A stretch of 63,747 nt of DNA, counting the filler. It is 11 parts of 11 records of this genome, joined end to end, with 100 filler letters (N's around TTAATTAATTAA, not from the genome) between each part and the next. Parts side by side here need not be neighbours in the genome. Positions count along the whole stretch, not along the records: positions 33,683 to 41,105 come from SRR7504441_4700; 10 more parts are not named here. The stretch is one strand, 5' to 3'. The notes below the pieces were generated by a model. The model had not been told where the DNA came from. It searched no databases and worked only from the letters and a program-made list of their open reading frames with translations. Positions 1-63,747 of the stretch are shown piece after piece. Every line of letters begins with the position of its first letter. Position 1 is the first letter of the stretch. The translations under genes and the position numbers were made by a program.

Positions 1-411
1 GGGGGGGGGGTCAGAACGTGCCAGATTGGTCGCTTGGGATCTGGGGAGGGCTGCGCCGTGCTTAGATATAGGTGTGTTGGGCATTCGGCCGTGCCCGAGT
101 TCCGAACGTTGGTACTCCACCCGATCGTCATGTCGGGCGGCAGTGTTGAATTTAGGCTTAGAATTGCATTAAATGTGTACGAACTGCATAGAATAGCTAT
201 CTTAGATGCTTTCTAGTGCTTCCTAGACGCTTGTATGACACTATAGACTTTAAAGTTGATACACAGTTTAATGCCAAAGTCAGCAGTATTTTTACAGTAT
301 CGTTGCGTCAGGTTGGGTGTTTTATTAAAAGGTACGAACCTGTCTCACGTCCAATGGACCGGCAGGCCCATCACCCCTGTGTGGGTCTGACCCGGCAGCG
401 ATAAGCGCAGA

Positions 412-3074
412 ATGACACGGCGTGGGCACGAGGTGCTGGAGGCGCTGGCTGGGCCGTGGCGGGGCTGGAGCCACGGGCACGAGGTGCTCCACTCGCCGCC
501 GATCCCCCCGAGCCCCGGACCCACCTTCCGGCTGTGCATCCCGCCGCCGCCCCGGCCTGAGCCGCGAGGCGCCGCGATGGACGAGACGATGGCGGCGGTG
601 CGGGCGGTGCCTCAGGTGGTCAGGCTGCTCCGGCTAGCCCTGGTTATGCTCGCAGCCACTCGGCGGAGCCTGAGACAAGCTGGGCTGGCCAAATTGCTCT
701 TTGGTTGGCACAAAGAGGCCCGACACGCCACCCGGAGTGAACGGCTGACGGTCGAGCTGCGCAAATCGGTGGCGCGCTCTCGGTGCTGGCTGCAGCCCCC
801 CTGGGTGATTGGGCCGGCAGGGACGAGAGTCGGAAGGTGGCCAAAATGGAAGCAACGATGGATAAGAAGCGCAACATGCTAGAAGGCTACCAAGCGCTGA
901 TGGAGCTCGCTGACACCCCGCGGCAGCAGTCAGCCAACCAACCCCCGCCCGGGCGCACCGGGCTGGCGGGCTGGGAAGCACGGTGGCGGGAGCGGGCTGA
1001 GGCAGAACTGGGATCTGCAAGAGAGGCGCTGGCAAACGCAATGCGCGAGGGGCGGGATGGGGCCATGGTGGTGCAAGCGCAGCAGGCAGTGAGGCGAGCT
1101 GAGTTGTTGCTGGGGCGAGCGGTGCGCGAGGCGGCAGACCGGGTAGAGGCGGCGGCTGTGCTGGAGCGCTGCCGGACCGAGCAACGAGGGTTGGAGGCCA
1201 CTGTGCGGGCAGAGAGCAAGGCAGAGCTGCTGAGCTGGCATGCCGAGCGGCAGTGGGCCGCGGAGCGGGTGGTGCAGGCTGCGCGCGAGCGGGTTTGCTC
1301 GGCGATGGGCCAGGGCTCTGTGGGGCTTGTGGTAGAGGCGCAGCAGGTACTCGAACAAGCGAGCCTGGATCTCTGTCAGCTGAACGAGCAGGCCAGCCAG
1401 CGATTCGCGGCCCTGCAGGCGGCGGAGGCTGCCCAGTCGGCGATGCTGGCGGCGGTTGCGGCCGGGGACGCGGCTGCAGTGGCCAAGACCAAGCAGCAGT
1501 TGCTCAGTGCGAACGGCCGGCTGCGACTGGCCGAGGGCGAGCTGAACGTGGCCCACCAGCTGGCTATAACAATCGATGGCGCCAGCCAGCAGTGCAGCCC
1601 GGCCATTCTAGCCCGGGCAGAGCAGGCACTCGTCCAGTGGCAGGGTTCTGGCCTCGACGAGAGGGCTGCATGGGTCGAGGCCGCCCGGAGGCTGCAGGTG
1701 GCCAGGGAGCAGCTGGCGGTGGCTGTCATGGCCGGCACGCCACTGGACGGGCCGGAGCGAGCGCTGGCAGCGGCGGAGACCGGACTGGTGGCAGGGCCAG
1801 CTGGGGCCAGCTGGGATGAGCTGGAGGTGGCGGAGGTCGAGCTCGAGCTGAGCAGGCAGCGGCTTGCTGGGCTGGTCAGGAGCAGGCTGCCCACTGGGCT
1901 GAGCGCGGCCAACCAGGCGGTGCTGGCGGCCGAGGCCGAGAGGGAGCTCCGGGCCAGCCAGATCACCGAGCGAGAGCCGGCGCACAATGAGTTGCAGGCT
2001 GGCAAGGCAGCGCTGCAGCTGGCGGCGGGAGATCCTGTGAGCGAGATGCGAGCTAGAATGGTCATAGCTGGAGCCGAGACCAAGCTGCAGTCAGCACTGC
2101 TTGCGGGCCAATTGGAGCGGCGAGTCGAGCGGTTGAACGCCCGGGCAGCCAGCCAGATGGCCAGTGCGATTGCTAGTGTTGACGGTCAGCTGATGGCTCA
2201 GGCAGACCGGGCGGCCGCAGCAGCCGAGACCGAGCGGCTCTGCATGGCTGGTGATGTGATGGGGCTCGATCGGGTCAACGAGTCGCTCAAACAGGCCCGG
2301 GCGAACAGCCTGGCCGCACTCAGCTCGCTGGACGTAGCTAGGATGCTGGACGCGCAGCAGAGGCTAGCACAGATGGACCGGCTCAGTCGGCAGGCGGCAT
2401 GGAAGGCAGGCCGGCTGCGTCGAGCTGAACTGGCAGTGAGCGCGGCCGAGCGGTGGTTGGCTGGGGCAATGGCAGGGCTCGAGGTGGAATCGATGCTCGA
2501 GGCGCAGCATGCGGCAGCCCAGGCGGAGCTGTGCCGAGCAGCGCTTCAAGCCCTGCGCGATCAGCAGCAACAAGCCGAGGCCGAGGCCGAGGAGGCGCGC
2601 AGTCGGTTGGGGGACCCGGCTGGCCGGCCAGCAGCCGAGCGGGATCTGAGCTTAGCCGAGGGGCGGGTGGCGCAGCTCGAAGAGAGGGCTCGCGAGTGGT
2701 GCCAGTTGGAGGCTGCGATTGAGGCAGCGACCCAAGCGGTGCTGGCAGCGGCGCTGGTTGGGGACAATGCAGCCGAGGCGAGCGGGCGGCAGGCGTTAGC
2801 TGAGCTCGAGGCTGGGTACGAGTGTCTGCTGGCGGGACCAGTCCAGAGTGCAGGCTCCCAGCTCGCAATCAAGCGGGCTGCGATAGTTTGTGGCTGGGCC
2901 GTGGCCAGCTGGGTCGCCAACACTGGGCAAGCAGCTCGAGCCGGGCGAGTTGTTCTGCTTGGCGTGCTGGCCCGCTGGAGGTTTGGGATGCGCTCATCAA
3001 GTGTTGATCCTCAGCCAAACAGCTCGATGCTCCGGGCCATCGGCCGATTCGGGTGGCTGAGCCGTGTGGGCTGA
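412..3074 (+). CDS. Hypothetical Ala-rich protein with helical-hairpin repeats (start 412 or 577)
   Basis: The 412 ORF joins the 763-aa ORF in frame via GT-AG intron 783-820 (..RS R|DESRK). Recurrent A-x3-L-x2-A-x3-GD-like units. No known family recognised. Confidence 0.6.
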
Positions 3075-3363
3075 GCTCATCCGGTGGGCAGGCGGGTGGG
3101 CAAACATGTGAGGGAGCAGTACGCAAAGGTCCGACAAAGCCTGGGCCGTGGGCCGGCTGGCCGGAAGGCTGACAAGCAGATGAACGCTGCACATAAAGCT
3201 GGGGCTGCGCTATTTGAGATTGGCAAACCGGCCAAGCTTGAGCTCTAACTACATGTACCTCTAGCTGTCATCGTCTTCAAGCTTGCTTGGAATTCAAACT
3301 ACATGGTACATGCATGATTGTACCAGTACGTGTAGTTAAGTGACCATCAGTGGACTATGTGAA

Positions 3364-3463
3364 NNNNNNNNNNNNNNNNNNNNNNNNNNNNNNNNNNNNN
3401 NNNNNNNTTAATTAATTAANNNNNNNNNNNNNNNNNNNNNNNNNNNNNNNNNNNNNNNNNNNN
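3364..3463. other. Artificial contig spacer (N-run + TTAATTAATTAA + N-run). Identical spacers at 8321-8420, 15105-15204, 26906-27005, 30192-30291, 33583-33682, 41106-41205, 44585-44684, 50265-50364, 56012-56111
   Basis: Each is 100 nt with a six-frame stop linker in the middle. Genes such as AHCY, the ARM protein and SWR1 are cut at these junctions. Confidence 0.98.
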
Positions 3464-3691
3464 ATACTGCCTTTAGGAGTTCGTACTGATGTACATATGT
3501 AGGTTCCATATTTTAATTAAATAATTCAATGTTCTAGGTCTCTATAAAATTCTGCAAGACAATGACAAGTGTTTGAGCGTTGTGCGAGCTCGGAGTGTTG
3601 ACTCGATTGTTGCTCAGTCGCATGCAGCATTGCTCCTTGTGGAAGCTCAACTCGGATCCATGCCTTCCCAGCTCGGCTTGCGGGAGCCAAC

Positions 3692-5473
3692 CTAAGCTTG
3701 GTCATCAGCATCGACGGGATCTTGAACCGCCATGTCGGGCACCTCGTGGTGTGTCGGGCTCATGGGCTCCTCATAGGCCTCCTCGGGCTGATTGGTGCCG
3801 AACTCGGGGGGCACCTCCGCGTCCTCGTACTTGTCCTTTGCCGGCTCTACATGTACGTAGCCGGCACGTTGCTTCTGTTGAACGCAGGAGGCGAGGACAC
3901 CTAGACAGCAGAAGAAGACGAGGAAACTCAAAATCGGAATGGCGATCGTGATAAAGCACGAGCCGTCTGAGCAGTCCATAGATGTCGGCGTGTAAACCTG
4001 TTCGCCGAAGAGATATGCTTGGCCCGCGGTCGTAAACCCGAATGTTGAGCTTGTGGCCAATGGTGCTCCGATCAGCAGATTGGGTCCGCTTGTTGAGACG
4101 GACCGCCCGAAATTGGCATTTGCCAGTGGGTCGCTGGCAGTGAGCCCCGCCTGCTGGGTCCAGGTGCCTCCTTCCAGCCCTTGATCGGCCGTAAACATGT
4201 AGGCTCTTCCGGCTGCAGCCTGAACGGAGGCCGCAGAATTGCCGCCTGGATACACGTCTGCCGCCTGGCAACCGAGCACAGCCGTGCCTTGGGCTGCATC
4301 CAGCGAGACTGATACGCCACACTGGAAATTCCAGTAGTTGCCATAGGGGTAGTCGGGGTAGACGTTGGAGGGTATGAGGTCCGCCGTGTGGACCCAGTTG
4401 CCCTCCTCTCCCCTAACGTATACAAACCCCCTCCCGGCATTGTTGTACATCGAGAGCGTGTCCTGTCTGTACCCGGGGGCTCCGATCACAGCTACTGCGC
4501 CCGTGTACTCTCCGTACCCTTGTTGGTCGCTCAGTGCTATTGACGCGCCAAGTAGCATACCCTGGGTGGCCACCCCCTGAGCAGTCACTGGCATCAGAAT
4601 ATTCCGGAACACCCACTTACTCTCCCAAACGTACGTGTACACCGCTCCAGTGTTTGTTGTTGGCATTCCGTTGACCGTTGCTCCGGGCGCGCCCACAAGA
4701 AGGGCCCAAGTCTGATCGGACCTTGCATTCAACGCCACCGCTGCGCCAAAGTTGCCGTTTACTGTCGGCTCCGGCGAGAAGATGGCTTGGGTCCATGTCC
4801 ACAAGTCATTTGCTGCGAGATTAAAGATGTAGACTGCTCCAGCGTTTACTTGTGAGTCATCTCTTCCTATGGCCCCGACCGCAAGCCAGTCCGCGCTCAA
4901 CGACACAGACGAGCCGAACTGATCGTCAGCGGCCGGCGTAGGGTCGGTAGGGGCGGTGAGGATCGCCCGATTACTCCAGCCATTGGCGTACAATTCGTTG
5001 GCATCCGGAAACTGACTGAAGATGTAAACCTTACCGGCAGCAGATACGCCACCGGGATCGGCGAACGGGGCACCAATCGCAGCTGTGGGGTACACATTCG
5101 GGTCGGAGCTGGCGAAGTTATCCAGGGATATCTGGTCAATTTCTCCGCCGAACTGGTCATCAGCGGCCGCATCGGGCGCGCTGAGGACCGCCGTCTGAGC
5201 CCAGTAGCCTTCCGAGCTCCCGGGACCTACTCCCTGATTCTCGAGCACGTATACTTTTCCAGCATTAGCAAGAGTACCCACAGGAGCTTGGGGTGCTGAG
5301 ATGAGAGCCATGCCATTGTCCAAGGCCACGGAGGCACCGTAGTTGTCACCGGTGTCGCTTGAAGTGACAGGTGTCGTCGGGTCGGGCGCGGTGAGGATCC
5401 CCGTCTGAATGTCCCAGCTCACGTCGGCAAAATACGGGTGGTACAGGTCATTTGTCCGCCGCCTGCGGGCCAT
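3692..5473 (-). CDS. FG-GAP repeat (integrin-alpha-type beta-propeller) single-pass membrane protein
   Basis: Repeated units (DDQFGSSVSLS..LAVGA, NFGAAVAL..LLVGAP, NFGRSVST..LLIGAP) each followed by a GxVY/GxAY strand. C-terminal TM segment FITIAIPILSFLVFFCCLGVLA and an acidic tail. Intronless; ATG at 5473. Confidence 0.85.
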   Translation of the reverse strand: MARRRRTNDLYHPYFADVSWDIQTGILTAPDPTTPVTSSDTGDNYGASVALDNGMALISAPQAPVGTLANAGKVYVLENQGVGPGSSEGYWAQTAVLSAPDAAADDQFGGEIDQISLDNFASSDPNVYPTAAIGAPFADPGGVSAAGKVYIFSQFPDANELYANGWSNRAILTAPTDPTPAADDQFGSSVSLSADWLAVGAIGRDDSQVNAGAVYIFNLAANDLWTWTQAIFSPEPTVNGNFGAAVALNARSDQTWALLVGAPGATVNGMPTTNTGAVYTYVWESKWVFRNILMPVTAQGVATQGMLLGASIALSDQQGYGEYTGAVAVIGAPGYRQDTLSMYNNAGRGFVYVRGEEGNWVHTADLIPSNVYPDYPYGNYWNFQCGVSVSLDAAQGTAVLGCQAADVYPGGNSAASVQAAAGRAYMFTADQGLEGGTWTQQAGLTASDPLANANFGRSVSTSGPNLLIGAPLATSSTFGFTTAGQAYLFGEQVYTPTSMDCSDGSCFITIAIPILSFLVFFCCLGVLASCVQQKQRAGYVHVEPAKDKYEDAEVPPEFGTNQPEEAYEEPMSPTHHEVPDMAVQDPVDADDQA

Positions 5474-5558
5474 GATTGGGCGATGGCGAGTCCGCAACGG
5501 CTCATCAAATCAAGCAGCTCAAAGCAACGGCTCATCTCATCTTGATAACGGTCAATCA

Positions 5559-8034
5559 ATGCCGGTGGGCAGCGGGCTGGCCCTGTGTGAGCCGGTGCCA
5601 GGGGCTGGCGGATCTTCTGGGCTCTGAGGGGCGGGATGAGGCTCGGATGGCGCAGCTGCTCGGCCTGGAGCTGGCCGACCTGCAGGAACTCTTCAACCAA
5701 TTCGATACAGACGGGAGCGGTGGGATCGACGCGGTTTGTCCCCGCCGGTCGGCCGGTGCCGAGCTGGGGCAGGCCGAGTTCGGCAGCCTGATGGCCTCGC
5801 TGGACATGGTAATGCAGCCGGATCAGGCCCAGGCGGCGGTCAGGAGCATCGATAAGGTCGGCCGCCGGTGGGGCCCGCAGACCGGGCGGCAGGACGAGAA
5901 CGGGCTGATAGACTTGAAGGAGTTCTGCAGCTGGTGCCCGGCCCGAGATGCGGGCGGACGGGGCGGCAGGTGGCTCAAGAATTCGTCGGACGACTGGAGC
6001 GCGTACGCGAGCGCGCCGGTGGAGGAATTCTACGAGTACGACTACGACCAGTCGCCGGAGTGGAACACAGAGCAGGAAGAGGCCTTCTACGCCAAACAGA
6101 GCGCGGCCCGCGAGCAGAGCGGCGGATGGGAGGACGCCCCGCCCCCGGACGTCCGGATGCTCAAGGCGAAGCTGCTGATGCCTGTGTTCGCCAAGCGGCT
6201 GGCTAAGAAGATGGAAGGTGAGCCGGGCGCGCCGCCGGATCGAGCCAGGGGAACAGGCATGTGCGCCAACCCGGGCGAGCTGTGCACCAATGCGCTCACT
6301 ATACAGGCAGCTGGCCGCCGGCCGCGCCGGCTGAGCGGCCCCAGGTGGGGCAGCCGAACGACAACGGGAGTGTGCATGCGTATATTCGGACCACTGCGGA
6401 CAAGGCGCTGGAGGAGCTGAGTCCTCCGAAGAACTGCGCGGCGGCGGTGGTGGTGGAGCTGTCGCTCAAGGCCGACTACGACCCGGCTGTGGTCGAGCAG
6501 CTCAAGGAGCTGGTTGCTGGCGCGTTTGATAAATATATCCAGCCGCAGCTCAACGCGATCAACCACGTCCCTAACGAGCTGCGCAGGACCGGCATGATCA
6601 AAGGCAGCTCGTGAGCCGGGGCAGGGCTGACCGGTGGGCAGGTAAGCCTTTCGACTCGTACTCACTGGAGGTAGCTGAGACCGATGGCTGTGCCGTGCTC
6701 CGGCTGGCTGTGTTCTCGGGGCTGGACGGGATGAACGCCATGAGCTGCCTGTGTGGCGGGGACGCCAAGCAGCTGCTGCCCACCGCCTCGGCCAAGCTGA
6801 CCATGGGGTTCGGACTGTCTGATCTGCTCGAGGCCGGGGCCACGCTGGCTGAGATGCTACAGTTCAAGGCCGAGTTCAAGTTCAACTGGGTCAAACAGTT
6901 CCTGGCGCTCTATGGCGAATTAGTCATGATGGCATTCAAGACCCAGGCCGGCTCCGAGGGCGACACGTACGAGCTCGAAAAAATTGTTGAGATGCGAGGC
7001 GACTCAGAGATCTTCCAGACGAAGATGATGCTCGATGGCTTCATCCGCGGGTTCGTGTGCCAACGGAGTCTTTTCTACTTCCAGTTTGATTCGATCTTCG
7101 AGGCCGCGCGCAAAGTGATTCACCAGCTGGTGATCCCGATCGGGATGCGCTGCTTCAACCAAGATAAAGGGTTCCAGCCAGTCAAGAAGGAGCCGGAGGC
7201 TGACAAGCTGGACAAGCTTCTCGAGGCTATTGGCAAGGTTTCTGGCAAGACCATCGGCAAGCTAAGGGAGCGGCTGATGACCGAAACGACGTTGATCCCT
7301 GGACCCATGGGGATGGAGCACGCCAAGCTATTGCACCAAATCAAGGAGACCATGCGCCTGGACCAAGCTAAGGTGACTGCAGGCTGGCCAGCCAGCTGAC
7401 TGTGTGTGGCGCGACTCAGGAGGAGGCAGCCAAGGAGGACGGCGCAGAGGAGGCCAAGATGATCATGGTGCCCAGAGCCGGCTAGCTGCGGGCTGACTGG
7501 GCGTGCAGCTGTGCTGGGATGTTTTCTCCAAGTTGCACAAGCTGGTTGATGGCGTGTCGAGGGTCCAGCTGCTGGATGCGCTGATGACAGTGGGGCTCGA
7601 CGTCAAGGGGATGGACTTCATGCCGCTCATCCCCAGCCCCGAGGAGATTGAGAGTGCCGAGCAAGCCGACGAGCCCTGGTGGGTGGAGCAGTACGCCCGG
7701 CACTTCCAGGTGACCCCAGGCCTGGGCCAGACTGACCGGTGCCCAGGGCGACACCTCCGCCACCCCGCCCGACGACGCCTTCTTTGCCAAGCTGCGTGAG
7801 GATTTCTCGGAGCTTGTCGCGGTGTGAGCTTTTATGTAGCGATGAGCCAATTATGCTGTGCAGGTGGCGCAAGCGGCCTGCGTGATATACAACGACTGTG
7901 TCGACATGACACATTTGAACAGAGACGGGATGGTCAACAAGTGCGAGGACGAGGCCAAGAAGCTGTTCGACTTGGTGGACTTGGTGCCTACACCTGTTGT
8001 TGCTCAGGAGGCTGCTCCTTGTCAGCAGCTCTAG
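5559..8034 (+). CDS. EF-hand protein with long unknown C-terminal region, about 11 short introns
   Basis: EF loops DTDGSGGID and DKDENGLIDLKEF after splicing. Introns include 5565-5601, 6307-6344 (GC-AG), 6604-6641 (GC-AG), 7373-7419, 7468-7508. Reconstructed C-terminus ..APCQQL*. Confidence 0.75.
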
Positions 8035-8516
8035 GAATCAAGTGCATGGGCCCTATACGTACAAGCCTGCCGTGCTCTCGTACTGATGGGATATGGTATC
8101 TATCTGTCCAACCTTCAACTTTTAGTGAGCTATAGGCTCTTTACCTTCTACTCAACCATCGACTTAGTTATTCATATTTAAAGTGAGAAATTCGATTGAA
8201 TCAGATAGCACGCCGGCGGTACGGATAGCTAGCGCGTGTGTGTCCGCTCCGGCAGTGCTCAGCTGATTGGACCACTGAGCCTGAATCGGTGAGAGTTGAA
8301 GTCATTTATTGATATCTAAANNNNNNNNNNNNNNNNNNNNNNNNNNNNNNNNNNNNNNNNNNNNTTAATTAATTAANNNNNNNNNNNNNNNNNNNNNNNN
8401 NNNNNNNNNNNNNNNNNNNNGTATTCCTCACATCCGTGACATCCGGTCAATCATTCATAGTATGCCTTGGAACTATGCTACCGTAAGCCATGGATGCGTT
8501 GAGCCTTGTCTGATGA

Positions 8517-9523
8517 TTGCAGCTGCCTGCCAGTGATATCGACATGAGTGACCCAGCGATTTCGTTCGGAGAATCCAAACTACATAATGGAGACGCGACT
8601 GTGGGTGGTGCGCTAAGCCATGCCAGTCAGTCGGGAAACGGTGCTCTGCGAGCACCGCGTCAACACCTCGCGGGCGGTGAGTCGAGGCTGGTGTGGCAAC
8701 AACCAGCCTGAGCTCTTGCCCGAGGAAGCTGGCGTTTTGGAGAGCCTCCAAACTCGGCGCAGCCCCCACAAGCTGGTAACCCAGGAGTCCCCACCTTCCC
8801 AAGTGGTCAGGGCTTCTCCAGAGAAGAAGAAGCGGGCAAACGGCAGGCATGCCACCACTCCCGAGCGGGATGCGGACGGCGGACGCGATCGGTGGGACTC
8901 ACCTGAGGATCTCGCACAGCAGGCTGGTCCCGAGTGGACCTCCGCGCGGGCCCGATCGCCGGAGCCGCCTATCGTATGGGTCGACACCGCGTTGGACTGG
9001 AATGGGAAGACACTCGCTTCACCCGGGGCTGGTGCCAATCCGAGCGGGCCGGAGGAGGCTGCACACAGTCCTGTGACCATGCATTGTGCTCTAGAGTCGA
9101 TCCGGCAGGCCTGGAGAGAGACTGAACCGATCGAGGCCGAGCGGTGCCGGGCCAGCCAGGAAAGCGCTGAGCCATTGCTCAGGAAGTCGGCTGCGCGGGT
9201 ACTAGACCGGTTGTGGGAGCTCACAGGCCCCCTCTGGGCCCAGCATGATAGTGCAGTCTCTCGGGCATTTGGCAGGCTGCGACGAATTCACGCCAGATGG
9301 TACCGTAATCGGGGCTAATGAACTGAATTATGTGCGCGTGTGCAGCGAAGAGCGAGTTGGGTTGGCGCAGCTGCTAGAGCGCACACAGTTTGGCACCTGG
9401 ACGCAGCTACTACCTGCGATCGTTAAGCAATCAATGTCCGGAAGCTCTCTCAGCCCCCGGGCCTCACCAGTCCCGTTCTTCACAGCAAACTCACCAGTGC
9501 CGTTCTCCCCTGGTCTTAATTAA
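8517..9523 (+). CDS. Possible hypothetical protein; exon structure unresolved, perhaps 5'-truncated by the contig edge
   Basis: Overlapping + strand ORFs 8517-8711, 8620-9318 and 9245-9523 in GC-rich sequence, followed by AT-richer intergenic DNA. Confidence 0.3.
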
Positions 9524-9899
9524 GAGTTTTGCCGCTCACACGTATACATCAAGATATCTCCGAAGTGAGCTCTTTGTCTATGACAAGAGCGAATGATCTC
9601 GAACCAAAAGGTAGCAAGGGAATAGCAAGGGAAGAATCTCGAGACGTAATTACTGTAATTGAATTATGAGTCATGTTCTATCAGTTGCCTACCTACAAAT
9701 CTATAGCGGTTAATCGTGAGCCTTATCAGGATGTGATCTGGATTAGATCTGGATACGTAGACATAATTATTTCAGTCGGCTCTTGATGAAGTCAATGAGC
9801 CACGTCAATTGATACGAGTACTCGTACTTGTACTCCAGTTGTGGAAACATTTAATGCGGCGTTGAAGTAGCATTGCAGCATCACGACGATCGCCATAGC

Positions 9900-12497
9900 T
9901 TACGAGATCACACACTCGGCCTCGTCCTCTGGCATTTCTGGCTTGAAACCATCGTTGTTCTTGGCCTCTTTATCGATCTGCGGGATGGTGCACAGGAAAT
10001 CATACATCCGCGCGTTATGGATGATCCTCCCCTTGGTCTCCCACCACGTGTGGTGCAACGCGGTGTTACCGTTAGCGTCACGCGTATTCACATTGGCCCC
10101 AGCCTCGATCAGCACCTTGGCCACTCCAATCGCTCCATGCCGTGAGCAGAGCATCAGCGGTGTTAGCCCAGACTCACGCGAGACTGCATCAAACGACTCG
10201 GCCGGCGGGTCCCTCTGCTCTTGGTGAAGCCCGACCAGCTTGTTGGCCACTTCGATGTTGTTGTCACACGCGGCACCTGCCCCGACCAGTCTGCCTCAGC
10301 CAGCCCAGCCAGCTACAGTGCAATGCGATTGAGCCGTCAACATTCCGGCTAGCAGGCTGGCCACCCTTGCTCCTGAGCAGCTGAAGCACACCCGCGTTTT
10401 CCAGGCAGCAAGCCGCATAGTAAGCCTCGGCGTCAATCATCGCATCCTTGTCGAGCAACAGCCTGCAAATTGCCAGATTGTCTTTCTTGCACGCAACCGA
10501 TAGCGGAGACTTGCCATCATCTGATTGCGTCTTTGGGTTGGCCTTGTTTTCAAGCAGCAACGCGACCGTGGGCTCGTGATCCATAACAACCGCCTGCCGC
10601 CCAGTTGGTGACACGCTCCACGGCCAGAGCTGCCTTGGCGATCGGCGTGAATCCGTTGAAGTCCTTATCGTTGATGAACGCGCCACGTTCGATCAGGAAA
10701 GGCACCACATCCCACTGCTGCTTATCAATCGCCTGTGCCCTCCGACTCGGCTACTGCCGGCCGGCTCGTCACCAGGTGCACCAGATTCTGCTCGCTGTCC
10801 TCGTCGACTTCGTTCACGTCCGCTCCGGCGGCGTACAGCACCTCCAGGATCTCGCGGAGCTCGGCACTCGGTCTGCGCACCGGGCTCGGCCTGCGAGCCA
10901 GCCGGCCAGGCACCTCGACCATACTTGGGCCCCGCTGACAGCTGCGAACTGGGGCGACATAGTCTCATCATCCCCGAGCTTGTCGGTAGAGCCGCCGTTC
11001 TGGCTCCGGCTTGCTCGCAGGCAGGGCACAGGCACCTCAAGGAGGAGCTTGAGAATCTGGAGCTTGCCGTGCCAGGCAGCAAGCGAGACTGCGCTCTTGC
11101 CCATCACCTCCTTGGCGCACTGTGGCGAGACAGACTTGCGCATGTGCGGTCCGATCACGATGCTGATGTCAACCAGCTTCTCATGAAGCATCTGCTCGAC
11201 AGCGGCCTGATCGCCCGCGATGATTGCCAGCAAGAACCTCTCTATCGCTGCAAAGTCGAGCACCGGAGTGGCCTCTCCGTTGACGGGGTGGTCGAATGGG
11301 CACCACCCAGTCTGCTCAAACTTCTCGCACTCGCCTCGCCGAATGAACGGGATGCAAGCCGCCATGCCCTGATGCCCAGTGAGCAGGCCAGCTACACCCG
11401 CCCTGACGCACCGGGTTCTTGGGATATTTGGATTTCGGGATCTTCTTGGAGCTGCCGCCGGCCATGCCCATCAGCAGCCCCATTGCCCCCGAGTACTGCT
11501 GCCCTCCGGTGGCAAGCGCCGATCCTTGCTGGCCCTTGCCATGGCTGAGTGCGGCCTGCATCGCGAGTGTTAGCCAGCCCCGCTCAGCTGCTTACGTTCA
11601 TCTGGCCCGGTGTCGGGTAGTGGTACGTGTATTCTTCCTGCGCTCCTTTCTTCCCCTTCTTTGGCTTGACCGGCTCCTTCTGCGGTAGGAAAGCGTCCAG
11701 AGGCGACGGGCCTGTTTCAAACAAGGCCTGCTCGGCTCTCCGCCCGCCGCGACGCTCGTACTCGGACCGCTTCTTGCGGCGCTCGGAGACAAACCGCTTG
11801 CCGGTCTCGCCCTGCTGCCAGCGCAGGAAAGGGACCACTTGCGCGTTGGCCGGCCACGGCACAGAGGGCTGTCGGGTAGCAGCTGCACCGCCCCCAAAGC
11901 TCAGCCGGCATGGTGCGTGGCCAGGGCACCGCGCGATTCCATCTCGTCCAATTCCATCTGCCGGCGCTGGCCGCGAGCGCCGTCCCGGTTGTCCCTCGTC
12001 GACTTGCCATCAGTAGTGCTGCCCCTTCCAGCGCCGCCTGTAGCATTAGCATTGCCCGCGCGATTGCTCTTCGCCGGCTCAGCTGGAGCTGGCGACTTGA
12101 CGACCGACGAGCGCTCAGATCTGGCAGCCGCTCTCTCCCTCCGCTGCTTCTCCGCAGCCTGCAGCTCGGCTGCCTCCTTGGCGAGCTGCGCCTCCTGCTC
12201 CCGTGCCGACTTGCCACTAGCCGACTCCTTGGCCGCGCGCAGCGCCATACTGGCCTGCCGCTCCGAAAGCGCTCGCGGCGGAGCCGCTGACGGCCGCTCG
12301 TACGCGTCGGCGATCAGCCGCTCCGGCCGCTCGGGTCGGGGCTGGCTGCTCATCGCCTGGCGCTCCTGGGCCACCTTGGCCTTGAGCTTGCGCCGCTCCA
12401 TCTCGACCTCTTCAGCCTCGGCCTGCTTGCGTCGCTGCGCCTCTTCCCGGGCCTGCTGCCGCTCGGCCGCCAGCCTAGCCTTGGTCTCTGGATCCAT
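9900..12497 (-). CDS. Ankyrin-repeat protein with charged N-terminus and CCCH-like zinc finger
   Basis: Spliced model MDPETKARL.. then CIPFIRRGECEKFEQTGWCPFDH then ankyrin repeats (GFTPIAK|AVVMDH, GKSPLSVAC, GLTPLMLCS, GNTALHH). Several ~40-nt introns including GC-AG 10594-10633. Confidence 0.75.
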
Positions 12498-12641
12498 CCG
12501 ATCAAGCAAGCTGTCTGCTGTCTGGTCGCCCCCTGTGTTCAAGTGACTTGTTCCGTTGAGCCGCCGCCGATCGCGGCCAGAAGAGGCGCCGTCGCACAGA
12601 GCGGGTCCCACGCCGTGGGCGAGGCAGCGCCCCGGTCTTTG

Positions 12642-13585
12642 ATGAGTAGCGAGGAGCAGCCCCGGCCGGCCAAGCGGGCCAAGGTCGAGCTCGGCGAGCA
12701 GCCGATCTCTGTGGACTCGGAGCGCTTCGGCTACCTGCAGCCCTTCCTCCAGCCCAACGACGGTGCGGCTGCTCCCGCAGGCCGACCACCAGCTGCCCGG
12801 GCAGAGTTGGAGCCAGTGCAGTCCAACGTGGTCAAATTCATGCAAAAGATCATGGCCGCAATCCCCAAAGGTGTCGGCCTAAAGGGCGCCGTCGAGGCTG
12901 CGCGCAGGAGACAGGCCCGCCGCGGACCCGGCTGTGCTAGCCAGGGCAATCGAGGGCGGTGCGTCCGGGCCCGGGTCTGTGGCAGTGGCGGGCAGCGATG
13001 GCCAAGCTGTGCAGCCCTCCCGGGAGCAAGCCATATAAGGATAAATTCCGGACGCTGGGGTGCTCCCACCCGGTCGGAGCGCGCGAGCTGGGGACAGCTT
13101 CAACTTGAAAAAGAACCAGCCGTTGTGTGAGCAACTGCTGTGCGGGGACGTGACCGCCGAGCAAGTGTGTGCCATGAGCGTCAAGGTGATGGCCGGCTGG
13201 CCGCTGCTGTGAGCCGGTCTCAGGAACTGGCGTCCGACGCGAGCAAGGCCAGGCTTAAGGAGCTGCACGACGAAGCGCTCAAGAACGCGTCGGTACCAAA
13301 GATCCCGGTGCCCCAACCCGCGCATGTAGCCACTGACAGCTGCGCTGCAGAAAGATACCAGTGACCAGTGGCGATGCGGCAAATGCGGCAAGGTGCGAGC
13401 CCTAGGCGGCGCACGGGCGAGCCAGCCGGCAGCGAGAGTGCACATACTACCAGCTGCAGACCCGAAGTGCGGACGAGCCTATGACCACCTTTATTACTTG
13501 TCAGAACTGTGGGAACAACTGGTGACCACCTTTATTACTTGTCCTCACTTAGTCCTCACTTTGGGGCTGTCGCAGGAAAGAGTAG
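12642..13585 (+). CDS. TFIIS: Transcription elongation factor TFIIS (domains II-III), 8 introns
   Basis: Spliced product contains [23 protein letters not shown] and the zinc ribbon [38 protein letters not shown] with the invariant DE acidic hairpin. Confidence 0.92.
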
Positions 13586-13746
13586 TGCTCACAGCACCAA
13601 TTGTATCATCGATGTGCGTTGCTTGTCACTTGGTAGCACAGAGCGAGCAAGGGGGAGAGCGTTTTATTCAACGCAATAAAATTTATTGTTCCAACAGAAT
13701 CTAACCCAATGAATATTGAATAATGGTTGTGCTCACCCCGGTCTGA

Positions 13747-15006
13747 CTACCATACTACTTGTACGATTGAGATGGTGCCTATCAGAGCAAGCTGGGGGTA
13801 GTGCGTGTAGTGCTTCCCGGCCACCATCCTGTCGTTGCACTCGCCTCCAATTGCGAATATCTGATTGCCATGAATGTTCACCTGAGGCACATTGTCATTG
13901 ACAGGAAACCCTCCGCAATTTGGCGGCATCAGTGCGGGCTCCTCAGTGGAGATCCCCACCGCGATACCAAACAAATTGCGGACCGCGTCATAGACGAAGA
14001 CGTCATTGTCGTATTCGTGCGCCCACCCGCCCATGTAGGTATTGTCTGGAATAGAAGAGCTGGCAGCACAGTGTTGCCGGCATCCGGAGGAATTAACACC
14101 GACCGGGCACATGCGCTGGGACAGCCCGTATGTCTGGCCGCTGGACCCGTTTGGGTAGAACACGTGCTCAAACTGGTAGCCTCCTACAAGGATCAGGTAC
14201 CGATTCATGAAGATGGTGGCGCCGTTTGTCTGGAAATTGCTGCTGCTCGTGGGAAGGTCTGGCAGCCGCTTCCACTGGCCTGTCAGCGTGCTGTATGCCC
14301 AATTGTCCACCACCGACGAGCTGTTCGGCAGCGAGCCTCCCATCGCTATCAGTTGTTCGCCCACTGCACTGAACGCGTGACAGTACCGTGGGCTGCCAGG
14401 TAAGTCCTCGAGCCGGGTCCAACCCGCGGTCAGGTTGGCCGTATCCAACATCAGCAGCCGTTTACCGAGGCCGCGGATCGCCCCGTTCCGATCCGTGGCT
14501 ACATAGAAGGCTTTGCTGTCATAGTCGGCCCCGCCTGATACATAAAGCCGGCTGCCGATAGAAGCCAGTCCCATGCTGCACAGCGGGTACGGCAGCGGTG
14601 GCAGAGACGTCCATACCCACCGCCCTGGCTCGACCTGATCTAGCTTGAGCACGTCCGAGTAAGCATATGGAGCTGTATAACTGAATCCCCCGACAAAGTA
14701 GGCCGCCCTACCAATGATCGTGGCGGCCACCTCCTGCCGGCCTGAGACGGGAGCGGCCGGGAGGGAAGTCCAGCTCCCTGTCGTTAGATTGACCGTGAAT
14801 GACGAGTTGTGGAACACGCCGTCGCCGCTGTACCCGAATGCAGTCAGCGCGGCGTCTGGGGCGATGAATCCGCCGTCCGAGTCTTGAAAGCCGCCGTACG
14901 CGCCGCCTTGGCCCGGCACGTCTGGCAGCCGGCGCCAGTCGATGGTCAGCATGGTGGGCAGCCCCCAGGCCAGCGCGGGCAGCAGCGCGACGATTGCTCG
15001 GGTCAT
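13747..15006 (-). CDS. Secreted Kelch-repeat beta-propeller protein
   Basis: Signal peptide MTRAIVALLPALAWG. Kelch GG motifs (YFVGGF, YVSGGA, IAMGGS, ILVGGY, FAIGGE) with W-x-x-L-P strands. Intronless, 419 aa. Confidence 0.85.
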   Translation of the reverse strand: MTRAIVALLPALAWGLPTMLTIDWRRLPDVPGQGGAYGGFQDSDGGFIAPDAALTAFGYSGDGVFHNSSFTVNLTTGSWTSLPAAPVSGRQEVAATIIGRAAYFVGGFSYTAPYAYSDVLKLDQVEPGRWVWTSLPPLPYPLCSMGLASIGSRLYVSGGADYDSKAFYVATDRNGAIRGLGKRLLMLDTANLTAGWTRLEDLPGSPRYCHAFSAVGEQLIAMGGSLPNSSSVVDNWAYSTLTGQWKRLPDLPTSSSNFQTNGATIFMNRYLILVGGYQFEHVFYPNGSSGQTYGLSQRMCPVGVNSSGCRQHCAASSSIPDNTYMGGWAHEYDNDVFVYDAVRNLFGIAVGISTEEPALMPPNCGGFPVNDNVPQVNIHGNQIFAIGGECNDRMVAGKHYTHYPQLALIGTISIVQVVW

Positions 15007-15277
15007 GTGTCTAGTCTGCCTGTCACAAGTAGTCCTGTGCCGGGCCGCGGGCGATCTCGTTGTTGGTGTGCTTCCCCTAGAGAGTTAACGTTGAAGTCAT
15101 TTAGNNNNNNNNNNNNNNNNNNNNNNNNNNNNNNNNNNNNNNNNNNNNTTAATTAATTAANNNNNNNNNNNNNNNNNNNNNNNNNNNNNNNNNNNNNNNN
15201 NNNNGGGAACGGCCTGGCCCCGCCATGCAACGGATTTTTTAATAAAGCTGAGATGAACGCCCTAGTGTTATCGCAAC

Positions 15278-16572
15278 CTAATATTGGTAGATCAACCGCA
15301 AGACTTCATCGATTGCGAACTTGCTGTTGACGCTCAAAGCAGTATCGGTTGCATTGAAAAAGTGCAGAGGGCCATCACTCTCCGCCGAATCCAACCAACT
15401 GCACACCTCAAGAGCAGCCGGTTCGAGCCCCGCACTTGACAAGAGATCGACCATGAGCTGATCTTCTTGAATCAGTTGGCGCCACTCGCAGACACTCAGG
15501 CAGCCTAGCTCGTCAACATCCATCATCGCCGACTTCTGTAAACGAGCATCAGCGGCAGCCTGGCGTCGGCAGGGCACCTGGCGGAGCAGCATCTCAAGAC
15601 TGACGATAGCCACCAGCTGAGCCAGACTGATCTCACTGGACTGCCCCCAGTGACACTGTGCGCAGAGCTGTAATCCTCCCGCCGCCTGCTCCTCACAACA
15701 AACAGTGTCCACCAGTGCCTGCCTCACCGGTGAGCTACCACAGTTTCGGAGCGAGCCTGTGCTTGCGACTGGTCCAACAGCCCGTCGCCGTTGCTGTCAT
15801 ACGTACTGAACCGGCACTTCAGGGCCTGAACCACTTGCAACCGGTCCCTGTGCGAGCATTGCGACTGCGCCGATCCGCCCGGTCCGAGCACGAGCTGGCG
15901 TTCGAGGAACACAACGTACTTGACAAAGCTCGGGAAGTCTAGCAAGGCCTTTGAGTCCATAAAGCACTTGAACTCATACGCTGAGATGAATCCGTCCCGA
16001 TTCGCATCGTACTTTTTCCGCAATCGGCCTACCCATCTGCTCAGCTCCGGGCCCGGGCCAGTTCGCGCGGCACCGGTTGGGTCAATCAAACTGATCTCTT
16101 CCGCATCGATCTGGCCTGCCCCGGAGCTGAGCAACCAACAGCGACCGGGCGGACCGTTCCCATCGCGATCTAACTTCTTGATAATCCGGTTGACCCGTCG
16201 GAGGAAGCCGGCGCTGGCTGGCTTGTTGAGCACTCGAAGGAACTGCCCCACGCACTCGGGCGCCGGCCACAGCTCCGGCCGAGCCTGATCCACCCCCCGG
16301 CTGAGTCGCTTGCGCTCGTCCAGCCCTAGCTGCGCCAGCCTGATCACTCCCGCCCGCCAGCGTTTCACCGAGATCCCGGATAGGAAGTCAGCTTCGGCCG
16401 ACGCCTCGCGCTGTTCGCTCATCTCGCGCAGGTTCGCCCCAACCGCCACCCCAACCACAACGCAGGCGGCGTAGGTCAGCACACCCGTCGTGAACCGGCC
16501 ATCGGCGAAGAGCACCGCGGCAGAGACCACGCCCAGAAGCACAGTTGCTGAGAAGGCGAACTGCCTGCTCAT
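15278..16572 (-). CDS. Membrane-anchored multi-EF-hand protein
   Basis: Two N-terminal hydrophobic segments. EF loops DRDGNG|QIDAEE, DANRDGFISAYE, DSNGDGLLDQSQ, DVDELGCLSVCE. Several short introns; 3' end uncertain. Confidence 0.65.
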
Positions 16573-17114
16573 CGCCGCGCCCGCCGCAGCTCTGGCAGCA
16601 AGGCCGAACGCCGGGCTGCGTTCACTGGCGTGACGGTACTATTATACAAGTAACGGTATTACGGTATTTTGCTCCAACCAACTCTGGCAGTGAGACATGC
16701 AACCAACTATGCACTAATTCCGGTCCACCACAACCAACCACAGCCTGACTAGGTAAGCCCAGAGCAGTAAGTAATTAGTTAAACCGGATGGTGTTTAGCT
16801 CCGGGCAGCGGCAAATACTGAAGTCCGATCGCGAACCGCGCCGAGCTAGGGGGGGCGAGGTGTACGTCACTCTAGGGATCCCATATCATGCATGTTTTAC
16901 AATAGTCATCGACATGCATTGACCATCGACATCGGACATTCAAATTTCACGCATCATCATTAGAGTGGTCAGTGATAGTCAGAGCCTTCATGTGAGTTTC
17001 GATTGTCAGCAAAGCTACCTTGGAGCTCCATCAGTGAAGGAGAGGAATCACAAGTCACGTATTCACTGATCATTTGAATGAGTGAATCGTTGAGATCACA
17101 CCGTCTGCATTGCA

Positions 17115-19761
17115 TCACCAGTTGATTCCAAGGGCAGCCACTGGCACGATAGCCGCCTTGCCCCTAGGTAGGGAGAGGGGCATCCCCAGCTGCAAAGGTC
17201 TGTGCTTGCCGTCCGGACCCAGCAAGGTCAGTGGCTCTGCGCCATCATGGTCCACACCTGTCAGCTCATAGAGCACTGCGGCGTCGGTCACCTCCTGCCG
17301 CAGCACGGATCCACGGTAATGGAAGTTCACCAAGCTGATGCTGCTAGCGGTGCCTCCAGTGGCAGAGGGAGGTGGAGGGTTGAAGGTCAAGCGATCCGAA
17401 TGCAATCGCATCCCTGAAGTGCCAAACACCACAGATTGCAGGAAGCCACCCGCACCAGTCAAAAAGGGTGTGCATCCTCCACTGAGTGTCTCGGACCACA
17501 CCATGAAGGGCGGGTGCACATTCGGGTCGAAGCCGCGCCTGAACTCAATGTTAAAACGGCAATTTTAATTATTTTTGCCTGAAGCGCGATTGGGCATGGG
17601 TGTAGTTGCCCGTATCGAACCAGCCGATGGCAAACACCGCCCATGTCATTGCGGGGCCGTTCACGTCCGTCTGTGGCTCGTACCAGGTGAGATCGTTGGA
17701 GAGGGTCTGTGACGACATCTGCACTCCAAAAGGGTAGCTCAACATCACAGTGTCAGCCTGCTTCACTTTCGCGCCCTTGGCACCGTTCGGATAGCCTGCA
17801 TACTCGGGGTGGTACTCACCAACCAACCCAGAGCCGGATGGTACCGCAGCGGTCGCTGCACGCAGCCCGCTCGCCTTCAAAGCCCATTCAGCTGGCACAC
17901 TGGCACCAACCAAGGGCGCAAACTCCACAGCCGCTGCGAGAGCGAGGGAGGCGACAGTGTTGGTGTACGCGCTGTTGTTCACTGGGTAAGCGTACTCGTC
18001 TGGCCCCATCACCTCATTGAAGACATAAGTGTCGCCACCACCAACATCACCACTGCTGCTGCTAATGCTGCTGTCACGGCCAACGCTATTGCTGCTGGGT
18101 TGCAGCCTCGCAGCATAGAAGCTGGCGATGCCTCGAATCAAAGGAAAGCCGACTTGCTTCAGCCACTGCAGGTCCTGCGTGGCATAGAAATACTGTCGTG
18201 CTGCAAAGCTGATATCGCCGCTGATGTGCTGCTCATACTCGCCCCATGGCCCGATCTTGCCACCGCTGAACTGAACCTCTTGACCAGTGAACGCAGATTC
18301 CCACGGGAACATCATCATGTCATGCTCCGCCTTGAAAGTGCTCGGGCACCACGCATGGTTCGGCTTGCCACACTGCGACGCCTTCTGCGTTGCCATGCCG
18401 CGCCGATTCCAGCGATACGCCAGGGCGGAGACGGCGGAGGGAGGGTCTAGCATGAGCAGAGGAGGCCACATCCACGTCTCCACATCCCAGAAGGAATGAC
18501 CATTGTAGCCATTGGTTGTGAGGCCGCCCGGTGAGAGGCCGTAAGGCCAGTCGTCACGGATGGAGGCGCGGATCACATATAGTGATGCGTTCACCGCCTG
18601 TGCCAGGCGAAGATCGCCTTCCACGCGAATGGAGCCTCTTGACCACCTATTGTGCCAGGCTGCCTCGTGCTCTGGCAGCAGCTGACGTGGATCATGCAGC
18701 GCCTCACTTAGGAATCGCTGCGCGTCCACGCTTGGCTGGCTGGAGTTGAGGCTGCTGACGATTGCGGTCACGTAGTAGAGCGTGTGCACGCCAGGCCCGA
18801 ATTGCATGGGTGTGGCAGTGCAGTTAGTGTTGGAGTGGGGACATGGGGAGTTGGAACGGATGCTGATGGTGGTGTGGTTGCCACCTGTGGGAGTTAGAGC
18901 GTCCTCAGGCACACGATTCTGTCCAGTGAGGCACAGCTCCCCTGGGCCAGCAGAGCATAACGACAGCGCCAAGTCCGAGGTGCTGCCCGCCACATTGAAG
19001 TCCAAAAGGAGACTAGCCCCTTGCTGTCCCGTGTTCTGCACCTCTATCTCATGCACTAGCAAGGATGCGCGAGTAGCATGAGCGTACCATCTCTGCTCCA
19101 CTGACACATGAGCAGAGTGCGTGGTCCTCACGATGAACACCGCGCGAGCAATGTCCATGGCCTGTCCTGTGCTCTCAGCCGTGCCGGCTGTGGCCCTCGC
19201 GTCACTCGATGGTGCGCCCAGCGTCACAGTGGGACGTGGGATGTCGGCTCTGTGTGATGCCGGCCCAAACTGGCCGACAGCATCACCGTTGAACAAGCCA
19301 GCAGCATGCACCGTGCTGCTCTGAGCTACGTAGCCCACGTAGCCATTAGCGAGATCGGGCATCAACGCAGACAATCCGAGCGGTGCCGGGAACAAGGACG
19401 CTTCCAGGCAGGGCTCGAGCCAGTCCGAGGGCATGGGCTCGGTGCAGTTGCTCGGGAGCTGGTGATGGCAACGATCCTCCCCTGGCCTGACTACGACACC
19501 CTCCTCGCCCTTGTCACGCACCTGTGCCTCGATGCGGCACTTGAAGTTGCAAGCGCCGTCGTGGATCGGCGAGCTGGGCCCATTCCAACTCACGGCAACA
19601 CACTGATATCGCTCGCTGCACTGCTTGGCGCAGTCCAGCGCGGACGAACCGCTGCCTCCCGGGAGATTGCTGTCGCCCCGATTGTTGGAAAAGTCGGTGT
19701 CGGGCAGCACGTCGTAGGCGTGAGCGACAGCGAAGGCAACGAGTGCATTTAGCCAGATCAT
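17115..19761 (-). CDS. Secreted glycoside hydrolase family 65 (acid trehalase-like/PGGHG-like) with N-terminal PAN/apple-like domain
   Basis: Signal MIWLNALVAFAVAHA; Cys pattern DCAKQCSERYQCVAVSWN..CNFKC. GH65 motifs GLSPGGL..YNGHSFWDVETW, FPWESA, EQHISGDI, VMGPDEY, KQADTVML, FLTGAGGFLQ. One intron, 17539-17578. Confidence 0.9.
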
Positions 19762-19821
19762 CGACACACCGAGGGCCGGGGGCCAAAGTAACGGTATTAT
19801 TTTGCTCCTCTGCAGCTGGAC

Positions 19822-20406
19822 ATGTGCGACCAGCCGCCCAAGAAGCGGGCCAAACACCCGACTCCGCCGGTCTGGCTGGTGCTCGGGCATCATTGTGCGC
19901 CTGGTCGGGTAGCCACGCGTGCGCTCCGATCGGCCGGCCGGCACGTGATCGGGCTGGACCGGCCAGAGGAGCTTGGGGAGGCGCTGGCCGCCCACCCCGC
20001 CGCCCAGGGGCTGATCACCACCTTCCCCGGCGAGCAGCTGGTGCCGGCCGGCCTGAAGCTGATCCAACTCGTCACCAGGCCGGGAAGCGAGCCGCGGCCT
20101 GGAGCGACGGTGCTTGTGATGGGAACAGAGCTGCTGCTGCCCGGGGCCCCCGGCACAGGACTGCAGGCGGAACAGTTCTACGTCAGTCGGGGCGAAATCA
20201 GCTTTGAGATGGCAGATGCCGAGCAGCCAGAAGTACTTGCGTACAAGACGCTGCGTGGCTCGATGCCCGAGGTGCTGCATGTACCACCGGGAAATATACA
20301 CACCTTATGGAACCCATCGGCAACACAGGATGCCGTGGTGGTGATCGCAACGACCCAGCGGTACATACCAAATAGCGCCCCAGATACTTACTATGTCAAG
20401 AAATAA
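19822..20406 (+). CDS. Cupin-domain protein resembling the C-terminal cupin of CapF/WbjC (WxcM-like)
   Basis: EQFYVSRGEISF..VLHVPPGNIHTLWN..PDTYYV matches from memory the CapF/WbjC cupin tail. N-terminal VLG..GRVATRALRSAGRHVIGLDR resembles a Rossmann first strand and helix. Confidence 0.6.
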   Translation: MCDQPPKKRAKHPTPPVWLVLGHHCAPGRVATRALRSAGRHVIGLDRPEELGEALAAHPAAQGLITTFPGEQLVPAGLKLIQLVTRPGSEPRPGATVLVMGTELLLPGAPGTGLQAEQFYVSRGEISFEMADAEQPEVLAYKTLRGSMPEVLHVPPGNIHTLWNPSATQDAVVVIATTQRYIPNSAPDTYYVKK

Positions 20407-20753
20407 CTCGGACCATACCATTGTACTTACTATCCATGGTAACCTGTGGTGACGTCGACCTGACGACCAGTGACCTTGTAATGGTGGCCCTAATTACTTA
20501 AAAAGCTTAGAAACATTGTTTCCCGGCACATTGTTTCAGCACACTGTAAGCACATTGTTAGATGCCATGTTCAAGATTTCAATCGCGATACGATTCAGAG
20601 CCTTTTAATAAAGGGCATGCATACGTATATAATTATTATCATCTGCATACTAACTTCAAAAACTGAGTTGCGTTTTGTGTAATCTCAAATGAATAGTGTT
20701 GCGTTTCACGTGCACGAATGGTTGGCGGTGGGAGGCTATCTATGCTCCCGCAA

Positions 20754-22127
20754 CTATTCAGCCCAGTAGTGCAACTCGAGGTCTTTGTTCGGGTTCTGCC
20801 AGACCTGGGACATCAGCGTTCCGACCTGGCCAGCCGATCAGCAAATCCCGCTCGTTTGTTGACTCTTGATATATTCTCTAGACACACCGTCGCATCATCT
20901 GAGCAGGGTATTTGGCGGCAAGTCATCACGATCTCTGGCGGGTTTGTTTTGCAAGATTTGGCCAGCAGATACTTTTTGAGCTGTGACACCGAGATCATCG
21001 AGTTGGTCCTGCCAAAACACAAACTCAACTTTAACCCACAGCCATGGCCTAGGGTGTACCGCAAGAAGGGCTTCGTCAACCCTTGCAATTTGGCGTCTGC
21101 ACGATCCTTGGCCGCATCATGTATCAGCGAGAAGTTGATGTCAGAGTCAGCCTCCGGCACCGGAATGGGTGGCTCCTTGGGAGCAGCTTGCGGCTCCTCG
21201 TAGTCTTCATCACTCTCTTCTTCGCCCCCCTGTGCCCATTGGTGAGTCTGTATCTGAAACAGCTCTGGATGGGGCGCCGACCTCCGGCTCTGAAGGCTCC
21301 TCCGGCTCTGGATCTGCAAGCTCCTGCAGCCCCGCTGAGCTTCTGGCCCACTCAGCTCTGGCTGCCTGTGACTCGTCTGGCAGCTCGAATGCCTGTGCCG
21401 CCTGGTCAGAGGCAGCCCAGCCGCGGCACACACACCGCTGGGTCAGACTCCACCGGCTCAGCAGCGTCCGATGGGACAGTTGGCACGGCTGCAGCAACTG
21501 GCCTCGAGCGCTTTGATGGCGGGTCGGCCACTGCCCAACCAGATCAAGCTCTGCTTGCAGCCTGCGGGCACTTTCAGCAGTCCTGGAGCTCCGTGGGACT
21601 TTGGCCTTCGACGATTCTGCAGCCGGATTTGAGAGCACAAGTGTGGCGGGGGGAACCGTCGTGCGGGTCCATCCCCCCGGCCGGAGTCCAGTCGTTGGCG
21701 AGCATCTTGTTGATGATGCTCTGTATCATCCGGTCGTGCCTAACCAGATGGGTCAGCCGCAAGCAGGCGAGGATGGCCGACCGGATCATCTCCTTGGGGT
21801 ACGGTGAGAGATCGTGCCCACACACCGGGCAGTCCTTCTTAGACTCCTCAAAGTAGCGCAGGATGCACTTGTGGCAGTCTGGCCCCGCAGCTCAAGGGCC
21901 AAGGGCCCGGCGATGGTGCCACATGTGTGCAGGCATTCGGTGATGGTGGTGGCGTTCCGGAAGTAGCCCATGCACAGGCTGCACGTCACGAACGGGTTGA
22001 GTATCCGAGGCATGAATGTGACCTGCCCGTCGCCCTCGCCTGAGCTCGCCTCCTCGGCGTTCACCGTGTTTGTCTTGGTGTCGATCTCTGACTGGTTGCA
22101 CTTTTGCACCACACCGCGATCCGCCAT
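20754..22127 (-). CDS. Polycomb group RING finger protein (PCGF/BMI1/DRIP-like; RING + RAWUL)
   Basis: Spliced RING [49 protein letters not shown]. C-terminal RAWUL-like KPFLR..ISVSQLKKYLLAK..LELHYWAE*. Confidence 0.85.
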
Positions 22128-22218
22128 CCTCTCACTCGGTCATCTCCTCCCTGTCGCTCACCGCGCCAAGCTGATGATCCGTTGGAGCTCAACAAGCGAT
22201 CAACTGCAGGGCCGCGTG

Positions 22219-23802
22219 ATGGAGCTCAAAGTGCAGTACGCGGACGAATTGACCAGCAGGCCGCCTTACTACGAGGAGGTGCGGCGACTGCGCTCGATCC
22301 TGCCCTCGCCCAGCCTGCGGGCCGCCATGGTCAAATTCCTGACCGAGTCGCCCCGCTGGAAGCGCCCGCTGCACTTGGCGGCGGCCGACCTCGACGGGGA
22401 CGGGACGCCGGACTTTGTGGGAGTGGACTGGGACGGCGACGGGGTACCGGACGTACTGCAGGACTTTGAGGAGTGGCCACTCTCGGGCGGTCCGCACCCG
22501 GGGCACCAGGGTTACTCCAGCCAGTGGCAGCAGCAACGGCACTGGCGCGAATGGGAGAACTGGGCCTGGTCGGGACACTACCACCCGCGCCACCTGGCCG
22601 ACCAGCAGCCCATGTTTCGTCTGACGGCGGGTTTCAACCAGACGGTCAAGGAACTCAAGAAGCAGATCAGCCAGCGGGAGGGCCAACCTGTGGAGGTGAT
22701 TGGGCTCTCGCTGGGCGGGAGCCTGCCGCTGGAGGACCACATGGAGCTGCATGAATACAACCTGCGGCACAACGACACCGTCACCCTGCACGTGCACCCC
22801 GATCGGCCCAACCACCCTGTCAACACGCTCGTGAGGCTGATGAGCAGCATCGAGAGGCAAGAGCGGCGAGTGGAGTTGATGGAAGCCGAGCTGACGGCGC
22901 TGGCCCACGATAACGAGCAGCTCCGCCAAGCGCTGCCCACCACGGCTCGGGCCGGGCTCACCAATCGACCACTGCAGGCCATCACGACGGGACTGCCTGC
23001 AATGTTCATTGAAGCAAAGCGCACTCCGGCTAAGCTGGCCACTAACCGGTACGTGCGGCGGAGCGCTGCACTCAGCCTGGCCGAGCCTGCGGGCCCGCTC
23101 TGGTGGAGGAACAAGGCGACCCGGACGGATGAGTTCTCGCCGCGGTCGGTGATTGGCGCGCTGCAGAAGCTGAGCCAGACTGTGGAAGCAGCCTGGGGGC
23201 AGATCGATGCGTTGGACAAGGAGAACAGACTGCTCCGTGGCGGAATCGATCCAGTGCAGCCCGAGCTTTCGTTGATGCACCAGGCACTTAATGCGCAGAT
23301 GGACCAGCTAGACCGCAAATGGGCCGGGGTGAACCTGGCAGACCAAATAGTCTCACCTACCAGGTTTGACGAGAAAGCTGTCGGGCTGGCTGGTAGTGGG
23401 CATAGCATGTGGCTCGAGAAGCCGAAGTGCCTGGCATTAGAGCTCACACGCAGGGAGAAGCTGGGAAGGGTGTTTGACAAGGTGGATGCGAGCGGGCGCG
23501 GGTTGATGGATGCGGATGATCTGAAAATGATGGCGGAGATTCGGCGGCAGCTGGGTCACAAGACGGGCAGCTGGTCAGCTAAAAAGAACACGCACTTGCT
23601 CACTAAAATTGACAAGGATAGGGACGGGCAGATTGGGCGTCGCGAATTCCTCGATTATTATGATGAGACGCTGCCCGAGAGAATGGAAGAGTTTGATATG
23701 ATCATTGGGCAGTTCACCACAGCAGCGCAGGTTCTGCTTGATCAGCGGGAGCAAATACAAGACTTTGTTGCGCTGAATCGGGCACGCTCCAACACGATTT
23801 GA
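22219..23802 (+). CDS. Multidomain protein: ubiquitin-like domain + coiled coil + C-terminal EF-hand pair
   Basis: UBL TVKELKKQISQREGQP..LEDHMELHEYNLRHNDTVTLHV; DLDGDGTPD/DWDGDGVPD motifs; EF loops DASGRGLMDADD and DKDRDGQIGRRE. Intronless ORF. Confidence 0.75.
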   Translation: MELKVQYADELTSRPPYYEEVRRLRSILPSPSLRAAMVKFLTESPRWKRPLHLAAADLDGDGTPDFVGVDWDGDGVPDVLQDFEEWPLSGGPHPGHQGYSSQWQQQRHWREWENWAWSGHYHPRHLADQQPMFRLTAGFNQTVKELKKQISQREGQPVEVIGLSLGGSLPLEDHMELHEYNLRHNDTVTLHVHPDRPNHPVNTLVRLMSSIERQERRVELMEAELTALAHDNEQLRQALPTTARAGLTNRPLQAITTGLPAMFIEAKRTPAKLATNRYVRRSAALSLAEPAGPLWWRNKATRTDEFSPRSVIGALQKLSQTVEAAWGQIDALDKENRLLRGGIDPVQPELSLMHQALNAQMDQLDRKWAGVNLADQIVSPTRFDEKAVGLAGSGHSMWLEKPKCLALELTRREKLGRVFDKVDASGRGLMDADDLKMMAEIRRQLGHKTGSWSAKKNTHLLTKIDKDRDGQIGRREFLDYYDETLPERMEEFDMIIGQFTTAAQVLLDQREQIQDFVALNRARSNTI

Positions 23803-23949
23803 CGGCTCATAGTTATGACGGTGATAGATGTGAAGGCACCTCCGACACACGAACACAATCACATAATTATTGTGCAATTGTGCAACAATTATTACCTTGT
23901 GCGCGCACGTGGTCGATCAATTAAATTACTTGCCGCAAATTTAAGCAGA

Positions 23950-25334
23950 TTAAAGCTCATCAAATGTCTGCTTATGAACATCGATGTCCGAAGATATTTC
24001 AACAACGGCCGCCACATTCGTCATCTCTCCGGTTCCCTGTCTTGACCCCGCATCACTAGGTGTGACACTGAGCGCCTCTTTCCGCACAGCTTCTTCAACA
24101 GGCATCCCAAACTCGCCCAATGCATCCTCGTCTTCTTCCTTGACACTTTCAAGACCGAACGGCGTTGTAACCTGACCAAACAAGTCAGCTTGCCATCCTT
24201 CATGCATTGCAAATAGCTGTACCTCAGAGAGATGTGATTCCATCTGAGAAAGACTAATCCCCTGCGGCAAAACAATAACATAGTTGCAGTTGGTGTTTCT
24301 AAAAGTTTGCCTGCTTCTGCATGAAATCGCTCATAAGTGTCCGAGTGTCTTCCCCTTCATTTGTCTGCGTATAGATCTTTCTAACATTATCATTACTTGC
24401 GTGGTTTACGTGTGCCCTGAAAAACCAAATCCTGATCAGCCTAGCGTGCATAAAGGATAGCGTACTCAAATAGCATCTGCGAGTATTTGTTGATGAGAAC
24501 AGGGTTGACCTTCTTCTCACGGCCACAGGCATCAAAGCTCTGACAGTCTTCAGTGAGTGGGTGCGCTGCACGCCGTGTCACCTTGCGCTTCACGTACAAT
24601 TCTGGTGTCGGCTGCCGGGGCAGTCTGGGCAGCGAATCGGTCCTCCTTTTACTCTTTGTTGGTCGCAAAAACCCACCCCGGGTGTATTTGCAGCTCCTGA
24701 GGAACTTCCGGAAGTGCAGTGCATTCTTAGGTGGTGAGCTGTCTATTCGAGACCGCGCATCTCTGAGCAGATTTTCGTGGATTGCAAAGTCCTTCCTCTC
24801 GTTAAACGCTTGGAGCCAGCCTACCAGCCGGCTGACGCGCCCACTGTCGCGCTATCAGCTACCTGGCTTGTACTTGGGGTGCCGAGCCCGCGCCTCCTTG
24901 AATCGAATGATGTGCTCCTCCAGCTCAGTGTCAATCCTGCCACCCCAGTTGGCCCTCCAGGCGCCCTGGACCCGACCGTGGCGTGGCGGAGGAGATCAGA
25001 TTGGCCAGAATCTCGTCGGTCATGGCCTTTTCCTGCAGCGCCTTGTACCCCGGGCGCCACTTTTCGAGCTTTCGGTTGTACTCCATTTGCTCAGCCACGT
25101 GCTGCCGGTACAGGAGTGAGTGGCCGGCCAGGGCTGCATGGATGGCACCCTGGGGATCCAGCTGTCGATCCGGGTCTTGACGTTCGAGATCAGGTGCTCG
25201 TGGGTGGTCATGGTCTTGTGGATCATCGAGCGGCCGTAGCTGTTGGTTTGCACCACCGGGAAGCAGGCCCCCTGCGAGCGATTCTTGAGCCGCATGGACA
25301 CCGCCTCCGCCATCCCTGGCAGCTGGGTCCCCAT
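23950..25334 (-). CDS. Hypothetical protein with three repeats of an L(I/L)-x5-RID(S/T) motif, possibly CFAP97/KIAA1430-like
   Basis: Spliced model gives HLISNVKTRIDSWIP, NLISSATPRIDTEL and NLLRDARSRIDSSPP. Multiple introns including GC-AG 24262-24310. Confidence 0.5.
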
Positions 25335-25380
25335 TGCCGCTGCGGGAGTTACAGTGGCCGCCCAAGCCCTTTTTGGCTCC

Positions 25381-25402
25381 CGTCCGTTAAATTTAACGGA
25401 CG
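25381..25402. promoter_or_regulatory. Perfect 22-bp palindrome with two inverted AACGG sites in a bidirectional promoter
   Basis: CGTCCGTTAAATTTAACGGACG is its own reverse complement. It lies between divergent ATGs at 25334 (-) and 25466 (+). Confidence 0.6.
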
Positions 25403-25465
25403 ACACGGAAAGATGACTCACTCATCAAGGCAAGACTTTCTGACGAGCGAGCACCGGGAACCAAC

Positions 25466-26905
25466 ATGTCGAGCATCACAGAGATCACCGAGGAGCCATA
25501 CAAGGTTAAGGACATTGGTCTGGCCGCGTTCGGGCGGAAGGAGCTTGACCTCGCCGAGGTGGAGATGCCCGGTCTGATGGCTTTCCGCACCGAGTTCAAC
25601 AACAAGCCCTTCTCCAACTGCAAGATCATGGGCTCGTTGCACATGACCATCCAGACCGCCGTGCTGATCGAGACCCTCAAGGAGTGCGGCGCCGACGTGC
25701 GGTGGTGCTCTTGCAACATCTTCAGCACCCAGGACCACGCCGCCGCCGCCATCGCCGAGGCAAAGTCCGCGGCCGTCTTCGCATGGAAGGGCGAGACCAT
25801 CGAGGAGTACTGGTGGTGCACTCTGCAGGCCCTCACCTGGCCCGATGGCAGCGGCCCCGACATGATCGTGGATGACGGTGGCGATGCCACCCTGCTAATC
25901 CACGAGGGCGTGGCCGCCGAGATCGCGTTCGAGGCGGATGGCACCCTGCCCGACCTCGAGGGCAAGACCGGCGAGTTCCTGGTGGTGCTCACCCTGATCA
26001 AGGGCCTGCTCGAGAAGGGCGTGACCAACAAGTGGCGCCCGATGGTTGAGAAGTTCGTCGGCGTGTCTGAGGAGACCACCACCGGCGTGCACCGGCTGCA
26101 ACAGATGGCTGCCCAGGGCAAGCTGCTCTTCCCGGCTATCAACGTTAACGACTGCGTGACCAAGTCCAAGTTTGACAACCTGTACGGCTGCCGCCACTCG
26201 CTGGTTGACGCCATCTACCGGGCCACCGACGTCATGCTGGCTGGCAAGGTCGCGTGCTGCTGTGGGTTTGGCGATGTTGGCAAGGGCTCCGCCATGTCTC
26301 TCCGGGCTGCTGGCGCTCGTGTGATCGTGACCGAGATCGATCCGATCTGTGCTCTTCAGGCACTCATGGAGGGCTACCAAGTGGGGACCACTGAGGACGC
26401 AATTGCGGCTGGTGCCGACATCTTTGTGACTTGCACCGGCAACAAGGACATCCTTAAGGCTGACACCATCATGAAGATGAAGAACAACGCCATCGTGTGC
26501 AACATCGGGCACTTTGACAACGAGATCGAAGTGGAAGTCCTCCGCGCAATCGAGGGTGTGAGCGTGGAGAACATCAAGCCGCAGGTCGACCGGTTCGTGC
26601 GGCCGGACGGCTCCGGCATCATCCTGCTCGCTGAGGGCCGGCTGGTCAACCTGGGCTGTGCCACTGGCCACCCGAGCTTTGTCATGTCGTGCTCCTTCAC
26701 TAACCAGGCTCTGGCCCAGCTCGAGCTATGGACCAACAAGGACAGCGGCAAGTACGAGAAGCAGGTCTACTTGCTGCCCAAGCAGCTGGACGAGAAGGTG
26801 GCTCGTCTGCACCTCGAGAAGCTCGGCGCCAACCTGACCGTGCTCAGCCAAGAGCAGGCCGACTACATTGATGTAAAGGTCGATGGGCCATACAAGCCCG
26901 ACACC
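25466..26905 (+). CDS. AHCY: S-adenosyl-L-homocysteine hydrolase (3' end cut at contig edge)
   Basis: Motifs [88 protein letters not shown]. Has the catalytic-domain insertion that animal and fungal AHCY lack. Intronless. Confidence 0.98.
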
Positions 26906-27005
26906 NNNNNNNNNNNNNNNNNNNNNNNNNNNNNNNNNNNNNNNNNNNNTTAATTAATTAANNNNNNNNNNNNNNNNNNNNNNNNNNNNNNNNNNNNNNN
27001 NNNNN

Positions 27006-27695
27006 GAGGCGGGGGCGGGGCTGGACCTACAGGATCCATATGGCCGCACCGCCCTAACTTGGGCTGCATATTTCGGCCGCAGCGAGACAGTACTGGCGCT
27101 GGTTAGGGCGGGAGCAAGGCTGGACCTGCCGGACAATAGCGGGGTGACGACGCTTATGGCCACAGCTCGCAAGGGCCGAACCAAGATGGTGACGGTTCTC
27201 ATCGGAGCCGGGGCAAATCTTGACTTGCTTGACCGTCGGGGTGTGACCGCGCTGATGTGGGCAGCGCTGCCGGGTCACGCCGAGTCGGCGGCGGCGCTGA
27301 TCAAGGCCGGGGCGGGGCTGGACGTGCAGGACGAGGTTGGTGAGACGGCGCTGATGATCGCGGCTCGGACCGGCTGCACAGAGATGCTGGCGGTGCTGAT
27401 CGGGGCGGGGGCATCGCAAGACCTGAAGGACCAGGCCGGTGAGACTGCGCTGAAGAAGGCGACTGCCGAGGGCCACACCAAGATCGCGGCGGTGTTGGTT
27501 GGGGCGGGGGCGGGGCTAGATATGAGAGAGATCTATAAAGGCTATTTTCAAGGGATCAAGGAGTCACGAATCCGGCCGGAGACAGCTCAAGGGACCACGA
27601 CGACTCTGCCTCAAGGGACCACGACGCCTATTTGCCAGGACAAAGGCGTCGTTGTCGAGTATGCGACAGCTATACCTCGGCACTTGCTCATTTGA
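27006..27695 (+). CDS. Ankyrin-repeat protein, 5'-truncated
   Basis: Tandem 33-aa units with G-x-T-A-L-M-x-A-A and LIGAGA-x-LD. The frame is open from the contig start. Confidence 0.85.
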   Translation, partial: EAGAGLDLQDPYGRTALTWAAYFGRSETVLALVRAGARLDLPDNSGVTTLMATARKGRTKMVTVLIGAGANLDLLDRRGVTALMWAALPGHAESAAALIKAGAGLDVQDEVGETALMIAARTGCTEMLAVLIGAGASQDLKDQAGETALKKATAEGHTKIAAVLVGAGAGLDMREIYKGYFQGIKESRIRPETAQGTTTTLPQGTTTPICQDKGVVVEYATAIPRHLLI

Positions 27696-27985
27696 TCTGA
27701 GTACGTGTGAGTAAAGCCTAGAGAGAACAGGCCGCGCGAGATGTGCAGCAACTAATAAGAGATGACCAGTTTAGCAATATCTTAACATTAAATTTGTTCT
27801 GTACACATGATTGTGTAATCCGTCAGGTTACATTGATTATTGAGTCCAATCGAGATATGATCATGACTCATGCTTAAATCTACATTAAATCATGCCTTTT
27901 GATCGCCGATGCAAGGCGACTACAACAGGCCAAAAGCTCCAGCTCGAGACTCGAGCCTCGAGTGCAGCTTAAGTGCCGGGTCAGT

Positions 27986-29993
27986 TCAGTTTGAGCAACG
28001 GACTTCAATTGCCAGAGACACCGGCCAATCTTGCACTGGGCAGACATCGCCGCCATAGAGCTTCGGGTCAGTGGGCACAACACACGACGACCGGCCGACG
28101 CATCGGTTGGCTACCAATGCAGCCACGCCTGCAGGGTGGCACGAGCCAGCCTTGAAACCGTTGATGCAATCGCCTGAAGGGTTTCCAAAGGCTCCAAACG
28201 GGACTGAGCCTATCGTGCCGCCTGGGCAGTTCAGCGTGACAGTGGCAAGATTAGTGGGCCAATCAGAAGGGGCCCGGGCACTGCACCGACCGGCTCACTA
28301 ACAGACTAACGGCGAGGGCACCGCATGGTCTTGCCTAATGTATGAGAGCACATTGGCTGAGGCTGTCCGTACATGCATCCCATCGAAGGCGAGCAACTGG
28401 ACCGTCCATCAGCCAGCGCCTGCAAGCCGAGCCCACCCGTTCCAGCCATATAAAGGGTTGGCAGCAGTGAAGACCGAGCCGTCCACGTCGCCCCAAAGCT
28501 CGAAGCCCGAAGTACCCTGCAGAGCACTCTTATGTGAGAGGAAACCGGTTGATCGGAGATGCACCTCGATGCCCTCAGAGTACATCATATAGCCGTCCAT
28601 AAACCCACCCCCAGCCGCTCCAGGGCACGGCCGTGAGACATTGAACGCGTGGAACCGCCAGCCACGCGAGGCGTGTCCAGCTGCCCGCTGCTCTCAGCCC
28701 TGTGGAATCTATTAATAACGCTGTTACCAGCGTACGAATCCAGGCTGACGCCCTTACGAGTAGCGTGGGCTAGGTCCTCTGGGTCGTTCAGCTTTATGTG
28801 GTAGTCCAGCACCTGGCCAACCCGTCAGCTCTATACGTTAGTGCCACTAAGGACAGCCACCCTGTCATAGCCCCAGCCCTCGCCCACAAACCCCTGATGA
28901 AGCTCTCGCACCCACGCGCTCCAGTCCGCCCAGCTCGCATGGCTCTTGCCCGGCGCGTCCCTTCGCATAGTAAACCCAACCCACATCGAGTAGTTTGTCA
29001 CGCGGCGCGGCCCGGCGAACGGTGCAGTCGTGACCTCAAACCCAACGTGCTCACAGCCTTGCTCCGACCGGTGACTGAGCGCCGTCCCGGGTAGCATGCT
29101 GCTCAAGTAAGACTCCGCCGCCGCCGTCTCCAGCACGGCGGCCCGCGCCTGTACACGCTCACCGGTGTGGCTGGGCGGCGGTGGTGCCTGGATCATAATG
29201 GGCTGGGCCAGCGTCGTGTTGGGAACAGTCTGAGCCCAGCCTTCCAGGGCAGTAGCCCGGACCCAGCTCTGCATGTAGTACTCCACAGGCCGTGCCAGCC
29301 AGTGCGCCGAGCCGCACTCAGCAGGTCCGAACGGTCCAATGTCGGGGCAGCCCGAGCAAGCCGGAGCTTGGAGCTCTAGCGTGTGCCCGTTACCTGCTGA
29401 TGGCTAGGAAACCCCAACGGTTGGTGCGGCACCTGGCGAGACCACCAGGGCCACGTACATCTTGCCGCCGGCCTGGGTCTGGTACTGCCGGGCTAGGTAG
29501 GCCACCCCGTCCTTATCGAACGCTGCCAGGTGCGGCCCGAGATCCGGAGCGAAGAATGCCGTAGCGTACTCATGGAACTGGCTCTTGGCGTCGTCGCGGA
29601 CCGCCTGCCGGTGGATGGCTGTCCGTTGGGCGTCCCAGCCGGCCAGGTCTGTTCCGTTGGGCGGCGCTGCGGCGGTGGTGCTCGAAGTGGGGAAGTGGAC
29701 TCCAATGTTATCAGGGGCTGCCGACCAGTAACGGCAAAGCCACCCGGGGAGGCACCGGCGTGCATCAGCCAGCGGTCCAGGCAGCCGTCGTGCGTGGACA
29801 TCGAATCCACCCGGCCTGCCCTCGGGTGAGCGTCCCTGGTCGGCGGGGCGGGACCGAAATAGGATGTCCAGAACTGCTGGTCGGCCCCGCCGTTGGAAGA
29901 AGCAAGCGTCCGCTTCGAGAGCACGTAAGCCGCGCAGGGCAGCGACGCCCCGAGGCAGACCAGGAGCAGAGGCAGCCCGCGCGAGAGAGCCAT
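27986..29993 (-). CDS. Secreted protein with uncharacterised N-terminal domain(s) and C-terminal SUEL/Gal-lectin domain
   Basis: Signal peptide MALSRGLPLLLVCLGASLPCAA. The last exon, absent from the ORF track, reads VTLNCPGGTIGSVPFGAFGNPSGDCINGFKAGSCHP..RCVGRSSCVVP..GGDVCP..SLAIEVRCSN*, the Cys pattern of plant beta-galactosidase-type Gal_Lectin. Internal exon boundaries only partly resolved. Confidence 0.7.
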
Positions 29994-30291
29994 GGCTTTG
30001 TGATCGAAAAGGCGCCGCGGAGGCGCTTAACCTGGGCTCTATCAGCAGTTACCAACGGCAATAGCGTGAGGATTTATTTTATCCTCAGTTCGGGCAAGCA
30101 AGCTGGCTTCCAAGGGTGCACCATAGATATCGCGCATGGCCTCGTGGTTGGTGGCTGCCGTACGCAGAGCCCTGCATGCACCAAACGATCANNNNNNNNN
30201 NNNNNNNNNNNNNNNNNNNNNNNNNNNNNNNNNNNTTAATTAATTAANNNNNNNNNNNNNNNNNNNNNNNNNNNNNNNNNNNNNNNNNNNN

Positions 30292-30321
30292 TTGATTGAT
30301 TGATTGATTGATTGATTGATT
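30292..30321 (+). repeat. (TTGA)n microsatellite at contig start
   Basis: About 7 tandem TTGA units directly after the spacer. Confidence 0.85.
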
Positions 30322-30562
30322 ATAGATTTTAAAACTTTTTGATCAGTTCAAAATTAATCACCACCGTAATCGTGCGTAACGTTGTGATAAGCCTGGTCTT
30401 TCTTTTTCTTCTGGGCCGGTTCTTCCTCGTAGAGTTCTTCCTCAGGGCGCTCACCACGCAAGTGGGTGTCCATGTGGTTCTTCCTCGTAGAACTCTACGT
30501 AAAAGAACAATACACGTGTGCAGTTGCAGTGGCTATTGATTATTGTTCCAGTGATGACATCG

Positions 30563-31826
30563 TCACGATACATGCTCAAACCTATATCGAATCGGCTCAG
30601 CTTTCTTCTGCGGCCCGAGCACGATCACGTCGTTCGGGTTGAGCGGGCTGGCCTGGCCCTTGACCAGCTTGTCCGTGTTTAAGTAGGTCCCATTTGTGCT
30701 AAGGTCTGTGATCGTCCACTGTGCTCCTGCCCAGCCGATCTCGAGGTGCAGTCCAGACACGACGTTGGACGGCACCACCACGTCGCTCTTGGCCTGCACC
30801 CGCCCCAGCCGAGTGGTCTTCCGGCCAAGTTTGATCACGGCCGGAGCTCCGTCGGTTGCCGACCCGTTTTGCTCGAGTAACAGCACTGCGTGCCCGGGCT
30901 GTGACTCCTCCGGCTGGGTGTGCTGCGTCATCGGCAGCGAGCCAGCTGGTGGCCCTGTCCAGCCACTCGCGCTAGGCGGCCTGCTGGCCACGGCCTCCAG
31001 CGGCATTGGCTGGATGGCGGCTTCAGCAGCAGCCCTGTGAGTGCAGGCAGTTGTTAGAATGTGCAGAAGGAAAGGCGGCTGCTCACCCTGGCTGGTGCTC
31101 CATCTCGCCCGCCTTGCGCTTGGGCTGCCGGCACGAGGGGCAGCTCCGAATGTGTTGCTTCAGAGCGGGCATGTTCCTGCACTCGAGGCCACATAGGTGA
31201 CACCTCAGAGGGCCCTCAAGCAGCCGCTCTGCAGCAGCCAAGTCCGGCTGGACAGTGCCCGCCAGCACGCTCGCCCGCAGCCGGTCGGCCGTGACGAAGA
31301 AGCCGGAGGTGAAGCTGAGCCAATGCTTCTTCTTCTTCATGGACTCACTTTCGAAATCCTGACTGACCAGGTGCAGATGCAGCGGGCGCATGGACGGCAC
31401 CGCGTGCACCCCGCACCGCATCGGCCCGGCCGCGCCCCGCCGCTCGAGCCCGCTGGCAATCCACCCGGCCAGCTGGGTCATGTGGTCCAGTAGCCCGGCG
31501 TGCTCCCGCCGGAGGGCCAGGGGACCGGACAGCTGCTCGTCCCTGGGGATGATTAGCAGGTGCACCAGAGCCTTGGGGTAGGCGTCATAGATCACAGCGC
31601 ACCGGCTGTCCTCATAGTACACTTGCGCGTCGGTCCATCGCAGTTGCCCGCCGCACCAGGCCGGCTTCACCGCCGGCGGGCTGTATTCGGGCGGCTCTGA
31701 CTGCGGAGGCTCGGAGCCTGGTTGCACTCCGCACGCTGCGAAGCTGAGGTGTGACCGTCGCTGGGAGGTCACGACGTACGAGTCGTCGACCACGTCCTGT
31801 GAGTACGGCTCCTGCTGCCACGGCAT
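30563..31826 (-). CDS. APTX: Aprataxin-like protein (HIT + C2H2-type zinc finger) with C-terminal FHA domain
   Basis: DAYPKALVHLLIIPR, HAVPSMRPLHLHLVSQDF, KKHWLSF, CHLC..LKQH. A GT-AG intron at about 31035-31086 joins HQPG in frame to an FHA domain (LGR..VSGLHLEI..DLSTNGTYLN). An extra 3' exon to about 30353 is possible. Confidence 0.85.
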
Positions 31827-31897
31827 TCGCCTAGGGGGGGGGCCACCCGCAGTGCCTCGAACCATCCGGAAGTCGTCGGCCGGTTCGGGCGAGAAAG

Positions 31898-32582
31898 ATG
31901 CTGGTCAGGGTGCTGGCGAGCCGCGGTGTTTGCGCGGCCCGCAGACTGGGGACGAGCCGGCCTACCCAACTGCGCCGAATCACCGCGACGGCTGGCCGAG
32001 TGCCCCAGCTCCCGCTGGTCGGAGCCCGCTGGCACTCGACGGCGCCGGAGGAAGAGGAGCGCCGGCCCGAGCCGGCGGCCGAGCCGGTACGAGAGCTGGT
32101 CTACGAGGTGGCCCCGGGGAGGGGGCAGCCGGCTGAGTACTGGCGGTGCACAGGGGCCGTTCCACGGGCTGCTCCGCAAGGTGAAGATGGTCTCGGTGTT
32201 CAGCTCAGCAGCCACGCTGATTAGCATGCCGATCCTGAGCATGCTCAATACGTCGATCTCGCTGCAGGGCCGAGTGACCATCGCATTCACCTGCTGCGTG
32301 TTCGCGGTGGGCACCACCGCCACGGTGCAGTGGGTTGGGTCGCCATACGTGGCGCGAATCTGGCGGCTGGACCAGGACGATGACGCTGGCCAAATAGAGG
32401 TGGAGACGTACAATCTATTCGCCCGGTCCAAGCTGGCTCAGTTCGGGCTGCCAGACGTGCGCTCGCCGGGCAGTGCCAACCCGTTTGTCTCTTTCTCGGC
32501 CAACGATCGGAACTACTACATTCACAAGAACTCTGAGTTGTTCTCCTCGCTCGAGTTGTATCAAAAGCTCCAACGCGCGTAG
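31898..32582 (+). CDS. TMEM70-family mitochondrial membrane protein
   Basis: Arg-rich mitochondrial presequence. After intron 32108-32153: LVYEGPFHGLLRKVKMVSVFS, two TM segments, SPYVARIW and VETYNLF. Confidence 0.75.
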
Positions 32583-32769
32583 CGCTGAAGGGCAGCTCGG
32601 GCCACCTATCCCGTGTGGGGCGTGGCTCGATTAAATGCCAAGTCAATGGCTACATTGTTAATAATCTAGCCTCAACTTGAATCAACGACAGTAGCCTGGC
32701 TGACAGTGAGCTGCAGTCCTCACCACAGACACCAGGCTCAACGCCAACGGATCCACCGCGAGCGTATCG

Positions 32770-33121
32770 ATGTCGATTCCGGTTGCGGGCCCGAGCCAGG
32801 GGGGGGGCTTACCGGGGGAGGACAGGTGAACCCGAAGCCGTTCCTGGCGGAGCTGACGGGTAAGAGCCTGGTGGTCAAGCTCAAGTGGGGGATGGAGTAC
32901 AAGGGTTATCTGGTCTCGGTGGACGCATACATGAACCTCCAGCTGGCCGGCACCCAAGAGTGGATAGACGGAAACCTCACCGGCAACCTCGGCGAGGTCC
33001 CCCGCCTGGGGCGCGGGCGCCCCCGGCTCACTACTGGCCGGGCCAGGTGCTCATCAGGTGCAACAATGTTCTCTACCTACGCGCGGCGCCCGAGGACGGA
33101 GAGATGGAGGATGACGATTAG
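32770..33121 (+). CDS. SNRPF: Small nuclear ribonucleoprotein F
   Basis: [60 protein letters not shown]. Introns 32782-32825 and 32997-33046. Confidence 0.95.
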
Positions 33122-33711
33122 ACTCGCGCGCTGGTCGGGGGACGGGGGACGCCAACAGCCGTCGCTGGCTCGAGGGCGCGCTGGGCGGGGTTGGTCGAGC
33201 AGCGAGCTACTTGCCTCGGTGCCAGGATGGACGGCGGTGGCGCACTTGAGCAGAGGGCTCGTACAGGGCTCGGGGTGTTAGGACGTAAGTTAGGACGGTC
33301 TGCTTGTGGTAGCCTGTAAGTAGTAAAGGAACCATTGGCGCTGATCTAGCTGACCTGCTGTTTCCGCCGCGCTCGGTGTCATCGGTCGGCGGTTGTTTCT
33401 TAAGAATTTCGGCTTACGAGCCTGGCTCGGTCACGGCAAATGTCATGATGTTATATAGTTCTCTCCGAGCACCTCAAGATATCGTTTATTAGAATAGGTC
33501 GTCCAGCTTCTGGATTGTCGCATCAGAGATGCTCGATCGCCTCGAGGTGGCAGGCGTGCTACTTCGACTGGTGTTCGACCGANNNNNNNNNNNNNNNNNN
33601 NNNNNNNNNNNNNNNNNNNNNNNNNNTTAATTAATTAANNNNNNNNNNNNNNNNNNNNNNNNNNNNNNNNNNNNNNNNNNNNGAGAAGACCCTCTAACGG
33701 ACAAAACTTTG

Positions 33712-35751
33712 CTAATAGCCCATCTTTGCTAGGCGCGCTTCCATTGCGTCGGAGGCCTTATCCGGTTGTGGGATCTTCCTGGCGGGCTTCTTTGATTGGC
33801 TACTACGTCGCTGCGGCTTCCTCTCGGCGCTGCCTTCGGAAAGCATCCGGTCCGCTTCCTCCAGCATCGAAGTTCGCTTCTTGGGCTCACTCTGGTTGCT
33901 CGGCTTGCTGGGAGGCTCCCTCCTCGGTGCTTCCTTTTTGGGTGCCTCGCGGGCCGACGGCTTGACCTGTCAGCCTGGTGAGCCAGGCACCGGCAGCTGG
34001 GCACCTCAGCTTGCATCCCCTGCTTGAGCTGGCTCATCTCCTTCTCCATCTGCCTCACCTTGCCGGCCTCTTCCTTGGCCGCCCGCTTGCTTTGCTCTAG
34101 CTCGGCCTTGAGCTTTTGCTCCTCCCGCGAGGTAGCCCTGTTAGCAAGGGCATCCGTCTGCGCCCAGGTCAGCCGCGCCCACGGGCAGCCGCACCTCCTG
34201 GACCCTTAGCGAGCGCACGTGCCCTGCGACCTGCTGGAACTCTGCGCACACGCCCATAAAGCCCTCAAGCTCCTTTGGCAGCCTCAGCGTGAAGGCACTC
34301 ACGAACTCGCTTTTTGAGATCTTGCCGTCGCTGTCCTTGTCAATTCCGAGTATCATCGACCTGTTCTTCTGCTCGCTCCAGGCCCGGTCCTTCTGGCCGA
34401 GCGCTTGCCGCGCCGTCCCGAGCTGCATCAGCTCAGCCGGTTCCACAAACCCACTGGAGTCCAGATCGAAAGCGTTGAACACTTGCTCTAGCGTCTGCTT
34501 CTTCACCCTGGCGATCTCCTGGTCCGACTTGGGCACGGGCGCCGCTGGCGCCGGCTGCTCCTTGTTCAACTGCTTCTGGAGCTGCTCGGCTTCGCGCTCA
34601 AGCCTCCTAGCAGCTGTAGGGGTTAGCCGAGTCTTAAGCTCCTCTTCGAGAGTCGAGATCTTCTTGTTCGCCTTGGCCAGCGCATCCTCCGTCTGGAAGA
34701 TCGCGACCCGGTTGTCCTCCAGCTGCTTTTTCATCGCGGCTACGTCCGGCGCCATTTGGGGTCCCTCCGCCTTCTTGGCGTTCAGCGCCGCCTGCAGTTT
34801 CTGCTTGCCGGCCTTCACTTCATCTTGGAGAGACTTGTTCTCGTCCACCTTCTCCCGGAGCTCCTGCTTGGCCTGGCCCAGGTCCGACTTGAGTGCCCTG
34901 ACTTCATTAAACGTGGGCGATTTAGCTGCTTCTGGCCTGCCACCAGCCGCGGGGGCCGGAGTATCGGGCGTGCTCGCAAGTTCCTTCCTCAGGCTGGCCG
35001 CCTCGTCGTCCGAGATCTTCTTGGACCGCTGCACGCTGGCCAGCTGCTTCTCGGCGCTGGCTGCCTTCTCGTCCGCGGCCGAGATCCTTTGCTCGAGCTG
35101 GCTGGTTCGGCTATCTAGTCGCTCCTGCGCCGCCTGCAGCTTCTTCTCCAGGCTGGAGCACTTGGTCACCAGCGCCGAGTCCGCGTCGCTCGCCGCCTCG
35201 CTCGCGACCGGCTCGGCGGCCGGGGCGGCCGGCTCCTCCAGCTTGGCCTGGAGATCGCCGTTGGCCGCCTTCATCGCCGCCAGCTCGGCCTCGAGCTCGG
35301 CCTGCTTCTGGGCCCCGGTCTTGGTGGCCTGGTCGGCGGCGGCCTGGGCCTCGCTCAGGCTGGCCTTGAGCTGCTCCAGCTGGTCGTGCAGGTCCTCGAT
35401 CTGGTCCTCCTTGTCGAGCAGGGTGGCCTCCCGGGCTGAGAGCATCGACTGGGCCTTGTGCGCCTGGAACGAGTCGGAGGCCAGCTCGTGCTTGATCTCG
35501 CCCTCGAGGTACTCGGCCTTCTTCTTCAGATCGCCCCGCTGGTTCCTCGGCGAGGCGATCAATTCCTCCTGGACGGTTGCTAGCTCAGTGTTGAGGTTCT
35601 TGACGAGCGCCGCCGGGTCGGGCGATTTCTCCCGGAGTTTGCTCAGGTCGATCGGCGGGGTGGGCGAGGGTGACGGCTTGAAGAAGCCGCTCGGCTCGGC
35701 GGCCGGCTCAGCAGCCGGCTCGGCGGCGGGCTCGTCCTTGAAGAAGCTCAT
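33712..35751 (-). CDS. Coiled-coil protein with EF-hand pair
   Basis: MSFFKDEP start, long heptad region, EF loops DLDSSGFVEPAE and DKDSDGKISKSE. Two 3' introns extend the protein to ..ARLAKMGY*. Confidence 0.75.
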
Positions 35752-35857
35752 GGGGGCGCCGGCTCGGGAAACGCGCACCCAACGGATCAAGATTGCCAGC
35801 GTCCAACGGCCACGCGGCCAGACGCCGAGCGATCTCGCCGCCCGGGAGTCAAATCGC

Positions 35858-37192
35858 ATGTTTGAGCGATCGAGAACGCCCAAGCCACTACTGCTGCTGC
35901 TGCTGATGTCCATGCACTACTCCGCATCAATGTCTCCCGGAGGCCGCGTCCTCGGGCCACCCGAGATGATGCTGAAGGAACCCATCGCCGCGTGCGGCCA
36001 GGACAGGATGCGATACGCCCCTGACGCCCCAGCGAGGCTGTTTCGGCGGTCAAATGGGGAGGTCAACATGATCGCCTCCATCAACATGGAGTCCTATGCC
36101 TGCGCAGGACCCTCAGCCGACCGCCTCAACATCACATGCACGCCCTACTACACCAATCGTTGCGGCAACAATATGGATTGCCACGTTCCAGAGTGCTGCG
36201 TGCCCTCATTGTGGGCCTCACGCGAGTGGATATACTCGCCCTGGGTCTTCCCAGACAACGACACTGTTGTGGCCCTCACCCACAACGAGTTCCACGCATT
36301 GTAAGCCTCCTACCCCCCCTGCTGTGCTCAGCGCACCACTGACAAGAACGCCGTGTGTGCCAGGAACAGCACGCCGGCCACTCGATGCAACCATCCAGAG
36401 TGCGAGAACTGGGCCATCACCTCTCACATCTCCCTCGATGGAGGCAAGCACTTCACGCGACTGCGGAGCGCCCCAAACCACCTTGTAGCCTCTCTGCCAT
36501 ACACCTTGCCTGCAGACGGCACCGGCGCAGGCCCAGGCGATGGCAATAGCTCCATGGGTTACTGGGCACCCTCGAACATCGCCGGCTCCAAGGACGGGTG
36601 GCATTATGCACTCATTCACACATACCCACACAAAGCACAACAGACTGAGTCAGTATGGGGTTCAGTGTACCCCCCAGTCGCTCAGAATGTGAGCTCCTGT
36701 GCCGCTGGCCGGCCCTGTGGAGTGGGGAACTGCGTGATGAGGACACGCGATCTGACGGACCCCAAGTCGTGGAGGGTGTGGAATGGGCAAGACTGGAACA
36801 GCAGTTTCGTGGACCCGTATCAGGCTGACCCGCTGGCACCCCCTGTTGCCCCAGAGAGGCACGTGTGCACGCCTGTGCTGAATATGGCATATCCATCTCT
36901 TCTGTGGTCAAAGGTGCATGGGAAATGGCTCGCTGCAGGTGGCAAAGGCAGCACGTTCGATTGCTCTGAGATTGTGTACACATTGTCGGACGATCTTGTC
37001 TCGTGGTCGAAGCCGGTTCCCCTCTACACACCCCCTTGTGGCTCGAACCCTCACGGAATCATCTACCCCAGCCTGATGGACCCGAATGCGAGCACTCCAA
37101 ACTATGACGAGACCGGAGCGTTTCCCTTTGTCTATTTCGTGGACCACGCAGAGGGACGCAGCATCAAGCGCGTCCCAGTGCAGCTATGGTGA
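35858..37192 (+). CDS. Secreted Cys-rich beta-propeller-like protein with Asp-box-like motifs
   Basis: Signal-like LLLLLLMSM; SLDGGKHF and SDDLVSWS motifs. Single GT-AG intron 36301-36363 (GTAAG donor, CTGAC branch) restores the frame. Confidence 0.65.
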
Positions 37193-37488
37193 CGAATGTG
37201 CCGTCACTGGCGGCGAGCTGCTTCGTTACGATTTCAACAATTCCCTGTATTGAGCCACGGTGATGATACCTGCCAGGCCGCACACCTACCAGGCTGCAAA
37301 GCCGGCCGTGCGGGCCTCGGCAGTGGAGTTGTCTGAGTTGAGTTGAGCTAATAAATTACAATTTACAAATTATGTCGGTCTCAAACGCCTCCGAGCCCGC
37401 GAGCCTGGTCATGCATTAAAAATTGAATAAAACATGAAAGCTCTCACAACCACAACGGAAGTTGGCGCCACGATCCGAGACTCACACG

Positions 37489-40400
37489 ATGGTGAAACGG
37501 TGCCGGAGCCGGGCCCGCGGGGCTGGAGGGGGCGGACAGGTGTTATTTCTTCGGGGACGGCAAAGCGGACGGCTCAGCCAAGGACAAGAACCTGCTCGGC
37601 GGGAAGGGCGCCAACCTGGCCGAGATGGTCCGGATCGGGCTGCCGGTGCCGCCCGGGTTCACGATCACCACCGACACTTCGATCGAGTACACCAAACTCA
37701 AGGCCACTCCCCCAGGGCTGGAGACCGAGGTGCGCCAGTACGTGGGCAAGGTGGAGGGCACGATGGGCAGCCGGTTCGGCGACGCGGCCAATCCTTTGCT
37801 GATCGCTGTCCGGTCGGGCGCCCGGGTGTCGATGCCGGGGATGATGGACACGGTACTCAACGTCGGGCTGAACGACGTGACAGTCGAGGGCCTGGCCAAG
37901 CGCACCCAGGACCCGCGCTTCGCGTTCGACTCTTACCGACGGTTGATCCAAATGTACTCCGACATCGTACTCGAGCTGCCGCATAGCGACTTCGAGGCCG
38001 CGCTGGAGACCGCCAAAGCGGCCGCTAACGCCAAGACCGACAAAGACCTGACCCCGGCCCAGCTGCGCGCGCTGGTCGAGGAGTACAAGACGATCGTGCA
38101 CAAGCACACCGGAAAGCCGTTCCCTCAGGACCCGTGGCAGCAGGTTTTCTCGTCGATCCAGGCGGTGTTCTCGTCCTGGATGAACGACCGGGCCGTGCAC
38201 TACCGGGAGCTCAACCAGATCCCCGAGTCCTGGGGCACCGCGGTCACCGTAATGGCGATGGTATTTGGTAACATGGGCGAGCAGTCGTGCACGGGCGTAG
38301 CTTTTACTCGCAACCCTTCGACTGGCGAGAATCGGTTCTACGGCGAGTTCCTGACCAACGCGCAGGGCGAGGACGTGGTGGCCGGGATCCGCACCCCGCA
38401 GCCGCTGATGAAGGACAACTCGGGTCTGCCTTCTCTCGAAGAGATCCGTCCAAAGATCTTTAAAGAGCTGTGCGAGATCAGACGGATTCTCGAGAATAAA
38501 TTCCACGACATGCAGGACATCGAGTTCACCGTCCAGGATGGCAAGACTTACATGCTCCAGACCCGGAACGGCAAGAGGACCGCTGCAGCAGCTGTACGGT
38601 GCGAGCTCGCAGAGACTTGTGTCGTGACTCGCCGGACAGGACCGCAGTTGAGATGGTGGACGAGGGCCTGATAGACAAGGTCCGGCCCGGCCGGCCGGCT
38701 GGGGCTGACAGGCACGGGTGCAGCGCGAGGCGATCCTGCGCGTGACGCCAGAGAACGTCGAGTCTATGCTCCATCCACAGCTCGACAAGAGCAAGGCCGG
38801 CCAATCGATCGGGAAAGGGCTGCCTGCCAGTCCGGGAGGGGCCACCGGCAAGGTGGTGTTCTCTGCAAAGGAGGCCGAGGCCCGGGCTGCCAACAAGGAG
38901 AAGGTGCTTTTGGTGCGGATCGAGACATCACCCGAGGACCTTCGTGGGATGACTGCGGCTCAGGGCATTCTGACGGCTCGTGGTGGTATGACTTCGCACG
39001 CAGCGGTGGTCACCAGACAGATGGGCAAACCGTGCGCTGGCCGCTCGCCGGCTGGCCGACCGGTTGGGACAGGTGCGTGTGTGGGCTGGGCGAGCTGCAG
39101 GTCGACCTGGCAGCAAAGACTATGTCACTCGGGGGCAAGACTTTCACCGAAAAAGACACCATCACAATCGACGGCAGTACTGGCGAAGTCTACGCCGGGG
39201 CGGTGCGCGGCGGCGCCGTGGTGTCGTTGATTGCGTGTGCCAGATCCCTCGGATGGACGCGGCCACCGGTGGGTATTTCGCAAAGCTGATGTCGTGGGCC
39301 GATGAGGTTCGAAGGCTCGGAGTGCTGACCAACGCCGACAATGGCCGGGATGCCAAGCGGGCCCGCGACATGGGCGCCGAGGGGATTGGGCTGGTCCGGA
39401 CGGAGCACATGTTCTTTGAGGGCGAGCGGATCCACATCTTCCGGGAGTTCATTCTGGCGCAGTCGGAAGCTCAGCGGGAGGCCGCGATCAACGCGCTCCA
39501 GAAGTTCCAGACCGAGGATTTTGAGGGCATCTTTGCGGCCATGGACGGGCTGCCTGTCACGATTCGACTGCTCGACCCACCGCTGCACGAGTTCCTGCCT
39601 TCAGCCGCAAAAGACATCCAGGAGGTGCCTGGCTGATAGCTTGGCGGTTGTCACAGATGGCTAGGTGGCCTCGAGGCTCAAGCTGAAGCCGGAGGCGGTG
39701 CACTCAGAGATTGAGCGGCTGCATGAGTCAAACCCGATGCTGGGGCACCGCGGGTGCCGGCTCGGGATCACGTTCCCTTCACTGTACAACATGCAAGTGC
39801 GCGCGATCGTTGAAGCGGCCATAACTTGCGCAAAGCGCGGGATCAAGACCAAGCCCAAGGTGGGCCAAGGGCTGGTTGTGGCTAATCTAGGCCGGACAGA
39901 TCATGGTGCCGCTGATTTCGATGGGCCTGGAGCTGCAGCTGGTCAAGGACCAGTCTCTCCAAGTGATTGGCCAGTACAAGAGCTCGGGCGCTCTCACGTT
40001 TGACATCCCGATCGGAACTATGGTCGAGCTGCCCCGCGCGTGCATCATGGCGCACGAGGTCTTGTGCCCTGCACACAGGCTCGCTCAGATTGTGCCACAG
40101 GTGGCCAAGACTGCAGAATTTTTCTCGTTTGGCACGAATGACCTTACCCAGACCACATTTGGCATTTCGAGGGATGACTCCAACACTTTCCTCCCTGGTA
40201 CTTAGGGCTGGCATGATCTGACAGCTGAGTTAAGCATTTGCGTTTAGATTACAAGAAGAAGGGGCTAGTCTCTGGCGACCCATTTGCGGTGCTGGATCCG
40301 CACGGTGTCGGAGGCCTGATTAAGATTGCCTGTGACGGGGGACGGAGCACTCGGGCCGATCTGGAGATCGGAATCTGTGGCGAGCACGGTGAGCAATCCC

Positions 40401-40574
40401 GCCAAATTCGGCGCTGGACTGACTTGCCCGTCAGGTGGCAACCCCCAGAGTGTGGAGTTTGCACACTCCGTGGGGAAAATCGACTATGTATCTTGTAGTC
40501 CTCTGCGGGTGCCAGTTGCTCGCATGGCAGCTGCCCACGCCGCAATTAAGCAAGCGCAGACCTCTAAGCTGTGA
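37489..40574 (+). CDS. PPDK: Pyruvate, phosphate dikinase with C-terminal SKL; 9 introns
   Basis: [75 protein letters not shown]. Introns 37500-37539, 38599-38639, 38680-38723, 39032-39072, 39203-39243, 39625-39664, 39860-39899, 40059-40100, 40198-40247, 40389-40434 (ten counting the first). Confidence 0.97.
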
Positions 40575-41323
40575 TCATGCATTGGCTTTATATTGTCGGG
40601 ACCTATCAGAAGTCGCCAGCTGGCAAAGATGGCTCCAGGTAGATTCGACACATGCGATCTCTCGGATAAATACGAGTTGACCAATCATAGTCTACTTTAT
40701 CATAGCGGACCATAAATCTATTTTATGTACAAAGCCTATAATTATACTCGTACAGCCTGTACCGAACAATTATTATTTTTAAGCAATGTTCCATGATCGT
40801 ACTAGCCTGATTTGATGAGCTTGTTAGTAAACGAGTCAAGCACTTTGTCCTCCTCGAGCTCCGGAGCTAAAGTTCTGCTTAGTGAGGGACTGCTTGTGTC
40901 TCCATTTGCTGTACGCGTTGGACCCAACTCTAACCCAACTCCGTCGCCTACTGCAATTTCGTGTACGTCATTCAGAGTGCTTTTCGTTGCAGGCGTCAGG
41001 AGCAGCTTGGGAGCATTTAGTCCGGGACGTGTCGGCTCAGGCGGTTACGTGGTTGATCTCGCCTGGTGTGCTCGAGTGATCACTTGCATCCATTGATGAA
41101 ACGTCNNNNNNNNNNNNNNNNNNNNNNNNNNNNNNNNNNNNNNNNNNNNTTAATTAATTAANNNNNNNNNNNNNNNNNNNNNNNNNNNNNNNNNNNNNNN
41201 NNNNNTTAGTCATAGACACCCCTCCTAAGCATGAAACCTAACACCCGATCTAGGCACCCTGGTACACGTACGACAGATCTCTGTAACTAGTGTACATGTA
41301 CGTGTAATTGAATTGCGCATGCG

Positions 41324-43261
41324 TCACATGGCATCTACCCCTTGGCTGCGTGCAAGGATGTTCTCAAGCCGCATCCTCAGATTGTAATCGCCGTCACGGG
41401 TTGCGGAAGGCTCGTGCTGGTACTGTTCCCGGAATGCGCTCAATTGCAGTTCGAGCAGCTCCAACGGCACGTCCGCCGCGCTGAAATCGGCTGCTTCGAA
41501 GAGCTGCCGCTTCATGAAAATCGGCCTGGCCCATTCGATGTGGCGCTCGTTTGAGACCACCACAACGTGATCCAAGAGCTTGGGCTTGGGCGATGGGCGT
41601 CTGACAATGCCCTTGGCATGAGTGGGTGGGTAGCCTTTCCCTTTCCCCTTCCCCTTGCCACGCGAACCCCCCCTGCCCCTACCCCTGCCGCGCGTGGTCG
41701 AGCTGCTCGCAGCTGCTAATGCCTCCTTCATTGATGCAGTCTGGAAGCCCTGAGCAAGAAGCAGCCTGGCTGAGAGATCGGCGTTGTCCTGCGTGCTACG
41801 GGCTTCGGTCTCGAGCAATATCTGGGACGCTGGCACACGCTCGGCCTGCGCTATCAGCTGCATCATCCGAGCTTCGGGCACCCCGTCCTTATCGCCCACC
41901 GTGTTCTTCGGCCCACCGGTAAGAAGCATCAACTGCCACAAACAAAGCGGTCAACTCGACTCCGCAGGCTGCACACCGTCGTTTTGGGGTACTCTTCCCG
42001 GAGGCGATGATACAGCTCAGCGCCGAGCTTTACCTGAATCAACCTCAGCGCAGCCCCAGCCAGCTCTCTTACCCGAATCGTACAGTCTATTGACGCGGTC
42101 GAGCCGGAAAGTGGCTCATTCCCGAGTACGAGTACCACTGCCCACTTGGGGTCGGGGCCAAGGACTGTGGGAAATTGGATCTCGGCCGACGCCCGGAGCG
42201 ACTTGCAGTGGTGCTTGGGTATGACCACCGGCATCACTGTCGTTGGATCCATCTCATCCAACCTGCATAACGGAAATCCGTATGCAGAGAGCAGGACTCT
42301 ATCGGAGGCCCGCAGAGACGAGTCAAGCTCGCCATCCTCCCGTCGTCGTATCACACTAAGTGCAGCTGGCCTGCAGCCTAGCTGCACCAGCAACGCGATA
42401 CCGTCGCACAGGTCGTCGTCGGTAGTGCACTCGACTGCTACTGTCGCAGCCTCTCTGGTTGCCCTGTAGTCCAGCTTGTGAATTGCACGCAGCTGCGGCC
42501 AGGCTGCGCTCACAAAGCTGGCGCTGGACGAGAGCGGCTGGTACCGCCCCGAGGCCGCCGATGTGGCATCCAGCCAGGCGTCCAGCCGGCGCAGACTCGC
42601 CTCTACCGCGCTGTCTGCTCCAGCTAGCAACTGACGTGGCACCGGCCTTTCACCCGCCAGGCGTCGCTCCAGTGCGGCCAGCTGCGCGATGTTATCGGGC
42701 TTGATCTCGGTCGCCGAGAATGGCCGGCATCTCTTCAGGTGCACATACGCCTCGTCGAGTCGCAGGCCGTGCACCGCCATCAGAGCCGCCAGCGCAAACG
42801 TCGGAGACCTGAAACGCTACGGTCAGCGCACCCCCCTCACCCTCACACCGGTTCTGGGCGGCCACGCAGTGCAGGTAGAGCCGCGCGCCTGGCGTGTGGT
42901 GCGCCCGTTCTACGAACCGGCAGCCAGCCAGCAGGGTGTCTGTATCGAGCTCCTGCTTGGCCTGACAGACCGGATCGGCCCGGTTGTCAGTGGCGCTGTC
43001 ATAGATGTCCAGCGCCAGCACGGTGGGCGCGCCCTGCGCTGAATATAGCGCCATCGCGTCGGCGGTGTCGCTGGCAGCCACATTGAGGAAGTGCGTGCAG
43101 CTGGCCAGCTGCCCTAGGTACTTACTCACGTGCGGCCGGCTGCCTTTGCCGAGAAACAGGTAGCCTGACCCGTCCGCCCGGTGGGCCACGCAGTGGCCCG
43201 CCGTGAACTCGCCGGAAGCCGCCTGCAGCGCCGCGGTCGCCCCAACGCACCCGGCCAGCAT
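41324..43261 (-). CDS. Dual-specificity phosphatase-like domain fused to a DUF218 (YdcF/SanA-like) domain
   Basis: Spliced P-loop LYLHCVAAQNRSPTFALAALM..EAYVHLKRCRP. C-terminal VVLVLG..LLTGG..EARMM..ILLETEARSTQDNA..VVVVSNERHIEWA. Confidence 0.7.
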
Positions 43262-43618
43262 GTACTACAGCATGGCCAGATCATCCGATAGTTTCCGTTA
43301 AAAACTGAACGGCCACCGGTGCCTTCACTACTGGTACATGCCTTCGCCCACACCCCGCTCGGGATACAGATATCAATCTGATAAAACCCTATCGGGAGAC
43401 TCAAAATGAAACCCGAATACTCCTACGTACGTGACTTCTACTGTGCGTACATGTCTCGTAGGAGTACGCCGCAGTGCGCGCGACAATTCACCGGTTTATG
43501 ATCGTGAATGCACAGGCTCGACTTGCACACACAAGTGTGCTCTGCAACGATATAGAAAGCTCTAGAACCCGTATATAACTAGCGTATGAATGCAAATGAA
43601 TGCGCTATTTCTATGACT

Positions 43619-44308
43619 TTAATACTCGTAGCAATCGACGTCGGTGCACTCGGCCGACTTTCGTCCTCGCGAGGACGCCCAGCTGCAACTTCTAGCCAAT
43701 CACCACCCACCATACAGCGGATAGCCAGGCGGCACTCCCAGGAACCGGCGTGCCTCGTCTGGTTTCATCGGCTCCTTTGCCCTCGCGTGCGCCCGCCGCC
43801 GCCAGACAGCCCCTCGCTCGATGGTACGATGTTCCTCCACCGCCCGCTCAGCCAAGGCAGCTGCCCGCACCGGTCAGTCTGGCCCTCCTCGGGGGGCTAC
43901 CGGCGTGGATCATGTCGGCCTGGTAGTTGACTTCGATCCCGCGGGCGGCTATCTTATCCTCGTCGCTCCACCTGCTCCCCGCTCCATAGTATACTGTATA
44001 TCTAGTCGGCCGGCACCAGTAGTAGTCGAGCTGCCGGTCCCTGTGCCAGTCATGCAGCCGCCGCTCCGTGTACGCCTGCCCGCGGTCAGCCCCCCTGGGT
44101 CCCGGCCTCGCGCCATGTTCTGGCGTGCCGCTTCGACCTGCCCACCCCCCGCTTAGCGGCCGGTCCCTTGAGCCGTGGGCACCTTGAGCAGCTGGGCGTG
44201 GCGCTCTTGCTCGATCGGGCCGCCCGGGTGCCGTGGGCCGGCGGCCTCGATTCGGGCGAGGTCTGCCGTCAGACAGATCGGGACTGTGGGCCTGTCGCTG
44301 GGCGACAT
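43619..44308 (-). CDS. Small hypothetical protein (about 160 aa, 5 introns), not visible in the ORF track
   Basis: An open spliced frame MSPSDRPTVP..QLLK|VEAARQNM|AYTERRLHDW..DCYEY* uses introns 44138-44182, 44076-44113 (GC-AG with CTGAC) and three more. AACGG at 44313 just upstream. Confidence 0.55.
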
Positions 44309-44684
44309 GTGCAACGGCTTTTCTCGGGAAGCTCAGGCCAAAACTTGAGCACAGGCTTCTGGGCCAGTGGGGTTAATTAACTTGGGCGCTATATAATTAT
44401 AGCGCGTCGATGCATGCATTACATCGTACGGCAGGACTTCGGTCGAGTCTGTTTTTGAGGCATGATTTGACGACGCCTATTTCACGCTCGCTGGCCGACT
44501 AGCTGGCCGACACTGAACACATTGCGCGACATCTTACGGCCCCCGGGCTGCTCTACCCACCGGGGAACGGACCGGCAAGCCGCANNNNNNNNNNNNNNNN
44601 NNNNNNNNNNNNNNNNNNNNNNNNNNNNTTAATTAATTAANNNNNNNNNNNNNNNNNNNNNNNNNNNNNNNNNNNNNNNNNNNN

Positions 44685-47600
44685 GCTTCGACCTCGAAGC
44701 CAGCCTCTCCTGCTTTGGTCTTGGGAATGACTGTCACTTTGAGTGTGCAGTCGACGTCGTGGACTGTCGGCGTGTATGTTCGCCGAACCCCTTCGGCGAT
44801 AGGTATGAATTTTGGCTCGTCCTCGTCGAGCTTAATGTTAGGTGCCTTTCTCCACCACTGCCACACGTGATCGCCCTCTTCACCCCCTCGGAATGTCCCA
44901 TTGGCATACAATTCGGCACCTTCTCTCAGATGCCCCTTGATTGACAGCGGCCGGATTGTCGGTTTGAAGGGAGCAATGATGTCTGAACTGGGAGACCACT
45001 CAATTCGTCCTTTAATCCCGTCCGATCTGATAGGAATGTAACCGAACTGAATCCGGCGGTTTATGTCTGGCAGATCTGGATAGTATGTTTCGTCGGTGGC
45101 GGTCGTGATCACTTCGTACCCTCGCTTCAGATCCGGTCTCATCCGCCTCCAGCAATATACAGATTTGCCCTCCCTCCCTCCCTGGTACTGACCTAACCCC
45201 TGGAGAAGAGGCTGAGCCGGGTGAACCCGCTTCACTTTCACGTTGTTCACACACGGAGCAGATGCCTCCACCAGCGAGGTGCTAGTGTAAGTTTGCTCCT
45301 TGCCCTGGACGCCCATGGTAGTGATGGGGGTGTAAGACAGATGTAGACGGTAGCCCACGTCCTCGACTGTCGGCGTGTATTCTCGGCTGGTCCCAACGAC
45401 AGTTCCAATGTACCTGCGGTTGCCAGTGTCGATCCTTGCCGTGGGCAGCGACGGCGTTTCCTCTTGGGAGATGAGCGCCCTTGTGTTGTCTACGCTCTTG
45501 GGAGATGTGTTGTCTACGCTCATCTCGCTCGCCTCGTCGTCAAACTCAGTTCTCTCAGTTCTCTCAGTTCTTCGTGAGATCGACATCGCACTCTCAGAGG
45601 CAAAGGTTGAGCTCATCTGGCTGTCTTCATCATCGGGCTCAGTGGCTTCGTTATCTGTCCCTTTAAACCAGCCCCCTTTGTTGTTGGTTTTGTGCATCGC
45701 TGCAGCAATCTTCCCCAGGCCTCGCCTGCTCGCCGATAGACTTTCGTCTTCGTCGCCTAGCTCTTTCAGCCGATACCAAGCAAAGATTGAGTTGCCCTCC
45801 TGCCCCCCCACAAACAGCCCTATAGGATTGAGCTCTATGCCCTCGATCATCGGCTCGGCACAACGGAGCTCGTGTACATACGCCTTCTCGGATATGGCGA
45901 GCTGCCCGAGGCATTTTTGTGCGTCGCTGCGCACCTCTTGCCACGAAGACTTGAGCAGTGTGCCAACAAGCGGCAAGAGTCCGCCTTCCAAGATGAGCAA
46001 TATTCGGTTAGCTTCTATCTCAGCCATGGATGCCAACGCCATTGCAGTCCGCCGCTGCACGTGCTCGTCATGAGAAAAGGCCAAGGTGATCAGCTCTCGA
46101 ACCCCACCTTGGGCCACGAGCTGGGTCTGGGCATGTGGCGTGCTTGCAAGCTTGGCCAACTTGTCCGCCGCTCGTCGCTGATGCTCAATATCGCCGTAGT
46201 ACTTGGCCAGTGCCACGTCCGAAGCCATGTCGCCATGGAGTTGCTCGCCCTCCACAATTGCCTCTCTCATTAGCCCTACGTCAAACCCTGTAGCCTCAGC
46301 AAGCGCGCCAACAGCCTTTACTGCCCACTCTTTGATCTTGTCGTCCTTCGAATTGCACAGTCTCACGACGTTTGCTCGGTTAGGGTCTGTCGCGATTATA
46401 TCCTAACCAACTGTCAGCAAGTTCTGGGCCGGGCTGGGCTACCTTGACGTGTGTGTCAACCGCCAACGAGGCCAGAGCCTTGCAGCACTGGAGCTGGCAG
46501 TGCGCGTCGTCGAACGAGCAAGTTTGGAGCAGCTTGGCCACCGTATGCTTGGAGCTTACTTCGAGCCTCACCTTGTCGACTCGTCCAATGCACGCAATCA
46601 AACCGGCGCATGCTGCTCGGACCTGCACATCAGAGCCTTAGGCACCACCCCGGCACACACTCCGCACCCCGATGTCCTTGTGTGCCACGCCAACCGCACA
46701 GCTTTCGACGGCAGTCCGTCCCTCAATTCCAGGTCTGCCGGCCAACTTTTCGACGATCTCGGGCAGAGTTTTCTCCCGACTGTCTACTTCACTCGACGAG
46801 CAGAAGGCAACGAGCACAGGGTAAACTTCCTTCTGAAGCTTGGGAGCGCCAGTCGAGCTGAGACAGCCCACAAGCACATCAAACAGGTGAAACCGGTCCA
46901 CTAGATCGGCTTTCCTATCGTCGCGGTACAGGATTACCAGATTGTATAGGATCTTGACACAGCACCGCTTGACTTCCTCGTCAGTCGAAATGCTCAGAGC
47001 CGTGCAGACTTCGTGCACCCCGCCGTATTCGACACCGAAGAAAAGATCGTGGCTATCTTCGTTCTGGGCCAGAAGACTGAGCAGTAGGGCGCCACATCGG
47101 GAAATATAGTTATCGGCGTTGCTCAGCATCTCCAGCACTCTGTTGAAGCCAGTCTCGACCATATCGTCGCCGCCCATGGTCTCCAGCATCGCCTCGTGGT
47201 GTTCAAACATCCCAAACGTCCATGCCAGCGCCAGAGACGCGAACCTAATTGTCTCAATGTCTTCGTCCATGACACCCCTGTTAATTGCTGCTTTGGTTAG
47301 AGCTGGGAAAAACACATGTGTAGCAATTTGCTCCTGCGCTGTTTCGGACCGCGAGAGATTCGCAATTGCACGAGCTGCGTGTCTCTTGGCTTGGACTACA
47401 GCGTCAACGTCGGCCAGCACATCCAGTAGAAGGTCAATTGCGCCGGCCTCCAGCAGTTGCGAGTGGCATTGATCGAGGACAGACAGGTCAGCAAATGTGC
47501 TGCAAGAGAACGCCACCGCTTCATCAAATGTCGACCCCATCAGCTTGGCCACGATGGCAATACCGCCACTGGCAACCAACTCCAGCCTGTTCTGGTCTTG

Positions 47601-50264
47601 AAGTACAAGATTTGATATAGCCCGGGATGCGGACAGTTGGTGTTCTGTATTCTCGCTATCGGCGAGATGTCCGAAGAGCGGGAGCGATTTGATTGACATC
47701 AGAAACGTCTGCACCTCCGGAAGAATCGACATGTCTGATAAGCATCGTGCTGCAAGAAGCTGGCTTGACTCGTTATCGAGCTGGCCAGAGAGTTTGTACG
47801 CCTGAAACAAGAAGGTGGCCAGATTTGCATCGTACATCTTATACTGAAGCTGTTCAGAGGTCATAAAGTAAGGGAGACACCGCATTGCACCCTCGCGGAT
47901 TTTGGAGTCTTTGGACGCCACCGAGTTGACAAGCAGCGGCACGGCTCCTAGCTTGGTTGCCATGTCCGCAAACCTGGCCGAACTAACAACAAACGGCTCC
48001 AGGATGCTGAGCGCTCTGCGCTGAATCTGGACGTTCTTTTCTCTCAACGAGGTGATCAGGTGCTCAAGGCAGCCTTCGTCCGCCATATGATCCAACCGTG
48101 AGCCCCCCACCCTGCTGCCGTCCGGTTTCTGCACGAGAGCCTTGAGCGCCGTCAATAGGAACAGCTTGGCCTGGGTGTTGTTAGTGGACGCCGACACAGG
48201 GATCAGATCGTGCAGGAAACCGTCCTGAGTCATCACTTCTTGAACCTGCGGGTGAGCTGAAATGTTGCCCAGCGTGAAAGCTGCATTGACCGCGATCTCT
48301 TCATTGTCGGAGTGGCACATCCATGCAATCACTGGCAGCGACCCGGCCTCCACGAAATTGACATCATAAACTCCCAACTTGGAAGCGAGCGCTCGGTACG
48401 CCCGGGACGCATCCAGCGTCATCGACTCCACTTCTTGATTTGCTAGCCTGTTGGTCTGCTTTAGATGGGCCGTGGCTTGGATTCCAGAGCCGAACTGATC
48501 ACCACCTGTCTGGACAGCGCCAAGCGCTTCCCGGCCGACTTCTTGGTCCTCCTCATTTTCTGAGGACATCAGTCTGATAATCGGATCAAAGCCCTCCTGT
48601 CCGCTCACAGCCACAGAATCGGTGATCTCCATCCTTGCTAGCACCAATGCCACGTTGCGGGCTATCACAGGCTCGCTGATTGCTCCCAGCCGTCTGAGCA
48701 TCAGTCGTGGCACCCACTCTTCGATCATTTTCTCCAACCCGGCCACTTTCGCCTTAGCACTTGCGATCTTGTCATAATGGTCACTATTCCTCTCGACCTC
48801 CTCCTCCAGGATTTCGAGCTCGGACTTGGCATCAGTGAGCTGCACTCCGATACGCAACGCACCAATGTGCTGACGATAGTCGAAGTTCTCACTCTCAACA
48901 AGCAAAAGAATCGCTTGGCTGAGCCGAATCTGGTCATCCAGATCAGATTCCATGATCGGAAGCAACAGGTCAAAGTCTCTCTTCACAAATGAGTCATACA
49001 GATCACTGTCCGAAAACTCGTCTGTGACTAGAGCCACTAGGGCCTTGGCCGCGTGCACCGCAGGCAATGTAGAGGGAAGCGGCTCGTTTCTCGCCATCTT
49101 GGTCAGCTGGGCAATGGCCCCACGCTGGTGCAGCACGCTGGCACCAGACGGCATCGGGCTCATGTTGATCACCATGCAGCACGCTTGCACCCTGCATTCC
49201 GGATTGGGGTTCTGAAGGTTGGCGAGGACAAGATCCACAATGTCTGCATCTTCCATAACAGCCAGGCAGCCATCGCTGCTGTTCATGAGGCCAGCCACAG
49301 CCCGCAAGCAACCAGAATGGCAGCCGCTGCGGTCACTATCCTGGAGGCAGGATGCTACAGCGAAGCAAAGATCATTCTTGAGCAAATGAATATGTGTAGC
49401 TTCATTGGCGCACAGGTTTGCCACCATCTCGGCCGCCTCGACTCTTGCCTGGGCTTCTCCCTCAGCCATCAGTCGAAAGATGTCCGAGGCGGCACTCCTT
49501 GCGAAATCCGGCTGATCTGGCTCAAAAAGCGACAAATTATTGAGCGCTTGAGCTGCCAAATACTGAGCCTCGGCGCCGTCGGAGTTTTCGCTCACGACGT
49601 CACAGATGGCCAGCAGAGCTTGTAGCCCACCGTCGGCCAGCACGGCGCCTCTGTGCTGCTCGGTCCGCGAAATGGCAACCAGTGCCTGTGCTGTGTACGT
49701 CTGGGTGTCAATATTGCTCGAGAGTGCAAGTGATACAAAAAGCTCCACCCCTCCAAAAGCGACCACCCTGTCACACACCATCGGAGAGCAGCATAAGGAC
49801 CTGAGCGCCCTGGCCACCTCGCAGAGCACAGCTGGATCTTCGCACTCGGATAAGACCACCAGCGCCTCCATACCACCGCGAGCTGCAATGGTCGTGTGCA
49901 GGGATGCCGACTCGACAAGGTCACCGAGCAGCCTGGCCGCAAGCTCCTTGTGCTCCAGGTCGGTGCTTTGAGCCAGAGCACAGATGGCGAACATGCAGCC
50001 CCCAGAAGCAAGGTACTCGTGATTGTCCTCATCCTCGGCCAGTTTGCCAAACGCCCGGACCAGCACGATGTGCGTCCCTTCCAACTTGACCAGCTCTGGG
50101 ACGGCCTCGTGCCCGCCACAGCCGAGGAAGTTACTCAGAGTCCAGAGCGACGTGCGCTGCAGCTCTTTATCTGCGCCGATGGTGCAGCTTTCAACCACGT
50201 GAGGCAGCAGACCCGCTTCGTAGATTGCAAGGTTTAGCTCCTCAGATCCCTCCGAGACATTGGC
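44685..50264 (-). CDS. Large armadillo-repeat protein with C-terminal AIR9-like (A9) Ig-type domains; both ends cut by contig edges
   Basis: Many ARM units (GGLQALLAI..AAQALNNLS, AARAIANLS). C-terminal repeats YTPTVEDVGYRLHLSYTP, YYPDLPDINRRIQFGYIP and YTPTVHDVDCTLKVTVIP with GGxEG..W upstream. Two introns near 46400-46440 and 46630-46665. Confidence 0.8.
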
Positions 50265-50364
50265 NNNNNNNNNNNNNNNNNNNNNNNNNNNNNNNNNNNN
50301 NNNNNNNNTTAATTAATTAANNNNNNNNNNNNNNNNNNNNNNNNNNNNNNNNNNNNNNNNNNNN

Positions 50365-53300
50365 CGGCTGCTGCTCACGGGCACCCCGCTCCAGAACAAC
50401 CTGATGGAGCTCTGGTCGCTGATGCACTTTCTGATGCCTCACGTGTTCCAGTCGCATCGCGAGTTCAGCGAGTGGTTTGCAAACCCTCTCACTGCGATGG
50501 TGACCGGCCGAGATCACCACAACAACTTCGATGTGGTGAAGAGGCTGCATGGCGTGCTCCGCCCGTTTATCCTGCGTCGGCTTAAGAAGGATGTCGAGCT
50601 GCAGATGCCGCCAAAGTATGAGCACGTGATCACCTGTCCTCTCTCCAAGCGGCAGCGCAACCTATATGACGAATTCCTCCGGAGGTCAGAGGTTCGCGCA
50701 ACGCTGGGCAGCGGGCGGCTGCTGGGCATCCTCAATGTGCTGATGCAACTGCGCAAATGCTGCAACCATCCAGACATGTTCGAAGAAAGGCCGATTGTGT
50801 CCCCTTTCGATATGCCGGCAATGAGTCTGGAGATTCCGTCGATAGTGCTCACAGCCAATGAGCCATCAATGTGGGACAAGGTCGACCTTGGCTTGCTCAA
50901 CCTGGATTGCATTGCCAGGGACAACAGCATGCTGGGCGACTCATGGAGCTGCGAGCGAGCCAAGGCGCTGCAGGAGCCATCGAGTCTGATAGTCGAGCAG
51001 TCGCTGCAGGTCTGTGAGGAGTACGGGCTTGGCTCGTCTGTCTTCACAAAGCACAACCAGGCCCTGCGCAGCCGGCAGAGGGCAGCTCGGACTGAGGTTG
51101 CGAACCGGATAGCTCTCAACAACTCGAGGCGTGTCCAGATGATGCCCGTTTACGGGCAAGATTTGCAACAGATTGTGACCCTTACCCCAAACAGAGGCAC
51201 CGCTTGTGCACTAGCAGCTAAGGACAACGGGAAATTCGGGCTGGTGTGTCCAACTGCTCTCATAGACGCTGTGGGCTCTTTGGAGCAGCGGATGCTGCAG
51301 ATGCAGCCGTACCTCACAATGAACCTTGTGTGCATCATACCCAAGACGAGGACCCAGGCCCCGGGAATCGTGTCGCGGGCACGTGAGACAGTGGCGCGGA
51401 TCGAGTGCCCACCAGTTTGCGCTTCACTGGAGACAGCTGCGGACTATACTCTGAGTCTCACCAGGCCGGTGGACATCAGGCTTGAGATGTTCTTCCCGGA
51501 CAAACGCCTGCTCCAATTCGACTGTGGCAAGCTGCAGCAACTGGACATCCTGCTTCGTCGGCTCAAGGCAGGTGGGCACCGCGCACTGATCTTCACCCAG
51601 ATGACTAAGATGCTCGACATCCTTGAGAGCTTCCTCAACTTCTATGGGTACGTGTATGTGAGGCTGGATGGCACCACGAGGGTGGAGGAGCGGCAACAGC
51701 TGATGGAGAGGTTCAACCACAACGACAAGATTTTTGTGTTCATCCTGTCCACCAGGAGTGGAGGATTTGGGATCAACCTGGTTGGGGCTGACAGTGTCAT
51801 CTTCTATGACAGTGACTGGAACCCAGCAATGGACGCGCAGGCTCAAGACAGAGCCCACAGGATAGGGCAGACTCGGCCTGTACATATCTATCGGCTGATA
51901 TCTGAGCACACTGTGGAGGAGAATATCCTCAAGAAGTGCAACCAGAAGCGACAGTTGGACAACTTAGTGATGCAGGACGGGTCTTTCACCCCAGACTTCT
52001 TCAAAAAGCTCAACATGCGTGAGCTGTTTGAAGGTGTGGATGGCATTGAGGAAGGCAGCAAGCCTGCAGCTGCTGGGCCAGTTTCTCAGGAGGAGCTGAA
52101 CAGTGCCATGGCAAACGCTGAGGAAGAGACAGATAGGCAAGCAACGCTGGCAGCAGATGTCGAGATGAAGGAGGGTGAGACTGAGTTTGAACTCAAGGGC
52201 GACGGCGACGAGGAGGGTGCTGAAGGGGAAGCGGAGGCAGCGGCAGCCGCCGAGCCGCTTGTCGGGGCGCCGCCTGAGAACCAGAGCGAGGCTGAGAAGG
52301 CTGGCGAGTTTGTGGGCACGACACTGTGTGGCAAGCCTCACGTGGAGGACGACGAGATGCTCAAGAGTGTGCAAGAGATGACCAAGACTGACGGAATCAA
52401 TCTGGCCATCGAAGAGAGGCTCTCCAACGTTCAGAAGTACGCGCTGCGCTTTGTGGAGAACGTATATGCCGACGTGGCTGCGCTGCAGTTGAATCAGCTG
52501 GACGAGAGGATGAACCAAGGGGCGCAGGAATGGGGGATGGGAGAGTTTGAGCGGATTCGGCAGGAGGAGGAGGAAGCAATGGACGAGGACGACGAGGTCT
52601 TGTTCTACGAAGTGCAGAACGCACAGACCTCGGCCGAGCTCTACTATCAGCATGCAGAGAGGCTGCGCTTGCAGGGGGTGCCTGAGGCGCAACTAGATGT
52701 ATTTGGACCCCCTGATCCGGAATCCGCAGATGTGTATGCCCACCCTGCAGACACGATGGAGGAGGACATTGCTGGCTACCTTGGCGTAAGGCCACCACAG
52801 AGCACCTCGACACTGAGACTGAAGAAGAAGCCCAAGAACAAGAAGAAGGCCAAGCATGAAGGGAGACACGATGGTGACTACCGTGAGCATTTCCACTACA
52901 AGGCTGGGCTCAAGTCGGATCAGCGGCTGGCTGAGATGGAGGAGGCTGAGAGGAGGGCGACAGAGGGTCATTATGGGCGAGGTGCGGACAGGCATGGCTA
53001 TCTCAAGGCCAGGAGCCTTAAGCGCAAGGCAATGGAGGATGTCTGCAATAAGAAGAGGCAGAGGGCCCAAGGTCGCACTGTGTTTGATGAGGCAATGTCA
53101 GATGACGAGCTGGATGCTGGGATGGCTGTAGGGGCTTTCCGGGGAGGCATGATGTCAGGAGCTGGCAGTGCTAGCCCTGGAGATGTCGGTGGGCTCTTCA
53201 GCTACACCAAGACCAAGGGCGTGAAGAAGCCAGCTCGTCGGGTGGTGACAAAGAAGGGCCCAGGGGACTCCAAGGGCAACAAGAAGAAGGACACAGGCTG

Positions 53301-54538
53301 GACACTGGAGGAAGACAGGGCATTGGAGCAGGCGGTGCGTGATTATGGCGACAACTGGAAGCTGGTGGCAGACATGGTGGACATGCACGACATGGTGCTG
53401 CAGAGGCGGCACTTGACCGACAACGAGTGCAAGGACTACTACTTTGAGCGTGAGTGCATCAGGGAGGACGGTGGTAAGCCTCCACACACACAGTCGCGCA
53501 CGGCGGTCGCAAATGCGGTGCTCCGAAGTGTGCAGCGCTGTGCTGGAAAGCAGCCGCCAATCTTAGATGAAAAGGCGGTGTCTGAGCCCAAGCTTAGGAT
53601 AGAAGCTCCCAAAGAGGAGCCTGCACCAGCCGAAGGCGAAGCTGAAGCGCCAGCAGCGGCTCCGGCAGCCCCAGCTCCCAAGTTCTTGGAGGGACTGGAG
53701 AACGTGACTGTCTCCCACGACCCGCTCGAGCTGATCAAGCTGGTGGAGGCTCAGAAGCCTAAGCAGAATATGGACGCCCAGTCGCTGAAGCAGCATCTCA
53801 AGCACCATCCAATGGGTGGCCGCAACTCACTGATGCGCGCTCACGCCTCGTCCACCTCCCAGCTGATGCAACAGATGAGCAACCAAGCCAGCGCACAGGC
53901 AGCTGCTGCCAAAGCGGCCGAGCCTGCAACCGCCCCAGATCAAGCGGGGGTTGGTGCGAGCCCAGCCAAGGGCCGGTCGCCTGCCAAAGTCGCTGCCTCG
54001 CCTGCTGCTCGTGGCGCTGCCAAGAAGGCCCCTTCCAAGAGGACCCCGAGGAACAGCAAGGCCTCCCCTGCCAAAGCGCCAGCGACACCACAGCAAGCGG
54101 CGGCTGGAACTGCGGCTGCGCAGGTGCCTACCACCGGGGCGAGCGGTTCTAAGGAGTGTTTCTGCAGGCGGCAGCACGCGCCCAGGCAGCAGCAGTGGCG
54201 TCTCCCATGGCAGCTGCGGTGAGCGCCCAGAGCCTGAGCTGTCGTCTGAGTGTGTGTGCTGGCAGGCGGCTCAGCAGACGGCGGCAGCGGGCCAGGCTGC
54301 AGCGGGCCAGCAAGCGGCTGCGGCAAAGCAGCAAGCTGCGGCTCAGAGTCAAGTGGCTCAGCAGGCCAAGGCACAGCAAGCAGCCCAGGTCATCCAGGCA
54401 GCTCAGGTGGCGGCTCAGCAACAAGCCAAGGCTCAGCAAGCAGCCCAAGCTGCTCAGGCTGCACAGGCAGCAGCTGCACAAGCAGCGGCAGCTCAGCAGG
54501 CAGCGGCACAAAAGGCAGCGTCGCAGAAGAAGGCTTAA
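50365..54538 (+). CDS. SWR1: SWR1/PIE1/Domino-type SNF2 chromatin remodeller, 5'-truncated
   Basis: LLLTGTPLQNNLMELWSLMHFLMP, HGVLRPFILRRLKKDVE, FPDKRLLQFDCGKLQ, FILSTRSGG, DSDWNPAMDAQAQDRAHRIGQ. Split ATPase, SANT domain (WTLEEDRAL..YGDNWKLVAD) and Ala/Gln tail. Confidence 0.93.
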
Positions 54539-55061
54539 GAGCGGAGGTCTACGACAGCTTCGACCATTATAGAAAGAGGACCCCACGACCATGTGGCAGC
54601 GTTGCCTGCCGCCACTAGCTATCGGGCCATGAAACATCTTGACAAATTACGCGGTGTACATGCGGCTTATATAACTTCCTCTTGTCTAGCTTTCTTGATC
54701 AATAAAATTTTCAAACAGATTACGACACGATTACGACACGATATCAATTACGACACACGTACAACGATGACACTAGTTACGAGTGCGAAGTCTGCTCTAG
54801 TTAGGCAATAATATTATCTTTCACTTGGTGTGCGTCCATGCCGCGTACGTACAACTGAATCATGCCTTCAATAGCTTACACAGAGGCATAAATAAGTTAC
54901 ACAGAGCTTGCACAACAATCGTGACATTGCACCCACGATTGCATCTAGATTGCATGCATCTGAGGCCTCGAAGACCTCATTGACAAACTAAACTCAAGCA
55001 AACTGAAGCCGGCGCCACCAGGGAGACCATCAATGGTCACGCGTACGGGGCAGAGCCAGGC

Positions 55062-56011
55062 TTAGCCGTAGAATAGCCGCGACACCTCTGCCAAGTACAG
55101 GCTCCAACCGGCGCAGAACAGCACGCTGTGCACACCTCGCTCAGTGTGCGCACACCAGACCTCGCACCAGCAGCTGCCAGCCAACCGGTTCACCACGGCC
55201 GCACAAAGCCCAGCCGCGAGCATCCCACAGGCCCCCACTGCGGCACACACCCCTCAGCTGCCCGCGCTCTGCCCAGCCGCCACCCCCACACGCTCCAACG
55301 TGGCTATCCCGCCCGGCCAGGACTTCGGTTAAGTTGCCCAGCGCCTGCCACTCGCCTCAGCTGGGCAGCTGCACGGCTCACAATAGCGCCCGCCACGAAC
55401 AGGGCCGATCCGATCCCCCCTGCCAGCACCGACCCGACCCGGGATTCGGCCAGCGACTCCTGCAGTCCGGCCAGCCCGGCCAGGCTCAGCGAGGCCAGCG
55501 TCGCCTGCCGCCGCCTGAGCCCAGGCCTGCCCGGGGTACCGGACCGCACAGAGCAGAGAGGTGCCCACTGGCGCCAGCTTCCGGTAAGGCCGCACGGGCT
55601 CGGACTGTCCACTGCCCCGCCGCTGCTGGCTGCTCCTGCGCTGCTTCCCCGCCGGGCTCGGGGTTCCCATTGCTCGCCCAGCTGCAGCAAAATTTTATGA
55701 CTTTTCAGTTTCGCTTTACGATGGCTGGCTTCTACCCTCGGTACGGCTCTCGCGGCCCAGCGCGGCGATCCAGCGGGCAGGTACGGCACCTTGCCTCCGG
55801 ACGGGGACGCCTTTCGTCACGCGACCACCCAGCCCACCCCCGAGCAACTGATCCGCGACCAGGAATGGGTGCGCCGCCTGGCTGGCCAGACCCACCGCCC
55901 GCCCCCAGGTGGAAGCCGCGCTGCAGCGTGAGGCCGAGCGGATGGCCTCCAGAGCCCCGTTGGCGGTTGTCGCCCCAGTGCCCGAGCCCGAGCCAGTGCC
56001 CGAGCCGGCCC
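55062..56011 (-). CDS. Possible hypothetical membrane protein, 5'-truncated, intron-containing
   Basis: Hydrophobic segments VLAGGIGSALFVAGAIV and VGACGMLAAGLCAAVV in adjacent minus-strand ORFs. Exon structure unresolved. Confidence 0.35.
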
Positions 56012-56375
56012 NNNNNNNNNNNNNNNNNNNNNNNNNNNNNNNNNNNNNNNNNNNNTTAATTAATTAANNNNNNNNNNNNNNNNNNNNNNNNNNNNNNNNN
56101 NNNNNNNNNNNAATCCGTTGACACTGAAGTTTGCGGGTGCGGCACAGCTAGAGGGCGGCGGCTCTAGATGTGCGAGTACGTACACAATCGTAATGATCGC
56201 GATGAAAATTTATGTTGTATTTTTCATCTACGTAATATAAGCTGATCAATAGGTGCCTCAGTTCAACGTTGCGTACTAGCGTCCTTCTAGGTATAATCAT
56301 TGAGCACGGTTATTATATACTTGTATGGTATTAATAAATCTACCCAGTCCTTGGTGACCAATGCACGATGATGAG

Positions 56376-57452
56376 TTACGTCAGCACGTGGTCTTTGAAC
56401 CCAAACAGCTCATTCCATCCGTAGACATTCGCTCCTTTGAGAGTCAGCTCTCTACTCTTTTCTCGCCCCGTTAGAATCTGAGTTGCCAGCTGCTTGGTTG
56501 CGGCAACCTCTGACTTGCCCTCACGGAATGTGCCGCTCATGGTCACAATGTTTCGGGAAGCTCCGTAGTAGCTCTTATCCTCGTGCCCCCTCGCTGATAC
56601 AGGCTCCTTCCGGTCCTTACGGTGCGAGGTGGTCTCGCCGAGCGGTGCAAGTCCACCGGCCGAGGGCACTGCCGACAGGAACAGGCTCTTGGACACTTCC
56701 TTGCTCCGCTTCCTCTGCCGCGGGTCGTTCGAGAGCAGCATCCCGTACCCGGACGGCTCGGTGGTCGCGATGAACGGGTCCGGCTCCCACCGGTTGCCTG
56801 CGGCATCGCCGTTGAGCGCCCGGTTGCTAAAGTAAGCTTTGAATTTGAGTGCGGCCGGCGCCTTCGCCCGCGAGCGTACACACACCCCGTTCTTGGGCAT
56901 CCCGGCCGGGATGTCGTCAAACCCCATCTGGGGCACCCGGCACGGATCGTCCCCGGTGTCTGTCCAGGCCGGGACCAGGTTCCGCATGGTGGTGGCCACC
57001 CGCTCGGCGTCGGTGTTGTCCTTGAACCTGATCGGCGGGTGCAGCTCCGCAGCCCTATCCCGGCCCCGGAACGGCGAGACTCCGTGCAGCACCGCCGTGT
57101 ACGGCTCGCGGGCCTCCCGCAGCGACTTGGCCATCAGCTCCTGCGTGTCCGCGATCCGCTGCCGCTCGGGCACGTACTTGTTGGGCGATATCTGGTGCTC
57201 GCCCGGCCCGTGGGTGAGCTCCTTGGATTTCTCGCGCGACCGGAACGTGTAGTGGAAGGCGTTGGCGCCGCTGGCGTCCTGCATCGCGGTCGGGTTGTCC
57301 AGGGTGCGGGCCATCCACTCCTCCACCCGCTTGGTGGCCTTGGTGGCCAGCTCCTCGTTGTACCGCCGGTGCCGCTCCTGCCGCTTCCGCGTTTTGGACT
57401 CGTGGGCTTGCCCCTTGGGCTGCCGATCCAGCTGGATGTACCGGTTGTACAT
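56376..57452 (-). CDS. Hypothetical basic protein, 358 aa, intronless
   Basis: Clean ATG-to-TAA ORF with C/G-rich third positions, followed by AT-rich 3' DNA. CCGTT motifs upstream. Confidence 0.7.
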   Translation of the reverse strand: MYNRYIQLDRQPKGQAHESKTRKRQERHRRYNEELATKATKRVEEWMARTLDNPTAMQDASGANAFHYTFRSREKSKELTHGPGEHQISPNKYVPERQRIADTQELMAKSLREAREPYTAVLHGVSPFRGRDRAAELHPPIRFKDNTDAERVATTMRNLVPAWTDTGDDPCRVPQMGFDDIPAGMPKNGVCVRSRAKAPAALKFKAYFSNRALNGDAAGNRWEPDPFIATTEPSGYGMLLSNDPRQRKRSKEVSKSLFLSAVPSAGGLAPLGETTSHRKDRKEPVSARGHEDKSYYGASRNIVTMSGTFREGKSEVAATKQLATQILTGREKSRELTLKGANVYGWNELFGFKDHVLT

Positions 57453-58048
57453 GGCCTATCCTCCGCTCTCCGGATGCGGCGGATGATGCGCCTCCACCGG
57501 CCTCTGCCCACGTCCGAGCCACCACTCCTCAGAATAGCTGTGGTGCCGTTACAAGGGCTCAGGATTTTGCTCAGAGGGAGCCGTTGCGCAGGAGTTGCGT
57601 TTGAGAAGCACCTCGCGAGCCCTCCAGAGGCGAGCCTTCTCCAGTCTCAGGTGAGCCCCGCCGGCCCCGACCCCTGCCCGGCACCCGTCGTATCCCCCAA
57701 GGTTGCTGGTCCACCGGCTGGCCTGCCTGCCCCTCCCCGCGGCCTCTCGCCCCACCCTTGGACCCCGGCCGACGGCTCGCGGCGCCCCCGCAGCGGCCGG
57801 GCAGCCACCCGGCAGCCCCGCGGCCTCGTGACCGGCCCGGGCACCGTCGCACCCGTCCAGCCTGTCTGGTCGATAATGCTCCCCCGACCGATCCCCGCGT
57901 CGCCCCCCTCCTGGCCCCCCGGCCGCCCGGTCGCTCGCTCGCACTGTCACAGTCCGGCTGCCGCCGCGACGAGCTCGGGACGACGACGGCCTGTACTCAC
58001 CGTGTGGGGTTGCCAGGTTGCTCAATCCCACCGCAGACTGATTCGGCC

Positions 58049-61000
58049 ATGTCTTCCGAGATCTACTCTTGGGGATGGGGCAAAGGTGAGCCGCAGTGCG
58101 CCTTAGCTTAGCAACTGCACACGCCCTGCGTGTCGCATAGCTGCATAGTGGGCTGGGCGGGGAAGGGATTGCAGATCGGCTGTCAGCTGCTGAGCTGGCT
58201 TTGCGCAGATGGCCAACTGGGTCACGGCGATCGCATCTCTCAGAAGAATCCTACACACATCGACTTCTTCCAAGGCAAGCAGCTGAAGGCGCTTGCATGC
58301 GGAGGCTGGCACTCCTGTGCCCTCACAGGTCGGCTAGCCGCGTACCGGGCGGCCCGGCTGATTGGCTGGTGGTGGCAGTGGCTGGTGACCTGTTCACATG
58401 GGGCAGTGGCCGGTGTGGCCAGCTTGGCCATGGCGACTGGTCGTCGCAACGGTTGCCCACTCACGTATCGACACTCCCGCCAGGTCAGCCCTGCGCAGTG
58501 GCGGCTTGACGGTCTGTTGCAGTGGCGCACGTCGCGAGCGGCAGCTTCCACACGATTGTGCTCACCAAAACAGGCGAGGTCTACTCATGGGGATGCGGGC
58601 GTGACGGACAGCTCGGACACGGCGACTGGTACCCGGCCTATCAGCTGCTGGGTTGTAATATGTGGTGCAGGGGCAGCCCGCGCGTGCCTCACCTAGTCAA
58701 GGCTCTCCAGGGCAAGGATGTTGTCCAGGTTAGTCTCGGCTGCGCTCTGCGCCATAGCACTCGCTGCCTGCAATAACGTACTCACAACGTGCTTCAGGTG
58801 GCTTGCGGCGAGTACCACTCGGCAGCCCTTACAGCCAACGGAGAGGTTTACACCTGGGGAGATGGTGGCGACGGGCAGCTGGGACACGGCGACTGGCGGA
58901 CCAAAGGGTACAGACTGTCGCAGCCCCGGCTGGTCAAGGCACTCAGTGGCAAGGTGGGCCCTGCGCGCCAGCTCGTAGAGCTGAGTTTCATGGCAGGGCG
59001 TGAGGCAAATTGCGTGCGGCGAATACCACACGGCAGCGCTGACTGTCGATGGCGATGTCTTCACCTGGGGCAAATCAGTGAACGGCCAGCTCGGCAACAC
59101 CGATGATATCAAGAAAGTGACGGCACCGTCGATTGTGGACGGGCTGGGCGGCGAGCACGTCGACTCTGTCTCGTGTGGCGGAGCTCACACTTGCGTCATC
59201 ACTTCGAACGGCGACGTGTGGCAGTGGGGAGATCCGATCTCCGGCCAGCTCGGTCTGGTCTCCTCCGGCCCAGTGCGGTTCCCTTCCAAAGTGGAAGAGT
59301 TGTCCGGACAGAACGTGGTCGCTGTCGACTGCGGCAGTTTCCATACTGCTGCAGTCACTGAGAGTGGTGAGCTGTACACATGGGGTCACGGGGGCGAGGG
59401 CCGGCTCGGCCACGGTGACGAGGCCAACCAGACCAAGCCACGAGTTGTGCGCGCGCTCGCTGGGCAATCTGTTGCCCAGATGGCCTGTGGCCGCTTCCAT
59501 ACCGCAGCTTTTGTCGGAGACAGACCAGCAGAAGAGCCGCCGGTTGCCCGATCTTCGCCGGCGCCTGAAGCTGTGCACATCTCGGAGCAACTCGATGCTG
59601 CGCACCTGGACCAGATCGAGGCCGAAAACGAGCGGCTCCGGGTAGAGCTCAGCATGGGCGTGCCCGGGCCAGTGATCCCACCGCCATTCGCACCTCCTCC
59701 ACGCGGGGCCGACTCGCTGGCACTGCAGCAGAGGCTTGCAATGGTCGAAGCCGAACTCGAGCAGGCTTGCCGTGAGCGAGACATGTTTGCCGCCCAGGCA
59801 GCCGGATCGCCGTCCCGAGGGCCGATCCCACACCCAAGCGAGATGGAGCGGGAGATGCACTCAGCGCAGGTTGCTGACTTTGAGCTGAATGCTGCCCGGG
59901 GCAAGGCTGAATATCAGGTCATTTTTGGCGAGCGCAACAAACTGCTCGAAGAGTGCGAGAAGTGGCGCAAAGAGAAGGAGGCACTGGATATGGCTCTGAA
60001 GAACGTGACTGATAACTTTGCTGCGACCTCTGCGTCAATGGCCGAGGGGCACAGGCAGCGTGAGAACGACTTGGAGGACCGGCTGAGGGAGGCGATCGAC
60101 TGCTCGACCAAGGGCAACCCGAAGTCGCTCCGGGAAATGAATGAGATGAGGAAGCAGCTCGAGTTCACTACTCATGAGCTGGAGAAGGAGAGGCTGGCAC
60201 GCGAGGCCGCAGAGAAGACGTGTCGGGACCTGCGTGCGGAGCTGATGGGTGCCAAGGAGGAAGTGGATCGGATGTGGGAGGAGATCCACAACACCCGCGA
60301 GACCCATTCCAAGATTGTTGCAGATCTTGAGGACAAGCTGTCAAGAGCCACTGAGGATAAGGATGGTGCAATGGAGAACGCCACCAAGTCTCAAGAAGAA
60401 AGGCTGCGCCACTTTGAGGATGTTGTGATGGACAAGGCTAAGCAGGAGCGTGAAGAGCTCGCCCGGGCGCACATGGAGCTCGAGCAGCAGCTGGCACATG
60501 CCGTGGCTGAGAAGAACACCTTGGAGAAGCAGACCAGTCACCTGATGCTCGACCTTGAGAAGGCCCGTGCCGGTAAGGAGGAGCAGGATGCGCTCATCAC
60601 TGAACTGCGTACTCAAGTGCTTGAAGCTCAGGCTCAACGCGAATCAATCCTCAAGTCAATGGGTGATCTGGAGACATCGCTTCAGGCCTCCAAGTTGGAG
60701 CGGAACGAAGCAGCTGCTGTGGCTAGGAATGAGAAGGAAACCCTGGGCTCAATCCTGCGTGACCTTGAAGAGCAGCTCTCAGAGGCCAAGCTGGTGCGGA
60801 TGGAAATCACTGATCAGACTCGTGCTGACAAGGATGTGCTTGCCCGTGCGCTGGAGAACCTGGAGGGCCGCCTCAACTCGATCGCCTCAGAGAAGCATGA
60901 TGTGCAGAACTCTGCCAAGGAGGACATTGCCCGCATGACTGCAGCTCTGCGCGAGAAGGAGGAGGAGATTGTGGCTCTTGAGAAGGCAAAACGTGCAGTG

Positions 61001-63613
61001 GAGAAGCAGCTCGGTGACTCACAGCTTGAGCTTTCTGCCACCAAAGTTGGGTACGACACCATGTCCAAGGAGCTTCAGAGCGCCGAGATGCGATACGAGC
61101 AGGCTCAGGAGCGACTTGACGAGCTGCTGCGGCATGAGAAGGAGCTCGAGCTGCAACTGCAGGACGTGGAACACTTGAAGGAGGAACGAGAGAAGCTGGT
61201 CGAGAGGCTCAAGGGTGACCAAGGAGATGAGCTCCGCCGTGTGTCCGAAGAGCGTGATCGCATGCAGCGTGAGTTCAATCTGGAAATGGAGCGTTCACGG
61301 GCAGACAAGGAGTTCTTCCGGTCTGAGATCTCATTCCACAAGAAGACTGTGGCTGGACTGACAGCTGAGAAGGAGATCATGATGAAGCAGGCCAAGCACG
61401 ACAAAGAAGTGTTGACGCAGGTCATCCAGGATCTCGAGAACCAGCTTGCAGAGTTTGCTCAGTCAAAGGCTGAAATCATGGAGCGTACCAAGGATGAGAT
61501 GGAGCGCCTCGAGACCAAGCTTGCAGAGCTTGAACAGCGCTTGCGACAGGCCCAGAAGGAGAAGGTTGACGATGAGATTGCTGCCAAGGAGGAAATTGAG
61601 CGTTTGAACGAACAGCTGCACTTGCTCGAGGATGCATACTACAAGGCTGATCGTGAGAAGCGACAGACCATTGAGCGCACACAGCGTGAGATGGAGGCCA
61701 TGAATGAGGAGCTCCGTGAGCTGGAGGGACAACTCACTGAGGCTGTTCTTGGTCGCGATGCTGCAATGACAGAGTCCAAAGAGTCGCTGTCATTCATCAT
61801 GCATGAACTGCGCACCCTGCGTGGGGAGCTGACTCAGACCAAGGCCGGTCGCGAGGAGGTGATGACCCAGGCCAAGGGCAAGCAGCTTGCACTGGTCCAG
61901 GCCAAGGCTGATATGGAGTTCCTCTCTACTGAGCTCAAGGATCTGATGAACCAGTTGGTCCGTGCTCGAGCTGAGAAGGAGGAGATCTGGTCTCAATCAC
62001 GACATGACAAGGAGACTCTTGGCACCATTCTCAAGGATGCTGAGAACCGTGTTGTTGAGGCCCAAATGGAGCGTGAGCGTGATGTGTCTGGCTCTACACG
62101 CCAATTGGAGACTCTCAAGACAGAATGCTTGGAGCTGGACAAGATGCTCAAGGCAGCTCAAGAGCGCGAGCGCGGCCTGCTCCAGCGGGTTCAGATGCTC
62201 GAGGGCCGTGTGGAGCTCTCAGAAGCTGATCGTGAGAGATACCTTGGTCTCGTCCGTGAGGGCTATGAGGCAGAGAAGGGCGAGGTTCAGACTCTCAAGG
62301 AGCTTCTCAACCAGGCTAAGGCCGAGAAGATGCAGGTCTGGCAGCAGGCCCGCGAGGACAAGGAGCTGCTTACACGCCAGGTCGAAGAGCTCCAAAATGT
62401 CATGACCACACTCAAGAAGGAGAAGGAAGAGCACTACCGCGAATCTCGCCGGGACAAGGAGGTCATGGAGCGCATCCTATCGGATCTGGAGAACTCGTTC
62501 ACAAGGATGCAGGAGGAGCGTGAGGACTCACTGCAACAGGCTAAGACAAGCACTGAGATGCTTTCCACAGAACTCTCGAAGCTGCACGATCAACTTGAGC
62601 AGACTCGCGGCGACCAGGATGAGACTGCTGCACAGGGGCACACAGATCGGGAGATGTTGGGACGGCTGGTCAAGGACCTGGAGGAGCAGCTCGGCTCAGC
62701 ATTGAAGGCCAAGCTGCAGGGTGACATGATGATCCAGGCACAGAAGGCATCGCACGACAAGGAGATGGACAGGCTGAATGCACAGCTGGACTCGTTCCGT
62801 GTTGAGTATGACGAGCTCAAGGATCAGACGCTCAAGGAGAAAGAAGTGCTTGGTCGCATGATCAAGGACATGGAGGAGCAGTGTGCAACCGCCATCCGCG
62901 AGAAGACCCACTTCGAATCTATGCTGGCACAGGCCACTGGAACCCAATCTGACATGGAGTTTGCTCGTGAGGAGTACAAGAGCATGCTGGCAGAGGTGAC
63001 GTCCGATAAGGATGCTGCAATTTCAATGCTTCGGGAGGAGAAGGACTTCCTTGCACAACAGCTTAAGTCCCTGACCGATGATGGTGAAGCATCAAGCGAG
63101 AGGCTCAAAGCAACAGAAGAGGAGGTGGCTCAGCTCAAGGCAACGCAGCTGCAGCTCGCTGATCTGCGTGCCGAGCACCAAGCGCTAGCACGTGACTATG
63201 CTGAAATGGAGTCGGAGCTCCAGGCAGCCAAGGCTAAGGTTGTATCCCTAGAAAGAGATCTTGCTGGTAGCTCTTCAGGCGGCCAAGAGGCAATGAACGA
63301 ACTGCGTTACCAACTAGTACATGCCAAGGCAGACAAAGAGGAGGTGATGGCGAAGGCAGAGCACGACAAGGCCAAGATGTATGGCATTCTTAAGGAACTC
63401 GAAGCACAGCTTCGTGAGGCCACAGGTGGGGAGCCAACTGCCAACATATCGAGAATGATGGGTGAGTTCACGGATACAATGGGTTCTGGGGCAAGCGGTA
63501 CACAAATGTCAGACGGCACGTTGTACGCAGCAATGAAGGAGTACGAGGACAAGCTAGCACAAGCACAGGCTGACAACGAAGCCTTGCGAGCACAGCTAGC
63601 AAGCAGACAATAG
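58049..63613 (+). CDS. RCC1-repeat beta-propeller fused to a very long coiled coil
   Basis: Spliced [20 protein letters not shown], then repeats ACGxxHT..TWG..GQLGHG. About 1300 aa of E/K/L-rich coiled coil follow. Introns confined to the 5' part. Confidence 0.88.
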
Positions 63614-63747
63614 GCCAGCATATGCATGCACGTGACGGCGATTAATGATGTGAAACTTACTGAATAGACCTTTAGAATAAAAACAGCTCGTAATATACTG
63701 AGTCTTGTATTAATTAAGGATAGTCATCAATCGTTCATTGAACGACA

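Follow-up and report, generated by a model that had tools for sequence, protein, structure and literature searches.

Glycolytic and PPi-linked enzymes in peroxisomes are regarded as a hallmark of two groups, the kinetoplastids and the diplonemids. In trypanosomes, the PPDK carries the C-terminal tripeptide AKL. The available text of PMC9512073 describes the PPDK as bearing a PTS1 in every kinetoplastid and diplonemid analyzed, and the accessible part of PMC12121924 discusses PPDK as either a consumer or a producer of glycosomal ATP. We found no peroxisomal PPDK outside kinetoplastids and diplonemids in the literature searched, a search that left most subscription journals outside its scope. 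Here we describe a PPDK gene in a stretch of 63,747 nucleotides (the window; 11 parts of 11 records joined end to end with filler). The initial annotation had read from the DNA that the encoded protein ends in a canonical PTS1, -SKL, and the codons TCT AAG CTG TGA are indeed found at the end of the gene and in transcript contigs. The reading that we favor, and hold to be reasonably probable, is that PEX5 imports this PPDK into the peroxisome, at least partly, in an organism that is probably a telonemid, and that the enzyme, gained separately from glycosomes, would serve an ATP/PPi or gluconeogenic role. Judged from its sequence, the locus is likely an independent case, in a marine protist outside Euglenozoa, of a PPDK that carries a PTS1 and is probably peroxisomal.

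The PPDK gene and its transcripts

The gene model was built from a tblastn search with the relative P0003, which gave eight collinear blocks from 37538 to 40571, and from a frame-preserving search for GT..AG pairs. It encodes 886 residues, a length that it shares with P0003 and P0005 (Table 1), and the ten introns measure, in order, 40, 41, 44, 41, 41, 40, 40, 42, 50, and 46 nt. An alternative open model that is longer by five residues fitted the alignment more poorly and was rejected. The protein begins with MVKRCYFFG, an instance of the N-terminus MVKRCY[FY]FG common to P0003, P0005, and P0006, and 51 nt ahead of the ATG the frame is closed by a stop, with no further ATG between the two. The earlier claim that the protein starts directly at the conserved domain, with no plastid or mitochondrial presequence, is thereby upheld. 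Every conserved PPDK exon is open under the standard code, and the long ORFs of the window are closed by all three of TGA, TAA, and TAG.

Three PPDK domains map to the exons, namely PF01326 (PPDK_N), PF00391 (swivel, PEP-utilizers), and PF02896 (PEP-utilizers_C), and the same three are precomputed for every relative in the homology listing. GGMTSH, CGEHGG, and two further motifs listed between them each occur once in the 886-residue model, at residues 457, 568, 772, and 837. We take GGMTSH to be the catalytic phospho-histidine motif and the others to belong to the PEP/pyruvate site. The motif set is intact, and a 60-sequence alignment shows no variation in its columns. The window protein is 83 to 85% identical to P0003, P0005, and P0384, and residues 3 to 880 of P0003 are matched by PPDKs of known structure (PDB IDs: 2X0S, 1KBL, 1DIK, and 1VBG, with E values of 1e-270 to 1e-292). 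By these sequence criteria and the RNA contigs described below, the gene is an intact, expressed member of the PPDK family (EC 2.7.9.1).

Table 1. Coordinates of the PPDK gene, its transcript-supported introns, and the AHCY gene along the window.
Feature	Position	Strand	Evidence or remark
AHCY gene	25397..26953	+	
PPDK coding sequence	37489..40574	+	11 exons, 10 introns, 886 residues
PPDK exon 1	37489..37499	+	ATG; MVK and first two bases of an Arg codon; sequence read, N-terminus match
PPDK intron 1	37500..37539	+	40 nt, GT..AG; would join MVK to RCYFFG in frame; from homology only
PPDK exon 2, nucleotide-binding (PPDK_N) domain	37540..38598	+	PF01326, E = 2.2e-56; tblastn 83% identity to P0003; RNA contig over 37612-37991
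PPDK exons 3 to 10 with introns (span)	38599..40434	+	Phospho-histidine swivel domain and PEP/pyruvate domain; PF00391, PF02896
PPDK exons 3 to 6	38640-38679, 38724-39031, 39073-39202, 39244-39624	+	Gene model
PPDK exons 7 to 10	39665-39859, 39900-40058, 40101-40197, 40248-40388	+	Gene model
PPDK introns	38599-38639, 38680-38723	+	Spliced in RNA contig X2
PPDK introns	39032-39072, 39203-39243	+	Frame and homology only
PPDK intron	39625-39664	+	Spliced in RNA contig X1
PPDK introns	39860-39899, 40059-40100, 40198-40247	+	Spliced in RNA contigs X1 and X3
PPDK last intron	40389-40434	+	Spliced in RNA contigs X1 and X3
PPDK last coding exon, then TGA	40435..40574	+	Contigs X1, X2, X3, X4; synonymous differences only
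PTS1 tripeptide Ser-Lys-Leu	40563..40571	+	TCT AAG CTG; sequence read; no difference listed in four covering contigs
PPDK stop TGA	40572..40574	+	Sequence read; indels directly downstream in a near-identical transcript
3' UTR to poly(A) site	40575..40733	+	RNA contig X1, 16-A unaligned end after 40733

Twenty-four public runs matched, all of them marine or seawater libraries with a shared word fraction of at most 0.18, and contigs from four of these runs were aligned. The start codon, intron 1, and the two introns placed by frame and homology lie outside the reach of the RNA contigs. Seven of the ten introns are confirmed as spliced in RNA contigs from two studies, all of them GT..AG and the last intron included: X1 (985 nt) is spliced at five joints, X3 (641 nt, from the same study as X1) at the same joints minus the first, and X2 (269 nt, from the second study) at two joints further upstream. 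X1 passes the stop codon and runs to approximately 40733, where 16 A's mark a poly(A) site. The model and the RNA thus agree on the last exon, on the stop codon, and on the 3' end. No alternative 3' form of PPDK was present among the RNA contigs, a level of assembly that rare isoforms would escape.

The bases of SKL-TGA are covered by four contigs from four runs and three studies (X1 to X3 from RNA and X4 probably from DNA), with zero differences listed. Across the exons, eight of the nine differences listed in the contigs are synonymous and lie at third positions, the remaining one being V117A, whereas the 160 nt that follow the TGA in X1 contain five substitutions, a one-base insertion, and a five-base deletion. 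This contrast indicates that coding ends at the TGA and that the frame is constrained only up to that point.

These data bear on the possibility that the tag is an artefact, the real C-terminus lying elsewhere (through another last exon or a TGA decoded as sense) or SKL being a coincidence, which we regard as hardly credible. One relative lends itself to such a reading: the MERC ORF P0134 continues beyond ...NSKL with W and ten more residues. We put this extension down to an ORF caller that translated through a stop, and the read-through peptide is unlike the downstream frame of the window. Against an artefact stand also the poly(A)-tailed RNA contigs with the same last exon, the indels right after the TGA, the openness of the exons under the standard code, and the conservation of the tag among relatives, to which we now turn.

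Conservation of the C-terminal tripeptide

The last exon translates into 45 residues closing in -TSKL, so that SKL stands immediately before the stop and fits the pattern [SAC][KRH][LM]. The last 12 residues contain two Lys and neither Asp nor Glu. A homology search with exon 2 as the query ('longer' length class) listed 120 proteins, among which seven clusters at 71 to 86% identity stand apart from bacterial-type PPDKs at 60 to 64%. P0384, P0385, and P0386 came from a further search, for which the query was the C-terminal 247 residues of P0003, and the members of the seven clusters together with these three make up a clade set of 39 sequences. P0004 and P0135 are without a C-terminus, and tails were therefore counted over the remaining 37, which are not independent and form nine clusters at 90% identity.

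These 37 tails read SRL (21), SKL (14), SKM (1), and SKL followed by the read-through of P0134 (1). S-[KR]-[LM] is thus found at the very end of 36 of the 37 and at the aligned position in all 37; put differently, every clade member with a C-terminus carries a tripeptide of the type that the initial annotation had pointed out in the window alone. The residues that precede it differ widely (AAGN, AAAN, AAQT, AASV, STTS, KQT, DSTK, GKGVK, DATK, LAKSMK, and DVSK). As a control, [SAC][KRH][LM] closes only one of 113 non-clade PPDK hits (P0010, -SRL); the C-terminal helix motif is kept in 102 of these hits, with KTE as the most frequent ending (53). Of the 920 stop-to-stop ORFs in the window with 40 aa or more, three end in the same pattern, and of these three only PPDK is in a known coding frame, the other two being non-coding frames of longer ORFs. 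Judged on these counts, the tag on PPDK is not a matter of chance, and set beside the transcripts they leave the chance or artefact reading largely refuted.

In a maximum likelihood tree of 126 rows (the window, 120 hits, and 6 cluster members, with one 716-aa row dropped), the window sequence and its clade (14 rows) are monophyletic with an SH-aLRT support of 100 and a stem of 0.59 substitutions per site. A second tree of 53 hand-picked rows, computed by a quick search with LG+C20+F+G4 PMSF, recovers the clade (13 rows) with an SH-aLRT of 99 and splits it at the base into an SKL and an SRL subclade, which are 72 to 74% identical; the window PPDK is the first branch of the SKL subclade. Since the SKL and SRL subclades separate at the base of the clade, the signal goes back to the ancestor of the clade. 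P0010 (-LSRL) was considered as an extra tagged relative and rejected, as it nests among bacterial-type PPDKs in both trees.

The closest outgroup is a sister clade, P0387 to P0391, which is 60 to 61% identical to the window PPDK and joins the clade in an 18-row group with a support of 100. Its tails are longer by approximately 25 residues and end in -SRM (one), -PKM (three), or -PAL (one), of which only SRM fits the strict PTS1. If the PPDK tag reflects a convergent shift of metabolism into telonemid peroxisomes, the sister clade, with tails of the -SRM and -PKM kind, might extend it to another lineage. A scan of metagenome contigs with the clade alignment returned at least 80 loci, with identities of no more than 58% among the matches listed, and these were set aside.

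An AlphaFold2 model of P0003, computed with the 60-sequence alignment, has a mean pLDDT of 88.5 and a pTM of 0.81. The last six residues have a mean pLDDT of 59, the lowest terminal confidence, and DSSP still assigns helix up to residue 884 of 886. The prediction of a PTS1 from the tripeptide alone yields false positives. The protein might accordingly be thought essentially cytosolic, like the enzyme of many protists, with a C-terminus that is buried or helical in the oligomer or that binds PEX5 poorly, and with SKL as a tolerated tail or a means of minor dual targeting; the reach of the last helix in the P0003 model favors this idea, which we nevertheless judge to be quite unlikely. A neutral tail would not keep S-[KR]-[LM] in nine of nine clusters and in the window while the upstream residues vary; such endings are rare outside the clade, and no acidic residue occurs in the window tail. 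The low pLDDT of the last six residues is consistent with a flexible tail, and an exposed C-terminus is plausible from the model.

Placement of the host organism

The organism was placed with AHCY, the gene for which lies in the same window. Listed AHCY matches are marine sequences at 74 to 94% identity, and the closest identified organisms in the homology listing are Oxyrrhis (71%) and red algae, Gloeochaete, a Baffinella cluster, and plants (68-71%). Cluster membership gave a name at higher identity: an 89% cluster (P0159) contains EukProt EP00656 Telonema subtile, and an 85% cluster (P0163) contains a second EukProt transcript. By BLASTP, the window AHCY is 88% identical to the Telonema subtile sequence and 88% identical to the second transcript. 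We computed a FastTree phylogeny of 111 rows from hits of 440 to 530 aa and the two EukProt transcripts, excluding longer fusions (plants and Gloeochaete) and fragments. The window sequence and both EukProt transcripts fall into one clade of 18 to 19 rows with a support of 100.

A further, independent hint comes from PPDK itself, since P0385, a member of the SKL subclade that ends in -TSKL, is a EukProt transcript and shares 81.6% identity with the window protein along 778 aa. Separately, the first 48 residues of P0385 resemble an adapter-derived artefact. The source of the DNA, a heterotrophic flagellate of the sea, is therefore probably a telonemid or a close relative (Telonemia, TSAR), as indicated by one named marker, AHCY, together with the EukProt PPDK. 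A search of the ESM Atlas with the SNF2 ATPase returned generic SNF2 clusters only and nothing taxonomic.

In the ocean, diplonemids are both numerous and diverse, and according to the available text of PMC9512073 their PPDK has a PTS1; the relatives of the window PPDK are almost all environmental sequences. A diplonemid or other euglenozoan host, which would make this a glycosomal PPDK of the kind already known, is nonetheless very improbable. The AHCY grouping with Telonema subtile speaks against it, and so does the architecture of the DNA. Approximately 8 strand switches occur among about 21 gene-like ORFs (defined by Pfam support or long open frames) in 64 kb, and PPDK alone contains ten cis-introns of 40 to 50 nt. 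The accessible portion of PMC10161547 describes the genome of Diplonema papillatum as unidirectional arrays of 5 to 120 genes each, with 1.6 introns per gene, for the most part long and of a median below 1 kb, and mRNAs that are trans-spliced to a spliced leader. No Rfam family or tRNA was found in the window scan, and hence no rRNA or spliced-leader RNA gene with which to place the organism. Three relatives have no common peptide in their translated 5' leaders, a weak point against a euglenozoan because no 5' RNA end was among them.

Bit scores of PPDKs against P0003 point the same way. The T. brucei enzyme (2X0S) scores 975 and that of Clostridium symbiosum 968, plant PPDKs (maize 1VBG and Flaveria 5JVJ) score 902 to 921, twenty bacterial-type PPDKs range from 973 to 1108 (above 1013 with one exception), and the sister clade reaches 1116 to 1126. 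The T. brucei PPDK thus lies below most bacterial PPDKs, and on these scores, which stand in place of a joint tree, the clade would have no particular kinship with the PPDK of kinetoplastids. By the tests available, from AHCY and PPDK scores to strand switches and cis-introns, the host is not euglenozoan-like. The initial annotation had considered a kinetoplastid unlikely from the introns and promoters, and this judgment can be extended to diplonemids.

Possible role in the peroxisome and relation to known systems

The window encodes a nuclear PPDK that lacks an N-terminal targeting sequence and whose sole visible targeting information is the conserved C-terminal PTS1. We infer that PEX5, the PTS1 receptor, most likely binds the enzyme once it has folded and carries it into the peroxisomal matrix, at least in part. 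The peroxisomal membrane lets small solutes pass more readily than nucleotides. PEP, pyruvate, and Pi would cross its pores more readily than would nucleotides, and by analogy with glycosomes we favor, as the likely reaction inside the organelle, PEP + AMP + PPi -> pyruvate + ATP + Pi. ATP could be regenerated in this way, and the AMP and PPi released by reactions of the acyl-CoA-synthetase type could be removed. In the opposite direction, the enzyme would make PEP for entry into gluconeogenesis. The ATP/PPi role is proposed by analogy with the ATP-balance problem of glycosomes, along with general peroxisome biology. No peroxin genes were recognized among the window ORFs.

Along the lines of the glycosome-like, PPi-dependent glycolysis or gluconeogenesis suggested in the initial annotation, a broader arrangement can be imagined, in which PPDK is one of several PTS1- or PTS2-tagged enzymes (such as PGK, GAPDH, PEPCK, MDH, and adenylate kinase) in a glycosome-like organelle that arose independently of Euglenozoa and houses a stretch of PPi-linked carbon metabolism. 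The age of the PPDK tag, conserved across the deep split of the clade, argues for a fixed organellar role, and in kinetoplastids and diplonemids the PTS1 on PPDK accompanies compartmentalized glycolysis or gluconeogenesis, as far as the available text of PMC9512073 goes. We consider this arrangement unlikely; of the interpretation in the initial annotation, the tag, the lack of a presequence, and the non-kinetoplastid host are supported, whereas the step to a glycosome-like metabolism stays conjectural. In the window, PPDK is the only glycolytic gene and no second tagged enzyme was seen; moreover, a single enzyme acting on small, pore-permeant metabolites can work without the rest of its pathway, so that the narrower ATP/PPi role fits equally well. 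In its widest form, telonemids, which are marine predators of a deep TSAR lineage, would have convergently moved part of their PPi- and PEP-linked metabolism into peroxisomes, a second glycosome-like origin of which PPDK is the first visible member; this we regard as doubtful.

If our preferred reading of a PEX5-imported PPDK is correct, peroxisomal PPDK arose more than once, and did so in an unrelated and ecologically widespread marine lineage. Such a case would offer a comparison for the question of why PPDK is peroxisomal at all, whether to keep ATP, AMP, and PPi in balance behind a membrane that is tight to nucleotides or to sequester a pathway. Should PPDK prove to be the sole tagged enzyme, the result would be more modest: an unusual peroxisomal ATP-regenerating enzyme of one protist phylum. 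Its importance hinges on the remaining contents of the telonemid peroxisome. Telonema cultures and transcriptomes exist; we found no direct statement on peroxisomes or microbodies in Telonemia, or on a Telonema genome, in the literature searched.

Among known systems, the glycosomal PPDKs of T. brucei (PDB ID: 2X0S), T. cruzi, and diplonemids are the nearest in design. Like the window protein, they are full-length three-domain enzymes with no presequence and a PTS1 at the end, and they probably share with it a part in balancing ATP, AMP, and PPi within a closed organelle, an analogy drawn from the available text of PMC12121924. They differ in their host (Euglenozoa, in contrast to what is probably Telonemia here) and in their setting, since the glycolytic pathway is co-localized with them, whereas here the PPDK gene alone was seen. 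Because the T. brucei PPDK scores 975 bits and bacterial PPDKs mostly 1013 to 1108, a comparison made by scores and not by a joint tree, the tag was most likely gained separately, and the PTS1 of the window clade is most likely independent of that in Euglenozoa.

Bacterial PPDKs, largely of alphaproteobacterial type, are 58 to 64% identical over the full length and have the same domains and catalytic motifs. Most of them stop within a few residues of the ARLAAAQAA helix and carry no PTS1, only one of 113 closing in [SAC][KRH][LM]. The eukaryotic clade, for its part, is set on the long stem, and the window gene has introns. The plastid and cytosolic PPDKs of plants and algae (maize 1VBG and Flaveria 5JVJ) belong to the same family and are more distant, at 902 to 921 bits. 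In the diatom Phaeodactylum, the accessible part of PMC2173943 describes a PPDK targeted to the plastid through an N-terminal presequence and reports no PTS1. The fungal GAPDH and PGK offer a different parallel. Cryptic PTS1s of these enzymes arise from alternative splicing or from read-through. As in the window protein, a glycolytic enzyme would be partly peroxisomal by virtue of a C-terminal tripeptide; in contrast to the fungal signals, the PPDK tag is constitutive, encoded in the only last exon found in the RNA contigs.

PPDK termini in the tagged clade and its sister

The closest outgroup of the clade of PTS1-tagged pyruvate phosphate dikinases (PPDKs) comprises the sequences P0387 to P0391, which share 60 to 61% identity with the window PPDK protein and form with the tagged clade a joint group with a support of 100. 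Some members of this sister clade are encoded on contigs of 7 to 26 kb. Their C-terminal tails are approximately 25 residues longer and end in -SRM (one sequence), -PKM (three sequences) or -PAL (one sequence); the first fits the strict PTS1 pattern, [SAC][KRH][LM], and the other two endings do not.

Variation at both ends was also observed within the tagged clade. P0134, an ORF from the MERC collection belonging to the P0003 cluster, continues beyond ...NSKL with a Trp and ten further residues, and this extension looks as though the ORF caller had translated a stop codon into Trp. P0134, P0135, and P0004 begin 5 to 7 residues upstream, with MGTQSQT or MGTLT ahead of MVKRC; an upstream ATG matching these starts is absent from the window PPDK.

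Introns and mRNA 3′ end of PPDK

All 10 introns of the PPDK gene (window positions 37500–40434) are 40 to 50 nt long with GT..AG ends, and 7 of them are confirmed by marine metatranscriptome contigs. Several carry a CTGAC-like stretch close to the 3′ end. The genome has a GC content of ∼59%, and uniformly tiny introns at this GC content are a notable genomic trait of a little-known lineage. Polyadenylation of the PPDK mRNA occurs immediately after ...TTTATGTACAAA (window positions 40720–40733), and therefore TGTA precedes the cleavage site by a few bases, an observation from one 3′ end, that of PPDK only.

Other window genes and the AHCY neighbor clade

Paired N runs occur at several window positions, totaling 880 N; one removes the last residues of AHCY and another the start of the SNF2 ORF, and the PPDK gene is free of them. 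None of the five other gene-like ORFs tabulated here has a bearing on peroxisomes.

Gene-like ORFs elsewhere in the window
Predicted product	Position	Strand
GH65 glycoside hydrolase	17569–20304	-
Aprataxin-like FHA-HIT-zinc-finger protein	30566–31904	-
AIR9-domain and HEAT protein	44633–46402	-
SNF2 ATPase with Myb/SANT domain (SWR1/INO80-like)	50317–54222	+
Large RCC1-repeat protein	58985–63613	+

In the AHCY tree, the Telonema-containing clade is adjoined by a clade of 50 rows, all environmental marine sequences, with 74 to 82% identity to the window AHCY. No named member was found within four of its clusters, P0173, P0188, P0194, and P0206, and a fifth cluster, P0212, falls in the same large AHCY group as these four. 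The 50-row clade may represent further telonemid diversity or an unsampled neighboring lineage.
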